This document shows positions 1 to 64,000 of a stretch of 64,000 bases of DNA, one piece after another; the first letter of the stretch is position 1, and the number at the start of each line of letters is the position of its first letter. The notes beneath the pieces are model-generated. The model worked only from the letters and a program-made list of their open reading frames with translations, did no database searches and was not told where the DNA came from. Made by a program: the position numbers and the translations under genes. The DNA is from Thermoanaerobaculia bacterium (GTDB lineage Bacteria > Acidobacteriota > Thermoanaerobaculia > Multivoradales > JAHEKO01), in NCBI GenBank assembly GCA_945787575.1, contig CALZKB010000004.1:4776-68775 (forward strand), read 5' to 3'.

Positions 1-664
1 CCGCCAAGGCCCGGCGCCAGCGGCGGTTGCGCGCGAGACTGATCGGATCGGGACGCGCGCCCGGCCCCGCCCAAAACTGCTTGGCACGCGGGCTCGCCAA
101 CAGCGACTGGGCGGCCTCGAGATCAACGCAGCCAGCCAGCAGCCGGCGCCTGAAACCGCCGGGACCGGCCACGTGCACCTCTCCTCCGACCGCGGCCGCC
201 AAAGCGGCACGCGCTTCGGCGAAGTCGTCCTTCCACAAGAACGGAGCGGCTTCCATCAGCTGAGCGACGAGGCGGTCCTCACTCACCGGTTCGAGCTCTT
301 GCGACCACAGGTCGAGAAGGCGCCGTCCGATCCTCCGCGCCTCTCCCCTACCGGCGATCGACCGATCGACTCCGAAGACCTCCTTGAGAAGCTCGGCGAC
401 CCTTCGCTGGGGAGGGTAGGGATCGATTCCTGCCGTCGCGTCGAGCCCGGAGAGGCGGCCGTCGGAGCTCACCTTCGCCTCGGACCAGGCGACCCGCAGC
501 GAGCGGCCGGCTCGACGTAAATGAGCCAGAAGCGCGGCTCCCTGGAGCACGACACCCAATCGCTGACGATCGGTCAAGACCGCGTCACGCGGCGGCCGAA
601 CCCCGACCGCCGCGCCGCCCTGGGCGACAGCCGGGTGGCTGAGAGACCGCGCCTGGGCTCTCAC
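1..664 (-). CDS. hypothetical protein; 3' part continues beyond the left edge of the window
   Basis: My own minus-strand translation from GTG 664 (GTGA overlap with the aroA stop; alternative TTG 577) to base 1 has no stop and G/C-rich third positions (..LTDRQRLGVVLQGAALLAHL..EVFGVDRSIAG..PFLWKDDFAEARAAL..). No family recognised. Absent from the ORF track because no stop lies in the window. Confidence 0.35.
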   Translation of the reverse strand, partial: MRAQARSLSHPAVAQGGAAVGVRPPRDAVLTDRQRLGVVLQGAALLAHLRRAGRSLRVAWSEAKVSSDGRLSGLDATAGIDPYPPQRRVAELLKEVFGVDRSIAGRGEARRIGRRLLDLWSQELEPVSEDRLVAQLMEAAPFLWKDDFAEARAALAAAVGGEVHVAGPGGFRRRLLAGCVDLEAAQSLLASPRAKQFWAGPGARPDPISLARNRRWRRALA

Positions 665-1983
665 CGCGCGAGAAGCCCTTCGAGATCACGCCAGAATCCG
701 GGGTAGGACTTGTTCACGACCGCGGGCTCGGCGATCGCGACTCCCGGCCGCGCCAGCCCGACGAGGGCGAGGCTCATTGCGATCCGATGGTCGCCGTGCG
801 TGCCCACCGTCACCGGCTTCGAAGGCGGCTCACGATCGGCCCAGCAACCGTCGATGACGAGTCCGTCCGGGCGCTCCGCCACCGGGACCCCCAGCTTCGA
901 GAGCTCACCCGCCATCGCCGCCAACCGATCGCTCTCCTTGAACCTGAGATGCGGTACCCCTCGGATCACCGTGGTCCCTTCGGCGAACGGCGCCAGAGCC
1001 GCGAGGGTCGGGACCTGGTCCGGCAGATTGGAGAGATCCGCTTCGATCGCCACGAGCTTGCGGTGCCGCCCGACGCGGACTCCGTCACCCGTCCAATCAA
1101 TACGTGCCCCCATGCGTTCGAGTTGATCGAGGAAGTGTACATCGCCCTGCCTCGATTCCGGCGACAGACCCTCGATCTCGATCTCCCCCGAGGTCACGAC
1201 CGCGGCAGCCGCCGGATAGCAGGCGGACGACGCGTCGACCTCGACCTCGACCCGGTTTCCCCCAGGTCTGCCCGGATCGACCCGGGCGCTCCCGGAGCGC
1301 CAGTCGAAGACCTCGATGCCGAAGCGCTCGAGCGCCCCGATGGTGAGGCCGACGTAGGGGGTGGAGACGAGCTCCTCGATCTCGAGAGTGATCCCCCGCG
1401 GCGCCGCGACCCCGGCCATCAGCAGGGCGGAGACGTACTGGCTCGACTCTCCGGCGGCGATCGCCGTCGTTCCTCCGGCGAGAGAGCCCCCGGCGACGAG
1501 CAGCGGCGCGGAGTCGGGCCTCGCCAGCGGCTCGATCGATGCCTCGAGGCTCGAGAGGGCGGTCAACAGGGCAGCCATCGGGCGCTCCCGAAGTCGTGGA
1601 GCTCCGTCGATCCGCCAGCGACCGGGAATCGCGGCGAGACTGGCGGTCAGGAACCGCAGCATCGTTCCGGAGCCGCGACAGTCGATCTCCACGACCGGCC
1701 CCGGCGCCGCCGCATCACCCGGCGCAGCGGGCGGCGGGAGGATGTGAACGGTCGTCGCCGTGCGGTCGACTCGACAGCCGGCCGCCTCGACACCGGCCAG
1801 GAACGCCTCACAGTCGTCGGCGACGAGCGGGTGGACCACTTCGGTCGGCCCGGTCGAGAGCAAAGCGAGGTTGTAGAAGCGCTGGGTGAGGCTCTTCGAC
1901 GCCGGCGGCCGCACGGCACCGTGGGCCGTGAGCCCGCTCGGCACGGGCAGCGGGTCAGTCGAAGTCGAGTACCAGGCCGTCAT
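661..1983 (-). CDS. aroA: 3-phosphoshikimate 1-carboxyvinyltransferase (EPSP synthase)
   Basis: 440-aa ORF with ATG at 1983. It has PPASKSLTQRFYNLALLS (SKS..R motif), GSGTMLRFL, and the length and layout typical of EPSP synthase. Confidence 0.9.
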   Translation of the reverse strand: MTAWYSTSTDPLPVPSGLTAHGAVRPPASKSLTQRFYNLALLSTGPTEVVHPLVADDCEAFLAGVEAAGCRVDRTATTVHILPPPAAPGDAAAPGPVVEIDCRGSGTMLRFLTASLAAIPGRWRIDGAPRLRERPMAALLTALSSLEASIEPLARPDSAPLLVAGGSLAGGTTAIAAGESSQYVSALLMAGVAAPRGITLEIEELVSTPYVGLTIGALERFGIEVFDWRSGSARVDPGRPGGNRVEVEVDASSACYPAAAAVVTSGEIEIEGLSPESRQGDVHFLDQLERMGARIDWTGDGVRVGRHRKLVAIEADLSNLPDQVPTLAALAPFAEGTTVIRGVPHLRFKESDRLAAMAGELSKLGVPVAERPDGLVIDGCWADREPPSKPVTVGTHGDHRIAMSLALVGLARPGVAIAEPAVVNKSYPGFWRDLEGLLAR

Positions 1984-2728
1984 AGCCGAAGTCGACCGAA
2001 GGTGGGAGCTGCAGTCGAGGGGCGGCGTGATCGACCTCGTGAGCCAGGTGAGTGAGATAGGTCTTGCGAGCGCCGATCCTCGAGCTTGCCGCCAGCGCCT
2101 CTCCGACGCTGAAGTGGGTCGGATGGCGGGTGTAGCGCAACGCGCCCAGAATCAGCACTTCGACGCCGTCGAGCAGTTCGAAGCTCATTTCGGGGATGTG
2201 GCTGCAATCGGTCACGTAGGCGAACTCTCCGATCCGGTAGCCGAGCACCGGAAGATCGCCGTGGAGCACCGGAATCGGCTCGACGGCCCGCCCCAGGATC
2301 TCGAACGGTCCCTGCACGACGCGCAGGTCGAGCCTCGGCTTCCCACCTCCCACCGCCCCCCCCTCGAAGACGTAGGAGAAGGTCCGGCGCAGGGCCGCGA
2401 GGGTCTGCTGAGAGCCATAACAAGGGATCACCTGGCGTTGCCTGAAGTTGAAGATGCGAACGTCGTCGAGCCCGAAGATGTGATCGGCGTGGGCGTGGGT
2501 GAAGAGGATCGCATCGAGCCGGGGCAGTCCGAAGCGCAGGGCTTGATAGCGGAGGTCGGTCGGCGTGTCGACGAGCGCCACGGCGTCGTCGAACTCGAGC
2601 TTGAGTCCGGCGCGCGAACGCACGTTGCGGGGATCGTCCGAGGTGCAAACCGCGCAGTCGCAGCCGATGACCGGCACTCCGCTCGAAGTCCCCGAACCCA
2701 ACATCGTGACCCGCAGACTCACAGCCAC
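1955..2728 (-). CDS. MBL-fold metallo-hydrolase (PhnP/GPMBL-like)
   Basis: 257-aa ORF with TMLGSGTSSGVPVIGCDCAVC N-terminus and HAHADH metal motif. GTG 2728 overlaps the upstream stop; the 3' end overlaps the aroA start by 29 nt. Confidence 0.8.
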   Translation of the reverse strand: MAVSLRVTMLGSGTSSGVPVIGCDCAVCTSDDPRNVRSRAGLKLEFDDAVALVDTPTDLRYQALRFGLPRLDAILFTHAHADHIFGLDDVRIFNFRQRQVIPCYGSQQTLAALRRTFSYVFEGGAVGGGKPRLDLRVVQGPFEILGRAVEPIPVLHGDLPVLGYRIGEFAYVTDCSHIPEMSFELLDGVEVLILGALRYTRHPTHFSVGEALAASSRIGARKTYLTHLAHEVDHAAPRLQLPPSVDFGYDGLVLDFD

Positions 2729-3405
2729 TCCAGCTCTCGAGTTCGAAACCAGGCGTCGAGCAAACGGATGACGCCACCGTCCACCTCCCAGCGGTGCGGC
2801 TCGTGGAAATGACCCAGGAGCAAGCGGTCGTGGCCCTCCTGGAAGCGCTTGCGGCCGTAGTCGCGGATCGCCCGCTCGGGAATCGCCTGCTTATGCTTGA
2901 AGTTGGTGTCCGCGAGCCGTGTTTCGGTGCGATAGACGAGGGACTGGGCTAGCCTCCTCGGCAGATGGAGCATCATCCATCGCACCGGCCGGCTCTTCGA
3001 GAGCCACCGCCAGAACAGATACTGGCGATCGCGATCGTTCAAACCGTCGCCATGGACCACCAGATAGCGCCGTCCCTCGGCGTCGAAAGCGAGCTCCCTC
3101 CCCACCGAATCGAAAAGCTCGGCGTAGGGAGACTCGGCGACAAAGAAGTCGCGGTTACCCTCGATGTAGTCGAGGCGTGTTCCGCTTTCCTTGAGCGAGC
3201 GAAGCGCGGCGAGGACCGTGCGGATGTCTTCGGTCTCGTAGGCGGCGTCGGCGACCCAAACCTGGAAGAGGTCGCCCAGCACCACCAGGTGCCGGCAGTG
3301 CTGCGCCGGTAGCTCGGCGAGCTGGTCGGCCAGCGGCCGCGCCTCGCCTCCCGGCCCGCCGATGTGGGCGTCGGCCAAGAGCGCGATCCCCGAAGCTGTG
3401 GTCAC
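2719..3405 (-). CDS. lpxH: UDP-2,3-diacylglucosamine diphosphatase (LpxH-family metallophosphoesterase)
   Basis: 228-aa ORF with calcineurin-like motifs LLADAHIG, LGDLFQVWV, GNRDF, VHGD, GHFHEP in LpxH order. Confidence 0.7.
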   Translation of the reverse strand: MTTASGIALLADAHIGGPGGEARPLADQLAELPAQHCRHLVVLGDLFQVWVADAAYETEDIRTVLAALRSLKESGTRLDYIEGNRDFFVAESPYAELFDSVGRELAFDAEGRRYLVVHGDGLNDRDRQYLFWRWLSKSRPVRWMMLHLPRRLAQSLVYRTETRLADTNFKHKQAIPERAIRDYGRKRFQEGHDRLLLGHFHEPHRWEVDGGVIRLLDAWFRTRELEWL

Positions 3406-3430
3406 CGACGAATCTCGGGTGCGACAGCGG

Positions 3431-4507
3431 TCACGAAATCGTCAGTTTCGGCCGCTCGCGGGCCGCGACCTGCCTGATGACACCCTGCGCGACTTCGCCG
3501 AACGCCGCCGCGTGAGGTCCCTCCGGCAGGGTCACGACGATGGGAGTGCCGGCGTCGCCCCCTTCGACGATGGCGGGATCGATGGGGATGCTGCCGAGGA
3601 ACGGGCACTCCAGAAGGTCGGCCGTTCTCCTCGCTCCGTTACGCTTGAAGATATCGGTCGTCTCCCCGCAATGGGGGCAGGCGAAACCCGACATGTTCTC
3701 GACGAGACCGAGGACCGGAACGTTGACCTTGCGGAACATCGCGAGCCCCTTGCGGGCGTCGATGAGCGCGATGTCCTGCGGCGTCGAGACGATCACGGCT
3801 CCGGCTAGAGGCACCCGCTGGCTGATCGTCAGCTGCGCGTCCCCGGTGCCGGGAGGCAGATCGATGATCATGTAGTCGAGCTCACCCCAGTCGACGTCGC
3901 CGAGTAGCTGCTCGAGCGCCTTCATCACCATCGGCCCCCGCCAGATGACCGGTGTATCGACCTCGAGAATGAAGCCGAGCGACATGAGCTTGACGCCGTA
4001 GCGGTCGAAGGGCTGGAGCCGGTTGTCGTGAACGAGCGGCCGCTCTTCGATGCCGAACATCATCGGCATCGACGGGCCGTAGATGTCGGCGTCGAGGAGA
4101 CCGACTCGCTGACCCATCTGCGCGAGGCGGACAGCCAAGTTGGCCGAGACGGTCGACTTGCCCACGCCGCCCTTGCCGCTGGCGACCGCGACGACGTGAC
4201 TCACGTTCGGCAGGAAGTCGGGACTCTGCGAGACCGCCTGCTGGGCCGCGGACTGGGGGGCGCGCAGCTCGAGTCCAACGCGAACGTTGGCGCCCGGGAT
4301 CGCATCGGACAGGGTCTTCTGCACGTCGTCCTGGACCGTTTGCGCGGACGGCCGGCTGTGAGTCGTGATGACGAGATCCACGGCGATGTCGTCCCCCACC
4401 GCCGCGACCCGATCGACGAAGCCGAACGACACGATATCGCGGCTCATTCCTGGAAATTGGACCTGCCTGAGAAGATCCCAGACCCTGTTCTCGAGCTCGT
4501 TAGCCAT
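3431..4507 (-). CDS. apbC: Mrp/ApbC-type Fe-S cluster carrier ATPase with N-terminal DUF59-like domain
   Basis: 358-aa ORF with deviant Walker A VASGKGGVGKSTVSANLA, the CPHCG motif of the Mrp/NBP35 family, and an N-terminal MIP18/DUF59-like segment. Confidence 0.9.
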   Translation of the reverse strand: MANELENRVWDLLRQVQFPGMSRDIVSFGFVDRVAAVGDDIAVDLVITTHSRPSAQTVQDDVQKTLSDAIPGANVRVGLELRAPQSAAQQAVSQSPDFLPNVSHVVAVASGKGGVGKSTVSANLAVRLAQMGQRVGLLDADIYGPSMPMMFGIEERPLVHDNRLQPFDRYGVKLMSLGFILEVDTPVIWRGPMVMKALEQLLGDVDWGELDYMIIDLPPGTGDAQLTISQRVPLAGAVIVSTPQDIALIDARKGLAMFRKVNVPVLGLVENMSGFACPHCGETTDIFKRNGARRTADLLECPFLGSIPIDPAIVEGGDAGTPIVVTLPEGPHAAAFGEVAQGVIRQVAARERPKLTIS

Positions 4508-4558
4508 CGGTGTTCACTCTAGCAGCCCCGCGTGGAGGTCCCATGGGTCGCGCGACGA

Positions 4559-5326
4559 CTACTTCACCACTTCGGTACCCGCTAGTTGCGCCACCTGCTC
4601 CCGAACCCGCTCCGTCAGGTCGCGCCGATCACGCACGCCCGCCCCGCTCAGATCGATGGGAGCACCATAGCGGACCTGAATGGTCCCGGGCCGGATGACG
4701 AAGCTCTTCTTCGGCTGCACCTCGAAGCTCCCTTTGATTCCGACGGGCACGATCGGCAGCCCGCTCTTCAAGGCCAACAACATCCCACCGCGCTGGAACG
4801 GCAGGAGACGACCGTCGGTCGAGCGCGTCCCTTCCGGGAAGATGAGAGCGGAGGTGCCTGACTGCAGCCGCGCGACCGCCGCGTCGAAGCTCTCCTTGGC
4901 TCCGCTCCGATTGTCGCGGTCGATGCTGATGAAGCCTCCGAGCTTGATCGCCCAGCCGAAGAACGGGATCCGAAAGAGGCTGCGCTTGGCGAGCATCCGC
5001 GCCTGCGTCGGAAGCGTCACGAACAAGACCGGAATGTCGAAGAGGCTCTGATGATTGGCCATGTAGACCACCGGCTGGTCGGGGCTCACCCGGGCGCTGT
5101 GGCTGCTTCGCAGCTCGATGCCGCTCGTCACCACGATGCCACGGCTCCAGAGGCGTCCAACCCGAAAGGTCGTGTTGCCGGAGCGGTCGAGAAGCCCGGT
5201 CACGAGGGCGACGGTCGAAAAGAAGAGGGTCCCCAGGACCAGGTACAGATTGCCGACGACGGTGGCGAGAGCCGTGGCCATCGGACCCACTCGACGTCGA
5301 GAGGCCTGCGATCGGTCGCCGTCCAT
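4559..5326 (-). CDS. plsC: 1-acyl-sn-glycerol-3-phosphate acyltransferase
   Basis: 255-aa ORF with HX4D motif NHQSLFD, FPEGTRS and an N-terminal TM helix. The start could instead be the internal Met 15 codons downstream. Confidence 0.85.
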   Translation of the reverse strand: MDGDRSQASRRRVGPMATALATVVGNLYLVLGTLFFSTVALVTGLLDRSGNTTFRVGRLWSRGIVVTSGIELRSSHSARVSPDQPVVYMANHQSLFDIPVLFVTLPTQARMLAKRSLFRIPFFGWAIKLGGFISIDRDNRSGAKESFDAAVARLQSGTSALIFPEGTRSTDGRLLPFQRGGMLLALKSGLPIVPVGIKGSFEVQPKKSFVIRPGTIQVRYGAPIDLSGAGVRDRRDLTERVREQVAQLAGTEVVK

Positions 5327-5438
5327 TCCTTGCCATGCTACCTCATCGCCAGCCTTGCGCCGGCTGTTCTCGTGCTCCGAAAACGCTCGCGATCCGCCCG
5401 GCGGGAACGCCGCCCTCGACTGCTAGTATCTTTCGTTC

Positions 5439-5792
5439 ATGCCCTCGTCGCGCGCCTCACAACGGCCCTCCGTCTCGCGCCACGCGCTGCGGGCCGCTCT
5501 ACTGACAGGAGCGCTTATGGACCTCGCCCTCGCGGTTTCCCTGGCGTTCGCGGCCGCGTCCACGGGTGGCCAGCTCCGGTTTACCGTCTCCGCGCTCCTG
5601 GCTCGCTCCTGCGTCCAAGCTCTCTCCTGTTACGACCTGCATCGCTACCACTCACTGATCCCGGCGGTCGGCGCGAGCCTCACCCTACCGGCTCTCGCCG
5701 GCCTGGTCGACGGCAGCGTCGGGCCGTGGGCCGCCGCCGCGGCGGCGATCGGGATCGTGCAACTCATGGCCCGCTGGATCCTCGGGCGATGA
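5439..5792 (+). CDS. small hydrophobic hypothetical protein, translationally coupled to mlaE
   Basis: 117-aa ORF whose stop overlaps the mlaE ATG (ATGA at 5789-5792). It has several hydrophobic stretches and moderately G/C-rich third positions. No family recognised. Confidence 0.35.
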   Translation: MPSSRASQRPSVSRHALRAALLTGALMDLALAVSLAFAAASTGGQLRFTVSALLARSCVQALSCYDLHRYHSLIPAVGASLTLPALAGLVDGSVGPWAAAAAAIGIVQLMARWILGR

Positions 5793-6553
5793 GTCTGCTC
5801 GACCGCGGGGGTGAAGCCGTCCGCCACGTTGGCGCGATCGGGATCCTCAGCGCTCAGGCGGTCACCGCGATGCTGCGCCCGCGCTACGAAGTGGGAGCCT
5901 GGATTCGCGAAATGGAGCAAGTCGGAGTGCGCTCCTTGGGAGTCGCCGCCATCACCACGGTCTTCACGGGGATGGTCCTCGCGCTGCAGACCGCGTACAG
6001 CCTGCCGTCACTCGGGGTCAAGTACTACATCGGAACCGTCGTGTCGAAATCTCTCGTCCGCGAGCTCGGGCCGGTGCTGACGGCTCTCATCGTGGGCGGG
6101 CGGATCGGCTCGGGCATGACGGCCGAGCTCGGCACCATGAAGGTGACCGAACAGATCGACGCGCTCAGATCGATGGCCGCCGATCCGGTCAAGAAGCTCG
6201 TCGTCCCGAAGCTCGTGGCGAGCCTCGTGATGCTCCCCGCCCTCACCATCCTCGGAAACCTCCTCGGAATCCTCGGCGGATTGCTGATCGCGGTCTTCCA
6301 ACTCGACCTCACGGCAGGCTTCTTCGTCAACGACGTGCTGGGCTCCCAGACACTCTCGGACGTCGTCAGTGGCATTGGGAAGTCCTTCTTCTTCGCGTTC
6401 TTCATCGCGATCATCGGCTGCTACAATGGACTGACTGCACGAGGTGGCGCCGACGGAGTCGGCCGGGCGACGACCAACACGGTCGTCATGACCTCGATCC
6501 TGGTCATGGTGTCCGATTTCTTTCTCACCAAGCTCTTCTACACCCTCTTCTAA
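5789..6553 (+). CDS. mlaE: MlaE-family ABC transporter permease (phospholipid/lipid asymmetry system)
   Basis: This is the C-terminal 254 aa of ORF 5051..6553, starting at ATG 5789. It shows the MlaE pattern ..VGVRSLGVAAITTVFTGMVLALQ..VRELGPVLTALIVGGRIGSGMTAELGTMKVTEQIDAL... The upstream part of the ORF is antisense shadow of plsC. Confidence 0.9.
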   Translation: MSLLDRGGEAVRHVGAIGILSAQAVTAMLRPRYEVGAWIREMEQVGVRSLGVAAITTVFTGMVLALQTAYSLPSLGVKYYIGTVVSKSLVRELGPVLTALIVGGRIGSGMTAELGTMKVTEQIDALRSMAADPVKKLVVPKLVASLVMLPALTILGNLLGILGGLLIAVFQLDLTAGFFVNDVLGSQTLSDVVSGIGKSFFFAFFIAIIGCYNGLTARGGADGVGRATTNTVVMTSILVMVSDFFLTKLFYTLF

Positions 6554-6554
6554 G

Positions 6555-7325
6555 TTGGACATCGACCCCCTCAGCAGCCCGCTGTTCGAGATCCGTCGCC
6601 TCTCCAAGGCGTACGGGCAAAAGCGAGTCCTCGACGACGTTTCGTTCGACGTCGGTCGGGGCGAGTGTCTCGTCGTGCTGGGCCGGTCAGGCTCGGGCAA
6701 GAGCGTGCTCTTGCGCCAGTTGAACGGTCTCGAGCGACCCGACGGCGGATCGGTCGTCTTCGACGGAATCGAACTGTCGGCGCTCACCGAGCGGGAGCTG
6801 TTCCCCTTGCGCCGGCGGATCGCAATGCTCTTTCAGAGCGGCGCGATGTTCGACTCCCTGACCGTCGGCCAGAACGTCGGATTCCCGATCGCGGAGCACA
6901 CCGACAAGGAGCCGGGAGCGATCGCCGATCTGGCCGTCGAGAAGCTGCGCATGGTCGGCCTCGAAGGGATCGCCGACAAGATGCCCTCGGCGCTTTCGGG
7001 CGGGATGCGCAAGCGGGCGGCACTCGCCCGATCGCTCGCCCTCGACCCCGAGGTCATACTCTTCGACGAGCCGACCACCGGCCTCGACCCGGTCACCTCG
7101 GCCGCCATCGGCCACCTCATCCGCTCGACCCAGGAGCGCCTCGGCACGACCTCGGTGGTCGTCACCCACGATCTGGCGCTCGCTCGAGCCATCGCCGATC
7201 GCATCGGCTTTCTCTCCGACCAGACTTTCCGGTTCCTCGGCAGCTGGGAAGAGGCTCGCGCCGCCGGCGACGCAGCCCTCACCGACTTCCTGGAAGGACG
7301 CTTCAGGGAGGCCGACGTTGCGTGA
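6555..7325 (+). CDS. mlaF: MlaF-family ABC transporter ATP-binding protein
   Basis: 256-aa ORF with Walker A GRSGSGKS, signature LSGGMRKR and Walker B ILFDEP. TTG start at 6555. Confidence 0.9.
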   Translation: MDIDPLSSPLFEIRRLSKAYGQKRVLDDVSFDVGRGECLVVLGRSGSGKSVLLRQLNGLERPDGGSVVFDGIELSALTERELFPLRRRIAMLFQSGAMFDSLTVGQNVGFPIAEHTDKEPGAIADLAVEKLRMVGLEGIADKMPSALSGGMRKRAALARSLALDPEVILFDEPTTGLDPVTSAAIGHLIRSTQERLGTTSVVVTHDLALARAIADRIGFLSDQTFRFLGSWEEARAAGDAALTDFLEGRFREADVA

Positions 7326-8445
7326 GCTAAGGGTCGGCGCTCTCATCGTTGCGGCCCTCATCGCCCTTGCGGTCGGCATCTTCCTCATCGGCGAGAGCAA
7401 CAATCTCTTCTCTCGCAAGAGTCGCTACATCGTGCGCTTCGAGACGGTCGGCGGCCTCACGACGGGCAATCCGGTTCAGCTCAACGGCGTGACGGTGGGG
7501 AGCGTCGGACGTATCGATCTGCCGGAGCAGGTCGACGAGCGACAGCTCACGGTCCACATCTCGCTCGACGGGCGTTACTCGAACCGGGTGCGGACCGATT
7601 CCGAGGCGCGCATCAAGACCCTCGGGCTGCTGGGCGACAAGTACATTCAGCTCACCTCGGGCTCCCCCGACGCTCCGGCCATTCCCAAAGGGGGCGAGAT
7701 CCGAGCGGCCGAAGCCACCGACGTCGATCAGCTGATCGCGTCCGGCGAGAACGCGGTCGACAATTTCGTGGCAATCTCGGTCTCGTTGCGAGAGATCCTC
7801 GCGCGGATGGAGAGAGGCGAGGGCATTCTCGGCCAGCTGACCGACGACAGCGAGACCGGGAACGAGGTCCGGAGCAAGTTGCTCCACATCCTCGAATCGA
7901 TCGATGGGATGATGCGCAAGACCGAGCGCGGGGAAGGCTCCCTCGGTCGGTTGATCAGCGACGACACGCTCGCCGTTCGCCTCGAGGGCTCGGCCGAGCG
8001 GCTCGAGTCGATTCTCGAGCTGGTGGACTCCGGCGAAGGAACACTGCCGTCGCTGCTGCGCGATTCCTCGACCAAGGAGCGCCTCGACGAAGCGATAACC
8101 AGCCTCGGCACGGCGTCGCGAGAGGTCTCGGAGCTCGCTCGTGAGCTTCGGGAAGGAGACGGCCTGTTACCCCGACTGCTCAACGACGAGGAGTACGGCG
8201 GCAAGCTCACCACCGATCTCGAGAACCTGCTCGAGAAGCTCAGTCGCGTCGCCGAACGACTCGAGGGGGGCGACGGGACCGCCTCGCAGCTGATCAACGA
8301 TCCGCAGGTCTACGAAGCGATTCAGGACATCCTCGTCGGTGTCGACGAGTCTCGGCTGCTCCGCTGGCTGATCCGCAATCGCCAGAAGAAGGGGATCGAG
8401 ATTCGCTACGAGGAAGCTCAGAAGGAGGGTGCGTCGCAACCGTAG
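7318..8445 (+). CDS. mlaD: MlaD/MCE-domain protein with long coiled-coil C-terminus
   Basis: 375-aa ORF with an N-terminal TM helix (VGALIVAALIALAVGIFLIG), an MCE domain (..TVGGLTTGNPVQLNGVTVGSVGRIDL..) and a repeated EGxLGxLxxD helical region. Confidence 0.85.
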   Translation: MRELRVGALIVAALIALAVGIFLIGESNNLFSRKSRYIVRFETVGGLTTGNPVQLNGVTVGSVGRIDLPEQVDERQLTVHISLDGRYSNRVRTDSEARIKTLGLLGDKYIQLTSGSPDAPAIPKGGEIRAAEATDVDQLIASGENAVDNFVAISVSLREILARMERGEGILGQLTDDSETGNEVRSKLLHILESIDGMMRKTERGEGSLGRLISDDTLAVRLEGSAERLESILELVDSGEGTLPSLLRDSSTKERLDEAITSLGTASREVSELARELREGDGLLPRLLNDEEYGGKLTTDLENLLEKLSRVAERLEGGDGTASQLINDPQVYEAIQDILVGVDESRLLRWLIRNRQKKGIEIRYEEAQKEGASQP

Positions 8446-8461
8446 CGACGCCGAGGAAGAG

Positions 8462-9430
8462 ATGAGTCACGTTCTCGTTACGGGCGGAGCCGGTTTCATC
8501 GGATCCCACCTCACTCGACGATTGCTCGATCGAGGAGACGCCGTCACGGTTCTCGACGACTTCAACGACTACTACGATCCGCGAAAGAAGCACGCGAACA
8601 TAACGCCCTTCCGGAAGCACGAAGCCTACCGCGTCGTCGAGGGGGACATCCGCGATGCCGAGTTGGTCGATCGACTGTTTCGCGAGCGCTCGTTCGACGG
8701 CGTCGTTCACCTGGCGGCCCGCGCCGGAGTCCGGCCGAGCCTGGCCGAGCCGATTCTCTACGAAGAGGTCAACTGCATCGGTACTCTCCATCTGCTCCAG
8801 GCCGCGCGGGAACACGGCCCCGAGGTCTTTGTTTTCGGCTCCTCCTCGTCCGTGTACGGCATCAACGAGAAGGTCCCTTTCGGCGAGGACGACGAGGTCA
8901 ACCAGCCGATCAGCCCGTACGCGACGACCAAGCGCGCGGGCGAGCTGCTCTGCTACAACTATCACCATCTCTACGGCCTAAAGACCTCGTGCCTGCGCTT
9001 TTTCACCGTCTACGGCCCGGCGCAGCGCCCAGAGATGGCGATTCACAAATTCACCGACCTCCTGGCCCGTGGCGAGTCGATCCCGATGTTCGGGGACGGC
9101 TCCAGCCGGCGCGATTACACCTTCATCTCCGACATTATCGATGGAGTGGAGGCCGCCTTGGACGCCGCCTTCGACTTCGAGATTCTCAATCTCGGAGGCG
9201 CCGAGACGACGTCGTTACAGGACCTGGTTCACTGGATCGCGGCCGAGCTTGATGCGGAGCCGAGCATCGAGTATCTTCCCGACCAGCCCGGCGACGTGCC
9301 GATCACCTACGCCGATGTCACCAAGGCCGGTCGGCTTCTGGGCTACGCCCCCAAGGTACCTATCCGGGATGGTCTTCGACGTTTCGTCGACTGGTACCGC
9401 ACCAACAACCCGAACCGATCGACAGACTGA
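8462..9430 (+). CDS. NAD-dependent sugar-nucleotide epimerase, UDP-glucuronate 4-epimerase-like
   Basis: MSHVLVTGGAGFIGSHL Rossmann start (ATG 8462 inside ORF 8429..9430), catalytic YATTKRAGE (YxxxK), and the RFFTVYGP motif of the GAE/CapI group. Confidence 0.8.
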   Translation: MSHVLVTGGAGFIGSHLTRRLLDRGDAVTVLDDFNDYYDPRKKHANITPFRKHEAYRVVEGDIRDAELVDRLFRERSFDGVVHLAARAGVRPSLAEPILYEEVNCIGTLHLLQAAREHGPEVFVFGSSSSVYGINEKVPFGEDDEVNQPISPYATTKRAGELLCYNYHHLYGLKTSCLRFFTVYGPAQRPEMAIHKFTDLLARGESIPMFGDGSSRRDYTFISDIIDGVEAALDAAFDFEILNLGGAETTSLQDLVHWIAAELDAEPSIEYLPDQPGDVPITYADVTKAGRLLGYAPKVPIRDGLRRFVDWYRTNNPNRSTD

Positions 9431-9434
9431 ACTG

Positions 9435-10760
9435 ATGAACATCTGCGTAGTGGGAAGCGGCTACGTCGGACTCGTGACCGGCTCTTGTCTGGCCGATTTC
9501 GGAATGCACGTCACCGGCGTCGACATCGACGTGGCCAAGGTCGAGGCGCTGCGCCGCGGCGAGATTCCGATCTACGAGCCCGGTCTCGACGAGCTCGTTC
9601 GCAAGAACATGGAGCAGGGCCGTCTCGCGTTCACGACCGAGCTCGGACCCGCTCTCGAGGGCGCACGGGTGGTCTTCATCGCCGTCGGGACGCCGCCGAG
9701 GTCCGACGGCTCGGCCGACCTCAGGTACATTCGGCAGGTCGCGGAGTCGATCGGCGAACACTTGAACGGCTACAAGGTGATCGTGACCAAGAGCACGGTG
9801 CCGATCGGCACCGGCCAGATGATCGAAACGATTGTCAAGGAGAGGAGCGGCAGCGAGAACTTCGCGGTCGTGAGCAATCCCGAGTTTCTCCGCGAAGGGT
9901 CGGCCATCGAGGACTTCATGCAGCCCGACCGGGTGGTGATCGGCAGCCGCGACCCACGCGCCATCGACATCATGCTCGAGATCTACTCCCCGCTGCGCGT
10001 TGCCGACGTCCCTTTCGTGGTCACCGACATCGAGAGTGCCGAACTGATCAAGTACGCCTCGAACGGCTTCCTCGCCGCCAAGATCTCCTTCATCAACGAA
10101 GTCGCTCACCTTTGCGAGAGGCTGGGCGCCGACGTCGAGACGGTGGCGCGCGGCATGGGACTCGACGATCGCATCGGCCCGAAGTTCCTTCATCCCGGTC
10201 CCGGCTACGGTGGCTCGTGCTTTCCCAAGGACTCACGGGCGGTCGCCCAGATCGCCCGCGACCACGGCCTCGAGTTCAAGATCATGGACGCCGTCATCGA
10301 GGCCAACGAGGACACCCGCGATCGGATGCTCGACAAGATCCGCGATGCCTTCGCCGGCGTCGAGGGCAAGACGGTCGCCGTTCTCGGCCTCTCCTTCAAA
10401 CCGGAGACCGACGACATCAGGGAGTCGCCGGCGCTGACGATCGTCGAGGGTCTTCGTGCCGAGGGGGCGACCGTTCGCGCCTTCGACCCCGCCGCCATGA
10501 ATACCTGCCGGGATCTGTGGGCAGACGTCGTCTTTGCCGAAAGCCCCTACGAGGCGGCCGAAGGAGCGCACGGCCTCGTGATCGTCACCGAATGGAACCG
10601 CTTCCGGTTCCTCGACACCGATCGACTGCGGCAGCTCCTCGAGGAGCCTCTGATCATCGATCTGCGCAACATCTACGAGCCGGCCAAGATGGCGAGCGCC
10701 GGCTTTCGCTACGTCTCTCTCGGCCGACCCGAGGGGACTCCGGAAGGGGCCGCGACATGA
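9435..10760 (+). CDS. ugd: UDP-glucose 6-dehydrogenase
   Basis: Real start is ATG 9435 ([23 protein letters not shown]) inside ORF 9069..10760. It has the catalytic GGSCFPKD motif and full-length Ugd layout. Confidence 0.92.
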
Positions 10761-11704
10761 CCACCACCGTCGTCACCGGAGGGGCCGGTTTTCTCGGCTC
10801 GCATCTATCGGATCGCCTGCTCGCCGAAGGGCATCGAGTTCTCTGCATCGACAATCTGATCACCGGCAATCTCGCCAACATCGCTCATCTCGAGGGGCGC
10901 GAAGACTTTCGCTTCATCGAGCACGACGTGAGCAAGCCGCTCTTTGTCGACGACGAGATCGACAACGTGCTCCACTTCGCCTCGCCGGCGAGCCCCATCG
11001 ACTACCTCGAACTGCCCATCCAGACGCTGAAGGTCGGCTCTCTCGGCACCCACAACACTCTCGGCCTCGCGAAGCAGAAGCAGGCTCGGTACCTTCTGGC
11101 GTCGACGTCGGAGGTCTACGGCGATCCTCTGATCCACCCTCAGCCCGAGAGCTACTGGGGCAACGTCAATCCGGTCGGCCCGCGCGGCGTCTACGACGAA
11201 GCGAAGCGCTTCGCCGAAGCGCTCGCCATGGCCTATCACCGCTACCACGGCATCGAAACCCGAATCGTCCGCATCTTCAACACCTACGGTCCACGAATGC
11301 GGCCGCGCGACGGCCGCGTGGTACCCGCCTTCATCGACCAGGCGCTCCGAGGAGAGCCGTTGACCGTCTTCGGCGACGGAAGTCAGACCCGCTCATTCTG
11401 CTACGTGTCGGACCTCGTCGACGGCATCTATCGACTCCTGCTCTCCGACGAGGTCGAGCCGATCAACATCGGGAACCCACGCGAGATGAGCGTTCTCGAG
11501 TTTGCCGAGACGATCATCGAGCACACCGGCAGCAGGAGCGAGATCACCCACAAGCCGCTGCCTGTCGACGATCCGAAGATCCGCCAGCCCGACATCAGCA
11601 AGGCGTCCGCGCTTCTCGGGTGGAGCCCGCGGGTGGAGCTCGAGGACGGACTCGCTTCCACCGTCGCCTACTTCGAGAAGCTGCTGGCCGCGGAGGCGAT
11701 CTGA
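10757..11704 (+). CDS. UDP-glucuronate decarboxylase (UDP-xylose synthase)
   Basis: ATG 10757 overlaps the ugd stop (ATGA). Motifs: [24 protein letters not shown] (YxxxK), and IFNTYGPRM typical of UXS. Confidence 0.88.
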
Positions 11705-11706
11705 AG

Positions 11707-12036
11707 GTGGCCGAGAAGGTCCATTGCAGCCGCTGCCTGCGCGAGGCCTCGGCGATCGAGAACGGAATCTTCTACACCCCCGAGCTCGAGGCCGAGGTGC
11801 GAGAGAAGGTCTGCTTGGACTGCTGGAACGAGTGGCAGCGGGCCGAGGTGATGGTGATCAACGAGCTCAAGCTCAACTTCATGGATCCGCGCGCGATGCC
11901 CGTCTTGATCGCCCAGATGCGTGAGTTCTTCGCCCTCGACGGCCGTCCCGAAGGCGCGACCCCGGCGGCCGGTCTCTCGGCCCTTCCTCCCGATGTCGAT
12001 CTCGCGACTCCCGACTCGTCCGACGAGTCCGAATAG
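11707..12036 (+). CDS. yggX: YggX-family Fe(2+)-trafficking / oxidative-damage protection protein with acidic tail
   Basis: GTG 11707. ..VHCSRCLREASAIENGIFYTPELEAEVREKVCLDCWNEWQRAEVMVINELKLNFMDP.. aligns by eye along E. coli YggX ([32 protein letters not shown]). Confidence 0.7.
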   Translation: MAEKVHCSRCLREASAIENGIFYTPELEAEVREKVCLDCWNEWQRAEVMVINELKLNFMDPRAMPVLIAQMREFFALDGRPEGATPAAGLSALPPDVDLATPDSSDESE

Positions 12037-12043
12037 ACGAGTC

Positions 12044-12681
12044 ATGCGGTCGCATGCGGTGCGGTTCGGTCTTCTGATCGGGCTGGTGGTGGCGGGGGTC
12101 GTCGTCGCTCATCAAGCCGGAATCGTCGAATGGCTGCGAGCCCATTCGTTGCCGGAGCTCATGCACGAGCTTCGTGCGCAATGGTGGGCGCCGCTGGCAA
12201 TCCTCGGTTTCTGCTTGGCGGCGGGCAGTCTTCCGCTCCCCGTGACGCCGGTGGTTCTGGTGGCGGGCGCGGTCTACGGACCCGCACGTGGATGGCTGAT
12301 CATCTTCATCGGCTGCCTCGCCGGTTCGGCGGTCGGCTACCTGCTGGCTCGAGCCCTCGGCCGCGACCTCGTCGAACGGCTCCTCGGACCGGAGCGGTGG
12401 GACCGCCTCGACAAGCTGATCGCGGATCACGGTCTCTACGCCATGGTCCGGGCGCGCTGGATGCTGCCACTCGTCGCCGTCAAGCCGGGCCCTTCCTTCT
12501 GTCGTCGGTCGTCGGCCTCTCGATGCCACTTGCCATCTTCACCTACGTCGGCCATCTCCTGATCACCACGGCGGCGACCGATGCGACACACACTCTGCGC
12601 AATGCGACTCTCCTCGTGCTCGCGATCCTGGCCCTGAGTCTGTTGCCGGCGTTGGTGCGCCGTCTGCGCCGACGCGGCTGA
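12044..12681 (+). pseudogene. TVP38/TMEM64 (DedA-related) membrane protein interrupted by an apparent 1-nt deletion (or sequencing error)
   Basis: Frame A (ATG 12044) is membrane-protein-like up to ..RWMLPLVA, then becomes junk. The frame one base back gives ..AGPFLLSSVVGLSMPLAIFTYVGHLLITT..LAILALSLLPALV to stop 12681. The junction is near 12475-12492. Confidence 0.6.
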
Positions 12682-12717
12682 CCCGAGCGGCCATCGACCG
12701 ACGAGCTTTGCGGCCGG

Positions 12718-13788
12718 CTACTTGCCGAGGGCGGCTTCGACCTCCGGAAGGTCGATCATCAGCGCTCCTCCCGCCGTCGCTTGGGGATCGAACTCCAGAT
12801 CCCGCATGACCCGCCGGAAGGCCTCCTTCAATGCTCGCGCCCCGAGGCGCGGTTGGCGCCGCGCTTCCTGGGCGATCCGCCGAACGGCGGCCGGCGAGAT
12901 CGCGAGCTCCGCTCCCAGCGCGCTGAAGTACTCTCGGGCCTGCTGCAGGCCCGAGTCCGGATTGTCGAGGAAGATCGTCACCAGAGCGTCCTCGCCGAGG
13001 TCGTCGAGCAGGACGATCGAATCGAAGCGCGCCAGAAACTGGGGGGTCATGCCGTACTCGAAGAGATCTTCGTAGCGGAGCCAGTCGCGCAGCGCGAACT
13101 GGAGCTCCTGCCGGACGGAGCCCGAGTCTTCGAAGACGCTCATCGCCTGGAGCGATCCACGGTCCTCGCCCACCGTCACCCGGTCGTAGACCGAATCGTA
13201 GAGCCCCTCGAACGCTCCGCCGGCGATGAAGAGCACTCTCGACGCGTCGACCGTGGTCAGACCGCCGCCCGCCCAGCCCGGCAGCTCGAATGGTACCGCC
13301 TCGTTCTCGATCAGCGTCAGGAGAGCCTCCTGAGCGCGGATCCCCGTCGTGTTGGGCTGCCCCGCGATGTGGCCGCGGATCTTGTCGATCTCGTCGACGA
13401 AGACGAGCCCGTTGCTGGCGCGCTCGAGAAGGGTCGCGGCTTCGGCCTTCGCGTCCCGCTCCCGCGCCCGCGCCCGCGCCAACAGCCTGCGGAGGATCGC
13501 CTCGCCGGGACGATCTCTGGAGGCTTCCTCGGCCAGCACGTTGGCGTGGACCCGGATCAGCGGCCAGTCCTGATCGTCGTCGGCACGATCGGCGAGCCAA
13601 CTCTCGACCGCCCGCATCATCGTCGTCTTCCCGGTCCCGGACGAGCCGACCATGAGCACGTTGCCGGTGGCGAGGCCCTGCAGCTTCTTGGCGAGGGCGA
13701 TCGAGAGCTCTTTCACCGCCTCTTCCTGGCCGATCACCTTCCGGCTGAGGGCTTCGGCAATCTCGGTGGGCCGGATCGGCTCGGGCAT
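12718..13788 (-). CDS. ClpX/HslU-like AAA+ ATPase lacking the zinc-finger N-domain
   Basis: Start ATG 13788 (MPEPIRPTEIAEAL). Motifs: VIGQEEAVKEL, Walker A GSSGTGKTT, Walker B LVFVDEIDKI, ILFIAGGAF-type motif (VLFIAGGAFEGL), C-terminal GARALKEAFRRVM. The upstream part of ORF 12718..14022 looks non-coding. Confidence 0.75.
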   Translation of the reverse strand: MPEPIRPTEIAEALSRKVIGQEEAVKELSIALAKKLQGLATGNVLMVGSSGTGKTTMMRAVESWLADRADDDQDWPLIRVHANVLAEEASRDRPGEAILRRLLARARARERDAKAEAATLLERASNGLVFVDEIDKIRGHIAGQPNTTGIRAQEALLTLIENEAVPFELPGWAGGGLTTVDASRVLFIAGGAFEGLYDSVYDRVTVGEDRGSLQAMSVFEDSGSVRQELQFALRDWLRYEDLFEYGMTPQFLARFDSIVLLDDLGEDALVTIFLDNPDSGLQQAREYFSALGAELAISPAAVRRIAQEARRQPRLGARALKEAFRRVMRDLEFDPQATAGGALMIDLPEVEAALGK

Positions 13789-13845
13789 TTCGGGATTGTA
13801 TCCGGGCGCCTGGAATGTGGTAGCGCCGTAAGGTAGTTTCCGAGC

Positions 13846-16683
13846 GTGATGTCTTCGGGGCGTTTCGATCGATGGCTCTTCTGGGGCGCCGTGTTGCTGG
13901 TCGTCAACAGCGCATATCTCTACACGCACGGCGACCCAGTTGTCCTCTATTTCGCCAACGTCGTCCTCCATCTCGGGCTCGGAATCGCGCTCGCGACCCT
14001 CTTCGTTCCCTGGTGGTGGCAACGGCGGTCACAGCCGTTGGTCCTCGCCGGCGGCGGCGCCTTGGTGGTGTCGATTCTTTGCAGCCTCTGGCTCTGGAGG
14101 ATCGGGAATCTGTCGGGGCATCGTAGGTGGCTCGATGCCCACATACTGTTGGCTCTCGCCGGCCTCGGTCTGCTGATCGCGGCATTCGCCGGTGAGCGAA
14201 GTCGGGGATGGAGGCTCGCAGCGGTCGGCCTCCCCGCGGCCGTGATCGCGGTGTTCGCCGCGCTCGCCTGGCAACAGGGCAACCCGGATCCCCGCCACGA
14301 CCTCGCCAACGTTCCGGCTCCGCTGTCGATGGCGGAGGAGGCGATGGGGGGCGAGGAGGGTCCCTTCTTCCCGTCCTCGGTCAGCACGGGTGACGGTGGC
14401 ACGGTCCCCTCGGAGGTCTATATGGGCTCGGACAGCTGCGCCCGATCCGGCTGTCATCCCGACCTCTACGACCAGTGGAACAGCTCGGCCCACCACTTCT
14501 CGAGCTTCAACAACCAGTGGTACCGCAAGTCGATCGAGTACATGCAGGAGGTGGTCGGCATCCAGCCGTCGAAATGGTGCGGCGGCTGCCACGATCCGGC
14601 GATCCTGCAATCCGGAATGATGGACCGGCCGATCTCCGAGATCGTCCACACAGAGGAAGCCCAGACCGGCCTCTCCTGCACCGCGTGCCACATGATCTCG
14701 ACCGTTCGCAGCACCATGGGGCAGGGGGACTACGAGATCACGGTTCCGCCGCTCCACGGTCTCGCGACCAGCGAGAACCCCCTGCTCACCACCGTTCACG
14801 ACATGCTCGTCCGTCTCGATCCCGAGCCCCACCGCCGGACCTTCATCCGTCCTTTCTTCGAGAACGACGACTCCCCGCAGTTCTGCGCCGCCTGCCACAA
14901 GGTACACCTCGACGTACCGGTCAACCACTATCGCTGGATCCGCGGCTTCAACTCCTACGACAACTGGCAGGCGAGCGGCGTGTCGGGCTTCGGTGCGCGC
15001 TCGTTCTACTACCCACCCGAGCCCAAGAACTGCCTCGACTGCCACATGCCGCTGGTCGCCTCCAACGACGCCGGCAACCGTGGCGGACTGATCCGCTCGC
15101 ATCGCTTTCCGGGCGCCAACACCGCTCTTCCGGTCGCCAATCACGACGAGGAGCAGCTGAAGGTCGTCACCGACTTCCTGCAAGCCCGCCAGGTCACGGT
15201 CGACCTTTTCGCCATGACCGAGGCGGCGCCGATCGCAGAGGTCGCCGGGGGAGGGGTCCAACTTGAGGGACCAGCGCTCGCCACCAGCTTCGCGGTCGGC
15301 GAAGAGCAGGGGATGGCGGTGGGAACGGGAGGCGGCCGCCAGGGCGAGGCCGAGGTGATCTTCGCCCCGCTCGATCGCGTGCCCGCGACGGTGCGGCGCG
15401 GCGAGTCGATGCGGGTCGACGTCGTCGTCCGGACTCGGGGGGTCGGCCACTTCTTTCCCGGCGGCACGGTCGACGCCTTCGAGGTCTGGGTCGAGCTCAA
15501 GGCTACGGATGACGACGGCCGGATCCTCTACTGGAGCGGCATGGCGGACGAAGACTCGCCGATCGAGCCCGGCGCCGCTTTCTACCGTTCGCTGATGATC
15601 GACGCTCACGGCAATCCGATCGACAAGCGCAACGCTTTCGCCAGTCGCGCCGTAATCTACGCCAAGTTGATTCCACCAGGAGCGGGCGACACGGTGCGCT
15701 TCCGGGTCGCTATCCCGGAGTACGCAGGGGACTCGATCACTCTCGAGACGAAACTCAACTACCGGAAATTCGCTTGGTTCAATACTCACTGGGCCTACGC
15801 CGGCGTCCCCGACCCCGATCAGACCGACGCCGGGTTCTCTCCCGACTTCGACGATCGACGTTTCGTCTTCACCGGAGACACGAGCGACGTCTCCGGCCGG
15901 CTCAAGGAGATCCCCCGACTGCCGATCGTGGTGATGGCGGAGGACACGGCGACTCTCGAGGTCGTCGATGCCGATGCCCAGCTACCGGACATGTCCGAGC
16001 CGGAGCACACTTCGGTCGATCGCGAGCGCTGGAACGACTACGGAATCGGCCTATTGCGGCAAGGAGACCTCCGCGGGGCGAAGCGCGCTTTCGAGGTGGT
16101 CACCCGGCTCGAGCCGGAGTACGTCGACGGCTGGGTCAACCTCGGTCGCGTGGCGCTGGCCGAGGGTGACCTCGACGCGGCCGAGACCGTTCTCGAGCGG
16201 GCACTCGAGCTCGATCCAAGGCTCGCCCGTGCGCACTACTTCCGAGGACTCGTCGACAAGGAGCTGGGAGACTATGAGCTCGCTCTCGGCCACTTCCGCG
16301 CTGCTGCCGAGCCGTATCCGAAGGATCGCGTCGTGCGCAACGCGATCGGTCGCATCCACTTTCTGCGCAGGGAATTCGAGGAAGCGATTCGCGAGTTCAA
16401 GCTGGTGCTGGACATCGATCCGGAGGACTTGACCGCCCACTACAGCTTGATGCTCGCCTACCGCGGCGCCGGCGACAGCGAGCTCGCGGACCGCCATCGT
16501 CGGTACTACGAACGCTTCAAGGCCGACGAGTCGAGCCAAATCCTCACCGGCGAGTACCTCAAGAACAACCCACATGACAACAACCGGCGGCAGCGCATCT
16601 TCGAGCACCAGAGCGTGCCGCCCGACCAGATCGAGCGGTTTCTCTCCCGAGGCCGCGGCGATCGCCTACCGGCCGGGGGCTGA
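13846..16683 (+). CDS. membrane-anchored multihaem c-type cytochrome with C-terminal TPR repeats
   Basis: 945-aa ORF (GTG 13846 or ATG 13849). It has about five N-terminal TM helices and four CxxCH motifs (CGGCH, CTACH, CAACH, CLDCH) plus one CX4CH (CARSGCH). The C-terminus has TPR-like repeats (..AKRAFEVVTRLEPEYVDGWVNLGRVALAEGDLDAAE..). Confidence 0.85.
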   Translation: MMSSGRFDRWLFWGAVLLVVNSAYLYTHGDPVVLYFANVVLHLGLGIALATLFVPWWWQRRSQPLVLAGGGALVVSILCSLWLWRIGNLSGHRRWLDAHILLALAGLGLLIAAFAGERSRGWRLAAVGLPAAVIAVFAALAWQQGNPDPRHDLANVPAPLSMAEEAMGGEEGPFFPSSVSTGDGGTVPSEVYMGSDSCARSGCHPDLYDQWNSSAHHFSSFNNQWYRKSIEYMQEVVGIQPSKWCGGCHDPAILQSGMMDRPISEIVHTEEAQTGLSCTACHMISTVRSTMGQGDYEITVPPLHGLATSENPLLTTVHDMLVRLDPEPHRRTFIRPFFENDDSPQFCAACHKVHLDVPVNHYRWIRGFNSYDNWQASGVSGFGARSFYYPPEPKNCLDCHMPLVASNDAGNRGGLIRSHRFPGANTALPVANHDEEQLKVVTDFLQARQVTVDLFAMTEAAPIAEVAGGGVQLEGPALATSFAVGEEQGMAVGTGGGRQGEAEVIFAPLDRVPATVRRGESMRVDVVVRTRGVGHFFPGGTVDAFEVWVELKATDDDGRILYWSGMADEDSPIEPGAAFYRSLMIDAHGNPIDKRNAFASRAVIYAKLIPPGAGDTVRFRVAIPEYAGDSITLETKLNYRKFAWFNTHWAYAGVPDPDQTDAGFSPDFDDRRFVFTGDTSDVSGRLKEIPRLPIVVMAEDTATLEVVDADAQLPDMSEPEHTSVDRERWNDYGIGLLRQGDLRGAKRAFEVVTRLEPEYVDGWVNLGRVALAEGDLDAAETVLERALELDPRLARAHYFRGLVDKELGDYELALGHFRAAAEPYPKDRVVRNAIGRIHFLRREFEEAIREFKLVLDIDPEDLTAHYSLMLAYRGAGDSELADRHRRYYERFKADESSQILTGEYLKNNPHDNNRRQRIFEHQSVPPDQIERFLSRGRGDRLPAGG

Positions 16684-16758
16684 TCGACCGATACCTTCCG
16701 GGCTTCGCGCCGAAGCGCCTTCCGCTGCGAGCCGGATATCCGCTATTCTTCCGCCCCT

Positions 16759-18383
16759 ATGAGAAGCGCGGGCCTCAACCGACTTCCCCCTCTCGTCACC
16801 GGCCTGCTTCTCCTCGCGCTGCCCGCCGACGGCTCCGAGGAGATCCGCTTCGTCGACGTCACCGCGGACAGCGGCGTCGACTTCCGACACAACACGGGTG
16901 CCTTCGGTCTCAAATGGCTCCCGGAGACGATGGGCGCCGGCGTCGTCGTCTTCGACTACGACGGTGACGACCGGCTCGATCTGCTCTTCCTCAACGGCAC
17001 GCGCTTCGAAGGCAAGCCCGGCCGAGCGACGACCCAGCAGCTTTACAAGAACCTCGGAGGCCTGAGATTCCGTGACGTCACCCGTGAGGCCGGACTCGAT
17101 CTGGAGGCCTACTGCATGGGTGGCGCCGCCGGGGACCTCGACGGTGACGGCGATCGAGATCTCTACATCTCGTGCGTCGGCACCGACTACCTGCTCGACA
17201 ACCGGGACGATCGTTTCGTCGACGTGAGCGTCGAGGCGGGACTGTCGCGCGAGTACGAGTTCGGGGCTTCCGTGGCGCTCTTGGACGCCGACAACGACGG
17301 TCGCCTGGACATCTTCGCCAGCCGTTACGTCACCTGGACCGCCGACGAGACGGCAAGAACAAGAGCTACTGCACACCCGAGCCCTACGAAGGCGCTTCCC
17401 CCCGCTTCTACCACAACAACGGCGACGGCACCTTCTCGGACTGGACCCGGAAGGCGGGGCTCTCGAAGCCCGATGCGAAGTCCCTGGGCGTGGCCGTGCT
17501 CGACTTCGACAGTGACGGTTGGATGGACCTGGCGGTCGCCAACGACACCCAGCCGAACCTCCTGTTCCACAACCTGGGCGACGGCACCTTCGAGGAGGTC
17601 GGCTTGATCGCCGGCATGGCGTTCGACGAGAACGGGGTGGCCCGAGGAGGGATGGGAATCGACGCCGCGGACTACGATGGATCGGGGCGCCAGAGTCTCG
17701 TCATCGGTAACTTCGACGGCGAGATGGTCGCGCTCTACCAGAACGTCGGCGACATGCTCTTCATCGACGCCGCGGCACCCGCGCGGATCGGCCGGCCGAC
17801 CCTCTCGTCACTCTCCTTCGGCGCCTTCTTCTTCGATTACGACCTCGACGGCGACGTCGATCTCCTCGTGGCGAACGGCCATCTCGAGCCCGAGATCGAA
17901 ACGATCAAAGCGAGCGTCACGTACGCCCAGCCGACCCAGCTGTTTCGCAACGACGGCGGCCGGTTCGTCGAGGTTACGGACACCGCGGGCGGGGATCTCG
18001 CCGAGCCGCGGGTGGCGCGCGGCGCGGCCTACGGCGACCTCGACGGCGACGGCGACCTCGATGTCGTGATCACCACCAACGGAGGTCCGGCACAGGTCTT
18101 CGAGAACACCGGGAGCCACGGCAACTGGATCGCGATCGACGCCGCGGGCGCGAGTCCCGCTCCCGATGGCCTGGGCGCCACCATCGAGGTCACGGTCGCG
18201 GACAAGGTCCAGCGCTGGCTGGTGCGCGCCGGGGGTAGCTACCTCAGTCAGAGCCAGACTACCGCCGTCTTCGGCCTCGGCACGGCGGACGAGGTCGACG
18301 CCGTGAGGGTGCTGAGCGCCGGCGGCGCCGAGCCGATCCCGGTCACGGGCATCAATCGAGTCGTGCCTTATTCGAGGCGATGA
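16759..18383 (+). pseudogene. CRTAC1-family (ASPIC/UnbV, FG-GAP/VCBS repeat) secreted protein with an apparent 1-nt deletion (or sequencing error)
   Basis: ORF 16759..17607 has a signal peptide and FG-GAP repeats up to ..YVTWTADE. ORF 17172..18383 continues as DGKNKSYCTPEPY.. through more FG-GAP repeats and an UnbV_ASPIC-like tail. The junction is at about 17346-17352. Confidence 0.75.
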
Positions 18384-18456
18384 AGCGAGCTCGGCTCGAA
18401 GTGATTGCCTGCCATCGTGCCGGTCAAAGCCGATCGCGTTGAGACAAGGGGAGGAG

Positions 18457-19221
18457 ATGGCGACGTCAAGAGTTCTCGCGGCGGACCTCGCGGCCTTCTC
18501 GGCATCGGACGCCCTTCACTGGGCCAGTACTTCGAGCCTCACCGGCCGTCTGCGGTTCAGCCAAGAGAGCCACCGAATCGACCTGGTCTTCGAAGGGGGA
18601 TCACTCGTCAACGCTGCCTCGAGCGAGGTCATCGAATCGTTCGGACGACATCTCTACTCCGAGCGCCTCGTCGACGAAGTCGATCTCGCAGCCGCCGTCG
18701 TCCACAGCCGCGACAATCAAGCTCTCATGGGCCGTTCGATGATCGCACTGGGCGTCGTCGACCCGGAGGTGCTGGAACAGTCACTGCACGATCACACGGT
18801 CAACCTCGCTCAGCTGCCGCTCGAATGGACTTCGGGGCGAGTGACCGCCGACGCCTTCGAGCTCGGGGATCATCCGAGGCTTCAGTCGGACCCGGTCGAT
18901 GTCAACCACCTGATGATCGAAGCGGCCCGTCGTGAAGACGAGCTCAATCGAGTCCGCGAGTACATGCCGACGGACGACCGCGCTCTCGGCCTCGGCCTCT
19001 TCGATCTCGCCGCCAACTCCCCCGGCCGGGAGCGTCGGATCTTGGAGAAGTTCGAGCCTGGCGCCACGATCCACTCCCTGTACGAGCAGATCGGAGGCTC
19101 TTACCACCACCTCGTGTGGACGATCAAGGAGCTTCTCAAAGCCTCGGTTCTAGAGGTGCTCGATTCCCCCGACGCTCCACCCGCGGCCGACGCCGCGGCC
19201 GACGACGCCGAGCCCGACTGA
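18457..19221 (+). CDS. DUF4388 (PatA-N-like) domain protein
   Basis: ATG 18457 follows AAGGGGAGGAG. The N-terminal pattern LAADLAAFSASDALHWASTSSLTGRLRF..IDLVFEGGSLVNA matches the DUF4388 signature (GDL..f.l.dvlq.l....tG.L.l.....g.i.f.dG.iv.A). Confidence 0.6.
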   Translation: MATSRVLAADLAAFSASDALHWASTSSLTGRLRFSQESHRIDLVFEGGSLVNAASSEVIESFGRHLYSERLVDEVDLAAAVVHSRDNQALMGRSMIALGVVDPEVLEQSLHDHTVNLAQLPLEWTSGRVTADAFELGDHPRLQSDPVDVNHLMIEAARREDELNRVREYMPTDDRALGLGLFDLAANSPGRERRILEKFEPGATIHSLYEQIGGSYHHLVWTIKELLKASVLEVLDSPDAPPAADAAADDAEPD

Positions 19222-19307
19222 CCCTGCGCTCGATGCCGATCGAGGTCTTCGACGGCGGTGGCGACACGGCGCCCGCCGACGATCGACCGGCGTTTCGCGA
19301 AATCGCC

Positions 19308-19832
19308 CTACCTGGGCAACACGCGTCGGCCGAAGCGCAGGCGATCGAGCCAGTAGCCGCTCTCCAAGACATCGGTCTCGACGATACCTCGCGAGCTGGA
19401 AGCGTGGACCATCGTCAAGGCCTCACCGGGGCGCGACGACACGATTCCGACGTGGTGGGCCGGCTTGTTCTCATCGCTGAAGAAGACGAGATCGCCGATC
19501 GCGAGCGAGTCGAGAGGAACCCACCAGCCGATGCGCGCTTGCTCGAGGGTCGTCCGCGGAAGCACGATGCCGTGACGTTCGAAGACATGGCGCGAGAAGC
19601 CCGAGCAGTCGAAACCCTCGCGGCGACTCTCGCCGCCGTACCGGTAGCCGGACCCCAGGAGGGACCGAGCGGTCCCGAGAATCGCCTCGACGGACCGAGG
19701 CCCGACAGGCGCGTCCGGCGTCGGTCGCGTAACCGGGGCTCGGCCACCCCGAGAGACACAGCCCGACGCCAGCACCAAGATCACGGCCGCCGCCCACGCC
19801 TGCTGCCGGGTCCTTGAATCGAGGGTCGCCAT
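19308..19832 (-). CDS. NlpC/P60 (C40) peptidoglycan endopeptidase lipoprotein
   Basis: 174-aa ORF with lipobox LASGC and catalytic core GYRYGGESRREGFDCSGF..HHVGIV. Confidence 0.88.
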   Translation of the reverse strand: MATLDSRTRQQAWAAAVILVLASGCVSRGGRAPVTRPTPDAPVGPRSVEAILGTARSLLGSGYRYGGESRREGFDCSGFSRHVFERHGIVLPRTTLEQARIGWWVPLDSLAIGDLVFFSDENKPAHHVGIVSSRPGEALTMVHASSSRGIVETDVLESGYWLDRLRFGRRVLPR

Positions 19833-19922
19833 CTGTCGAGCTTCGCCGCGGTTGCGGAGCCGCGCCCAATCCTACCCGTCCGCTTCGTCACGGCGCTCCC
19901 GCACGTATACTCCCCTGCGATC

Positions 19923-20708
19923 ATGATTCCGATTCTTGCCGAGATCGGTCCCGTCAAGCTCTACTCCTACGGGCTCATGATGGCCTTGGGCTTCTGGCTC
20001 GGCGCTCAGATCGCCGGTCGTGAGCACGAGCGACGCGGAGGAGACGCCGATCGGTTTTGGAAGCTCGCCCTGCTCTCCTTCGTCGCCGCCCTGGCGACCT
20101 CCCATCTCTACTGGTGGGGGCGTGAGGCCCTTTCGGGCAGGGCGGAAATCGCCGAACTCCTCTCGGGCTCCGGCCACGTTTGGTTCGCCGGCATGATCGG
20201 GGGCCTCCTGACCGGCTGGTGGCTGGTCCGACGTTTCGAGCTCGACGCCTTCGACGTGCTCGACAGCGCCGGGATGGGCCTGCCGCTGGGTCACGCGATC
20301 GGCCGCATCGGTTGCCATCTCGCCGGCGACGGCGACTGGGGGCGGGTGACCGAAATGCCCTGGGGAGTCGCCTACGAGCGCGCCATTGCGGGCTGGCCGC
20401 ATCCTCCAGGTGTCGCCGTGCACCCGACTCCACTCTACGAGACCGGGGCGTACACGGCCGTCTTCCTATTGCTCTGGGGGGTACGCCGGCGGACCCCGCC
20501 GGGCGCCCTGCTCGGCGCCAGCCTCGTGCTGACATCCATCGCCCGGTTCCTCATCGAGTTCTGGCGGGTCACGCCGGTCGTCGGGGCAGGGCTCACCGAG
20601 GCCCAGTGGGTGGCCATCGGCCTGACGATCGTCGGCGCCGCGCTGCTCGGCCGGAGCCGCACCCTGTCGGGTGCCAGCCCGAAAACCAAGCCGGAGGCGC
20701 GGGCTTGA
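19923..20708 (+). CDS. lgt: prolipoprotein diacylglyceryl transferase
   Basis: 261-aa ORF; GPVKLYSYGLMMALGFWLG, GRIGCHLAGD and HPTPLYE are Lgt signatures. Confidence 0.88.
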   Translation: MIPILAEIGPVKLYSYGLMMALGFWLGAQIAGREHERRGGDADRFWKLALLSFVAALATSHLYWWGREALSGRAEIAELLSGSGHVWFAGMIGGLLTGWWLVRRFELDAFDVLDSAGMGLPLGHAIGRIGCHLAGDGDWGRVTEMPWGVAYERAIAGWPHPPGVAVHPTPLYETGAYTAVFLLLWGVRRRTPPGALLGASLVLTSIARFLIEFWRVTPVVGAGLTEAQWVAIGLTIVGAALLGRSRTLSGASPKTKPEARA

Positions 20709-20715
20709 GGGAAGG

Positions 20716-20846
20716 CTAGCCTGCATTTCTCACCCCGCTTCGAGCGAAACGGTGGAGCTGCCTGTGCCTGCGAGGCCGAGCGCAACCCAGAAGGCGCGGG
20801 CAGATCCGCCGGTGCAGCCGGAACGGGGTGAGAAATGCACAGCTAG
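20716..20846. repeat. 131-bp element bounded by 22/23-nt terminal inverted repeats (16-bp perfect core)
   Basis: Left arm ctagcctgcatttctcaccccg (20716-20737). Right arm cggggtgagaaatgcacagctag (20824-20846). The core tgcatttctcaccccg (20722-20737) is the exact reverse complement of 20824-20839. The 86-nt interior has further short hairpins. Confidence 0.7.
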
Positions 20847-22048
20847 TCGTCGTCAGCAAGCGCCGGCGGCAGGTGCTGGTCCCAGTCGAGGACGCGGTAA
20901 TCCTCGAGGACCTTGCGCAGCGGCTCGAGCGGGATCGCTTCGAGCGCACCTCGCGAGCTGGAGACGCTCGTCGCTTTGAAGATGGCGTTGTAGATCGCCT
21001 CTTCGGTGGCCTCGACAGTCGCCGCGAAAAGCGGCGACATCGATTCGTTGACCAGCGTCGGGGCGCTGACCGGCTCCGGGCTGCTACGCGGCCGGCGAAC
21101 TCGTGGATCGGTCGAGAACGCGATGGCGTAATCGCCGGAGCCGTTGTGCGCGAACGATCCGGTGCGAGCCAAGCCGAGCATGCTGCGCCGCGCTAGGCGA
21201 TCGAGGCTGCGCGCTTCGAGCGGCGCGTCGGTCGCCACGACGATCATGATCGAGCCGTCTTCGCTATCGTCGCTTCGTGCCTCGGTCTCGAGCTCACGAC
21301 TGTAGGCGTAAGCGTCGAGCTCGCGGCCGACTGGGGCACCGTTCATCGTCAACGTGCCGCCGAAGTTGGTCTGCACCAGGACGCCGATCGTGTAGCCGCC
21401 CAGGGCAGCGGGCAGCACTCGCGAGCTGGTGCCGATGCCACCTTTCCAGAAAAAAGCCTGGGTACCGGTTCCGGCGCCGACGCTGCCTTCGGCGACCGGA
21501 CCGTCGCTGGCACCGTCGAGCGCGGCGAAGACCTCGTCTCTGCGGATCGGGTCGGCCCACATGTCGTTGACCCTCGAATCGTTGGTCTCGCCGACTACCG
21601 GGTTGAGGGTGTGCTCCCCCATCCCCGGTTGCTCGTACATCCACTCCTTGAGCGCGTTGGCGGCGCTCCAGACGCAGAGGGTGCAGGTGAGAAGGATCGG
21701 CGTTTCGATCTCGCCGAACTCCCGCACCTGCGTTTCGCCGATCAACTTGCCGTAGCCGTTGCCGACGTGGATCCAGGCGGGCACCGGACGGGCGTAGAGG
21801 TTGCCCGGAGCCGGGATGATGGCCGTGACCCCGGTGCGCACATCCTCGCCACGGATGACGGTCTCGTGGCCGACCTTGACACCGGCGACATCGGTGATCG
21901 CGTTCAGCGGCCCGGTGGGGAAGATGCCGACGATGAGGCCGGCTTCCCGCGCCCGTGGCCGTTGGTCGAGCTGTTGGGCGAATCCCGCCGCTGAGCCGGT
22001 CACTAAGACGAGTACCATCGATAGGCCGGCGGCACTCGGGAACGTCAT
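20843..22048 (-). CDS. DmpA/P1-family (peptidase S58) L-aminopeptidase/D-esterase, secreted
   Basis: Start ATG 22048 (MTFPSAAGLSMVLVLVTGSAAGFA signal). Motifs NAITDVAGVKVGH and GAGTGTQAFFWKGGIGTSS are typical of the family. The upstream part of ORF 20843..22465 is Arg-rich junk. Confidence 0.8.
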   Translation of the reverse strand: MTFPSAAGLSMVLVLVTGSAAGFAQQLDQRPRAREAGLIVGIFPTGPLNAITDVAGVKVGHETVIRGEDVRTGVTAIIPAPGNLYARPVPAWIHVGNGYGKLIGETQVREFGEIETPILLTCTLCVWSAANALKEWMYEQPGMGEHTLNPVVGETNDSRVNDMWADPIRRDEVFAALDGASDGPVAEGSVGAGTGTQAFFWKGGIGTSSRVLPAALGGYTIGVLVQTNFGGTLTMNGAPVGRELDAYAYSRELETEARSDDSEDGSIMIVVATDAPLEARSLDRLARRSMLGLARTGSFAHNGSGDYAIAFSTDPRVRRPRSSPEPVSAPTLVNESMSPLFAATVEATEEAIYNAIFKATSVSSSRGALEAIPLEPLRKVLEDYRVLDWDQHLPPALADDD

Positions 22049-22083
22049 CGGCTCTCCTCTCGTCCTCGCAGGCGCCGCCCACC

Positions 22084-23151
22084 CTAGACCCGGATCAGAA
22101 CCGAGCCCCAGTGGAGCCCGGCGCCGAGCGCCGTGAAGGCGACGAGAGCGCCCTCGGGGGCCTTCCCCTCGGCCCTCGCCTCGTGGAAGCAGATCGGGAG
22201 GGTTCCGGCGGTGGTGTTGCCGTATTTCTGGATGTTGTTGTGCACTCGCTCGTCGGGCAACCTCAGGACGCGTTGAGCCGCCTCGTTGATTCGTAGGTTG
22301 GCCTGGTGCATGACTAGCAGGTCGAGATCGTCGAGATCGTACCCAGCTGCCTCGAGTACCTGTTTGGTCACTCTCGGCATCGACGTGACGGCGAGCTTGA
22401 ACACTTTGCGGCCGTCCATCACGGGCACGGTGTCGCCGGAGGCGAGCATCTCGGCATCGACCCAAGGACGCCGGGAGGAGCCGGCGCCAGGCACCGCCAA
22501 GATCTCTCGATGCCCGCCGTCTCCATAGAGCACCGACGCGAGGATTCCGCGGCCGTCGTCACTCTCGTGAGCCTGAAAGACCATCGCCCCGGCGCCATCG
22601 CCGAAGAGAACGATCAGGTGGCGAAAGCGGCTGTTCCAGGCATGGTCCTCCGCCGAGATCGCGACCGACGGATCGTAGAGCGCTCGCCACGATTCTCGGG
22701 AGAAAGGGATCAGTGCCGTATGAACTTCGCTGCCTACGAGCAAGACCGTGCGCGCCTGGCGACTCGCGATCAGCGCATCGACCAGCTGAAGACCGTAGGC
22801 GAAGCCGGCGCACTGCTGGCGGATGTCGAGCGCCGGTAGAGCGCCGATCCCCAGCTTGTCCTGGATCATCGTTCCCGCCCCCGGGAAGTAGTGATCGGGC
22901 GTCATCGTCGCGCAGATGATGTAGTCGACCGACTCGGCTTCGATGCCGGCATCGTCGAGCGCCGCCTGAGCCGCCTCGGCACCGAGATCGGACGTTCCGA
23001 CTCCCGGCTCGACGTAGTAGCGGGTGACGACACCGCTGCGCTCACGAATCCACTCGTCGCTGGTCTCCATCACCCGCGAGAGCATCGAGTTGTCGATCTC
23101 GTTCGACGGAATGGCGATTCCCGTGCCGCGAAGAAGTGCGCGCGGGTTCAT
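22084..23151 (-). CDS. fabH: 3-oxoacyl-ACP synthase III
   Basis: 355-aa ORF with active-site QQCAGFAYGL, HQANLRI and GNTTAGTLP motifs. Confidence 0.9.
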   Translation of the reverse strand: MNPRALLRGTGIAIPSNEIDNSMLSRVMETSDEWIRERSGVVTRYYVEPGVGTSDLGAEAAQAALDDAGIEAESVDYIICATMTPDHYFPGAGTMIQDKLGIGALPALDIRQQCAGFAYGLQLVDALIASRQARTVLLVGSEVHTALIPFSRESWRALYDPSVAISAEDHAWNSRFRHLIVLFGDGAGAMVFQAHESDDGRGILASVLYGDGGHREILAVPGAGSSRRPWVDAEMLASGDTVPVMDGRKVFKLAVTSMPRVTKQVLEAAGYDLDDLDLLVMHQANLRINEAAQRVLRLPDERVHNNIQKYGNTTAGTLPICFHEARAEGKAPEGALVAFTALGAGLHWGSVLIRV

Positions 23152-23768
23152 GATCCAGGGGGACGCCGACCAAGGGTCGGGGTTCTACGCAGCCGACGAG
23201 CGGCGGAGAGAGAGAAGAACTCCGTCACGTCGCTCTGCTTGCGAAAGCCGTAGCGCGACTCCGGCCGCTTGCCGTCGAGACCGGGTGCCGACCTCTTCGT
23301 GTAGTTCCAGATCTCGATCGGCTCGCCCCCGGGCGTCGGCGAAGAGGCGTACTCGATGGTCGTCGGCGGTCCGTAGACGACGAAGATCGTCCCACGGTCG
23401 CTACTCCGCCCGAGGGTCGCGGCCTCCGAGAAGCGCCGATCGGCCTCCTCGGCCCGCTCGTCGAAGGTGTGTTTTGGCCCGCTCGGCGGCAATGTCCGAT
23501 TGGGACCGCGCCGCTTCCAGAACGCCTCGACGAACCTCTCCGCCGCGGCATCGTCGGTGAGGGCGAGATACGCCGTGCGCTCCTGCTCGGTCGCGATCCG
23601 GGCGATCGGTCCGGCCAGCCACTGAGCATGTCGGGGGCCAAGCTCGAAATTCGTCAGGTCGACGGCGTCCAGCTGCTCGGCCTTGGTCTTGGCCACGAGC
23701 GGGGCGGATAGCGCCACGGCGAGAATCAGCCCGATCGGCAAGGTCGAGAATGTAGCTAGCTGTGCCAA
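23148..23768 (-). CDS. GWxTD-domain-like secreted protein
   Basis: 206-aa ORF with a signal peptide. ..FVEAFWKRR..RFSEAATLGRSSDRGTIFVVYGPP..IEIW resembles the GWxTD domain with a degenerate GW.TD core. Its stop overlaps the fabH start. Confidence 0.5.
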   Translation of the reverse strand: MAQLATFSTLPIGLILAVALSAPLVAKTKAEQLDAVDLTNFELGPRHAQWLAGPIARIATEQERTAYLALTDDAAAERFVEAFWKRRGPNRTLPPSGPKHTFDERAEEADRRFSEAATLGRSSDRGTIFVVYGPPTTIEYASSPTPGGEPIEIWNYTKRSAPGLDGKRPESRYGFRKQSDVTEFFSLSAARRLRRTPTLGRRPPGS

Positions 23769-23784
23769 GGAATCCTGTCTTCTT

Positions 23785-24420
23785 TCAACGCCTCAAGAGA
23801 TCGAGAAACTCCTCGCGGAGAGGCCGGTTGTGAAAGAGGCCGCGAATCGCCGAAGTCACGGTCAGGGCTCCCGACTTCTTGACGCCTCGCATCTCGACGC
23901 AGAGGTGGCGCGCCTCGATGACGACCATCGCTCCCTGGGCGTCGAGCTTGTCGACGAGGTAATCGACGACCTGCTCGGTCATCCGTTCCTGAAGTTGCGG
24001 GCGCTTGGCATAGAACTCGAGAATCCGCGAGAACTTGGAGAGGCCGATGATCTTGTCGCCCGGGACATACGCGATGTGGGCGTGCCCATAGAACGGCACG
24101 AAATGATGGGAGCACATCGAGTAGAACGGAATATCCCGCTCCATGATCATGTGCTCGTACCCCTCCTCGTTGGGGAAGGTGGTCACCCGAGGCTCGGCGC
24201 CGGAGCGCAGCCCGTTGAACATTTCGAGGTACATCTCGGCGACCCTCTCGTCGGTCCTCGCCAAATTGGGGTCGCTCGTGTCGAGGCCGAGAATCTCGAT
24301 GATCGCGCGAATGTGCTTTGCAATCTCGGTCAGCTGCGCGGGATCGACCCGCGTGGGGTCGAAGTCGGCCTTAGAAAGCGGCTCGGTGGTTGCGGGCTCG
24401 GTCATCGGTCGGTTCTCCAA
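23785..24420 (-). CDS. folE: GTP cyclohydrolase I
   Basis: 211-aa ORF with RVAEMYLEMFNG, FYSMCSHHFVPFYGHAHIAYVP and QLQERMT motifs. Confidence 0.92.
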   Translation of the reverse strand: MENRPMTEPATTEPLSKADFDPTRVDPAQLTEIAKHIRAIIEILGLDTSDPNLARTDERVAEMYLEMFNGLRSGAEPRVTTFPNEEGYEHMIMERDIPFYSMCSHHFVPFYGHAHIAYVPGDKIIGLSKFSRILEFYAKRPQLQERMTEQVVDYLVDKLDAQGAMVVIEARHLCVEMRGVKKSGALTVTSAIRGLFHNRPLREEFLDLLRR

Positions 24421-24599
24421 GTCTCAATCCGGCCGGCAGTCTAGCAGCCCCCGAAACCAAGGCCTGGAAGGCCCAGGTGCTGCGGGAGGAGGGAGGTCAC
24501 GGAGAGGGCGCTGGCCCCTCCTTGTCAACCGAGATACGATCCCGCCGCAAGGTTCTGAGCCCCACCCACCTGCCCTACCGCCAACCTGTCAGGAGAATC

Positions 24600-24833
24600 A
24601 TGCCTGAGGTCACCATCGAATACTGCGTCGTTTGAAACTACAAGCCCCGAGCCGCCAGTTTGGCGGACGAGATCGAGCGACAGCTTGACGTGAAGGCGCG
24701 GCTCCTCAAAGGCGAACGGGGCGTGTTCGACGTCCGCCTCGATGGCGAGTTGATCTTCTCGAAGCACGCCGAAGCGCGCTTTCCCGACAGCGGCGAAACC
24801 GAACGCCTGCTCGCTGCCAGGCTCAGCGCCTGA
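24600..24833 (+). CDS. selW: SelW/Rdx-family selenoprotein; in-frame UGA (Sec) at 24633-24635
   Basis: AGGAGA at 24591-24596, then ATG 24600: MPEVTIEYCVV-U-NYKPRAASLADEIERQLDVKARLLKGERGVFDVRLDGELIFSKHAEARFPDSGETERLLAARLSA, stop 24831-24833. CxxU sits at the Rdx redox position. 53/65 post-UGA codons end in G/C (hand count). A hairpin follows the UGA. Confidence 0.75.
24641..24687 (+). promoter_or_regulatory. candidate bacterial SECIS element for the SelW-like gene
   Basis: Upper stem CCGCCA/UGGCGG (24652-24657 / 24661-24666) with a GUU loop, starting 16 nt after the UGA. A possible lower stem is CAAGC (24641-24645) / GCUUG (24683-24687). Confidence 0.5.
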
Positions 24834-25150
24834 TCGCCGAAGGCCCCGATTCGACGAGAGCCCTCTGGCCAGAGCCGATCGGCGAAGGTCGGGTCGGCGC
24901 GAGCCGAGCGGTCTTCACGAAAACAGCCGACCCGGTGGGCCAAGTCCGATCCCCCGAGCGGACCGAACCGGGGCGGTGATCGGCTGACCGAGCCCCAAGG
25001 ACCAGCCGGGCCGACTGGTACTCTGCTTCTCCGTCGACGCACGAGCCATGCCAGGACGTGGGAACCAGACGATGCCTTTCGACATCGTCTCTTAGGCGTC
25101 CGGCTACCCGTTCGCGGCCGGCTCGATTCAAGCAACCGGGCTCGTGATCT

Positions 25151-26365
25151 TCAAGACGTTGGATCGGCTCGGAGCTGGGCTACGACCTCGATGTGGCCGG
25201 TTTGCGGGAAGAGATCCAAGAGCGTCAGCGCCTCGACCTCGTAGACGCCGGCCAGACGAGTCAGATCACGGGCCAGCGCCGCCGGATGGCAGGAGACGTA
25301 GGTCAGCCGAGACGGCCGACCGTCGAGAAGCCGATGGATCGTCGACTTCGACAGCCCGCTGCGAGGGGGATCGACGACCACCCGGTCACACCCTCGTGGC
25401 CACCTCGTCACCCAACTCTCCACGGCCTGATGCACGACCTCGACGTTGGCGAGTCGGTTGCGACCGGCGTTCTTGCGCGCGAAGCGCGCCGCCGAACGCT
25501 GTCCTTCGACCGCCACGACCTTCGAGTAGCGACGGGCGAGCGGCAGCGAGAAGAGACCGACGCCCGCATAGAGATCGGCGGCCAGGTCACCGTCGAAATC
25601 GCCGACGACGGTCGTCACCAGTCGCTTGGTCAAACCGAGGTGCCCCTGAATGAAGCAGCCGGCATCGAATCCGTAGTCGAACTCCCCCACCCGGGTGGTG
25701 AGCTCGCCGCGTGGAAATCCCGGCACGACGGGAGCGCACGCGAGCGAGCCGTCGTCGCCGATGGCGAGGTCGAGTCGACGGGGCGGGTCGCCCTCGAGCA
25801 ATGCCGGAAGTCGGCGCACCTCGATCTCCAGCTCCGGCACGAGAACGGGGCACTCCCGAACGGCGACGATCCGATGGCTGCGACGCTCGTGGTACCCGAC
25901 CTCGACATTGGTACCCGATCCCCGTGTATGTAGTTGAGTGCGACGCCGGTAACCCCAAGGAGCTCCGCCCACGACGTCGGGCGGCGGCAAGGTGACGCGA
26001 CTCATCCGGGCCAACGTCTCGATCGTCGCCTCCACCTTCAGCTCGAGCTGCCGGTCATCCTCCAGGTGCTGCAGATCGCATCCACCGCAGCGTCCGAAGT
26101 GATGGCACGGGGGGGTACGACGTCCCGGCCCCGGTTCGAGGAGATCGAGGATCTCGGCGCGCGCGTAAGCCGGTTTATCCTCGACGATCCGCACCCGTAG
26201 CCGGTCCCCAGGAGCGCTTCGCGCTACGAAGACCGGCCGACCGTCGAGTCGCCCGAGGCCATCCCCGCCGGCCACCAGCTTGTCGATCGCGAGCTCTGCC
26301 TCGTCCCCGACCCGGTGCTGCGAAGCGGGCCGAGAGCCGGTTGGGGAGCCGTCGGGTGCGCTCAT
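25151..26365 (-). CDS. TRAM-domain, Fe-S containing RNA (uracil-5)-methyltransferase (RlmD/RumA-TrmA family)
   Basis: Start ATG 26365 (ATGA overlap with the upstream stop). It has a TRAM-like N-terminus, a Cys cluster PPCHHFGRCGGCDLQH, and SAM-MTase motifs DLYAGVGLF and VVDPPRSGL. Confidence 0.85.
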   Translation of the reverse strand: MSAPDGSPTGSRPASQHRVGDEAELAIDKLVAGGDGLGRLDGRPVFVARSAPGDRLRVRIVEDKPAYARAEILDLLEPGPGRRTPPCHHFGRCGGCDLQHLEDDRQLELKVEATIETLARMSRVTLPPPDVVGGAPWGYRRRTQLHTRGSGTNVEVGYHERRSHRIVAVRECPVLVPELEIEVRRLPALLEGDPPRRLDLAIGDDGSLACAPVVPGFPRGELTTRVGEFDYGFDAGCFIQGHLGLTKRLVTTVVGDFDGDLAADLYAGVGLFSLPLARRYSKVVAVEGQRSAARFARKNAGRNRLANVEVVHQAVESWVTRWPRGCDRVVVDPPRSGLSKSTIHRLLDGRPSRLTYVSCHPAALARDLTRLAGVYEVEALTLLDLFPQTGHIEVVAQLRADPTS

Positions 26366-27177
26366 GAGGCGGCGATCTCGACCCGGTCCGCGAGACTTCC
26401 GAGCCGGGTGTCCACTGCGGTTCGCAGTTCGGCCACGGTGTGCCTCCCACTGAGGTGACAGAGCACGATCGTCTCGTTCTCGAATCGGTCGCGGCGCTCG
26501 GCCAGGTCGTCGAGATGTAGGTGACCGTAGAGCTCGGCACGATCCCGGTGAGTCGGGTCGAGGAAAGTACACTCGACGACGAGCACTCTGCTGTTCGTGA
26601 GCCTGGGCTCTTCGTCGAAAACCGTCGCTCGGGTGTCACCGCAGTAGGAGAGCCAATCTTCCTCGGTCGTCTTCTCGATCGTCTCGCCCCTCCTCTTGAG
26701 GCTCACCAGCTCTTCGCTGGAAAGCCCTCGGTAGGCGCCGGCCAGCTCGCGTTTCGATCGAACCAGATGGTAGCCGAGACTCGGCACGACATGATCCGTC
26801 GCGAACGCCTCGACTCGCATCGACCGACCGACCTCGACGCTGTCGCCGGGCTCCAAGCCGACGAGCTCGTAGCTGTAATCGTGCTCTTCCAGTCGGGAAG
26901 CGCTATCGATGAGCCCACGCAGGCGGTCTCGAATGGCTCGGGGGCAGAGCACTCGGGTCGTCCCCTCGCCGTGGCGACTTCGATTCGAGAGGACGAACGG
27001 GACCCCGAGGCAGTGGTCGAGATGTCCGTGAGTGACGAACAGATCCTCGGCTCCCACGAGCTTCAATGCACCGCGCCCGACATCGAAGGCGAGACCGGGA
27101 GGATGGACTCGAAACCAGGTTCGATCTCCGCCCCGAGACTCCCCTTCGAGGCTCAGATCGCCGAAGGTCAGTCGCAT
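26362..27177 (-). CDS. MBL-fold metallo-hydrolase (RNase Z/BN-like)
   Basis: Start ATG 27177 (MRLTFGDLSLEG). It has the VTHGHLDHCLG metal motif. It lies 11 nt after the stop of the GAPDH-like gene and overlaps the methyltransferase start. Confidence 0.75.
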   Translation of the reverse strand: MRLTFGDLSLEGESRGGDRTWFRVHPPGLAFDVGRGALKLVGAEDLFVTHGHLDHCLGVPFVLSNRSRHGEGTTRVLCPRAIRDRLRGLIDSASRLEEHDYSYELVGLEPGDSVEVGRSMRVEAFATDHVVPSLGYHLVRSKRELAGAYRGLSSEELVSLKRRGETIEKTTEEDWLSYCGDTRATVFDEEPRLTNSRVLVVECTFLDPTHRDRAELYGHLHLDDLAERRDRFENETIVLCHLSGRHTVAELRTAVDTRLGSLADRVEIAAS

Positions 27178-27188
27178 CCGAGCCTGCG

Positions 27189-28253
27189 CTAGATCTCCTG
27201 ATACAGCCAGCGACGGATCGGCTCGAGGCGCTGCGCGACATCGTCCCACTCGGGGTTCATCCGCCACAGAGTCGCGGCCACCGAGGAGAGTAGCGAGTTG
27301 CCGTCCTGCGGGGTGAAACAGAAACCGATGATCTCCCGGTTCCGACGGACCAGGACCGTGGGAAGGACGACGACCGTCTGCGACAGGATCCTCCCGTAGT
27401 ACCCGTGATCACGACCGAAGCTGAAAATGAGGTTCGCCTGCGACTTGCTCGTCACGGCTACCCGATGGTTGTCGTGCAGGCGTCCGGTGACCTCTCCGAG
27501 CGTCGTGTCCCGGTTGAGCACGAGCTGGAACCAGATCGAGTGCATGTACTGGGTGTTGAGCTTCACGGCGCTCGAAAAGAGGTCGAGACGAGTGTCGAGC
27601 GTCTCGAAGAGATGGTAGGCATCCCGAGCGTGGTGGGTCCCGAACTCCGGGTCACCGTGTTTGCCGACCGTCGGCGCCGGGATGAAAGAGCTCGCCTGCG
27701 TCACGTCGTTGGCCCGTCGCATGCAAACGAAACTGCCTCGTTCGAGCGCCATCCCGTCCGCGCCGTCGTCGGCGAGGGTCTTGATGAGGGTCGTGATGTT
27801 GTGAGTGTTGCAGGAGACGATCTGGATGAACCGGTCCTCTTCGGCGACCATCGCTTCGTCGTTCACGCCTCGGGCGTAGGGCTTGCCGAAACCGAACTCA
27901 CTTCCCTGGGCGAGGAACCCTCGTGGTCCGGAGAGCTTCGAGTAGAGCCGTTCCTTGTTCTCGTTGCCGGCCGGGGTGCAGTCGATGATCACCGTGGCCT
28001 GCTCGAGCGCCTCCTGGGCCTCGTAGCTCACCTTCTGTCCCATGCCTTCGAACGCCGTGACCGCTTCGGGCTCGGTGACGAGGTGGGCACCACGCTCCAT
28101 GAGGTGCCGGATTCTCGACTTGTCCGACTCGAGGGGTGTCCTCTTGTGGAACGTCACCTCGTCGATGCCGAACCTGTCTCGGAAGTCGGTGAGCAGACCG
28201 ATCAGCGGCTCGCCGATCGTTCCGGTTCCCACGATGTGAACGATTCGTTTCAT
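27189..28253 (-). CDS. archaeal-type (type II) glyceraldehyde-3-phosphate dehydrogenase-like oxidoreductase
   Basis: From ATG 28253: MKRIVHIVGTGTIG Rossmann start, IIDCTPAG, active-site IVSCNTHN, RRANDV, HHARDA, MHSIWFQL. These are colinear by eye with Methanothermus-type GAPDH (VIDCTPEG, VVSCNTTG, RRGADP, HHGPDV). No good SD precedes 28253. The frame stays open upstream to the TGA at 28464. Confidence 0.75.
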   Translation of the reverse strand: MKRIVHIVGTGTIGEPLIGLLTDFRDRFGIDEVTFHKRTPLESDKSRIRHLMERGAHLVTEPEAVTAFEGMGQKVSYEAQEALEQATVIIDCTPAGNENKERLYSKLSGPRGFLAQGSEFGFGKPYARGVNDEAMVAEEDRFIQIVSCNTHNITTLIKTLADDGADGMALERGSFVCMRRANDVTQASSFIPAPTVGKHGDPEFGTHHARDAYHLFETLDTRLDLFSSAVKLNTQYMHSIWFQLVLNRDTTLGEVTGRLHDNHRVAVTSKSQANLIFSFGRDHGYYGRILSQTVVVLPTVLVRRNREIIGFCFTPQDGNSLLSSVAATLWRMNPEWDDVAQRLEPIRRWLYQEI

Positions 28254-28398
28254 TTGAGAGTTGGTCCTGTCCGCTGCTCGCGTCGCGCGCGGCCCCGCCG
28301 CCGGCTCGTCCCCGACCGCCTGCAACGCGATGAGGTTGTTGGATCCCGTGAACTCGGAGACCTGGGCTTCGAGCCCTCCCGGCGGGTCGTGCTCAGCG

Positions 28399-28448
28399 CT
28401 CGCCGCCCGCGCGAAGTCGCCAAGACGGGCGTCTCCTACGCGGGCGAG
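28399..28448 (-). promoter_or_regulatory. long GC-rich hairpin after the TGA at 28464-28466; candidate SECIS (alternatively an intercistronic structure)
   Basis: On the minus-strand RNA, CUCGCCCGC (28448-28440) pairs with GCGGGCG..AG (28410-28399). This continues through GUAGGAGACGCC / GGCGACUUCGC to a 6-nt apical loop CGUCUU (28427-28422). There are 36 nt between the UGA and the loop, G is second in the loop, and no U-tract follows. Confidence 0.35.
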
Positions 28449-28463
28449 ATTAACACAGGCGGC

Positions 28464-28724
28464 TCACGCACCCCCCTCTTCGCCGTGACGTCCACCGCCC
28501 CTCCAGGTCGGATCCCGATCGGCGAACTCGTCGATCTCGAACGGCACCTCGATGAGTGTCTTCGTCGCTTCGGGATCGCAGATCTGGCTGTCGCACAGGT
28601 AGACATACACGTTCCATTCCCCTTGCCGCTCGAAGTGACTTAGAGTCTGGTACGTGTCGCACCGGCCACACTTCACCGAGAAGTTGCGGATGTTGACCGG
28701 GGTCGTCCCCTCTGGAATCTCCAT
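28464..28724 (-). CDS. small Cys4 zinc-ribbon-like protein (86 aa), possibly the N-terminal part of a UGA-readthrough selenoprotein
   Basis: ATG 28724: MEIPEGTTPVNIRNFSVKCGRCDTYQTLSHFERQGEWNVYVYLCDSQICDPEATKTLIEVPFEIDEFADRDPTWRGGGRHGEEGGA. It has CxxC...Cx4C, protein-like composition and 78% G/C third positions (hand count). The upstream part of ORF 28464..29126 is antisense junk. Confidence 0.55.
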   Translation of the reverse strand: MEIPEGTTPVNIRNFSVKCGRCDTYQTLSHFERQGEWNVYVYLCDSQICDPEATKTLIEVPFEIDEFADRDPTWRGGGRHGEEGGA

Positions 28725-29703
28725 GCCGACGAGGCTAGCAAAGATCCTTGCCCTCACGGCCGCGCTCGCCGCTCTTTGTCCGTCTTCGATCGGCGCTGCG
28801 AGCGACGACGAGGCGACTTTCTCCGAGACCGGCTTCGGCGACGAGATCTCGGTCGGGTACGTGCTCGTTCCGGTCGTGGTCCGCGGCCCCGGCGGTTTCA
28901 GCGACAAGCTCGAGCCGGACGACTTCACGCTGCGGGTGGACGGCGAGGTGATCGCGATCGACAGCTTCGAGAGCGGCTCTCTGGCTCCGATCGGCATTCT
29001 CTTTCTCCAAGACCTCTCGGGGAGCATGGGAATCGGACCCAAGCTCGAGCGCAGCCGCGCCCTCGTCGAGTGCGTCCTTCGACGACAGCGGCCGGGAGAC
29101 GAGTTCGCGGTCGCCAGCTTCAGCAACCAACGGCTCTTCGTCGAAGTGCCGTTCCCCGGTTCGGAGGAGGCGATTCGCGAGCTCCTCGCCGGTTGGGAGG
29201 GCTACGGACGCACCGCGCTGCACGACGCCGTAGCCTGGCTACCCGACCTCGTGCACTCTCGAGCCTCACCGCGGCGTGCCGTCCTCCTGGTGACCGACGG
29301 AGTCGACAACGCCAGCCTGATCAGGCCCGCCAAGGCGCGCGACATGATCCGGCAGGCCGAGGTGCCGGTTCACGTGATCGGACTCGAGACCGGCAGCCCG
29401 TTCCGGCTCGCGCCGGACGGCGAGAAGCTGCATCGTCTGGCCGACACGCTCAATCTCATCGGCTGGGCGACGGGTGGTGGCTACCATCCCGTCGAGAGCG
29501 GCGACGACGTAGAGGGGGCGTGTATGGCGATCGTCGAGAGTCTGCGGCATCAATACGTCTTGGGTTTCTCGACCGCGACCGAGGGACCGATCGCGAAGCG
29601 TGACATCGAGGTTGCTCTCGCCGGCAGGAGGACGAACCTCGACATCCGGTTCCGGCATAGCTATCAGGGCACCCTACCCACTACAATCGTTCCAATACGC
29701 TGA
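28723..29703 (+). CDS. VWA-domain secreted protein (VWFA-related acidobacterial-type domain)
   Basis: Signal peptide MPTRLAKILALTAALAALCPSS from ATG 28723 (alternative ATG 28690 or GTG 28654). ..VLVPVVVRG..DDFTLRVDGEVIAIDSF..ILFLQDLSGSM.. (MIDAS DxSxS), LLVTDGVDNAS. Confidence 0.75.
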   Translation: MPTRLAKILALTAALAALCPSSIGAASDDEATFSETGFGDEISVGYVLVPVVVRGPGGFSDKLEPDDFTLRVDGEVIAIDSFESGSLAPIGILFLQDLSGSMGIGPKLERSRALVECVLRRQRPGDEFAVASFSNQRLFVEVPFPGSEEAIRELLAGWEGYGRTALHDAVAWLPDLVHSRASPRRAVLLVTDGVDNASLIRPAKARDMIRQAEVPVHVIGLETGSPFRLAPDGEKLHRLADTLNLIGWATGGGYHPVESGDDVEGACMAIVESLRHQYVLGFSTATEGPIAKRDIEVALAGRRTNLDIRFRHSYQGTLPTTIVPIR

Positions 29704-29741
29704 CCGCGGTAGACCGAGATACGCTGAAGGAGGCTCCAGGA

Positions 29742-30365
29742 ATGTCGGGCAAGAGCACCTATCGAATGACCGTTGCGCTGGCGATCGTCGCAGTCGCGAC
29801 TACCGGTTGTGCCACCAAGAAGTACGTTCAGACCGAGATGGGGGTCGTCGAGACCCGGGTCGCCGAGCGAGTGGACAACATCGAGACCCAAGTCGAGGAG
29901 AACCAGTCGGCGATTCGGGAGAACGAGGAGCGACTCGCCGCTGCCTCCGAGACCGCCCGCGATGCTTACGACCGAGCGGTGGCGGCCGGAGCTCTCGCCG
30001 AAGGCAAGTTCCTCTACGAGACGATCCTGTCCTCGGATCGTTTCCGTTTCGCCGTCGATCGCAGCGATCTGAGTGCGGAGGCGCAAGCCGCGCTCGACGA
30101 GTTCGCCGACGAGACCAAGGCCAAGAACGAGAACGTCTTCATCGAGATCCAAGGCCACACGGATTCGACCGGATCGGACGCCTACAACATGAGCCTCGGA
30201 GAGCAGCGTGCCGAGGCGGCGCGCCGGTACCTGAGCGAGGCGCACGGCTTCGCACTGCACCGGATGGCCGTGATCTCCTACGGCGAGAAGGCACCGATCG
30301 CGGACAACGGCAGCCGGGAGGGTCGCGCGCAGAACCGGCGGGTGTCGCTGATCGTCCTCAAGTAG
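29742..30365 (+). CDS. OmpA-family peptidoglycan-associated lipoprotein with coiled-coil N-domain
   Basis: GAAGGAGG RBS. Lipobox VATTGC. OmpA_C core IQGHTDSTGSDAYNMSLGEQRAEAARRYL..NRRVSL. Confidence 0.88.
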   Translation: MSGKSTYRMTVALAIVAVATTGCATKKYVQTEMGVVETRVAERVDNIETQVEENQSAIRENEERLAAASETARDAYDRAVAAGALAEGKFLYETILSSDRFRFAVDRSDLSAEAQAALDEFADETKAKNENVFIEIQGHTDSTGSDAYNMSLGEQRAEAARRYLSEAHGFALHRMAVISYGEKAPIADNGSREGRAQNRRVSLIVLK

Positions 30366-30378
30366 GGGCGCGGGTCGG

Positions 30379-30930
30379 CTATCCGGAGGCGAGCGCCTCG
30401 TCGATCGCCCTCCGGACCGACTGCTCGCTCGAGATCCCCATGTGCTGATAGGTGATCCCGAGCGAGGGGTCGGTGACCAGCACCGTGGGGAGGGCGTAGA
30501 TGCCGTAGCGGGCGTTGAGGATCTCCCCGGGATCCAGCAACACCGGGTAGGCGAAAGGATCGCTGGCGACGAATTCGCGCACCACCTCTTCGGGCTCGCC
30601 GACGTTGATCGCCAGGAAGGAGACCCGCTCCCCGCCGTACTCGGCGGCGAGCTCGTGAAAGATCTCAGCCTGCAAGCGGCACGGACCGCACCAGGTCGCC
30701 CAGAAGTCGACGACCACGACCCGACCCTCGAAATCGGCGGCAGCGACCGTGCCCCCCTCCAGTCTTTCGAGCTCGAACTCGAGTCGAGCCTCTCCGCCGA
30801 AGATCTCGTAGGTTGCGGGCATCGGCGACGTCGCCTTGCGCAGCCCGTAGCCGAAGGCGATCGCGACGACAGCCACCAACACGATCACCCACGGCCGAAT
30901 CGAAGTCGGCTCGGACCGATTCCCGCTCAT
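30379..30930 (-). CDS. TlpA/ResA-like thiol:disulfide oxidoreductase (membrane-anchored thioredoxin fold)
   Basis: 183-aa ORF with an N-terminal TM helix and VVVDFWATWCGPCRLQ active site. Confidence 0.88.
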   Translation of the reverse strand: MSGNRSEPTSIRPWVIVLVAVVAIAFGYGLRKATSPMPATYEIFGGEARLEFELERLEGGTVAAADFEGRVVVVDFWATWCGPCRLQAEIFHELAAEYGGERVSFLAINVGEPEEVVREFVASDPFAYPVLLDPGEILNARYGIYALPTVLVTDPSLGITYQHMGISSEQSVRRAIDEALASG

Positions 30931-30973
30931 CCGGTGAGCATAGCCGACGTGGCAGGGCTGATGGACCCCGGGG

Positions 30974-33769
30974 TCAGCTACAGCCGCTCGTCGATCCGCA
31001 CTCGAGGCACTTGTAGCAGCTGCCGTTGCGAATCATGATCGCGCCACAATCGTGGCAGCTCGGAGCGTCCTGCTGAAACAGGAACGTCACCTTGCTCCGG
31101 CCTCCCTCACCGCCCGCCGAGCTGCCACGCTCGACCGCCTCACTCTCCACGGGAGTCTCCTCGCGCTCGGGAGAATCGCGAAGGACGACGCCGGCGGCCT
31201 CCTGGCTCTCCCGGCTCAGGAACTTGGAAGCGAGCCAGCGGAACAGGTAGTCCATCACCGACTTCGCCATCGGAATCTCGGGGTTGTTGGTGAATCCGGA
31301 AGGTTCGAATCGAGTGTGGGTGAACTTGTCGACCAGGGTCTGAAGCGGCACTCCGTACTGCAGCGCGATCGAGATCGCCGTCGCGAAGGAGTCCATGAGG
31401 CCCGAGATCGTCGAACCCTCCTTGGCCATCACGATGAAGATCTCACCCGGCATCCCGTCCTCGAAAAGACCGACCGTCAGGTAGCCTTCGTTGCCGTTGA
31501 CCGTGAACTTGTGAGTCAGCGCCTGGCGCTCGTCGGGGAGCTTGGTCCGTACCGGTTTGCGGTCGGCCTCCGTCTGCCCGCTCTTTCTCCGGCGACTCGT
31601 CGACAGCGGCTGGCTGCGCTTGCAGTTGTCCCGGTAGATCGCCACCGCCTTGAGACCGAGCTTCCACCCCTCGATGTAGGCGTCCATCACCTCTTCCGGG
31701 GTCGACTCTTCGGGCATGTTGATCGTCTTGCTGATGGCGCCGGAGATGAAGGGCTGTACGGCGCCGAGCATCCTGAGATGCCCCGTGTGGTGGATCGAGC
31801 GCACGCCGTTGGCCGGCCGGAAGGAGCAGTCGAATACCGCTAGATGCTCGTCCTTCAGGTGAGGAGCTCCTTCGATCGTCTCTTGCTCGTCGATGAACTC
31901 GACGATTTCCTGAATCTCGCTCTTGTCGTAGCCGAGCCGCTTGAGGGCCGTCGGCACGGTGTTGTTGACGATCTTGATGAGGCCCCCGCCGACGAGCTTC
32001 TTGTACTTGACGAGCGCGATGTCCGGTTCGATGCCGGTCGTGTCGCAGTCCATCATGAAGGCGATGGTTCCGGTCGGCGCCACGACCGAGATCTGGCTGT
32101 TGCGCAAGCCGTGCTCGCTGCCGAGCCGCACGACCTCCTCCCACGAGCCCTTGCCGGCCTGTAGGAGCTCGAGCGGAACGTGCGCGGGGTCGAGTTTTTG
32201 GACCGCCTCGCCGTGCTTGCGCATTACCCGGAGCGCCGGCTCCGCGTTTTGCTCGAACCCGGCGAAGGGACCGAGCTTCTCCGCGATCCGAGCCGACTGC
32301 GCGTAGGAGGCGCCCGACATCAGCGAGGTGATCGCCGCCGCGTAGTCGCGCCCCGCGTCCGAGTCGTAGGGCAGACCGCGAGCCATCAGGAGCGCCCCCA
32401 GGTTGGCGAATCCGATGCCCAGCGGACGGAACCGGTGCGAGTTCTCCTCGATCTTCGGAGTCGGATAGCTCGCGAAGTCGACGATGATCTCCTGGGCGGT
32501 GATCAACACCTCGCAGGTGTGACGAAAGCTGTCCACGTCGAAGTGCTCGCTACCCGAGTCGTAGTAGCTCATGAGGTTGATCGAGGCCAGGTTGCAGGCC
32601 GTATCATCCAGGAACATGTACTCGCTGCACGGGTTGCTGGCGTGAATCCGATCGGTGGCTGCGCAGGTGTGCCAATCGTTGATCGCGGTGTCGTACTGCA
32701 GACCAGGGTCACCGCACAGCCAGGTCGAGTCTGCAATCTGCTGCATGAGATCACGGGCCCTGAACGTCTCGACCGGCTCGCGGTTTGTGACCGCGTGGGT
32801 CGTCCAGTCGCCGTCATCGACGACCGCCTGCATGAACTCGTCGGTCACCCGCACGGAGTGGTTGGCGTTCTGATAGAACACCGAGTCGTACGCTCCGCCC
32901 GGCACGTTGAAGCCGCCTTCGTACCCGGCGTCGATCAACGCCCACGCCTTGCGCTCTTCGACCTCCTTGCAGTTGATGAACTCCACGATGTCGGGATGGT
33001 CGACATTGAGGATCACCATCTTCGCGGCGCGCCGGGTCTTGCCTCCGCTCTTGATGACACCCGCAAAGGAATCGAACCCCTTCATGAACGAGACCGGTCC
33101 GGAGGCCGTACCGCCGCCGGCGAGCATCTCCTTCGACGAGCGGATCGTCGACAGGTTGCTCCCCGTACCGGAGCCGAACTTGAAGAGCATCCCCTCGGTC
33201 TTCGCGAGCTTCAGGATCGACGGCATCGTGTCTTCGACCGAGTTGATGAAGCAGGCCGAGCACTGAGGACGCTCCTCGATCCCCACGTTGAACCAGACGG
33301 GTGAGTTGAAGCAGACCATCTGGTGGAGGAGCATGTAGGTGAGCTCGCCGTGAAAGGTGTCAGCGTCCTCTTCCGATGCGAAGTAGTAGCCGGCGCGTCC
33401 CCAATCGGTCATCCGATCCGCCACCCGACCGATCAGCTGGCGGACACTCGATTCGCGCTCCGGCGAGCCCAACTGGCCGCGGAAGTACTTGCTCACGACC
33501 ACGTTGGTGGCGGTCTGGCTCCAGAACTTCGGGATCTCGACGCCGAGCTGCTCGAAGACCCTCTCCCCCTTCTCGTTGGTGATGACGGCGTCCCGCGTCT
33601 CCCAATCGACGACCTCGAACGGATCGACACCGGTTCGTGTGTAGTAGCGCTCGAAGCGCAGCCCCCGGACCGCCTTCCCGTCCGCCCGGCGGGTCTTTGC
33701 GTCGTTGCTTGCCGTTACGGCTTTGCCCGTGGACTCGACACTGCTCTTCGGGGTCGGCTCCATCGTCAT
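30974..33769 (-). CDS. nrdJ: adenosylcobalamin-dependent (class II) ribonucleotide reductase
   Basis: 931-aa ORF. ..FERYYTRTGVDPFE..VVVSKYFRG.., NPCSEY active-site region, and a C-terminal Cys-rich tail CHDCG..CYKCLECG typical of NrdJ. Confidence 0.92.
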   Translation of the reverse strand: MTMEPTPKSSVESTGKAVTASNDAKTRRADGKAVRGLRFERYYTRTGVDPFEVVDWETRDAVITNEKGERVFEQLGVEIPKFWSQTATNVVVSKYFRGQLGSPERESSVRQLIGRVADRMTDWGRAGYYFASEEDADTFHGELTYMLLHQMVCFNSPVWFNVGIEERPQCSACFINSVEDTMPSILKLAKTEGMLFKFGSGTGSNLSTIRSSKEMLAGGGTASGPVSFMKGFDSFAGVIKSGGKTRRAAKMVILNVDHPDIVEFINCKEVEERKAWALIDAGYEGGFNVPGGAYDSVFYQNANHSVRVTDEFMQAVVDDGDWTTHAVTNREPVETFRARDLMQQIADSTWLCGDPGLQYDTAINDWHTCAATDRIHASNPCSEYMFLDDTACNLASINLMSYYDSGSEHFDVDSFRHTCEVLITAQEIIVDFASYPTPKIEENSHRFRPLGIGFANLGALLMARGLPYDSDAGRDYAAAITSLMSGASYAQSARIAEKLGPFAGFEQNAEPALRVMRKHGEAVQKLDPAHVPLELLQAGKGSWEEVVRLGSEHGLRNSQISVVAPTGTIAFMMDCDTTGIEPDIALVKYKKLVGGGLIKIVNNTVPTALKRLGYDKSEIQEIVEFIDEQETIEGAPHLKDEHLAVFDCSFRPANGVRSIHHTGHLRMLGAVQPFISGAISKTINMPEESTPEEVMDAYIEGWKLGLKAVAIYRDNCKRSQPLSTSRRRKSGQTEADRKPVRTKLPDERQALTHKFTVNGNEGYLTVGLFEDGMPGEIFIVMAKEGSTISGLMDSFATAISIALQYGVPLQTLVDKFTHTRFEPSGFTNNPEIPMAKSVMDYLFRWLASKFLSRESQEAAGVVLRDSPEREETPVESEAVERGSSAGGEGGRSKVTFLFQQDAPSCHDCGAIMIRNGSCYKCLECGSTSGCS

Positions 33770-33868
33770 GCCTCGCTACCTCCAAAAGACCAGGAAAACA
33801 CAGAGCTCTCGCCGCGTTCGCCTTCGGACCGTGCCAAATCACGACTTTTGAGGAAGACCAACGATGCC

Positions 33869-33912
33869 CCACATGATGTGGTTTGTCAAGCGAACCACAC
33901 AATATGTAGGGT
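33869..33912 (-). promoter_or_regulatory. two candidate NrdR-type operator boxes flanking/overlapping a TTGACA upstream of nrdJ
   Basis: acacaatatgtagggt (33897-33912) matches 14/16 of the NrdR box consensus as I remember it (acaCwAtATaTwGtgt). The perfect palindrome ccacat-g-atgtgg (33869-33881) lies about 29 bp away. On the nrdJ strand a TTGACA lies between them. Confidence 0.45.
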
Positions 33913-34054
33913 TCAACTGAGATCGAGATTACCCTTTGGTCATGCACAGTTAGCCATTCGGGCCGCCGATTCGAGAAGTGAGGGACCGCCGCCGCTTCGA
34001 CTTTTCCCGATACCATGTCGAGAAGCCAGAATCAGCTGCTTGGGAACGAGCGCC

Positions 34055-35437
34055 TCACTCCTCGGAGCCGTTCGGATCGCCGCTCTCGTCGGCCGCTCCT
34101 TGGGCCTCCTGCGCAACCGCCGTGCGCACGGCTTCGAGCTTCGAGCGAAGGTCGCGTACTCGATCGCCGCCCAACCAGAGAAGCGCCTCTCGGCCACCTG
34201 TCCGAGCGGGATGACGGTCCGCGGTGGGCGCGAAGATCTCCAGGCGCTCCTCCTCCTCGCCGGGATTGATGGTGAACGCCAGGAGCGGCTCGCCGGCCGG
34301 AGCTGGAGCATCGAGCGCCTCGGCTTTCGAGGAAGTGATGGCGTAGAGCAGGTCGCTCACGACAGCGAACTCGATCGCCTCCCCGTCGCGAAGCCAGTCA
34401 CCCGAATCACGGACCAGATCGATCTCCCCGCTCTCGTCCGTCGCGATCAGCCGTTCGATCTCGAACACCTGACGCGTCGCCCATTCGTAGGAGCGCCACT
34501 CCTCGACCGAGCGCTCCACCGCTTCGGAGAGCGGGTCCGACAGGACGTAGATCTGGTCCTCCGCCCGAGCGTAGACCCTCGACGCATCGTCATCCTCGAT
34601 CGGCGAAGGAGCTTTGTCCTGGGGCACTCGATCGCCGATCTCGAGCCGCCAGAGAGCGCCGGTGTCGTCGATCAGCTCGACGGTGGCGCGCGGCTCGGCG
34701 AGACCGAGAGCGTCGAGCTCGCCTGCCGGCCGATCGACGAACTCGCTCACTTCGAGCGAGGCGAGGGAGCCCAGAAAGCGAGAGACGGTCCCCGGATCCG
34801 CGCGGTCCTCGATCGGCGCCTCGAGCCAGAAGTCCCCATCCCGCCGCCCCAGCACCACGGACTCGGCACCGGGCTCGAACACCACTCGCTCGACCCGGTC
34901 GGCCGTCCCCGTCCAGACGTCGCGGCTCCGCCAGTCGTCGAGGGGCCTCTCGAGCTCGGCCCAGAACTCGTTCGCGACGATCCAGATCGGCCCCTCCTCA
35001 CCGGCGGAGGCGATCCTCGAGTCCGACGCCGGAAGGCGAGGGCCGACGAGAAGTCGCTCACGCCGGTCACCGAACTCGACGCTGACCTCGGCTTCCGGCT
35101 CGTCGAGACCGACCTCCGTCGCGGTCGCGTCCTCGAGCGTACGCTCCTTGATGAGCCCGACCAACAGCTCGGCAAGCCGCTCCGCGGCGGCGGCGGCGGC
35201 GCGAGCCTCGAGCGGTTTCGACAGCCGCCAGACGTCGTCGTCGCTCCGTTCGAGCCGGATCCCCACTCCGTCGCGGGTCCAGTCGACCGCGGTGACTTCT
35301 TCCGCCTCTCCTCGGAGCACTCGCTTGGCCTGCTCGGCGCGGTCCTCGCTTCCCGGCAGGTCTCGCTCGAAGAACCAGACGAAGGCTCCGAGCGCGAGGA
35401 CCAGGGCGAGGAGGACGATTAGCGTACGGGGTCTCAC
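34055..35437 (-). CDS. DUF4340-domain protein (partner of GldG-type ABC systems)
   Basis: 460-aa ORF with an N-terminal TM helix (LIVLLALVLALGAFVWFF) and a repeated beta-rich pattern. It occupies the usual position downstream of gldG-like genes. Confidence 0.6.
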   Translation of the reverse strand: MRPRTLIVLLALVLALGAFVWFFERDLPGSEDRAEQAKRVLRGEAEEVTAVDWTRDGVGIRLERSDDDVWRLSKPLEARAAAAAAERLAELLVGLIKERTLEDATATEVGLDEPEAEVSVEFGDRRERLLVGPRLPASDSRIASAGEEGPIWIVANEFWAELERPLDDWRSRDVWTGTADRVERVVFEPGAESVVLGRRDGDFWLEAPIEDRADPGTVSRFLGSLASLEVSEFVDRPAGELDALGLAEPRATVELIDDTGALWRLEIGDRVPQDKAPSPIEDDDASRVYARAEDQIYVLSDPLSEAVERSVEEWRSYEWATRQVFEIERLIATDESGEIDLVRDSGDWLRDGEAIEFAVVSDLLYAITSSKAEALDAPAPAGEPLLAFTINPGEEEERLEIFAPTADRHPARTGGREALLWLGGDRVRDLRSKLEAVRTAVAQEAQGAADESGDPNGSEE

Positions 35438-35444
35438 TGCACCG

Positions 35445-37001
35445 CTACCTCTTGCGCCGCTGGTGGATCGCGACGCCGACCGCGATCACCGCCAGCGGGA
35501 GGCCGAGGACGACGAACCAGAAGATCCGCCGCATCTCCGAGGAGGTCAGGCTCAAGCGGATGCTCTCCGGCGTCTTGGGCGCGATCGCCACCAGCGCCTC
35601 GCGCTCGGCCAGCCAGTTCAGGGTGTTGGAGAGCAGCGTCAGGTTCCCGACGTTCTGGAGCTGGGCGTTGGTCGCAAAAGTCGCGTCGCCCAACACGACG
35701 ATACGCTCGCCCCGGTTCTGCTCCGACCCGCCATCCGACTCGGGAGAGTCGATGTCGACCGCTTCCGTCGTCTCATCGGGCAATTCGCCGGACGCATCTC
35801 CGCCCGCGGCCCCATCGTCGCCCGTGGCCGCCAACGCCACCCCGATCGAGACCGGACCCGCGAGATCTCCTTCGTCGAGCTGGATGGATCCGAGGTTGTC
35901 GAGATCGGACTCGCCCCAGCCCTCGGCGCTCGTCTCCACGAGCTCGGTTATCGCGTATCCCTCGATGCTCTCGGCGGGGGTCACCGACCGCGCCAGCGAC
36001 AGGATCGTCGGCAGCTGCGCCTGGGCGAGCGAGCGGGTGATCGGGTGACTCCCGTAGCTCGTTACGTAAATCGTGTCCGCCCCGAAGAACGGCAGCGGGT
36101 TGGCCGGATCGACGACGATGTCGTTGCCGACTTCGATCCCGTAGCGCCCCAGCAGGCTCTCGAGTCCGGTCGTCACCAGTCCTCCAGCCGGACTGAGAGT
36201 CGGGTCGAGCAGGACCAGGAGCCGACCCCCCGCCTGGAGGAACGACTCGAGGAGATCGATCTCGGGCTGCACGAAGTTGCCGACCGGTCCCACGATGGCG
36301 ATGAGCTCGACGCCCTCGGGGACGGACGACGCGCCGAGCGACTCCCACGACTCGACCTCGAAGTTGTCCCGCTCGAGCAGCTCTCGGGCAGCGGAGAGCC
36401 CGGTGGGAGAGAAATCCGAGAGCTGGAGCTCGCCGTGCCCGCTCGTGAAGACGACTTTCGGTCGCTCGCTCTGAGTCAGCTCGAGCAGGGCGCTGGTGAA
36501 CTGCTGCTCGCCGGCGAAGCCGACCATTCTCGGCCCCTGTCCAAACTGCACGCCGGAGTAGTCGTACTCGGCCAGGTCGTTGGCTTCCACGAAGCGACGC
36601 TCCCCGGCGCTGTCGAAGACGATCACGTTGTCGGAGTCGATCCGGTAGCGGTCGACGAGTTCCTGGGCCTCGGCCAAGTTTCTCCCGGGATCGACCTCCC
36701 GCAGGATGAGCCTCGGCGAAGCCGCCTCGTAGCGCGCAAGGAGCTCCATGACCGGTCCGTAGAGCTCTCCGGTCGGCTCCATGTAGACCACGACGTCGAC
36801 GTCCTGCGCAAGCTCCTTCAGCACGTTCTCGGACTTCTCGGACAGGCTGTAGATCTCGCTCGCCGTCCAGTCCATCCGCTTGTGGTACTTCCAGCCGAAG
36901 TAGTTCACCAACGCCAGCAACGCCGCCACCAGCACCACGCCGACCCCGAGAGTCGACGCCTCGGTCATCGCCTTCTTCGTTCTCGTCTGCCGATCGGTCA
37001 T
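35445..37001 (-). CDS. gldG: GldG-family ABC-transporter auxiliary protein
   Basis: 518-aa ORF with N- and C-terminal TM helices and a GldG-like core (..VVFTSGHGE.., ..IVVLGDATFATN..). Confidence 0.7.
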   Translation of the reverse strand: MTDRQTRTKKAMTEASTLGVGVVLVAALLALVNYFGWKYHKRMDWTASEIYSLSEKSENVLKELAQDVDVVVYMEPTGELYGPVMELLARYEAASPRLILREVDPGRNLAEAQELVDRYRIDSDNVIVFDSAGERRFVEANDLAEYDYSGVQFGQGPRMVGFAGEQQFTSALLELTQSERPKVVFTSGHGELQLSDFSPTGLSAARELLERDNFEVESWESLGASSVPEGVELIAIVGPVGNFVQPEIDLLESFLQAGGRLLVLLDPTLSPAGGLVTTGLESLLGRYGIEVGNDIVVDPANPLPFFGADTIYVTSYGSHPITRSLAQAQLPTILSLARSVTPAESIEGYAITELVETSAEGWGESDLDNLGSIQLDEGDLAGPVSIGVALAATGDDGAAGGDASGELPDETTEAVDIDSPESDGGSEQNRGERIVVLGDATFATNAQLQNVGNLTLLSNTLNWLAEREALVAIAPKTPESIRLSLTSSEMRRIFWFVVLGLPLAVIAVGVAIHQRRKR

Positions 37002-37005
37002 GACG

Positions 37006-37746
37006 CTACCTCCATTTCCTCACCGCCAGCGCACGGGTGGCAAGAAACAGGAAGAACGCGGTCGTGGACGCGTAGTAGACCAACCTTCGGGTGTCGACGA
37101 TCCCCCGTGAGAACTCCTCCATGTGCTGCCAAAGGTTGAGGTAGCCGAACACGGTCTTGAGACCCTCGTTGTTGCTGAGCATTTCGAGCAGCCCAAAAGT
37201 GAAGACCGGAATCAGCATCGCGAAGGTCAGGATCGCCGCCACAAGCTGGCTGCGAGTCAAGGCGGTGGCCAGCATGCCGATCGAGAGGAAGAGAGCGCCG
37301 ATTCCGAGCACGCCGAGGTAACCGGAGGCGACCGGCCCCCAGTCGACCTGATGGTGACGGGCGACGATCACCGCGTAGATCACCGTCGGCAGCCACAGGA
37401 ACACGTAGAACGCCAGCGCCGCCAGGAACTTGCCGACGATCACTTGCGCCTCGGTCACCGGGGCGGTCATCAGGGTCTCGATCGTCCCCGACCGACGCTC
37501 TTCGCTGATCAGCCGCATGGTGATCACCGGCGTGATGAACAGCAGCACGAGCCAGAAGTAGACCGTCTGCCCGAAGAAGTACTCGAGCGGCGCTCCGATT
37601 CCGGCGCGCGGATCGTTGAGGAAGCTCAAAATCACGCCGAAGGTAAGGCCGTTCACGACGAGGACGAGCGCCGCCACGATGTAGGCGAGAGGCGAGAAGA
37701 AGTAGGCGCGAAGCTCGCGCGAGATAGTGGCCCAGATGCCGTTCAC
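37006..37746 (-). CDS. ABC-2 type transporter permease (GldF-like)
   Basis: GTG 37746 overlaps the upstream stop (GTGA). The product is a six-TM hydrophobic protein (..REL RAYFFSPLAYIVAALVLVVNG..). The upstream part of ORF 37006..37854 is not needed. Confidence 0.8.
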   Translation of the reverse strand: MNGIWATISRELRAYFFSPLAYIVAALVLVVNGLTFGVILSFLNDPRAGIGAPLEYFFGQTVYFWLVLLFITPVITMRLISEERRSGTIETLMTAPVTEAQVIVGKFLAALAFYVFLWLPTVIYAVIVARHHQVDWGPVASGYLGVLGIGALFLSIGMLATALTRSQLVAAILTFAMLIPVFTFGLLEMLSNNEGLKTVFGYLNLWQHMEEFSRGIVDTRRLVYYASTTAFFLFLATRALAVRKWR

Positions 37747-38699
37747 GACGCCACCTCCTCGGTCGATGGTGATGCCGCCCGATCGTCGGTCGTGAGCCTG
37801 ACGAAAATGTCCTCGAGCGAGGCGCTGCGGAGGGTCAGCTCGAGCAGCGTCCACCCTCTCTCGACCGCCAGGCGGAACACCTCCTCACGTGGGTCGCTAC
37901 CCGGGCGGCAGCGCAGTTCGAATCGGCTTTCGCCAACCCGATCGACGCCGGCGACTCCCGGCAGCGACTCGAGCGTCTCGGCGCGATCGCTCGCCGCGCC
38001 CTTGAGCTCGAGCGCCACGACCGCTTCGCCCTGCCAGCTCTGCCGCAAGCTCTCCGGCGTCCCCTCGGCCACGATCCGGCCGCGATCGATGATGATCACT
38101 CGATCGCACAGCAGCTCGACCTCGGGCAGAATATGGGTCGACAGCAGCAAGGTCCTCTGACCTCCGAGCTTTCGGATGAGCTCGCGAATGGCGATGATCT
38201 GCTTGGGATCGAGGCCGATGGTAGGCTCGTCGAGGACCAGGACCTCGGGCTGATGGAGGATCGTCGCCGCCAGGCCGACCCGTTGCTTGAAGCCCTTCGA
38301 GAGAGTACCGATCACCTTCCCGGACACCTGCTCGATCAGACAGTCCGCGAGCGCTCCGCGAATGGCCTTCTTGGCCTCGGTCGATCTCATCCCCTCGAGG
38401 CGAGCCCGATACGACAGATACTCCGACACCCTCATCTCGGGATAGAGCGCCACGTTCTCCGGCAGGTAACCGATCTTCCGGCGAGCCGAGACCGGATCCT
38501 CGAAGAGATCGTGTCCCGCCACTCGGACCCTCCCGGAGCTCGGAGGAAGAAATCCGGTGATGACCCGGATCGCCGTCGTCTTCCCCGCTCCGTTGGGACC
38601 CAGCATACCGACGATCTCGCCGTCGCCGACGGTGAACGAGACGCCGTCGACGGCCGTCAGGTCGCCGTACCTGCGGGTGAGATCTTCAGCTTCGATCAT
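37743..38699 (-). CDS. ABC transporter ATP-binding protein (GldA-like)
   Basis: ATG 38699 preceded by GGAGGAGG. Walker A GPNGAGKTT, signature LSKGFKQR, Walker B LVLDEP. Confidence 0.9.
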   Translation of the reverse strand: MIEAEDLTRRYGDLTAVDGVSFTVGDGEIVGMLGPNGAGKTTAIRVITGFLPPSSGRVRVAGHDLFEDPVSARRKIGYLPENVALYPEMRVSEYLSYRARLEGMRSTEAKKAIRGALADCLIEQVSGKVIGTLSKGFKQRVGLAATILHQPEVLVLDEPTIGLDPKQIIAIRELIRKLGGQRTLLLSTHILPEVELLCDRVIIIDRGRIVAEGTPESLRQSWQGEAVVALELKGAASDRAETLESLPGVAGVDRVGESRFELRCRPGSDPREEVFRLAVERGWTLLELTLRSASLEDIFVRLTTDDRAASPSTEEVAS

Positions 38700-38920
38700 C
38701 CTCGCCTCCTCCGAGCAAACCGATCCTTCGAGCCGGACAGCCAACCGGATTGAGAGCCGGCCGCGGGTAGGTGCACGCTTCAAGGAAGCAAAACGTATGC
38801 CGCTTAGGTAGGCCACGACACGGCCTTCGAGTGCCTCTCGACTGCGTAAGTTTGACCGGCCGCGCGCCAGCTTGACACCCCGAGGCGCCGCCGGCGAGGA
38901 GGTGTTAGCCTGCCCAACCT

Positions 38921-39140
38921 ATGACCGCGATCCTCATGGTCACGCTCGACCTCGCGCTCGACGTGAGCGGTGCCGTCGGCGCCGTCGTCCGCGAGGAGAA
39001 GCCGGGTCCGCGAACCGTCCGCTTCGAACCGGGGGCGAAGGCCTCGACGTTGCGAGAGCCGTCCACGAGCTGGGCGGTAGGTAGTGGTCGGCGGGGCGCC
39101 GTGACCGATTGCGCCGTGTTCACGAAATCAACCATCCGAG
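38921..39140 (+). pseudogene. degenerate N-terminal fragment of a PfkB-family sugar kinase (1-phosphofructokinase-like)
   Basis: Frame A gives MTAILMVTLDLALDVSGAVGAVVREE..RFEP. The next frame gives GGEGLDVARAVHELGG then a stop. Compare the FruK N-terminus ..TITLNPAYD....AAGKGINVAKVLKDLG. No kinase body follows; gap starts at 39154. Confidence 0.55.
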
Positions 39141-39153
39141 CAAGGAGCTCGAA

Positions 39154-40184
<1,031 letters not shown>

Positions 40185-40188
<4 letters not shown>

Positions 40189-41540
40189 AGTTGAGTTTCC
40201 TGGGCGCCGCCGGCACGGTCACCGGATCCAAGTTCCTCCTCGAGCGGAGCGGCAAGAAGATCCTCTTCGACTGCGGACTGTTTCAAGGGATCAAGAAGAT
40301 CCGAGAGCGCAACTGGCGGCCGCCCGCCGTCGATCCGGCGACCCTCGACGCCGTCGTCTTGACCCACGCCCACCTCGACCACAGCGGCTTCCTTCCCGTC
40401 TTCGTTCGCGAGGGATTCGACGGGCCGATCTACTGCACTCCCCCAACCGCGGACCTGGCGGCGATCCTCCTCCCGGACAGCGGCCGAATCCACGAGGAGG
40501 ACGCGCGCTACGCGAACCGCAAGGGCTACTCGAGTCACGAGCCGGCCGAGCCGCTGTACACGGAAGCGCACGCCAAGCGCGCCCTCGAGCTTCTCCAGCC
40601 GGTTCAGTTCGACCAGCCCTTCACCGTCGGCGACGCCGAGCTCCGCTATCGTCACGCCGGTCACATTCTGGGCGCCGCCAACGTTCAGGTCGGCGCCGAG
40701 GGGCGGCACCTGCTCTTCTCGGGCGACATCGGCCGCCAGAACGATCTGCTGCTCGCACCTCCCGAGCCTCCGGCGAAGGCCGACTGGATCGTCATGGAGT
40801 CGACCTACGGGGATCGAATCCACGACCGCCGCGATCCGATCGAGGCGTTCGAGGTGATCATCGAACGCGCGCTCCGGAAACGAGGCGTCGTGCTGATTCC
40901 GTCGTTTGCCGTCGGGCGCGCGCAGACGATGTTGTACTGCCTCTACCGCCTGTTCCGGGATCGCGGCACACCCAAGGTCCCGGTCTTCGTGGACAGCCCG
41001 ATGACGACCGACGTCACCCGGGTCTACCGCCGCCACAAGTACGACCACAAGTTGAGCTCGAAGGAGATCAAGGACGCGTTCGGGATTGCTCAGTTCGTCT
41101 CTTCCGTCAACGAGTCGAAGAACCTGAGCGCCAATCACGACACCAAGATCATCATCTCGGCGAGCGGCATGGCCACCGCCGGCAGGATCCTCCATCACCT
41201 CAAGGCCTTCGTAAGCGACGCCCGCAACACCGTCGTGCTCCCCGGCTTCCAGGCGCCGGGAACCCGCGGCGCAGCGCTCGCGGCGGGCGCCGACTCGGTC
41301 AAGATCCACGGTCGCCACTTCGCGGTCGAGGCGGAGGTCGAACAGGTCGATCTCTTCTCGGCCCATGCGGATCAGGAAGAGCTGCTGACCTGGCTCGGCG
41401 CCGCCGAAAGCCGTCCACGCCAGGTCTTCCTCGTGCACGGTGAGCCGCTGCCCGCCGACATCCTGCGCCAGCGAATCGAAGAGCGATTGGGACATCGGGT
41501 CTACGTGCCTGACTACCGCGAGACGGTCGACCTCTCCTGA
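40185..41540 (+). CDS. MBL-fold / beta-CASP hydrolase with RNA-metabolising domain
   Basis: AGGAGG RBS. ATG 40185 overlaps the gap stop (ATGA). Motifs: MKLSFLGAAGTVTGSKFLL, THAHLDHSG, beta-CASP motifs, C-terminal ..LVHGEP. Confidence 0.85.
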
Positions 41541-41614
41541 GGTCGCGCCTTCGCAACCGGACCCGTGCTCGCAACAACGGTCAGGACCTGCGCCACGGGC
41601 TGCTAGGAGACGAC

Positions 41615-42349
41615 ATGGACGAATCGGAACTCGAGGCTGCTGCTCGCTGGGGTACCCCCCGCTACCCCTACGACCGTCATCTCACGGAGGGCCACAACCC
41701 GTTCCTCCGCGAACGGCGGCGAGCGTTTCGCATCTTCCGCGAGTTCATCCGCGGTTTTCGCGCCTTCCACACCATAGGGCCCTGCGCCACCGTCTACGGT
41801 TCCGCGAGATTCAAGGAAGAGCACCGCTACTACAAGCTCACCCGAGATTTGGGCCAGCGGCTGGCGCGAGCCGGTTTCGTGGTGATGACCGGCGGCGGCC
41901 CCGGGGTCATGGAGGCCGCCAACCGCGGCGCCAAGGAGGCCGGCGGCATGTCGGTCGGCTGCAACATCGAGCTGCCTCGCGAAGAGCAGCACAACGCCTA
42001 CCTCGACCGCTGGGTCGAGTTTCGCTACTTCTTCGTGCGCAAGGTGATGCTGATCAAGTACTCCTACGCGTTCTTCGGGATGCCCGGAGGCTTCGGGACG
42101 ATGGACGAGGTGTTCGAAACCGCCACTCTTGTCCAGACCGGCAAGATCGCGGCTTTCCCGATGGTTCTGCTCGGTACCGATTACTGGCAGCCGCTCTTTG
42201 ATTTCATCCGGAGCAGCATGCTGGCCGAGGGGACGATCAACGAGGACGAGTATCTGCCCCTGATGCTGACCGACGACCTGGACGAGGCGATCGACTTCGC
42301 GGTCCAGGGGGCCGAGCACAACTTGGGAGCGCGTCTCAAGCCGCTCTAG
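41615..42349 (+). CDS. LOG-family / TIGR00730 Rossmann-fold nucleotide-binding protein
   Basis: 244-aa ORF with GGGPGVMEAANRGA and PGGFGTMDE LOG motifs. Confidence 0.88.
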   Translation: MDESELEAAARWGTPRYPYDRHLTEGHNPFLRERRRAFRIFREFIRGFRAFHTIGPCATVYGSARFKEEHRYYKLTRDLGQRLARAGFVVMTGGGPGVMEAANRGAKEAGGMSVGCNIELPREEQHNAYLDRWVEFRYFFVRKVMLIKYSYAFFGMPGGFGTMDEVFETATLVQTGKIAAFPMVLLGTDYWQPLFDFIRSSMLAEGTINEDEYLPLMLTDDLDEAIDFAVQGAEHNLGARLKPL

Positions 42350-42611
42350 GACCCCCGATACTACTGCCTCCGGTGGCTGGTAGTCCTTCGTTTCCGAGCG
42401 GCACGAAAGAACCCACCGAGGCCGAGGGCGACATTTCTCCCCCAAGGGAGTTCTAGGGCGGTGCCTTTGGGTCCGCTCGGTCAACGCCCGGGGAGCGCCC
42501 CGCCGGGACACCACGAAATCAGGCCGCTCGGGCCCTCCGAGGGCGGCACGGCCGTTGCGTATCACGGTTGCAGCCGGAGTGTTCGGGCGCGACCACGACA
42601 GGAGAGAAGCG

Positions 42612-44651
42612 ATGACGAAATCCAAACATCAGCGACCTGCGGGAAGCCTCCCTTGGTGGAGGGCCACGGGAGTCTGGCCGTACTGGACAATGGCCGCCAT
42701 GCTCCTCAGCACGGTTGCCGTCGCCGCGCACGGCGCTCCAGAACTCACCGACCTGTCGCTCGACGAGCTCCTCGGCGTCGAGGTGGTCTTCTCGGCCTCG
42801 AAGTACGAGCAGCATCCGCTCGACGCCCCGGCCTCGGTGAGCATCGTCACCCGAGAAGAGATCGAAGCTCACGGCTACAGGACTCTCGCCGAGATCTTGG
42901 GGGCAACCCGAGGGATCTTCACGACCTACGACCGCACCTACCACTACGCGGGCATTCGCGGCTTCGGCAGGCCCGGCGACTACAACAGCCGCCTGCTCCT
43001 GTTGGTCGACGGGGCTCGGCTAAACGACAACATCTACGAGTCGGCAGGGATCGGGGGTGACTTCCCTGTCGACATCGATCTGATCGAGCGAGTGGAGATC
43101 GTTCGCGGCCCGAGCTCGTCGATCTACGGGACGAGCGCACTGTTCGGAGTCGTCAACGTCGTGACGAGGACCGGTGAGAGCGTCGACGGTCTGGAAGTCT
43201 CGATCGGCACCGGGAGCTTCGACACCCAGAGCGCCGACCTACGATACGGAATGGTCTCCGACAACGGCGTGGAGCTCCTGGCGTCAGCCTCGATTCTCGA
43301 CAGCGGCGGCCAGCGACTCTACTTCAGCGAGTTCGACAGCCCGGAATCTGATGACGGCATTGCCGACATCGATGACGAGAAGATCACGTCGTTCTTCGTT
43401 TCCAGTTCGTACAGAGACCTCGAGTTCGAGGCCTTCTCGAGCCGGCGGGAAAAGGGCATCCCCACGGCGTCTTGGGAGACCGAGTTCGCCGACCCCCGGA
43501 CCCGGAGTTTCGACGATCAGGACCGGTTGACCCTCACGTTCGACCGCTCTGGAGACCGAGCCTGGGGGCTGCTCGCACGGGCCAGCTACAACCGCTACGC
43601 CTATGTCGGCGACTACGCCTTCGACTACGGTGAGGAAGATGAGCCGTACGTCGTCGTCAATCGAGACGACGCGCTTGGCGAGTGGTGGGGTGGTGAGCTA
43701 CAGCTGAAGCGAAGGCTACCAGCCGGCCACACGGTGCTCCTGGGAACCGAGCTGCGCGACAACTTTCGTCAGAACCAGTCGAATTTCGACGAGGAGATCT
43801 ACCTGGACGAAAGGAACTCGACCGTCACTTGGGGAGCCTATGCTCAAGGAGAGTTCCTTCTCGGCCAGAAGCTGCGAGTCAACGGCGGGCTGCGCTACGA
43901 CAACTATCAGGACCTAGACAGCCGGTTGAGCCCCCGGTTGGCGCTCATCTACCGATCGTCGGAGTCGTCCAGCTGGAAGCTCTTGGCTGGAACCGCATTC
44001 CGAGCTCCGAGCGCCTACGAGCGCTACTACCACGACGGTGAATATACGAGCAAGGCACCGACCAGCCTCGAAAGCGAGACCATCGAGACCCTGGAACTGG
44101 TCTGGGAGCGGGAGCTGGCGAGCGGTTGGAAGCTCGCGGCGTCGCTCTACGACTACGATCTCAGAGACCTGATCAACTACACGACCGACCCGGCTGACGA
44201 GCTCCTCGTGTTCTCCAACCTGAACCGAGCGGAGGCCAACGGCGTCGAGGTCGAGTTGGCCGGCACGCTCCGAGGAGGGATAGGGGGGCGATTCAGCTAC
44301 AGCCGCCAGCGTGTCAAGGACGGAGTCAGCGGTGAGACGCTCTCCAACACTCCCGAGCACCTGGCCAAGGTTCTGCTCACTCGACCGATCTCGAGCGAGC
44401 GGATCAGGGTCGGTGCTCAGCTCGACTACATGTCGACGAGGCGAGCCCTTGACGGCACCATCGTTGACGATCACCTCGTCACCAACTTCACCCTCGCGAG
44501 CGACCTGTGGGACGAACGCGGGCGGGTCACCATGGGCCTCTTCAACCTGTTCGATGAGAGCTTCGGCGACCCTGGGTCGGAAGAGCATGAGCAGCGAATG
44601 ATCCCTCAGAACGGCCGGAGCTGGTGGCTCGAGCTCTCTTGGAGGTTCTGA
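42612..44651 (+). CDS. TonB-dependent outer-membrane receptor
   Basis: AGGAGA RBS, then ATG 42612. It has a signal peptide, a plug domain (SVSIVTREEIEAHGYRTLAEILGATRGIF), a long beta-barrel and a terminal ..LELSWRF. Confidence 0.88.
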   Translation: MTKSKHQRPAGSLPWWRATGVWPYWTMAAMLLSTVAVAAHGAPELTDLSLDELLGVEVVFSASKYEQHPLDAPASVSIVTREEIEAHGYRTLAEILGATRGIFTTYDRTYHYAGIRGFGRPGDYNSRLLLLVDGARLNDNIYESAGIGGDFPVDIDLIERVEIVRGPSSSIYGTSALFGVVNVVTRTGESVDGLEVSIGTGSFDTQSADLRYGMVSDNGVELLASASILDSGGQRLYFSEFDSPESDDGIADIDDEKITSFFVSSSYRDLEFEAFSSRREKGIPTASWETEFADPRTRSFDDQDRLTLTFDRSGDRAWGLLARASYNRYAYVGDYAFDYGEEDEPYVVVNRDDALGEWWGGELQLKRRLPAGHTVLLGTELRDNFRQNQSNFDEEIYLDERNSTVTWGAYAQGEFLLGQKLRVNGGLRYDNYQDLDSRLSPRLALIYRSSESSSWKLLAGTAFRAPSAYERYYHDGEYTSKAPTSLESETIETLELVWERELASGWKLAASLYDYDLRDLINYTTDPADELLVFSNLNRAEANGVEVELAGTLRGGIGGRFSYSRQRVKDGVSGETLSNTPEHLAKVLLTRPISSERIRVGAQLDYMSTRRALDGTIVDDHLVTNFTLASDLWDERGRVTMGLFNLFDESFGDPGSEEHEQRMIPQNGRSWWLELSWRF

Positions 44652-44691
44652 GTTCGCGCCCGATCCTGGAGGACGACTGCGAAGAGACGCG

Positions 44692-45306
44692 ATGCATGGG
44701 ATCATGCAAACTGAGGGCCCCAGCCACAGAAGGCCGATCGGCACCAAGCTGCTCGCCACGTTGCTCCTCTGTGCCGCGAGCCACTCCCCGGCGATCGCAT
44801 TACCGGATCCCGAGGATGTCCGTGAGGCTCCCGAGCACGCTGTGAAGGCGGCGTTTCTCTACAACTTCGCCCAGCTCGTCGAGTGGCCTTCGGACAGCGC
44901 ACAGCAGCGAGGCGAGAGCTTGCGCGTCGGCGTCTGGTCCGACAAAGAGCGCAGCCGCCAGGTGGCTCGCGTCATCAGCGGGAAGCAAGTCGACGGGCGG
45001 CCGATCGAGGTCCGGGTGATGGACGACGTAGAAGCTCTGACGGACTGCCAGATTCTCTTCATACCGGCTTCCGCGCCGAAACAGCTGGCCACGATCTTGG
45101 CTGCCGTTCGAGACTTGCCAATCCTCACGGTCGGAGAGGCGGAATCGTTCTCCGCGATGGGAGGCATCATCCGTCTCAAGATCGTCGAAAGCCGAGTCCG
45201 CTTCGAGATCAACCTCGAGTCCGCCGGCAGATCCGGCTTGACGGTCAGCTCGAAGCTGCTCCGAGTGGCCGAGGTCGTCGGCCTTCCCAACGAGGGGAGC
45301 CGATGA
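44692..45306 (+). CDS. YfiR-family (DUF4154) periplasmic protein
   Basis: 204-aa ORF with a signal peptide. Motifs: VKAAFLYNFAQLVEWP, ILFIPAS, LTVGE..F...GGIIRL......VRFEINL. Confidence 0.8.
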   Translation: MHGIMQTEGPSHRRPIGTKLLATLLLCAASHSPAIALPDPEDVREAPEHAVKAAFLYNFAQLVEWPSDSAQQRGESLRVGVWSDKERSRQVARVISGKQVDGRPIEVRVMDDVEALTDCQILFIPASAPKQLATILAAVRDLPILTVGEAESFSAMGGIIRLKIVESRVRFEINLESAGRSGLTVSSKLLRVAEVVGLPNEGSR

Positions 45307-47351
45307 GAGGCCTCGCACCCCTGCGCGACATCTCCATTCGTTGGAAGCTCGCCGGATTGATCACTCTGGTGAGCGGAATCGCCCTCATCGCGGTGGCTGC
45401 CGGGCTGCTCCTGCAGGACGCTCGCTCATTCCGAACGGCGTTCACACGGCAGATCTCCACCCTCGCCGACATCGTGGCCACGAACAGCGAAGTCGCTCTC
45501 CTCTTCGACGACGAGAAAGCCGCGGCAGAGGTGCTCGAGTCCCTCGCCGCGGAGCCGCGAGTGCTCGTGGCCATCCTCTACTCACGTGACCAAGTGGCCT
45601 CCGCCACCTATTTCAAGGAGGAATCGGCGACGCGCCTCTCCGACAGCTGTCGCAGCCCAGGCTCCGGGGAAGATGCCGAGCGCAGTATTCTCTCGATCAG
45701 TCGGGACATCGTTTGGCTCGAGGAACCGATCGGGCGCCTGTGCTTGGTCGCCGGCACCGATGAGCTCAACGCACACCTGCGTCGCGGCCTGAAGGTGACC
45801 GGCTTCGTGCTACTGGCGGCGATCGCTGCAACCTTCCTACTGTCGATGGTTTTCCAGAGAGTCCTGTCACGGCCCATTCTGGAATTGGCGGGCGCGGCAC
45901 AAGCGATCGCCCAGAAGGACTACGACGTGCAGGTCCCGGCACGGGCCAACGACGAGATGGGCTCTCTCGCGCGGACCTTCAATCGCATGGTGCGAGAGAT
46001 CAAGGCACGCGACGTGGCCCTCGTGGACACCCAGATCGAGCTCGAGCGCCAGGTCAAGGAACTGAATCGCGAGATCGCCGAACGTGAACGCGCCGAAGAG
46101 GCGCTCCAAGAGAGCGAGGAAGCTCTCCGCCAAGCCCAGAAGATGGAAGCGATCGGTCTTCTCGCCGGCGGCATCGCTCACGATTTCAACAACCTGATGA
46201 CGGCGGTCCTGGGCTACAGCGATCTGATCCTCGAAGGTCCGAACCAGAGCGAAGAGCTCAGACTTCAAGCCCGACAGATCAATGCCGCGGGAGTCCGAGC
46301 GGCGGACTTGACCAAGCAGCTGCTGGCTTTCTCGCGGAAACAGATTCTCGACCCCGAGATCATTGACCTCAACGGGTGCGTGACCAAACTGCGAGACATT
46401 ATGGAGAGACTCATCGGCGAGGATACCGTCTTCAAGTTCGACCTCTCGCCCGATCTCGGCATGCTACGAGCCGACCTGTCGCAGATCGAACAGGTCTTGC
46501 TCAATCTCGTCGTCAATGCCCGCGATGCGATGTCGACAGGTGGCACGATCGAGATCTCGACCTCGATGGGAGAGCGCACCTCGGGCCTGTCACCGGCCAG
46601 GTCCGGGGAGACGAACGGCCGCTGCGTGAAGCTCTCGGTCCGCGACACGGGCTGCGGCATGGACGCCGAGACTCAGGAGAAAATCTTCGAGCCCTTCTTC
46701 TCGACCAAAGCCGCAGGCAAGGGCACGGGACTCGGGCTATCGACCGTGTTCGGCATCGTCAAGCAGAGCGGCGGTGAGATTGTGGTGGATAGCATGGTCG
46801 GTGAGGGCACCACTTTCACCGTGTGCCTTCCAGCGGTAGCTTTGGACACCGCTCACCAAGACAGTCCTCCGGTTGGACTCGCAGATGGCCCTGACCCGTG
46901 CGGCGAGCCAAGGGCCGAAGCTCGATCATCGGCAACGGTCTTGGTGGTCGAAGATCAACCGACGGTCAAGAATCTCGCCGTTACCACGCTCGAGTTGGCG
47001 GGCTACACGGTGCTCGCGGCCGCGGACGGCGAGACCGCCCTGGCGCTGAGCCGTAGCTACCCGCAGCCCATCGACCTGCTGCTTACCGATGTCGTCATGC
47101 CAGGAATGAACGGCTGCGAGGTGGCCCAGCTCGTTACGGCAGATCGCCCCGAGATGTGCACTCTCTTCATGACAGGCTACGCCACTCGGGACGTGGTGAG
47201 CCAGGGTGTTCTGGTCGACGGCGTAGATCTTCTTCACAAGCCCTTCTCACCAAGCGAGCTGCGGCAGCGCGTGATCCGTGCGCTGCGCGAGCGAGCAGTA
47301 GGCGCCGAGACCCATCGCCCCCACGCCGGGCGTCCTTCTCGAAGTCCCTAG
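45303..47351 (+). CDS. hybrid sensor histidine kinase / response regulator with CHASE8-like N-terminal sensor and HAMP
   Basis: ATG 45303 overlaps the yfiR-like stop (ATGA). Domains in order: TM plus sensor region, HAMP (..[17 protein letters not shown]), HisKA ([17 protein letters not shown]), HATPase ([16 protein letters not shown]), C-terminal REC ([21 protein letters not shown]). Confidence 0.88.
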
Positions 47352-47375
47352 GCGCCTTGGCCCGCGAGCGGACGT

Positions 47376-47403
47376 GAAAAGACCCGGGCGCAAAGCGCCC
47401 GGG
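47376..47403 (-). terminator. rho-independent terminator of the SD-repeat protein gene
   Basis: 9-bp GC stem cccgggcgc-aaa-gcgcccggg (47383-47403). On the minus strand it is followed by UCUUUUC (47376-47382) and lies 25 nt after the stop. The plus-strand side has no U-tract. Confidence 0.7.
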
Positions 47404-47428
47404 CCGGTGTCGTGGATGGCTCGGTCGA

Positions 47429-49270
47429 TCAACGCTGGGGGAAGAGCTCCGAGGTGTCGCAGTCCTGAACGATCATGCCGCCGCCTTCGCCCTCCACGCA
47501 CGCCTCGTTGTTGAAAGCCTCCCAAACCGGCTGCACCGTGCAGATGTAGACCTCGACGCCGCCGACCGGGAGGATCGCGAAGAACCGATCGCAGTCGGGA
47601 AGCAGCGGGTCGCTGACCGTCACGTTGATCAGGTCGACGTCACCGATGTTGGAGACCGCGATCTCGAAGTCGACGGGGCCGAAGGGATCCTCCTCACGGA
47701 AATCGGGTCCCTCCTCCTGCTTGCGGATGTCGATCGCGGGATCGCCGGCCTCGATGATCACCTCCGAGGGATCGCAGTCCATCACCATGACCGGGTCGCA
47801 GACGCAATCGCTGTCCGAATCACTGTCGGACCCGCTGTCGCTGTCCGAACCGCTGTCGCTGTCCGAGCCGCTGTCACTGTCCGAGCCGCTGTCGCTGCCG
47901 GAATCGCTGTCGCTGCCGGAATCGCTGTCGCTGCCGGAATCGCTGTCGCCCGACTCGGTCGTGCCGCCGCTTCGGAAGCTGTCGCTCCCCGAATCGCTGT
48001 CCGAACCGCTGTCGCTGTCCGAGCCGCTGTCGCTATCTGAACCGCTGTCGCTGTCTGAACCGCTGTCGCTGTCTGAACCGCTGTCCGAATCGCCGTCGCA
48101 GGAGCATTCCGAATCGGAGTCGCTGTCGCTGCCGGAGTCCGAGCCGCTGTCGCTGTCGGAACCACTATCGCTGTCGGAACCGCTGTCGCTGTCCCCCCCC
48201 CTCGCGCCAGAAGAGTAGCTTCCGGTCGCGCCACCGCTTTGGAAGCTGCCGCTGTCCTCGTCGTCGCAGTCCTCGCTGTTGTTGTACTCGTCCAGCTCGT
48301 CCTTGATCGCCAGGGCTTCCTGCCTGGTCGCACCGCTTGGGTCGCTTCCGGGCGGATACAGGGCTAGAAAGGCATCCGCTTCGTCCACGACCGGCTGAAT
48401 CGACGGGTCTGACCCGGACGCCAGGTTGAGCTTGGTGGCGGTCAAGTGACGGGCGAGCTTCAGCGTGGCGTCCGAGCCACCGTAGTTCAGGAAGGCGAGC
48501 AGCTCGCTCATGTCGTAGAGGACGCCTCCGATCTCCAACTCGTGGACCGGCCAGTCGGACTCGTGATTCTTCCAGTAGCCGGGCGTTCGTGGACAGAAAC
48601 CTCCAGCCGGACCTCCTGAGAATCCGACGACACAGGCCTCGTTGATGAAGCTCTCCGTCACCCCCGGCGCGACGCAGACGTAAGCAAACCCGTCGCCGGC
48701 GGCAAGATCGCCGATCAGCTGGTCGCAGTCCGGAACGAGAACATCAGTGACCACGACGTCGGAGAGATCCGTGCTGCCGATGTTGGTGACGACGATCTCG
48801 AACGGAACGTCGCCTGCGGGCAGCGTCCGCGAGTCGTCACCTTCTTCCTGCTTGCGGATGTCGATGGCCGGCTCCGGCTCGTCACAATCGGAGTCGGAGT
48901 CGCTGTCCGAGTCGGAGTCGCTGTCCGAGTCGCTGCCGCTGTCAGAGTCGCTGTCGCCGTCCGATCCGCTGTCGCTGTCGCTGCTGGAATCACTGTCGGT
49001 CTCGGTGGTACCGCCGTTTCGGAAGCTGTCGCTGCCCGAGTCGCTGTCGCTGCCCGAGTCGCTGTCCGAACCGTCGCAGCCCGAATCGCTGTCGCTGTCG
49101 GAGCCGCTGTCACTGTCCGAGCCGCTGTCACTGTCGGTCTCGGTCGCACCCTTGATCTGGGTCCCGAAGGAACCCTGCCCCTGGACTGTGTCTGGCACCA
49201 TCCAGACGACCACAAGTAGAGCCAAACTCAGCGTCACCAGTAGCTGGATCGGACGACGCATACGGGCCAT
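47429..49270 (-). CDS. secreted, highly acidic Ser-Asp(-Gly) repeat protein with two DUF11/'conserved repeat domain'-like modules and a central GYWKNH domain
   Basis: 613-aa ORF with GGAGG RBS 5 nt before ATG 49270 and signal peptide [33 protein letters not shown](G) blocks at aa 43-130 and 359-488. Duplicated [33 protein letters not shown] modules. Confidence 0.85.
47807..48196 (-). repeat. coding tandem repeat (SDSGSD units, 12/18-nt periodicity), block 2
   Basis: The plus strand reads ..ctgtccgaaccgctgtcg ctgtccgagccgctgtca ctgtccgagccgctgtcg ctgccggaatcgctgtcg x3 .., i.e. near-identical 18-mers in tandem. Confidence 0.9.
48881..49144 (-). repeat. coding tandem repeat (SD / SDSG units), block 1
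   Basis: The plus strand reads ..tcggagtcggagtcgctgtccgagtcggagtcgctgtccgagtcgctgccgctgtc.., encoding aa 43-130 of the SD-repeat protein. Confidence 0.9.
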
Positions 49271-49372
49271 ATCAACCTCCTCGCCAGAGACGTTCGAAAC
49301 GAACGACTCTAAGTTGTTGTGAGCGTTCCCCTCTATTCAGAACGAGCATTATACGAAATCCATCAAACGCTG

Positions 49373-49404
49373 TGAAGTATTTCATAGTGAGCAGACATCA
49401 CTAT
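49373..49404. promoter_or_regulatory. adjacent palindromes in the AT-rich region upstream of the SD-repeat gene (candidate operator)
   Basis: TGAAgTAtTTCA (49373-49384, 10/12 palindromic) abuts ATAGTGA-gcagaca-TCACTAT (49384-49404, perfect 7-bp arms). Confidence 0.35.
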
Positions 49405-49458
49405 ACCTCTATTTCAACTCCGACAGCTGCTCGAAAAACCCAAAACGAGCTCCGATCG

Positions 49459-51081
49459 TCATTTCCCAAATCGCTCGACAAATGCCGCCGTCGCCGCCTC
49501 GCCACCCGCGATGAAGACGGAGTCGGCTTGCGCGAAGCGGAAGTCGGGACCAAACTCGACGAGGATCTCGTCCCCGCGCTCGACCGCGACGACCGAGCTT
49601 CCCGTCTTCGCGCGGATCCCGAGATCGGCCGGATGATGACCGACGAGGCGGCCCGGGAAGACCTTGAGGACTCTCAGCTCCTCGTCGAGGGCGATCGCCT
49701 CCTCACCCAAGAGGCGACGAGCCAGCAACTGCCCGGCGACTTGGCTGATCGACAGCGCGAAGTCGGCACCGGCAGCGTGAATCCGCTCTACGTTCTTGGG
49801 ACTGTTGACCCGGGCGATGATCGGAACTCGGGGCGCGAGATGGCGCACGATCACCGTGGCGAACAGTGTCGCCGGGTCGGAGTCGAGCGCCAACACCACG
49901 GCCTGCGCGGTTCGCACCTCCGCCCGTTCGAGCACGCTCGGATCGAGCACGTCGCCGACGACATCGGCATCCGGCGCCGACTTGTCGACAATCCGGACAG
50001 GCTCTCCGGCGTCGCGCAACAGCTGTGAGACCTTCCGGCCGACTTCGCCGTGACCCGCCACCACCACCGGCGTCGCCGCCTCCCTCTCCCCCCCCGAGCA
50101 CTCGCTGACAAAGGCGTCCAGGTTCGCGGCTTCCCCCGCCAGGACCAGGATTCCGTTGGGCTCGATCGTGGCATCTCCCGAGGTTGTCGGCGCCAGCCGT
50201 CCACCGATCCACTGACCGAGCACGGTGACGCCGGTGCGCCGACCGATGTCCGCCGATTTCGGTGTCATTCCGGCAAGCAAGCTCGCCGGTCCGACGCGCA
50301 CCTCGCGGATGTGGAGGTGGCGCCCGAGCTGCTGAGTCCCGGAGACGACCGCACCCAGGCGACGGCGCGCTTGCGCGGCGAGAGCTGCCCCCAAGACGTG
50401 GCGGGGGGAGTAGGCGGCGGTCGCTCCGGCGAGCATCATCGGCTGGCGGTGGACCGGTTCCTCGACGAGGGCGATGACCTCACCGCGACAGGCAAGCTGG
50501 CGCGCACTCAAGATCACGGCTGCGTTCTCGTGGTCCTGCCCGTTGGCGATCAGGGTCCGAGCCTCCTGGATCGATGCCCGTTCGAGGACGCCGTCCTCGA
50601 GACGGCCTGAGATCACCCGTCGCCCGGCTTTGAGCAGGCTTCTCGCAAGCCCTTCGTCGGGCTCGATCACGAGGCTCTCGATTCCGGCGCGCTCGATCTC
50701 TCCGAGGAGCGTCGCCACCGCCGGTCCCGACCGGTAGATCACGAGGTGGTCCCTCATCGGTCTGGCCTCGGTCGGCACCTTCGACTCGAAGCGCTCCTCC
50801 AGGAAGGGAATCAGGTAGATCGGGAAGATCAGAAAGATGATGCAGACGCCGGCGAACTGCCAGAGGATGACGAAGATCGCCATCGCGGGGTGAGTCCAGG
50901 TCGAGTCTGCGCCGTAGCCAGTCGTCGACAGGGTCTCCGCCGCCCATCCGAGACTCCTCCAGAAGCCACGTGGCGTGCCCTCGAGGTACTGCATCCCGAG
51001 CATGTAAAGGGCAGCGACCAGCACGATGAGCACGGGAACCGCGACGATGAGGATCAGCAAGCGCTGCTGGCTCTTGACCAT
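49459..51081 (-). CDS. 2-TM K+ channel with tandem RCK (TrkA-N/TrkA-C) domains
   Basis: Likely start ATG 51081 (MVKSQQRLLILIV); the ORF extends to 51174. Pore signature ETLSTTGYGA. Second RCK has VVVAGHGEVGRKV (GxGxxG). Two TrkA-C-like segments. Confidence 0.8.
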   Translation of the reverse strand: MVKSQQRLLILIVAVPVLIVLVAALYMLGMQYLEGTPRGFWRSLGWAAETLSTTGYGADSTWTHPAMAIFVILWQFAGVCIIFLIFPIYLIPFLEERFESKVPTEARPMRDHLVIYRSGPAVATLLGEIERAGIESLVIEPDEGLARSLLKAGRRVISGRLEDGVLERASIQEARTLIANGQDHENAAVILSARQLACRGEVIALVEEPVHRQPMMLAGATAAYSPRHVLGAALAAQARRRLGAVVSGTQQLGRHLHIREVRVGPASLLAGMTPKSADIGRRTGVTVLGQWIGGRLAPTTSGDATIEPNGILVLAGEAANLDAFVSECSGGEREAATPVVVAGHGEVGRKVSQLLRDAGEPVRIVDKSAPDADVVGDVLDPSVLERAEVRTAQAVVLALDSDPATLFATVIVRHLAPRVPIIARVNSPKNVERIHAAGADFALSISQVAGQLLARRLLGEEAIALDEELRVLKVFPGRLVGHHPADLGIRAKTGSSVVAVERGDEILVEFGPDFRFAQADSVFIAGGEAATAAFVERFGK

Positions 51082-51233
51082 CGCCGGGATTGTACCGGTC
51101 CTGTCTCGTGGGGATGCCTCCCGCGACCTGTCGGGCGCCATGTCCGCTCGAGCGAGTCCCCCGTGGACGCTCACCGCCTCGACCTCCCTGGCGCCTCGCG
51201 GCGACCGCCACGAGCAGCTGCTACCCTTTGGCC

Positions 51234-51608
51234 ATGGCGGTCCGGCTCGACAAGTGGCTCCAGGTCGCCCGCATGTTCAAGACCCGTAGCCAGGCGACCA
51301 AGGCGTGTCAGCTCAATCGCGTACGGGTCAACGGCGCATCGGCCAAGGCGCATCGACCGCTGGCGATCGGCGACCGCGTGGAGGTCGAGAGGGGCGACTG
51401 GGTGAGGATCCTCGTCGTGCGCGAGCTCGCCGACCGCCCGTTGCCCAAGACCGAGGCACCGAGAGTCTACGATGAGGTCGGTCCCCCTCGACCGCCCGTC
51501 GATCCGATCGCCCGCCTCCGGCGGCGGCCCGCGGCGCAGCGCGAGCCCGGCCTCGGACGGCCGACCAAGAAGCAGCGGCGTGAGCTCGATCGCTGGCGTT
51601 CTTCTTGA
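51234..51608 (+). CDS. hslR: S4-domain RNA-binding protein (Hsp15/HslR-like)
   Basis: ATG 51234 inside ORF 51090..51608. MAVRLDKWLQVARMFKTRSQATKACQLNRVRVNG is the S4 alpha-L motif. Basic C-terminal tail. Confidence 0.75.
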   Translation: MAVRLDKWLQVARMFKTRSQATKACQLNRVRVNGASAKAHRPLAIGDRVEVERGDWVRILVVRELADRPLPKTEAPRVYDEVGPPRPPVDPIARLRRRPAAQREPGLGRPTKKQRRELDRWRSS

Positions 51609-51630
51609 GCCCGCCAGCTGCTCGTGGCAG

Positions 51631-52719
51631 CTAGAAGAGGGCGAGCTGCTCGACCTTGCCGGGGACCAGAGTCGAGCCACCGACGCCGAGCAGCCGAACC
51701 GGCCGCGAGCCAGCCGCCGTCTTGGCCAGGAGGAGGCGGGCGACCCGGCGAAGGGTCTCCCGGTCGGCCGTCGGTGCGGGTAGCGTCTGCGAACGGGTGA
51801 CGGTGGTGAAGTCGGAGTAGCGGACCTTGACCACCACCGTGCACGCCGCGATCTCGCGCTTCGCCAGCCCGGTGGCGACCTGCTCTGCGAGTCGGTCCAG
51901 CTCACCGAGGATCCGCGCCGGATCCTCCAGGTCTCGCTCGTAGGTCCGCTCGCTCGACAGGCTCTTGCGCTCGCGGTCGGTGCGAACCGGACGATCGTCG
52001 ACACCGGCCGCGAATCGGGCGAGCCGCCGGCCGTAACTCCCGAGCAGGGCCTCGAGGCGCAACGGGTCGACGGCTCGGAGCTGGGCGACCCTCTCGAATC
52101 CGTGCTTCTTGAGCCGTGCCTCGGTCGCGGGGCCGACCCCCGGCAGAGCCCGCACCGGCAGAGGATCGAGAAAAGCTCGCACCTTGCGGGGGCTGATCAC
52201 GGCCAGCCCGTCCGGCTTGTCGGCGTCGGACGCGATCTTGGCGACCAGCTTGGATGGACCGACACCGACACTCACGGTCAGCCCTCGGTCGGCGCGGACC
52301 CGGCGACGGATCTCCCGAGCCACGCCCGTGGCGCTACCCCATCTACCGAGATGTTCGGTGACGTCGAGGTAGGCCTCGTCGATCGAAACGACCTGCACGG
52401 TCGGAGTGAACTCCCGGAAGATGGCGAAGACCTCGGCGGACTCGCGCCGGTAGCGGGGGAAGTCGGGCTTCAGGAACACGGCTCCGGGGCACAGTCTGAC
52501 GGCCCGCGCCGCCGGCAACGCCGAGCGGACGCCGAACGCCCGCGCCTCGTAGCTGGCGGCGGCGACCACCCCTCGACCCTCGGGCGATCCGCCGATGACC
52601 ACTGGCTTGCCGCGGAGCGCCGGGTCGTCCCGCATGTGCACGGCGGCGTAGAAACAGTCCATGTCGCAATGCAGGATCCGCCGAATCGGCGGCGACTCGC
52701 TGTCGGTCGTTGCTGGCAT
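51631..52719 (-). CDS. dinB: DNA polymerase IV (Y-family)
   Basis: 362-aa ORF with ILHCDMDCFYAAV, SIDEAYLDV and GVGPSKLVAKIASD motifs. Confidence 0.92.
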   Translation of the reverse strand: MPATTDSESPPIRRILHCDMDCFYAAVHMRDDPALRGKPVVIGGSPEGRGVVAAASYEARAFGVRSALPAARAVRLCPGAVFLKPDFPRYRRESAEVFAIFREFTPTVQVVSIDEAYLDVTEHLGRWGSATGVAREIRRRVRADRGLTVSVGVGPSKLVAKIASDADKPDGLAVISPRKVRAFLDPLPVRALPGVGPATEARLKKHGFERVAQLRAVDPLRLEALLGSYGRRLARFAAGVDDRPVRTDRERKSLSSERTYERDLEDPARILGELDRLAEQVATGLAKREIAACTVVVKVRYSDFTTVTRSQTLPAPTADRETLRRVARLLLAKTAAGSRPVRLLGVGGSTLVPGKVEQLALF

Positions 52720-52782
52720 TGATACTCTGTGATCTCTAATCCGGGATGCCCCGCGTTCCGTCTGGCTCTCAAGGAGGATTCG

Positions 52783-53370
52783 ATGTTTTCACGGCTCGCC
52801 ATTCGTCGTCTCGCCCTCGCCGGCGTCCTGGTCGTCGCTCTCCCAGGCTGTGGCTACAACCGACTGGTGGCCCTCCAAGAAGCCGTCGAGGGCGCCTGGA
52901 GCCAAGTCGAGAACGTCTATCAGCGTCGCGCCGATCTCATCCCCAATCTCGTGGCGACCGTCAAGGGTGCCGCCGACTTCGAGAAGGAGACGCTGACTCA
53001 GGTCATCGAAGCGCGATCGAAGGTCTCGCAGATCAACTTCGAGAACGCGCCCACGGCGGAACAGCTTCAGGAGTTCCAGCAGGCCCAGGACGGGCTGTCG
53101 TCCGCGCTCTCCCGACTCCTCGTCGTCGTCGAGCGCTATCCGGAGCTCCGAGCGACCGACGCTTTCCGCGACCTCCAGGCTCAGCTCGAGGGAACCGAGA
53201 ATCGGATCACCGTCGAGCGCGGACGGTTCAACGAGGCGACTCGCGACTTCAACACGGTTCGCCGGCAGTTCCCGACGATCATCACCTCCAAGATCTTCGG
53301 TTTCGAGGAGAAGCCGTATTTCGAGGCTGTCGAGGGGGCCGAGACGCCTCCGGTCGTCGACTTCCAGTAG
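52783..53370 (+). CDS. lemA: LemA-family protein
   Basis: AAGGAGG RBS, then ATG 52783. N-terminal anchor/lipobox-like LPGCGYN. WSQVENVYQRRADLIPNLV and ..RFNEATRDFNT.. LemA signatures. Confidence 0.88.
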   Translation: MFSRLAIRRLALAGVLVVALPGCGYNRLVALQEAVEGAWSQVENVYQRRADLIPNLVATVKGAADFEKETLTQVIEARSKVSQINFENAPTAEQLQEFQQAQDGLSSALSRLLVVVERYPELRATDAFRDLQAQLEGTENRITVERGRFNEATRDFNTVRRQFPTIITSKIFGFEEKPYFEAVEGAETPPVVDFQ

Positions 53371-53373
53371 CCC

Positions 53374-54030
53374 GTGGCAGTCCGAGATTACTTTCGCGAG
53401 GCGGAGCTCGAAGCCGTTCGCGACGCGACCCGTGAGGCGGAAGGCCGCACGTCGGGAGAGTTGGTGTGCGTGATCGTCGATCGATCGGACGGCTACGAGG
53501 AGGCGAAATGGCTGGCGGCGACGCTCGGCGCTCTCCTCGGCACTCTGTTGATCGCTTACGGGATCTACGCGGTCGAGTCGTGGCAGCCGTCGCTCTTCGT
53601 CTGGATCGGTCTCATCCCCTTCGCCACCAGCGCCGGGGGCTGGCTGCTCGCCTCGGCGGTGCCGGCCGTACGGCGTGAGCTGGCAGGTTTCGCGACTCTC
53701 CAGGAGCGGGTGCACCAACGGGCGGCGGCGGCGTTCGTCGAAGAGGAGATCTTCAACACGCGGGAGCGCACGGGCATCCTGATCTTCGTCTCGCTCTTCG
53801 AGCGCCGAGTGGAGATCCTCTCCGACGAGGGAATCCGGCGCACGGTGCCGGACGAGGCGTGGCAGTGGATCGCGCGGGAGCTGGCGGCGGGCATCCGAGA
53901 CGATCGCGCCGGAGAGGCGCTGGTGGCGGCGGTCCGGGCCTGCGGCGATCTCCTGGAAGAGCACGGCGTCGCGAAAGCGGCCGACGACGTCAACGAGCTC
54001 AGCGACGAGCCGAGACTCCCGGATGCGTGA
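53374..54030 (+). CDS. TPM-domain-related membrane protein (COG3762-like)
   Basis: GTG 53374, 3 nt after the lemA stop. ..EAEGRTSGELVCVIVDRSDGY.. followed by two TM helices and a ..TGILIFVSLFERRVEILSD.. TPM-like segment. This is the usual LemA neighbour. Confidence 0.6.
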   Translation: MAVRDYFREAELEAVRDATREAEGRTSGELVCVIVDRSDGYEEAKWLAATLGALLGTLLIAYGIYAVESWQPSLFVWIGLIPFATSAGGWLLASAVPAVRRELAGFATLQERVHQRAAAAFVEEEIFNTRERTGILIFVSLFERRVEILSDEGIRRTVPDEAWQWIARELAAGIRDDRAGEALVAAVRACGDLLEEHGVAKAADDVNELSDEPRLPDA

Positions 54031-54916
54031 AACGGCGACAGCGGCCGCCTTCGGGTTCGTCCTCGCCGTCATGTCGACTCCCCTGGCGGCTCTCGAGGTG
54101 CCCTATCTGGCGGCGCGAGTCAACGACGTTGCCGGAATGCTCTCGGCCGAAGCCGAGGCGCGACTGGAGACCCGCCTGGCGGCGATCGAGACGAACGAAG
54201 GTGCCCAGCTGGCGATCCTGACGATCCCCAGCCTCGAGGGAGAGAATCTCGAGGAGTACTCGATCCGAGTCGTCGACACCTGGGAGCTCGGCCGCGAGGC
54301 CGAGGACGACGGCATCCTGCTGCTCATCTCCAGGGACGACCGCAAGATGCGGATCGAGGTCGGCTACGGACTCGAGGGGGCGCTGACCGATGCCTACTCC
54401 CGCCGGATTCTCGACGAGATCCTCCGCCCAAGGTTCCGCGCCGGGGACTTCGACGGCGGCGTGGAGCGGGCGGTCGAGGTGATCGCCGGCGTGATCGAGG
54501 GCGACGATCTACTGCCTCCCCCCGAGAATGTCTCGAGAGGCTTGCCCCGACGCGTCGAGTTGGGCGGCTTCCTGTTCTTCCTCGTCGTCATCTTCCCCTT
54601 GGCTCTCGGAGCCGTGACGACGCGCGGCTGCGGAAGCTGGATGCTGTACGCGATTCTGGCTCCAGTCTGGTTCGGCGGCCCGGCCGCCCTGCTCAGCCCT
54701 CGAGCCGGCTTGATCTGTCTCGTCGCCTGGCTCGTCGGCTTCCCGATCTTCCACCTTCTGTTCTCTCGCAAACGGGGCCGAGGAGGCTCCGGCTGGTCGT
54801 CTTCGAGCGGTTGGGGTGGCGGCGGCTTCTCGGGCGGCGGCGGCTTCTCGGGCGGTGGCGGGTTCTCGAGCGGCGGCGGCGGCTTCGGCGGCGGCGGCGC
54901 CTCCGGGAGCTGGTGA
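54023..54916 (+). CDS. YgcG-like TPM-domain protein with Gly-rich tail
   Basis: 297-aa ORF with a signal peptide. TPM core ..AQLAILTIPSLEGENLEEYS..GILLLISRDDRKMRIEVGYGLEG.., TM helices, and a C-terminal GGGFSGGGGFSGGGGF tail. Confidence 0.8.
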   Translation: MRETATAAAFGFVLAVMSTPLAALEVPYLAARVNDVAGMLSAEAEARLETRLAAIETNEGAQLAILTIPSLEGENLEEYSIRVVDTWELGREAEDDGILLLISRDDRKMRIEVGYGLEGALTDAYSRRILDEILRPRFRAGDFDGGVERAVEVIAGVIEGDDLLPPPENVSRGLPRRVELGGFLFFLVVIFPLALGAVTTRGCGSWMLYAILAPVWFGGPAALLSPRAGLICLVAWLVGFPIFHLLFSRKRGRGGSGWSSSSGWGGGGFSGGGGFSGGGGFSSGGGGFGGGGASGSW

Positions 54917-54959
54917 CGACCGGGCTCGCGACGACAGAGCACCGTACAGGAGACTTGCG

Positions 54960-55766
54960 ATGACCGAACATCCCTACCTGGTTTCTCCCGACCGCACCCT
55001 CGACCTCGCCGGGCGCGATCCCCGAGACCGACGGCTTTTCGCCGGCGGAAAGCGCGAGGGGCGGGACCAGATCAGGGCGCTCAACGGGCGCCTCGAGACG
55101 CTGCAGGAGACCCTCTACGCGGAGGGTAGACACAAGATCCTGATCGTCCTGCAGGCGATGGACACGGGCGGCAAGGACGGCACCATCCGCCACGTCTTCG
55201 AGGGGACCAACCCGCAGGGCGTCAAGGTCGCGAGCTTCAAGAAGCCGACTCCGAAGGAGCTCGCCCACGACTATCTCTGGCGTGTCCACCGGCACACTCC
55301 GGGGCGCGGCGAGATCACGATCTTCAATCGCAGCCACTACGAGGACGTTCTCGTCGTTCGCGTTCACGGCCTCGTCTCCCCCGAGGTGTGGGGCAAGCGC
55401 TATCGGCACATCGTCGAGTTCGAGAGACTCCTTGCCGAGGAGGGCACGGTGATTCTCAAGTTCTTCCTCCACATCTCGAAGGAAGAGCAGAAGGAGCGGC
55501 TCCAAGCGAGGCTCGACACCCCCCACAAGCAGTGGAAGTTTTCGAGAGGAGACCTCGCCGAGCGAGCGCACTGGGACGCCTATGTCGAAGCCTACGAGGT
55601 GGCGTTGTCCAAGACCAGCAAGCCTTGGGCGCCCTGGTATGCGATCCCCGCCGACCGCAAGTGGTACCGCAATCTCGTCATCTCCCGCATCCTCGTCGAG
55701 CGACTGGAGGCGCTCGAGATGAGCTACCCGGACCCGGAAGACCTCGACGGAGTCGTCGTCGACTGA
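54960..55766 (+). CDS. ppk2: polyphosphate kinase 2 family protein
   Basis: CAGGAGA RBS, then ATG 54960. LIVLQAMDTGGKDGTI (Walker A-like), ..FNRSHYEDVLVVRVH.., ..KFFLHISKEEQKERL.. PPK2 motifs. Confidence 0.88.
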   Translation: MTEHPYLVSPDRTLDLAGRDPRDRRLFAGGKREGRDQIRALNGRLETLQETLYAEGRHKILIVLQAMDTGGKDGTIRHVFEGTNPQGVKVASFKKPTPKELAHDYLWRVHRHTPGRGEITIFNRSHYEDVLVVRVHGLVSPEVWGKRYRHIVEFERLLAEEGTVILKFFLHISKEEQKERLQARLDTPHKQWKFSRGDLAERAHWDAYVEAYEVALSKTSKPWAPWYAIPADRKWYRNLVISRILVERLEALEMSYPDPEDLDGVVVD

Positions 55767-56812
55767 AGGCGCCGCCGCAACTGGCCACAGGCGGCGTCGG
55801 CATCGAGCCCTCGGCTGTGGCGCAGGTGGGCGTTGGCCCCCGCAGCCCGGAGCCGCTCCAGGAAACCGACCGCTGCACCGCGGCTCGGGCGTTCGAACGG
55901 CAGCTCGAGCACCGGGTTGTACATCATCAGATTGACGTGGGCGCGCAGCTGCTTGGCGATCCTCGCGAGCTCGTCGGCGTGCTCCGGGTGATCGTTCACT
56001 CCCGCCAGCAGGCAGTACTCGAGAGTCACTTCGCGACCCGTCCGCCGAAAGTACTCGCGGCAGGCCGCCAGCACACCGTCGAGGTCGATCGCCTCCGCCC
56101 ACGGGATGAGACGTCGGCGCAGCTCGGCGGTCGGAGCGTGGAGACTGAGCGCGAGGGTCGCTTGTAGCTCCTCTTCGGCGAGCGCCAAGATCTGCTTGGG
56201 CAGGCCGACGGTGCTGACGGTGATCCGCCGCCGACCGATTCCGAGCCGCCGCGAGATACGACGGACCGCCTCCACCGTCACCCGGTAGTTGGCGAGAGGC
56301 TCCCCCATACCCATGAAGACGACGTGGCTGAGGCGCTCGCCCGCGGCATCGAGCCCGGCAGCGACTCGCAGCGCCTGCTCCACTACCTCGCCCACCGTCA
56401 GATTGCGTACCATTCCGCCGATCCCGCTCGCACAGAAACGGCAGCCGACATCGCAGCCGACCTGAGTGCTGAGGCAGACGGTTCGCCGCGCTCGACCGCC
56501 GGCGTCGGCCGGGATCATGACGGTCTCCGTGGTGGCGCCGTCCCGCCAACGCAGGAGCAGCTTGGTCGTGCCGCCGGTGCCGACTCTTCTCTCGACCAGC
56601 TCTCCCTGCCAGATGTCGAACCCGAGATCGAGCTTCTCCCGCAGCGTCCTCGGGAGGTCGGTCATCGCTCGAAAATCGTGAGCGTGACACTCGTACACCC
56701 ATCGCTCGATCTGCCGCGCGCGAAAGGCGGGCTGCGCAAGCTCCTCCAAACGCGCGGCCAACCGCCCACCGTCGAGCTCGAGCAAGCACGGCTTGTCGGT
56801 CGGAGACGCCAT
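55724..56812 (-). CDS. rlmN: 23S rRNA/tRNA (adenine-C2)-methyltransferase, radical SAM
   Basis: 362-aa ORF. ..FRARQIERWVY.., radical-SAM cluster STQVGCDVGCRFCASG, ..MGMGEPLAN.., ..ACGQL.. near the C-terminus. Confidence 0.92.
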   Translation of the reverse strand: MASPTDKPCLLELDGGRLAARLEELAQPAFRARQIERWVYECHAHDFRAMTDLPRTLREKLDLGFDIWQGELVERRVGTGGTTKLLLRWRDGATTETVMIPADAGGRARRTVCLSTQVGCDVGCRFCASGIGGMVRNLTVGEVVEQALRVAAGLDAAGERLSHVVFMGMGEPLANYRVTVEAVRRISRRLGIGRRRITVSTVGLPKQILALAEEELQATLALSLHAPTAELRRRLIPWAEAIDLDGVLAACREYFRRTGREVTLEYCLLAGVNDHPEHADELARIAKQLRAHVNLMMYNPVLELPFERPSRGAAVGFLERLRAAGANAHLRHSRGLDADAACGQLRRRLQSTTTPSRSSGSG

Positions 56813-56889
56813 TGTCGAACCCTACCCCAAGGAGACGGATGCTAGTGTTCCGGGCGGATCCGGACCAACATCTCACTCGGAGGCAAGAC

Positions 56890-57732
56890 ATGAATCGCAT
56901 TCCGTTCGCGGCCGCGTCGTTCGCGACCGCCCTGACCGTCCTCGCTGGCGCCGCCTGCGCCCAGGACGACGACTACCTGCAAAGAATGGCTCGAGAGCAT
57001 GCCGGCGACAGCCCGGTCGCGGGAGCAGCCTCGGGCGACTCCGCCGTCGACGACGTGACCGCCGAGTCGATCGCCTACTGGCCCGACAACGCCGTCGAGG
57101 GCTACCTGGCGCGCCCTTCCTCGAGTGAGGTCCGCGGCGGGATTCTCGTCATCCAGGAATGGTGGGGGCTCAACGACAACATCCGCACGATGGCCCGGCG
57201 ACTGGCCGCCGAGGGCTACCTGGCGCTGGCCGTGGACCTGTACGAGGGCGAGGTCGCCACCAACCGCGACGAGGCGCGGGCCCTGGTCACGGCGGCGATG
57301 GAGAACGCCGACCGTCTGAAGGACAACCTGCGGGCGGCGCACGCCTGGCTCGCTGCGGCGGGAGCCGGAAGCGTCGGCACCATCGGCTGGTGCTTCGGCG
57401 GCGGCTGGTCGCTCAACGCCGCCATCATGCTCGGAGGGGACTTGGACGCCGCGGTCATCTACTACGGGCGGGTCGTCACCGACGATCAGCTGGCGACCAT
57501 CGAGGCGGCCGTCCTCGGCCACTTCGGAAGCGAGGACGGCGGCATCCCGCTCGAGGGCGTGCGCGCCTTCGAAGCCCGGATGCAGGATCTCGGCAAGGAG
57601 GTCACGGTCCACGTCTACGAAGGGGCGGATCACGCGTTCGCCAACCCGTCCGGCACCCGCTTCGACGAAGCGGCGGCCACCCAGGCCTGGCATCGCACCC
57701 TGAAGTTCTTCGCCGTTCATCTCGACGGATAG
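56890..57732 (+). CDS. dienelactone hydrolase family protein, secreted
   Basis: GGAGG RBS 6 nt before ATG 56890. Signal peptide. ..GILVIQEWWGLNDNIR.., nucleophile-elbow region GWCFGG, ..YEGADHAF... Confidence 0.85.
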   Translation: MNRIPFAAASFATALTVLAGAACAQDDDYLQRMAREHAGDSPVAGAASGDSAVDDVTAESIAYWPDNAVEGYLARPSSSEVRGGILVIQEWWGLNDNIRTMARRLAAEGYLALAVDLYEGEVATNRDEARALVTAAMENADRLKDNLRAAHAWLAAAGAGSVGTIGWCFGGGWSLNAAIMLGGDLDAAVIYYGRVVTDDQLATIEAAVLGHFGSEDGGIPLEGVRAFEARMQDLGKEVTVHVYEGADHAFANPSGTRFDEAAATQAWHRTLKFFAVHLDG

Positions 57733-57743
57733 GCGCGACGAAG

Positions 57744-58514
57744 TTGCGGTTCGCACTGCCTCTCTCCGGCGAGAGCGCGCTGGCCGTCCGCCTCGACGGG
57801 CCCGAGCCGGCGGCCGGCGACGGCGCCGTGATGCTCTACATGCACGGTTTCGGCTCGAGCCAAAGCGGCGACAAGGCCGACTTGTTCCGCGAGAGGTGCG
57901 TCGCGCGCGGCCTCGCGTTCTGCTCGTTCGACTTCCAGGGCCACGGCGCGTCGGGCGGCTGCATGCTGGATCTGAGCCTGTCGCGCAATCTCGGCGACGC
58001 CGCGGCCGTCCACGCCGAGCTCGAGCGGCGCGGCTACTCGCGCGTCATCCTCTTCGGCTCCTCGATGGGCGGCCTCACCGGCCTCTGGCACGCCCATCGA
58101 CACCCCGAGCGGATTACCGCCGCCATCCATCTCGCGCCGGCCCTCGGCCTGGAGCAGAGCTTCTCTACCAGCCTCGGGCCCCGAAAGATGGCCCGCTGGC
58201 AGCGCGACGGTCGGCTCGAGATCGAGCACGAGCTCGGCGCCTGGGAGCTGGGCTGGAGCTTCGTCGAAGACCTCCGCCGGCACCACTTCGCCGAGCTCAC
58301 CACCGGCTATAAGACGCCCACGCTCATCTTCCAGGGCAAGCACGACACGAGCGTCCCCTGGCGCACCGTCGTCGACTTCACTACAAAAGCAGCGGGAGGA
58401 GAGATCGAGCTCCACCTCTTCGCGGACGGCGACCACCGCCTCATCGACCGGCTGCCGCGGCTGTGGTCGCTGGCCGACGAGTTCCTCGCGGGCCGCGCCC
58501 TCGTTCCCGCCTGA
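57744..58514 (+). CDS. alpha/beta hydrolase
   Basis: This is the C-terminal 256 aa of ORF 57159..58514. The start is uncertain (TTG 57744 is the first candidate after the upstream stop). MLYMHGFGSS, nucleophile elbow GSSMGG, ..DGDHRL... Confidence 0.75.
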   Translation: MRFALPLSGESALAVRLDGPEPAAGDGAVMLYMHGFGSSQSGDKADLFRERCVARGLAFCSFDFQGHGASGGCMLDLSLSRNLGDAAAVHAELERRGYSRVILFGSSMGGLTGLWHAHRHPERITAAIHLAPALGLEQSFSTSLGPRKMARWQRDGRLEIEHELGAWELGWSFVEDLRRHHFAELTTGYKTPTLIFQGKHDTSVPWRTVVDFTTKAAGGEIELHLFADGDHRLIDRLPRLWSLADEFLAGRALVPA

Positions 58515-58562
58515 CGACCTCGCAGAGGGCCGCCGCTGATCGGCGCGATGCCGGCAGGTCGA

Positions 58563-59801
58563 CTACCGGATGACCGTGTCGACCTCCGCCTCTCCTTCCG
58601 AGCGCGCGATGATCGCCGCTCCGCACGAGTCGCTGAACACGTTCACGGCGGTCCGGTACATGTCCAGCGGGCGGTCGATCGCGAGCATGGATCCCACGAT
58701 CAAGTTGACCTCCGGACCCCTGAGCCCGATCGCCTCGAGGACTATGAAGATCACCACCAAGCCGGCAGATGGAACCGCGGCCGCCCCGATGGAGGCCAGC
58801 AAGGCGGTGATGATGACCACAACCTGCTGCATGATCGTGAGTTCGAAGCCGAGGACCTGAGCGATGAACAGGGCGCCCACGCATTCGAAAATCGCGGTTC
58901 CGTCCATGTTCACCGTCGCTCCCATCGGGAGCACGAACGATGCCACCTTGTTCGAGACGCCCACGTTCTTTTCGACCGTGTTCAGCGTGACCGGCAGGGT
59001 CGCGCCCGAGGAGCTCGTCGAGAACGCGATCAGGAGAGGTTCCCGCATATTGGCGAAGTGAATGCGTGGCGCGATCCGACCCAGCACGATCAGCAGAACC
59101 GGGAGCGTGACCACGAGGTGGATGGTCAACCCGGAAGCGATCGTGACCGCATACAGAGCCAGCGCCTTGAACGCGTCGAAACCTGTCGTGGCCACCATCT
59201 TCGTGATCAGAGCGAACACGCCGATCGGGAGGAACTTGATGATGCCCGAGGTGAGCCGCATCATCGCGCGGAAAAGCGCATCGAAGAGCTTGGTGACGAC
59301 TTCACGAGTTCCGTCGGGGAGCGTGGTCACGGCCGCGCCGAAGACGATGCAGAAGAAGATGAGCGCCAGCATGTCGGCCGAGGCCGCCGCCGCGACCACG
59401 TTCTTCGGTACGAGGTCGAGCAGCAGTTGAACGGGAGAGGTGGCCGTGTCCAATTCGGGAAGATCCGCCTGGACCGTCCCCGTCATATTCGCTCCCACGC
59501 CCGGCTGGATGAGGTTGACCATCAGCAATCCGACCATCACCGCCAGGAGGCTGGAGAGCACGTAGTATCCGAGTGTCTTGCTGAAGAGACGACCGAGCGC
59601 CTTGCCCCCTCCGACCGAGGCCACGCCGGAGATGATGGAGGTAAACACCAGCGGGACGATGATCATCCGCAGGAGCTTCATGAACAGGTCGCCGATCCAG
59701 CCGAACGCGCTCGCGGCGGGCTCGCCGAATACGAGACCCGTAAGCGCGCCCACGATCATGGCGATCAGCGTCTGCCAGTGGAGCCTTCGGTACCAGCGCA
59801 T
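58563..59801 (-). CDS. dicarboxylate/amino acid:cation symporter (DAACS family)
   Basis: 412-aa ORF. ..LLRMIIVPLVFTSIISGV.., ..FSTSSSGATLPV.., ..VNMDGTA.. DAACS motifs. Confidence 0.9.
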   Translation of the reverse strand: MRWYRRLHWQTLIAMIVGALTGLVFGEPAASAFGWIGDLFMKLLRMIIVPLVFTSIISGVASVGGGKALGRLFSKTLGYYVLSSLLAVMVGLLMVNLIQPGVGANMTGTVQADLPELDTATSPVQLLLDLVPKNVVAAAASADMLALIFFCIVFGAAVTTLPDGTREVVTKLFDALFRAMMRLTSGIIKFLPIGVFALITKMVATTGFDAFKALALYAVTIASGLTIHLVVTLPVLLIVLGRIAPRIHFANMREPLLIAFSTSSSGATLPVTLNTVEKNVGVSNKVASFVLPMGATVNMDGTAIFECVGALFIAQVLGFELTIMQQVVVIITALLASIGAAAVPSAGLVVIFIVLEAIGLRGPEVNLIVGSMLAIDRPLDMYRTAVNVFSDSCGAAIIARSEGEAEVDTVIR

Positions 59802-59816
59802 CGCGTTCTCCCGTCC

Positions 59817-61448
59817 TCAGTCGGAGGCCTCTTCGTCGTCCGCCTTCTTCGGCTTCTCCGGCGGCTCTTGCGGCAGGGGCTTGCGCGGCAGCCTCTCGTC
59901 GCGCATAGCCGCATGGTAGACGAACGAGGCTACGATGACGGAAGCCTGCTTGAGGTCGTCGGCCACCGCGTGATCGAACGTGTCGAGGTTGCTGTGGTGA
60001 GTCTGCGTCGAGTAGTCGAGCGGATCTTGGATGAACTGGAACCCGGGAAGACCGACCGCGTCGAAGGCGAGATGGTCCGTGCCGCCGGAGTCGCGGGTCA
60101 CGACGCTCTCGGCGCCCAGGTCGTGAAAGGGCTCGAGCCAGCGCTCGAAGATCGGAACGACGGCCGCGTTGCTCTGGGCGTAGACGCCGCGGATCTTGCC
60201 GCTGCCGTTGTCGAGGTTGAAGTAGGCCGAGAAGTGCTCGTGGTCTGGCTTCGGCTCGACCGGCCAGGTGCGCTCGCGCAAGAACTCGGGCAGCTCGAGC
60301 TGCTCCGGATCCTCGACCGCGGGGCGCGAGGCGAGATGCTCGGCGACGTAGGCGCGCGAGCCGAGGAGCCCCTGCTCCTCGCCCGTCCACAGCGCGATCC
60401 GTATCGTGCGCCGCGGCTGGAGCTCGAGAGCCCTGATAATCCTCACCGCCTCCATCATGACGGCGCACCCTGCGGCGTTGTCGTTGGACCCGGTGCCGGC
60501 GTGCCAGGAGTCGAGATGACCGCCAAGCATGACTACCTCGTGGGCCAGGTCCGACCCGGGAATCTCCGCCACTGTGTTGTAAGCCATCAGGTCCTCGTCG
60601 TGGAACTCGGCGCGGACGTCGATCTCGAGCTCGACCTCCCCGTCCTCTTCCAGCAGGCGCAGGATCCAGTTGTAGTGCTCGAGCGCCATCGCCAAGGCCG
60701 GCACGCCCACGCTCTCCTCAGGCTCACGCGAGCCTCCGCTGCCGAGGCGTAGCGTGCCGCCGTCCCGGGAGCTCAGGTCCACCGTGGCCAGCGCCTTCTC
60801 CTTCACGAGGAACTCGTTGAGCTCCCTGCGCAGCTCCCAGCGCTTCCGCATCCGCTCCTGCCAGTCGGAAGGCTCGCCTGGCACCGAGAAGACACGCAGC
60901 TCCTCGAGCTCCTCCTTCGTGCGACGCTGGAACGCCGCCTCGTCGGCCGCGGCCAGCTGGCGATCCTCGGCAATCAACAGGATCTTGCCCTCGAGCTTCC
61001 CGGTGTACTCTTCGAGCTCCTCCGGCGACTCGATCTCCACCTTCATCACCGGTCCGCGAACCGGCTTCTTCGTTCCCGGCGTCCACGCCTTGGGCAGCGC
61101 CATCAGCGGCGTCTCGCGAGGCAAGATCATGTGCACCGCAGCGCGAGAGAAGGACCACCCGCGACCGAACGGGCCCCAGGCCTCGAGACGTGCTTCCTCG
61201 AGGCTCCATTCGGCCAGCCGGGCCTTGGTCCAGCGGCTGGCGGCCTGCCCCCGGGGCGAGCCCGTGAGCCTGGGGCCGAGCTCGTCGGTCAGGGTCCGTA
61301 GTGTCCCCATGACCTCCGAGCGGTTGAAGCCCTCGTCACGGATGCGGTTGATCGCGTCCCAGTCGAGCGGCTCGTCCGCCCAAGCGAGAGTCGGGACGAG
61401 CGCCGCCACCAGCCAGAGTCTCGATCGCGTCACGACACTCCCACCCAT
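59817..61448 (-). CDS. M28-family metallopeptidase, secreted
   Basis: Start ATG 61448 (MGGSVVTRSRLWLVAALVPTLAWA signal). ..GGHLDSWHAGTGSNDNAAGCAVMMEA.. zinc-ligand region. The upstream part of ORF 59817..61598 is junk. Confidence 0.85.
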   Translation of the reverse strand: MGGSVVTRSRLWLVAALVPTLAWADEPLDWDAINRIRDEGFNRSEVMGTLRTLTDELGPRLTGSPRGQAASRWTKARLAEWSLEEARLEAWGPFGRGWSFSRAAVHMILPRETPLMALPKAWTPGTKKPVRGPVMKVEIESPEELEEYTGKLEGKILLIAEDRQLAAADEAAFQRRTKEELEELRVFSVPGEPSDWQERMRKRWELRRELNEFLVKEKALATVDLSSRDGGTLRLGSGGSREPEESVGVPALAMALEHYNWILRLLEEDGEVELEIDVRAEFHDEDLMAYNTVAEIPGSDLAHEVVMLGGHLDSWHAGTGSNDNAAGCAVMMEAVRIIRALELQPRRTIRIALWTGEEQGLLGSRAYVAEHLASRPAVEDPEQLELPEFLRERTWPVEPKPDHEHFSAYFNLDNGSGKIRGVYAQSNAAVVPIFERWLEPFHDLGAESVVTRDSGGTDHLAFDAVGLPGFQFIQDPLDYSTQTHHSNLDTFDHAVADDLKQASVIVASFVYHAAMRDERLPRKPLPQEPPEKPKKADDEEASD

Positions 61449-61831
61449 CAGAAAGGCTTGACGACGGCAAGCCACGCTCCGACTCCGCCGAGGAGCGGCA
61501 GGAGCCAGATCAGGTTCTTGCCTACCCCCGGGCCGCGCTTGAACAGCACCGCCGAGGCGCCGACGAGGAGCCAAAGAACGAGCTTGGCCATCACCCAACC
61601 GGGAAAGCCTCCGGGTAGGGCGAGCCTTGCGAGGACACCGAAGCCGGACACGAGGATCAGCAGCAAGCCGGCGCCGTGCAGGATGCCGGTGAGCTTGCGC
61701 GCCCGGTTGGTGTCCCGCGACCCGCCGTTGGCGGCGTGGAGGGCGAGACCGCCCAGGATGCTGAAGGTGAGGATTATCGAAAGCAGATGAACAACCTTGT
61801 AGGCGTTGTACGAGATCAAGAGCGCCTCCAT
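61448..61831 (-). CDS. small four-TM membrane protein, SirB2-like
   Basis: 127-aa ORF. Its topology and KVVHLLSIIL / WVMAKLVLWLLVGASAVLFKR segments resemble SirB2/YchQ by eye. Its stop abuts the M28 peptidase start. Confidence 0.5.
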   Translation of the reverse strand: MEALLISYNAYKVVHLLSIILTFSILGGLALHAANGGSRDTNRARKLTGILHGAGLLLILVSGFGVLARLALPGGFPGWVMAKLVLWLLVGASAVLFKRGPGVGKNLIWLLPLLGGVGAWLAVVKPF

Positions 61832-61996
61832 CCAGTCGATTGGCGCGCAGGATACCGCAGGCCGGCCCGAGCTACGTCAAGTTGCTTCTGAGTTCTCGTC
61901 GGGGACCGGCGAGGAGAGGGCTCTCTTCGCCTCGACGGGCTGAGGAGCCGCAGCTTCTCCTGCGGCTGCTCGACGGGTCGCCGGACGGGGGTCCTG

Positions 61997-63397
61997 CTAC
62001 TCCTGGATCCCGCCTTCGGTCTGCCCCCTCGGATCGAGGGCGCGCTCGAGCTCTTCCGGTGGAAGGACCTGCTGCGCGACGGCGATCTCTCTGACCGTGC
62101 GCCCGGACTCGACCGACTCCTTGGCGATCGCCGCCGCCCGGTCATAGCCGATCTTCGGCGCCAGCGCGGTGACCATCGCCAGCGACTTCTCGATCATCTC
62201 CCGATTGCGCTCGACGTTGGCCTCAAGTCCGTCGATGCAGCGCTCGGCGAGGAGACTCGCCGCGGCAGCCGTGATCTCGATCGACTGCAACAGGTTGTAG
62301 GCGATCACGGGCATCATGACGTTGAGCTCGAAGTTGCCGGCGGCCCCGCCCCACGCCACCGCCAGGTCGTTGCCGGCGACCTGAGCCGCCACCATCAGCA
62401 CCGCCTCGGGAATCACCGGATTGACCTTGCCGGGCATGATCGAGCTGCCCGGCTGCAAGCTCGGAAGCCGGATCTCGCCGATCCCGCAACGCGGACCGGA
62501 GCCTAGCCAGCGGATGTCGTTGGCGATCTTGGTCAGCGAAACGGCGGTTCCGCGGATGGCGGCGGACAACTCGACCGCCGCGTCCTTCGAGGCGAGCGCC
62601 TCGAACTTGTTGGGGGCCGGGACGAACGGTTGCCCGGTGCGCAGGGCAAGCCCTTCGATCACCCGGTCGGCGAAGCCGGCGGGGGCGTTGAGGCCGGTAC
62701 CGACGGCAGTCCCCCCGAGGGCGAGCTCGGCGAGCCGCGGCATAGCTGCGGCCACCCGCTTCCGGGCGTTGCGGATCTGCTGCGCGTAGCCGGAGAACTC
62801 CTGTCCGAGACGAACCGGAACGGCGTCTTGGAGGTGGGTCCGGCCGATCTTGACCACGTCGTCGAACTCCTCGGCCTTGCCCGCCAGGGAGGTCTCGAGC
62901 TGCTCGAGTGCCGGCTCGAGCTCGCCGACGACGGCGTCGTAGGCCGAGAGGTGAATCGCCGTGGGAATGGCGTCGTTCGAAGACTGCCCGGCGTTCACGT
63001 GGTCGTTCGGATGGACCGGGCTCTTCGATCCCATCTCGCCACCCAGGATCTCGATCGCTCGATTCGACACCACCTCGTTGGCGTTCATGTTGGTCGAGGT
63101 GCCGGAGCCCGTCTGGAATATGTCGAGGGGGAACTGATCGTCATGGAGGCCGGCGACGACTTCGTCGGCGGCCTGCCGGATGGTCATCGCGAGCTCCGAG
63201 TCGACGATGCCCATCTCTCCGTTGACCCTCGCCGCTTCCGACTTGATCATCCCCATCGCGGCGATGAAACGTCGCGGAAAGGTCAATCCGCTGACTGGGA
63301 AATTCCGGCGCGCTCGCTCGGTCTGGGCTCCGTAGTAAGCACCGCGCGGCACCTCGATCTCACCCAGGCTGTCCTTCTCGATTCTCGTATCGCTCAT
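61997..63397 (-). CDS. fumC: class II fumarate hydratase
   Basis: 466-aa ORF. ..YYGAQTERA.., FQTGSGTSTNMNANEV, GSSIMPGKVNPV signature. The QTGSGT context favours FumC over aspartase. Confidence 0.88.
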   Translation of the reverse strand: MSDTRIEKDSLGEIEVPRGAYYGAQTERARRNFPVSGLTFPRRFIAAMGMIKSEAARVNGEMGIVDSELAMTIRQAADEVVAGLHDDQFPLDIFQTGSGTSTNMNANEVVSNRAIEILGGEMGSKSPVHPNDHVNAGQSSNDAIPTAIHLSAYDAVVGELEPALEQLETSLAGKAEEFDDVVKIGRTHLQDAVPVRLGQEFSGYAQQIRNARKRVAAAMPRLAELALGGTAVGTGLNAPAGFADRVIEGLALRTGQPFVPAPNKFEALASKDAAVELSAAIRGTAVSLTKIANDIRWLGSGPRCGIGEIRLPSLQPGSSIMPGKVNPVIPEAVLMVAAQVAGNDLAVAWGGAAGNFELNVMMPVIAYNLLQSIEITAAAASLLAERCIDGLEANVERNREMIEKSLAMVTALAPKIGYDRAAAIAKESVESGRTVREIAVAQQVLPPEELERALDPRGQTEGGIQE

Positions 63398-63544
63398 CTC
63401 AAATAACTCCTAGCTGGACTTCGCCGCGGGGCGAAGCGGTCTATGGGGCGAAGCTACCAGAGTACTCGTCGGCAAGCGCCCCGCGCCGAAAGGCGGCACG
63501 ATTTCCCGCTCAGTCGGTCGGAGCGCCTTCGGGCCTGGCGGCGC

Positions 63545-63579
63545 GGGGGGAGTCGGGAGGGGGGGAAGGGGGGAGGGGG
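63545..63579 (+). other. G-quadruplex-type G tract (five G runs of 3-7)
   Basis: GGGGGG agtc GGG a GGGGGGG aa GGGGGG a GGGGG read directly at 63545-63579, between the fumC start and the parA-like gene. Confidence 0.8.
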
Positions 63580-63580
63580 A

Positions 63581-63725
63581 CTTCTCGAACGGCCACCGCG
63601 GCACCTTGACTACGGTGTAGTCGAGCGCCGGCTCGAAGGCGGCGTAGGTCTCCCCCGTGATGTCGTTCTCGATCTCGGACTCACCGCGAGCTCGAACGCC
63701 GCCTTGAAGAGCGGGGGCCGACATC
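63581..63725 (-). pseudogene. fossil fragment of carbamoyl-phosphate synthase large subunit (carB)
   Basis: The minus strand reads [12 protein letters not shown], then a frame change, then [35 protein letters not shown]. Compare E. coli CarB ..[50 protein letters not shown]... Nothing CarB-like flanks it. Confidence 0.6.
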
Positions 63726-63810
63726 GAGGCGCTGCGGCTCGGAGGGGATCGATCGTGTAGACTCCCGGCCATCGGAGGATCTTTGTGGCCGGCAGGCCGG
63801 GGAAGGAATC

Positions 63811-64000
63811 TTGAAGACGGTCGCCGTTGTCAGCCAGAAGGGTGGTGTCGGGAAGACGACCCTCGCCCTCAACGCCAGCTTGGCGCTGGCTCGCCGGGGC
63901 TGGAGAACCCTCGTCGTCGATGCGGACCCCCAAGGCGCGATCTCGCTGTCGCTCAAGAAGGAGCTGAAGGTCGCGCTGGGGTTGACCGAGTACGCCGAGG
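63811..64000 (+). CDS. ParA/MinD-family ATPase, N-terminal part (runs off the right edge)
   Basis: GGAAGGA, then TTG 63811: [42 protein letters not shown].. (deviant Walker A). No stop lies inside the window, so it is absent from the ORF track. Confidence 0.75.

Follow-up and report, generated by a model that had tools for sequence, protein, structure and literature searches.

The 64-kb window, i.e., the whole stretch of DNA that was analyzed, encodes a 613-aa protein (hereafter, the window protein) that is probably a Sec-exported, anchorless surface-class protein of the CLIPPER (DUF11/DUF7507) type, with Ser-Asp (SD) blocks that would form extended, disordered, polyanionic spacers between its folded domains. 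Among the roles weighed for these blocks, that of a spacer appears most likely, as argued from their composition, their position, and their variability among relatives. The features of the gene and its product are collected in Table 1.

Gene and composition of the encoded protein

The frame of the gene matches that of its homologues on either side of both repeat arrays, and its GC3 is 0.82. One promoter-like site was found upstream, compared with 0.2 expected from shuffles, and this candidate is located in a 188-bp spacer that is AT-richer. No RNA family of Rfam was detected within or around the gene. With 120 Ser, 111 Asp, 73 Gly, and 16 Cys residues, the encoded protein is a clear outlier among the 38 window genes; its Ser share is 20% versus at most 9% in the other genes, and Lys and Arg together amount to 4%.

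Table 1. Positions of the features of the SD-repeat gene in the window and of its positional orthologue
Feature	Coordinates	Strand	Basis and remarks
Complete CDS	47429..49270	(-)	ORF list: ATG start, 613 aa; stop codon 47429-47431
Predicted signal peptide, aa 1-31	49178..49270	(-)	MARMRRP + hydrophobic core + VQG↓Q; inferred by eye and hydropathy
SD(G) tract 1, aa 43-131	48878..49144	(-)	18-nt array with C65 and island SFRNGGTTE (49001-49027)
CLIPPER_2/DUF11 domain 1, aa 132-217	48620..48877	(-)	Pfam and NCBIfam above cut-offs; putative triad K140/D176/N210; Cys pair C182/C199
Central GYWKNH domain, aa 226-335 (C226…C335)	48266..48595	(-)	Family profile and AF2 model
Acidic linker + SD(G) tract 2, aa 336-488	47807..48265	(-)	DDED, SFQSGGATG, SD array, C389-S-C391, SFRSGGTTE (47954-47980)
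Cys-rich cap + CLIPPER_2 domain 2, aa 489-613	47432..47806	(-)	Cap C489-V-C491…DC499D; putative triad K517/D554/N588
Sigma-70-like promoter match, TTCACA-17-TATAAT	49348..49376	(-)	11/12 consensus positions; consensus match only
Ribosome-binding site, GGAGG	49276..49280	(-)	5 nt before ATG, read from sequence
Positional orthologue, 614 aa, intact	L086:1540-3384		JGI contig Ga0224497_10000316; partial copy P0179, "Acidobacteriota bacterium"

In the original prediction, approximately 218 residues at aa 43–130 and 359–488 had been assigned to SD repeats. Runs of Ser, Asp, Gly, Cys, and Glu alone were located at aa 46–82, 92–131, 358–431, and 439–489; these comprise approximately 200 residues, and the islands make up the difference. 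All three of the predicted SF(R/Q)xGG(T/A)T islands were found, namely, SFRNGGTTE (aa 82–90), SFQSGGATG (aa 342–350), and SFRSGGTTE (aa 431–439), and the coding DNA of the first and the last is identical at 24 of 27 nt. Using Tandem Repeats Finder, arrays with an 18-nt period were detected at 47823–48194 (21.3 copies, score 237) and 48891–49135 (13.9 copies, score 126), the copy numbers being those of metagenome assemblies. As both show only approximately 70% matches, the arrays are degenerate, and their Ser codons are mixed. The repeat unit of the protein is the hexapeptide DSDSGS. Moreover, SD blocks 1 and 2 can be aligned over approximately 235 nt at approximately 80% identity, island included; thus, the suspected relationship between the blocks is a paralogy at the DNA level. 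Neither a further SD tract nor a GYWK motif in a real gene was found in the 64-kb window. Two details of the tracts stand apart. No element precedes the N-terminal tract that it could keep at a distance, unless the N-terminus itself is fixed somewhere, and the conserved islands and C-x-C motifs within the tracts are not accounted for by a pure spacer.

CLIPPER modules and export

Two modules of approximately 85 aa had been likened to DUF11, and this assignment was borne out by three models, each of which matched two stretches of the protein: DUF7507/CLIPPER_2 (PF24346) with 39.9 bits against a cut-off of 27, DUF11 (PF01345) with 30.5 against 24.6, and TIGR01451 with 26.6 against 24. The modules are identical to each other at 48 of 89 aa, and one Lys, one Asp, one Asn, and two Cys are invariant across 12 aligned related modules. 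Domain 2 contains the Cys residues C560/C577 and C591/C604. A triad of this K/D/N type has been described for CLIPPER, for which a crystal structure is available (PDB 9IFR; bioRxiv 10.1101/2025.04.25.650565). In PDB sequence searches, neither module 1 nor a profile of the 12 modules matched 9IFR or any Ig domain; thus, the assignment of the putative triads is based on Pfam membership and the conserved columns. The modules are CnaA-like Ig domains that probably lock themselves by a Lys–Asn isopeptide bond and serve as rigid, protease-resistant parts of a scaffold.

Over the entire protein, hydropathy peaks at aa 7–26, the sole strongly hydrophobic segment, which is followed by VQG↓Q. By visual inspection and hydropathy, this is consistent with the proposed signal peptide, here of the Sec type, and the signal peptide of the positional orthologue ends alike (VQG↓N). 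Two alternatives were rejected: a Tat signal, given the highly hydrophobic core behind the RR and the 16 Cys of the protein, and a lipoprotein, given that no lipobox is present. The protein has no anchor: neither an LPXTG-like motif nor a hydrophobic segment occurs after aa 30, no sorting model of Pfam or NCBIfam matched at E ≤ 1, and the C-terminus carries no sorting motif. The original statement that LPXTG, PEP-CTERM, T9SS, and autotransporter signals are absent thus stood, and Pfam, NCBIfam, and motif inspection gave no RTX signal either. A related CLIPPER_2 protein (L088) carries IPTL-CTERM (33 bits), which is absent from the window protein. The host, which is uncultured, GC-rich, and most probably a Thermoanaerobaculia-type member of the Acidobacteriota, was taken to be a diderm from its gene for a TonB-dependent receptor. 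Export by Sec does not by itself bring a protein through the outer membrane of such a cell, and the final location may be the periplasm, the surface, or the medium.

Among known proteins, CLIPPER fibrillar adhesins such as Acinetobacter silvestris B9T28_05395 (PDB 9IFR) resemble the window protein in export, in the two modules above Pfam thresholds, and in the Lys/Asp/Asn positions. However, the window protein has two non-tandem modules and 613 aa rather than thousands and, unlike those adhesins, no adhesion or sorting domain recognized by Pfam. The SD tracts may stand in for the tandem domains as a stalk.

Central GYWKNH domain

The central domain, which had been predicted to be distinct, proved to belong to an unnamed family with a predicted helical fold. 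Its AF2 model (pLDDT 91.9, pTM 0.86) consists of a short helix, a beta-hairpin, and four more helices. A word-indexed search with the domain alone gave one match, and an exhaustive profile search was used instead, in which the family profile matched 7,986 representative clusters from bacteria and archaea. The family includes Acidobacteriota, Planctomycetota, Myxococcota, Bacteroidota, Krumholzibacteriota, Spirochaetota, Chloroflexi, Bathyarchaeia, and other archaea. Its near-invariant columns are C-x-x-[TS]-x-G-[YF]-W-K-x-H, W-P, a central L-N…G, Y-N-N, and a C-terminal Cys, all of which occur within aa 226–335 of the window protein. No relative of the domain was found in Pfam, NCBIfam, or PDB, the predicted fold had no significant PDB match in Foldseek, and the literature search returned no publication on the GYWKNH motif. 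A single-sequence PDB match to designed armadillo proteins (E 3.5e-9, 44 residues) was rejected, since the family profile gave E > 0.4 and Foldseek offered no support; the match is a local helical-hairpin resemblance.

In other proteins, the domain is found with stalk and sorting domains, and it is often the last domain of proteins of 5,000–7,900 aa. Clustering of the neighbours of 80 central-domain loci revealed no conserved partner except more giant genes in one clade. An acidic low-complexity stretch right after the last Cys of the domain recurs across the family, as SD in P0007, P0008, and L020 and as poly-D or D/G in P0041, P0169, L011, L019, and L074. In the window protein, the domain would form a disulfide-stapled helical head of an extracytoplasmic family, which is taken to be the ligand-binding part.

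Variability of the SD tracts among relatives

A search with the full protein was dominated by SD words, giving 11 matches among the 8,000 candidates scored, which were those with the highest numbers of shared words; the homology search was repeated with a de-repeated query. Two proteins, P0001 (354 aa, GCA_945786845.1) and P0003 (360 aa, from a Thermoanaerobaculia MAG), showed 59% and 49% identity to this query, respectively, at 97–98% coverage. Like the window protein, both consist of a signal peptide, a CLIPPER_2 module, the GYWKNH domain, a Cys cap, and a second CLIPPER_2 module. Unlike it, they have an SD tract at neither position and lie in other genomic neighbourhoods. A global alignment placed the window protein as the P0001 plan with two insertions, at aa ~33–131 and 336–488. 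The original prediction had described a twofold plan, in which an SD block, a Cys cluster, and a module were repeated as a unit. This plan was not retained, since the relatives have the order signal peptide, CLIPPER module, central domain, Cys linker, and CLIPPER module without SD. As P0001 and P0003 have a Cys linker at that place, the Cys cluster ahead of module 2 is part of the CLIPPER cap rather than of the repeat; the cap is kept in P0001 (SCEVTVTDCDNSEV) and in the positional orthologue. A single-sequence AlphaFold model of P0001 reached a pLDDT of only 36.

A metagenome scan with window-specific peptides found nothing; the positional orthologue (locus L086) was found in a metagenome scan with an alignment of three sequences. 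TrkA-like, LOG, beta-CASP, ABC, DUF4340, and RNR genes are common to the neighbourhoods of the window, L086, and a further orthologue contig (L083), and the flanking proteins at the orthologous locus are 66–79% identical. The orthologue resembles the window protein in its locus, the end of its signal peptide, two CLIPPER_2 modules (68% identity for module 1 and 52% for module 2), the Cys-rich cap, a C-terminus ending in QR, and the presence of SD linkers. It differs in having four SD tracts rather than two, in another repeat unit, in two DUF7467 domains, and in having no GYWKNH domain. Its tracts are 23–51 aa long with an 8-aa/24-nt unit, which is near-perfect in the one tract checked as DNA, and its DUF7467 domains (80 bits) are 91% identical to each other. 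The position of tract 1 is occupied there by SD–DUF7467–SD and that of tract 2 by a tract of approximately 49 aa with the 24-nt unit. As the tracts are absent from P0001 and P0003 and differ in unit and number in the orthologue, they were considered lineage-specific, fast-evolving linkers.

From these comparisons, the ancestral plan would be a signal peptide, a CLIPPER_2 module, a head domain, and a second CLIPPER_2 module, with an exchangeable head. In this reading, the SD blocks are not a domain but represent in-frame 18-nt tandem-repeat expansions of two linkers, one behind the signal peptide and one behind the head. Like the SD region of staphylococcal Sdr/Clf proteins, such spacers could maintain a distance between the folded modules and preserve the solubility and hydration of the chain, and repeat recombination would allow them to grow, shrink, and be copied quickly.

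The likeness to the Sdr/Clf MSCRAMM proteins (ClfA, ClfB, SdrC, SdrD) lies in a long, acidic Ser-Asp tract of variable length in an exported protein, between Ig-like modules, and the SD regions of Sdr proteins are known as extended stalks of variable length, from 56 to 558 residues (PMC10367597). However, the NCBIfam MSCRAMM models align only to the repeat (aa 327–492), with 108–113 bits against cut-offs of 999–2500. The window protein lacks the ligand-binding N2N3 A region, SdrD-type B repeats, and an LPXTG or membrane anchor, and no Sdg glycosyltransferase is encoded in its vicinity; its host is a diderm, and its unit is the DSDSGS hexapeptide rather than the pure SD dipeptide. The resemblance is a convergence, analogous and not homologous.

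Alternative explanations for the SD tracts

The SD tracts themselves could be the functional part. The protein, located in the envelope or a matrix, would then buffer cations by binding Ca, Mg, Fe, or rare-earth ions, or interact with mineral by nucleating or inhibiting it, and the folded domains would serve only to position the protein. The net charge of approximately −125 in the mature protein, and of approximately −49 even in the repeat-free core, agrees with such a role, and the recurrent acidic tails behind the central domain in the family hint at selection for negative charge. C-x-C motifs occur within linkers of both the window protein and the L086 orthologue, and at both loci the gene immediately upstream is a K+ channel-like TrkA/RCK gene. 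However, the closest relatives with the full architecture are wholly without tracts, and the number, unit, and length of the tracts vary even in the positional orthologue. Ca sites of the RTX, EF-hand, or DxDxDG type were considered and rejected, as no such motif is present in the window protein. The nearby genes are housekeeping or regulatory, with no metal-handling or biomineralization genes among those scanned. As the tracts range from absent to approximately 150 residues among relatives, they look like expandable spacers and not like a new kind of mineral-binding sequence. The differences of the orthologue in tract number, length, unit, and head likewise argue for variable linkers and against regarding the tracts as the functional core of the originally proposed cation- or mineral-binding matrix protein of an undescribed type. 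This variability is still compatible with a dosage-type function, e.g., cation buffering, but overall a mineral role was judged improbable.

Dentin phosphophoryn, with its DSS repeats, is likewise exported and has a polyanionic, low-complexity sequence dominated by Ser and Asp. The likeness is compositional only: the two proteins are not homologous, and the tracts are dispensable in close relatives of the window protein. The function of phosphophoryn depends on heavy phosphorylation of Ser by a secretory kinase, and no counterpart of this kinase, nor any other Ser-phosphorylating enzyme, was found among the window genes scanned.

A different evolutionary reading starts from the DNA of the repeats, which could act as portable homology by which head cassettes are duplicated, exchanged, and lost while the CLIPPER scaffold stays constant. 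A single process of this kind would cover the 91%-identical SD–DUF7467–SD pair of the orthologue, the paralogous SD blocks of the window protein, and, at one locus, the exchange of DUF7467 for the GYWKNH domain. The islands (…C-D-G… followed by S-F-R-x-G-G-T-T-E) would then be the "ghost" edges of a deleted DUF7467. However, DUF7467 (PF24269) gave no Pfam match in the window protein at E ≤ 1, and a home-made HMM with all filters off found nothing there, short edge-like motifs being all that was seen. Because the HMM finds nothing, the ghost edges are suggested by short motifs only, and the cassette process is regarded as unlikely.

Alternatively, the tracts could be the substrate of a Ser-modifying enzyme encoded elsewhere, such as an SdgA/SdgB-like glycosyltransferase or a kinase, resulting in a stalk carrying glycan or phosphate that is protease-resistant or recognized by other factors. 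SdgA and SdgB add GlcNAc to staphylococcal SD repeats (Hazenbos 2013, as cited in PMC10367597), and the tracts would supply more than 100 Ser in a uniform context. However, no modifying enzyme is adjacent, as the original prediction had stated: neither a glycosyltransferase nor a protein kinase was found among the genes scanned within approximately 20 kb on the low-coordinate side and approximately 14 kb on the high-coordinate side, no glycosyltransferase occurs among the 31 window genes scanned with Pfam, and neither enzyme is present at either of the two related loci. A UDP-glucose dehydrogenase (9069–10760) and a PPK2 (54816–55766) are present in the window and are not protein-modifying enzymes. 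Accordingly, modification as the main role of the tracts appears quite improbable.

Lastly, it is hardly credible that faulty assembly created the extreme repeat content, with short-read arrays collapsed, expanded, or misjoined and a true gene that is shorter, longer, or broken: the source is a metagenome-assembled genome and such arrays do disturb assembly, since contig L083 breaks exactly at this gene, but reads can be placed in arrays as degenerate as these (approximately 70% matches, mixed codons), the frame is open through both arrays and rejoins the conserved domains in register, the identical 613-aa protein is recorded on a second contig (CALZGG010000531.1, GCA_945786865.1), and the intact 614-aa orthologue on an independent metagenome contig has SD tracts too.

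Implications

The practical impact is moderate, as the organism is uncultured and the result has no bearing on a long-standing open question. With nearly 8,000 clusters, no relative in Pfam, NCBIfam, or PDB, and a confidently modeled fold without a PDB match, the large unnamed family of the central domain is a good target for family curation and for work on structure and ligands. If the cassette process were true, it would represent natural, linker-mediated domain shuffling that diversifies secreted binding proteins in Thermoanaerobaculia-like bacteria. SD stalk sequence of the staphylococcal style has evolved a separate time in an environmental lineage of diderms, where it sits on another scaffold and lacks the anchoring and glycosylation machinery of Gram-positive bacteria; this is useful for asking about the physical role of SD tracts apart from sortase-anchored adhesins. 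Moreover, one orthologous locus at which the head is exchanged between SD linkers provides a case for low-complexity linkers shaping the evolution of modular surface proteins.

Ser-Asp arrays of the target gene

In the ORF list, the target frame comprised 613 codons (47429..49270, minus strand) with an ATG start, and its product contained 120 Ser, 111 Asp, 73 Gly, and 16 Cys residues. This protein was a compositional outlier compared with 38 window genes, and no SD tract was encoded elsewhere in the 64-kb window. The original prediction of an SD/SDSG-rich protein with two blocks was confirmed by four runs consisting only of S, D, G, C, or E (aa 46-82, 92-131, 358-431, and 439-489) and two 18-nt arrays, and all three of its short islands were found (aa 82-90, 342-350, and 431-439). 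The most frequent unit was GAC AGC GAC AGC GGY TCN (DSDSGS), with mixed Ser codons. The first and last islands (SFR.GGTTE) were identical to each other at 24 of 27 nt. Moreover, block 1 was aligned with part of block 2 over approximately 235 nt, island included, with approximately 80% identity; thus, one block is a copy of the other.

As a near-consensus promoter match and GGAGG precede the ATG, the gene appears to carry its own expression signals. No Rfam family was found in or around it. The sole strongly hydrophobic segment of the protein lay at its N-terminus (MARMRRP, a hydrophobic core of 18 residues, and VQG|Q), which was read as a predicted Sec signal peptide. The net charge was approximately -125 for the mature protein and -49 for the core alone.

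Features of the target gene, its product and its surroundings; the exact SD copy number rests on assembled contigs
Feature	Position	Strand	Remark
SD array (block 2)	47823-48194	-	18-nt period, 21 copies, ~70% matches
SD array (block 1)	48891-49135	-	18-nt period, 14 copies, ~70% matches
Sigma-70-type promoter match, near-consensus	49376-49348	-	sequence match only
GGAGG (candidate RBS)	5 nt before ATG of target gene	-	read from sequence
Insertion 1 in window protein	aa ~33-131	-	directly behind signal peptide
Insertion 2 in window protein	aa 336-488	-	directly behind last Cys of central domain
TonB-dependent receptor, DUF4154/YfiR-like, CHASE8 hybrid histidine kinase	42555-47351	+	convergent with target gene
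TrkA/RCK K+-channel-like gene	49459-51174	-	directly upstream of target gene
DinB-type polymerase, LemA, TPM proteins, PPK2, RlmN-like			TrkA side of target gene
LOG, beta-CASP nuclease, GAPDH, GldA/F/G-like ABC system, DUF4340, class II ribonucleotide reductase			other side of target gene

Relatives with and without SD tracts

Two relative proteins, P0001 (354 aa) and P0003 (360 aa), were 59% and 49% identical to the query after removal of its repeats, with 97-98% of that query aligned. Both follow the order signal peptide, CLIPPER_2 module, central domain, Cys-rich cap, and CLIPPER_2 module, and neither has an SD tract. In a global alignment, the window protein was this plan with two insertions. 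As these SD-less proteins also have a Cys cluster ahead of module 2, this cluster is part of the CLIPPER cap, and the evidence points away from SD block, Cys cluster, and module as an ancestral repeat unit.

A 186-aa fragment named 'Acidobacteriota bacterium' (P0179) adjoins LOG, beta-CASP, ABC system, DUF4340, and ribonucleotide reductase genes, whose order matches that of the window. Its full-length form (614 aa), with a TrkA-like gene upstream, was located on a second metagenome contig (L086:1540-3384). The flanking proteins of the two loci were 66% and 79% identical, and the CLIPPER modules 68% and 52%. In the L086 orthologue, the SD tracts number four (23, 23, 29, and 51 residues) and are built of an almost perfect SDSDSDSG unit (24 nt). 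The GYWKNH (central) domain is absent, and two DUF7467 domains (PF24269, 80 bits), 91% identical to each other, stand in its place, one behind the signal peptide and ahead of module 1, the other between the CLIPPER modules. GYWKNH and DUF7467 were also observed together in single proteins (P0205, P0032, and L052), in P0205 with the central domain followed directly by DUF7467 and then a T9SS tail; thus, both alternating heads come from one shared domain repertoire.

DUF7467 has conserved edges, C-x-x-C-x-G-K-V-T at the N-terminus and G-D-F…S-[RK]-x-G-G-P-x-C at the C-terminus. The only non-SD residues in each window block follow the same order: …C-D-G… (C65 in block 1, C389-S-C391-D-G in block 2), then S-F-R-x-G-G-T-T-E. 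The block 2 motif is preceded by D-S-E, as in D-S-E-C…C-G-E-C-D-G of the orthologue, and block 1 lies exactly at the first DUF7467 position of L086. It is conceivable, though doubtful, that the window blocks are SD–DUF7467–SD cassettes that lost the domain body, with the SD DNA enabling cassette copy, swap, and deletion. The DUF7467 HMM did not match the window protein, and the idea therefore draws on short motifs noticed post hoc.

An acidic low-complexity stretch directly behind the final central-domain Cys was common in the family. It took the form of SD tracts in P0007, P0008, and the giant L020 protein and of poly-D or D/G in P0041, P0169, L011, L019, and L074; other members have Thr/Pro linkers there.

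Several further architectures were observed. Larger relatives, L088:1243-4566 (+) and P0005, consist of very similar PAIDIRK…CLIPPER_2 repeats. At their ends, the IPTL-CTERM sorting signal was matched in L088 (33 bits vs a cut-off of 20.5) and weakly in P0005 (16 bits), whose N-terminal region is moreover of the EDSAP-1 PEP-CTERM family; thus, this repeat type serves anchored proteins in other genomes. Relatives of approximately 230-380 aa (P0108, P0112, P0116, P0121, P0124, P0127, P0135, P0143, P0144, P0156, P0158, P0159, P0176, and P0177, the last two labelled Krumholzibacteria) comprise a signal peptide, an N-domain of approximately 100 aa, the GYWKNH domain, and an acidic stretch. Their displayed tails end in a conserved [ST]-W-[GSD]-x-[IVLM]-K-x-x-[YF]-[KRQ], a possible signal for sorting or processing that has so far gone unrecognised; P0176 had no NCBIfam match. 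At 12 loci titled Thermoanaerobaculia, Acidobacteriota, Holophagales, or Multivoradales (L007, L019, L027, L028, L031, L032, L035-L038, L068, and L071), a giant gene with a terminal GYWKNH domain is directly followed by an ORF of approximately 2,000 aa, which by motif (e.g., L038, frame +2, from approximately nt 6350) has a transglutaminase-like core, …QASLLIALYRASGAAARYVGG….

CLIPPER modules and central domain

The approximately 85-aa modules had been described as DUF11-like, and both stretches indeed matched DUF7507 (39.9 bits vs a cut-off of 27) and DUF11 (30.5 vs 24.6) in Pfam and were placed in TIGR01451 by NCBIfam. DUF7507 and DUF11 were lately renamed CLIPPER_2 and CLIPPER, with a crystal structure available (PDB 9IFR; bioRxiv 10.1101/2025.04.25.650565). 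Alignment of 12 related modules showed one Cys pair and three further residues to be invariant: Lys in IDIRK, Asp in V.V.D, and Asn in F.N.A. The corresponding residues, K140/D176/N210 (module 1) and K517/D554/N588 (module 2), suggest an isopeptide bond in each window module. Some of the 16 Cys fit no conserved domain pair, and C213 lacks the partner present in P0001 (…DDCWC…). C-x-C/C-x-x-C motifs occur within the acidic linkers or at their ends, both in the window protein (CSC and CVC; aa 65, 389-391, and 489-491) and in the L086 protein (CGEC, CTC, and CVC; aa 59-68, 433-435, and 488-490), and interchain disulfides or metal sites are possible through these Cys.

The distinct central domain (aa 226-335) stood as predicted and belongs to a large family of its own, with no Pfam or NCBIfam match for it or for 65 scanned family members. 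A profile of 8 domain copies, searched exhaustively against 1.84 billion representative proteins, matched 7,986 clusters at E≤1e-3, of which 3,303 reached E≤1e-10. The domain occurs singly, in tandem (up to 6 copies), or directly behind the signal peptide, and very often stands last in giant proteins of 5,000-7,900 aa. It co-occurs with Calx-beta, CLIPPER, SdrD_B, CarboxypepD_reg, PKD, VWA, DUF7467, and T9SS tails. When one genome per GTDB species was scanned, the majority was in MAGs titled Thermoanaerobaculia or Acidobacteriota, with further occurrences in Rhodothermales, Planctomycetota, Myxococcota, Krumholzibacteriota, Spirochaetota, Fibrobacteraceae, Chloroflexi, Nitrospirae, and the archaeal Bathyarchaeia, Thermoplasmata, and Altiarchaeota.

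AlphaFold2, using a 65-sequence alignment, confidently predicted a short helix, a beta-hairpin, and four more helices (pLDDT 91.9, pTM 0.86). The near-invariant positions were the first and last Cys, G-[YF]-W-K-x-H, W-P, L-N…G, and Y-N-N; as the two Cys stand at the domain ends, a disulfide probably staples them. The family profile had no sequence relative in the PDB, and Foldseek of the model gave no PDB match with E<1. The model of aa 216-341 matched only uncharacterised proteins of metagenomic giant-virus bins (TM 0.60-0.66), namely, Pithovirus bins LCDPAC02, LCPAC001, and LCPAC202 (TM 0.65-0.66, 23-26% identity) and a collagen-repeat protein of Indivirus ILV1. These matches mean that giant viruses have the domain or that the bins include prokaryotic contigs. 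No paper mentioning the GYWKNH motif was found. Because of its terminal positions in stalk-rich exported proteins, we infer a binding ('head') role.

Host and gene neighbourhood

An identical protein was present on contig CALZGG010000531.1 (MAG GCA_945786865.1), and the nearest central-domain relatives and the positional orthologue were labelled Thermoanaerobaculia or Acidobacteriota, which is the likeliest affiliation of the host. The host is diderm, as a TonB-dependent receptor is encoded. In the three-gene cassette containing this receptor, the kinase carries HAMP and the DUF4154 member is YfiR-HmsC-like. The cassette stands between the LOG and target genes and is missing in the syntenic loci L083 and L086; related genomes thus differ here by an insertion or a deletion. 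The membrane K+-channel-like protein has two TrkA_N/TrkA_C (RCK) pairs (L086:77-1381 (+) at the orthologous locus) and is separated from the polyanionic-protein gene by 188 bp in the window and 158 bp in L086. This adjacency may be plain synteny, since the P0001 and P0003 genes have no TrkA-like neighbour. Elsewhere, 13846-16683 (+) encodes 945 aa with a cytochrome c554/c'-like multihaem region (weak match, aa 202-282) and a long C-terminal TPR array; it has no relation to the SD protein.

Role of the SD tracts

NCBIfam MSCRAMM models (ClfA, ClfB, SdrC, and SdrD) matched on the SD tract only, with approximately 110 bits against cut-offs of 999-2500. The SD regions of staphylococcal Sdr proteins are described as stalks whose length varies widely (56-558 residues; PMC10367597), and the window protein likewise has a long, stalk-like SD tract of variable length among relatives. 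However, unlike Sdr/Clf proteins, it has no A region and, as predicted, no LPXTG anchor, and no Sdg enzymes are encoded among the scanned nearby genes. IPTL-CTERM was likewise absent from it, P0001, P0003, and the L086 orthologue. The resemblance to Sdr/Clf proteins is convergent.

Taken together, the comparisons point to lineage-specific, fast-changing, in-frame repeat expansions of interdomain linkers, rather than a conserved functional domain, on a small CLIPPER scaffold with an exchangeable head domain. Physically, the tracts would most likely serve as an extended, disordered, strongly charged spacer. Primary binding of cations or mineral is less probable: the recurrent acidic tails in the family and the C-x-C motifs within linkers hint at more than spacing, but the tracts are missing from the closest full-architecture relatives, the window protein has no specific metal-site motifs, and the neighbouring genes have no relevant functions. 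Modification of the Ser residues by an enzyme encoded at a distance is quite improbable; as predicted for adjacent glycosyltransferases and kinases, no glycosyltransferase, protein kinase, sortase-like enzyme, or secretion system was found among 31 scanned genes. An assembly artefact is unlikely, as the arrays are degenerate, the frame re-enters conserved domains in register, the identical product is on two contigs, and the independent contig L086 has an intact SD-rich orthologue.

Thus, the observation behind the original prediction held, and its interpretation was supported in part. The window protein is, as judged from its sequence, a CLIPPER-class protein with predicted export and convergent SD stalk-like linkers, and its final site may be the periplasm, the surface, or the medium. 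Of the by-products, the large, as yet unnamed GYWKNH family and the exchange of head domains at the orthologous locus are of most use.
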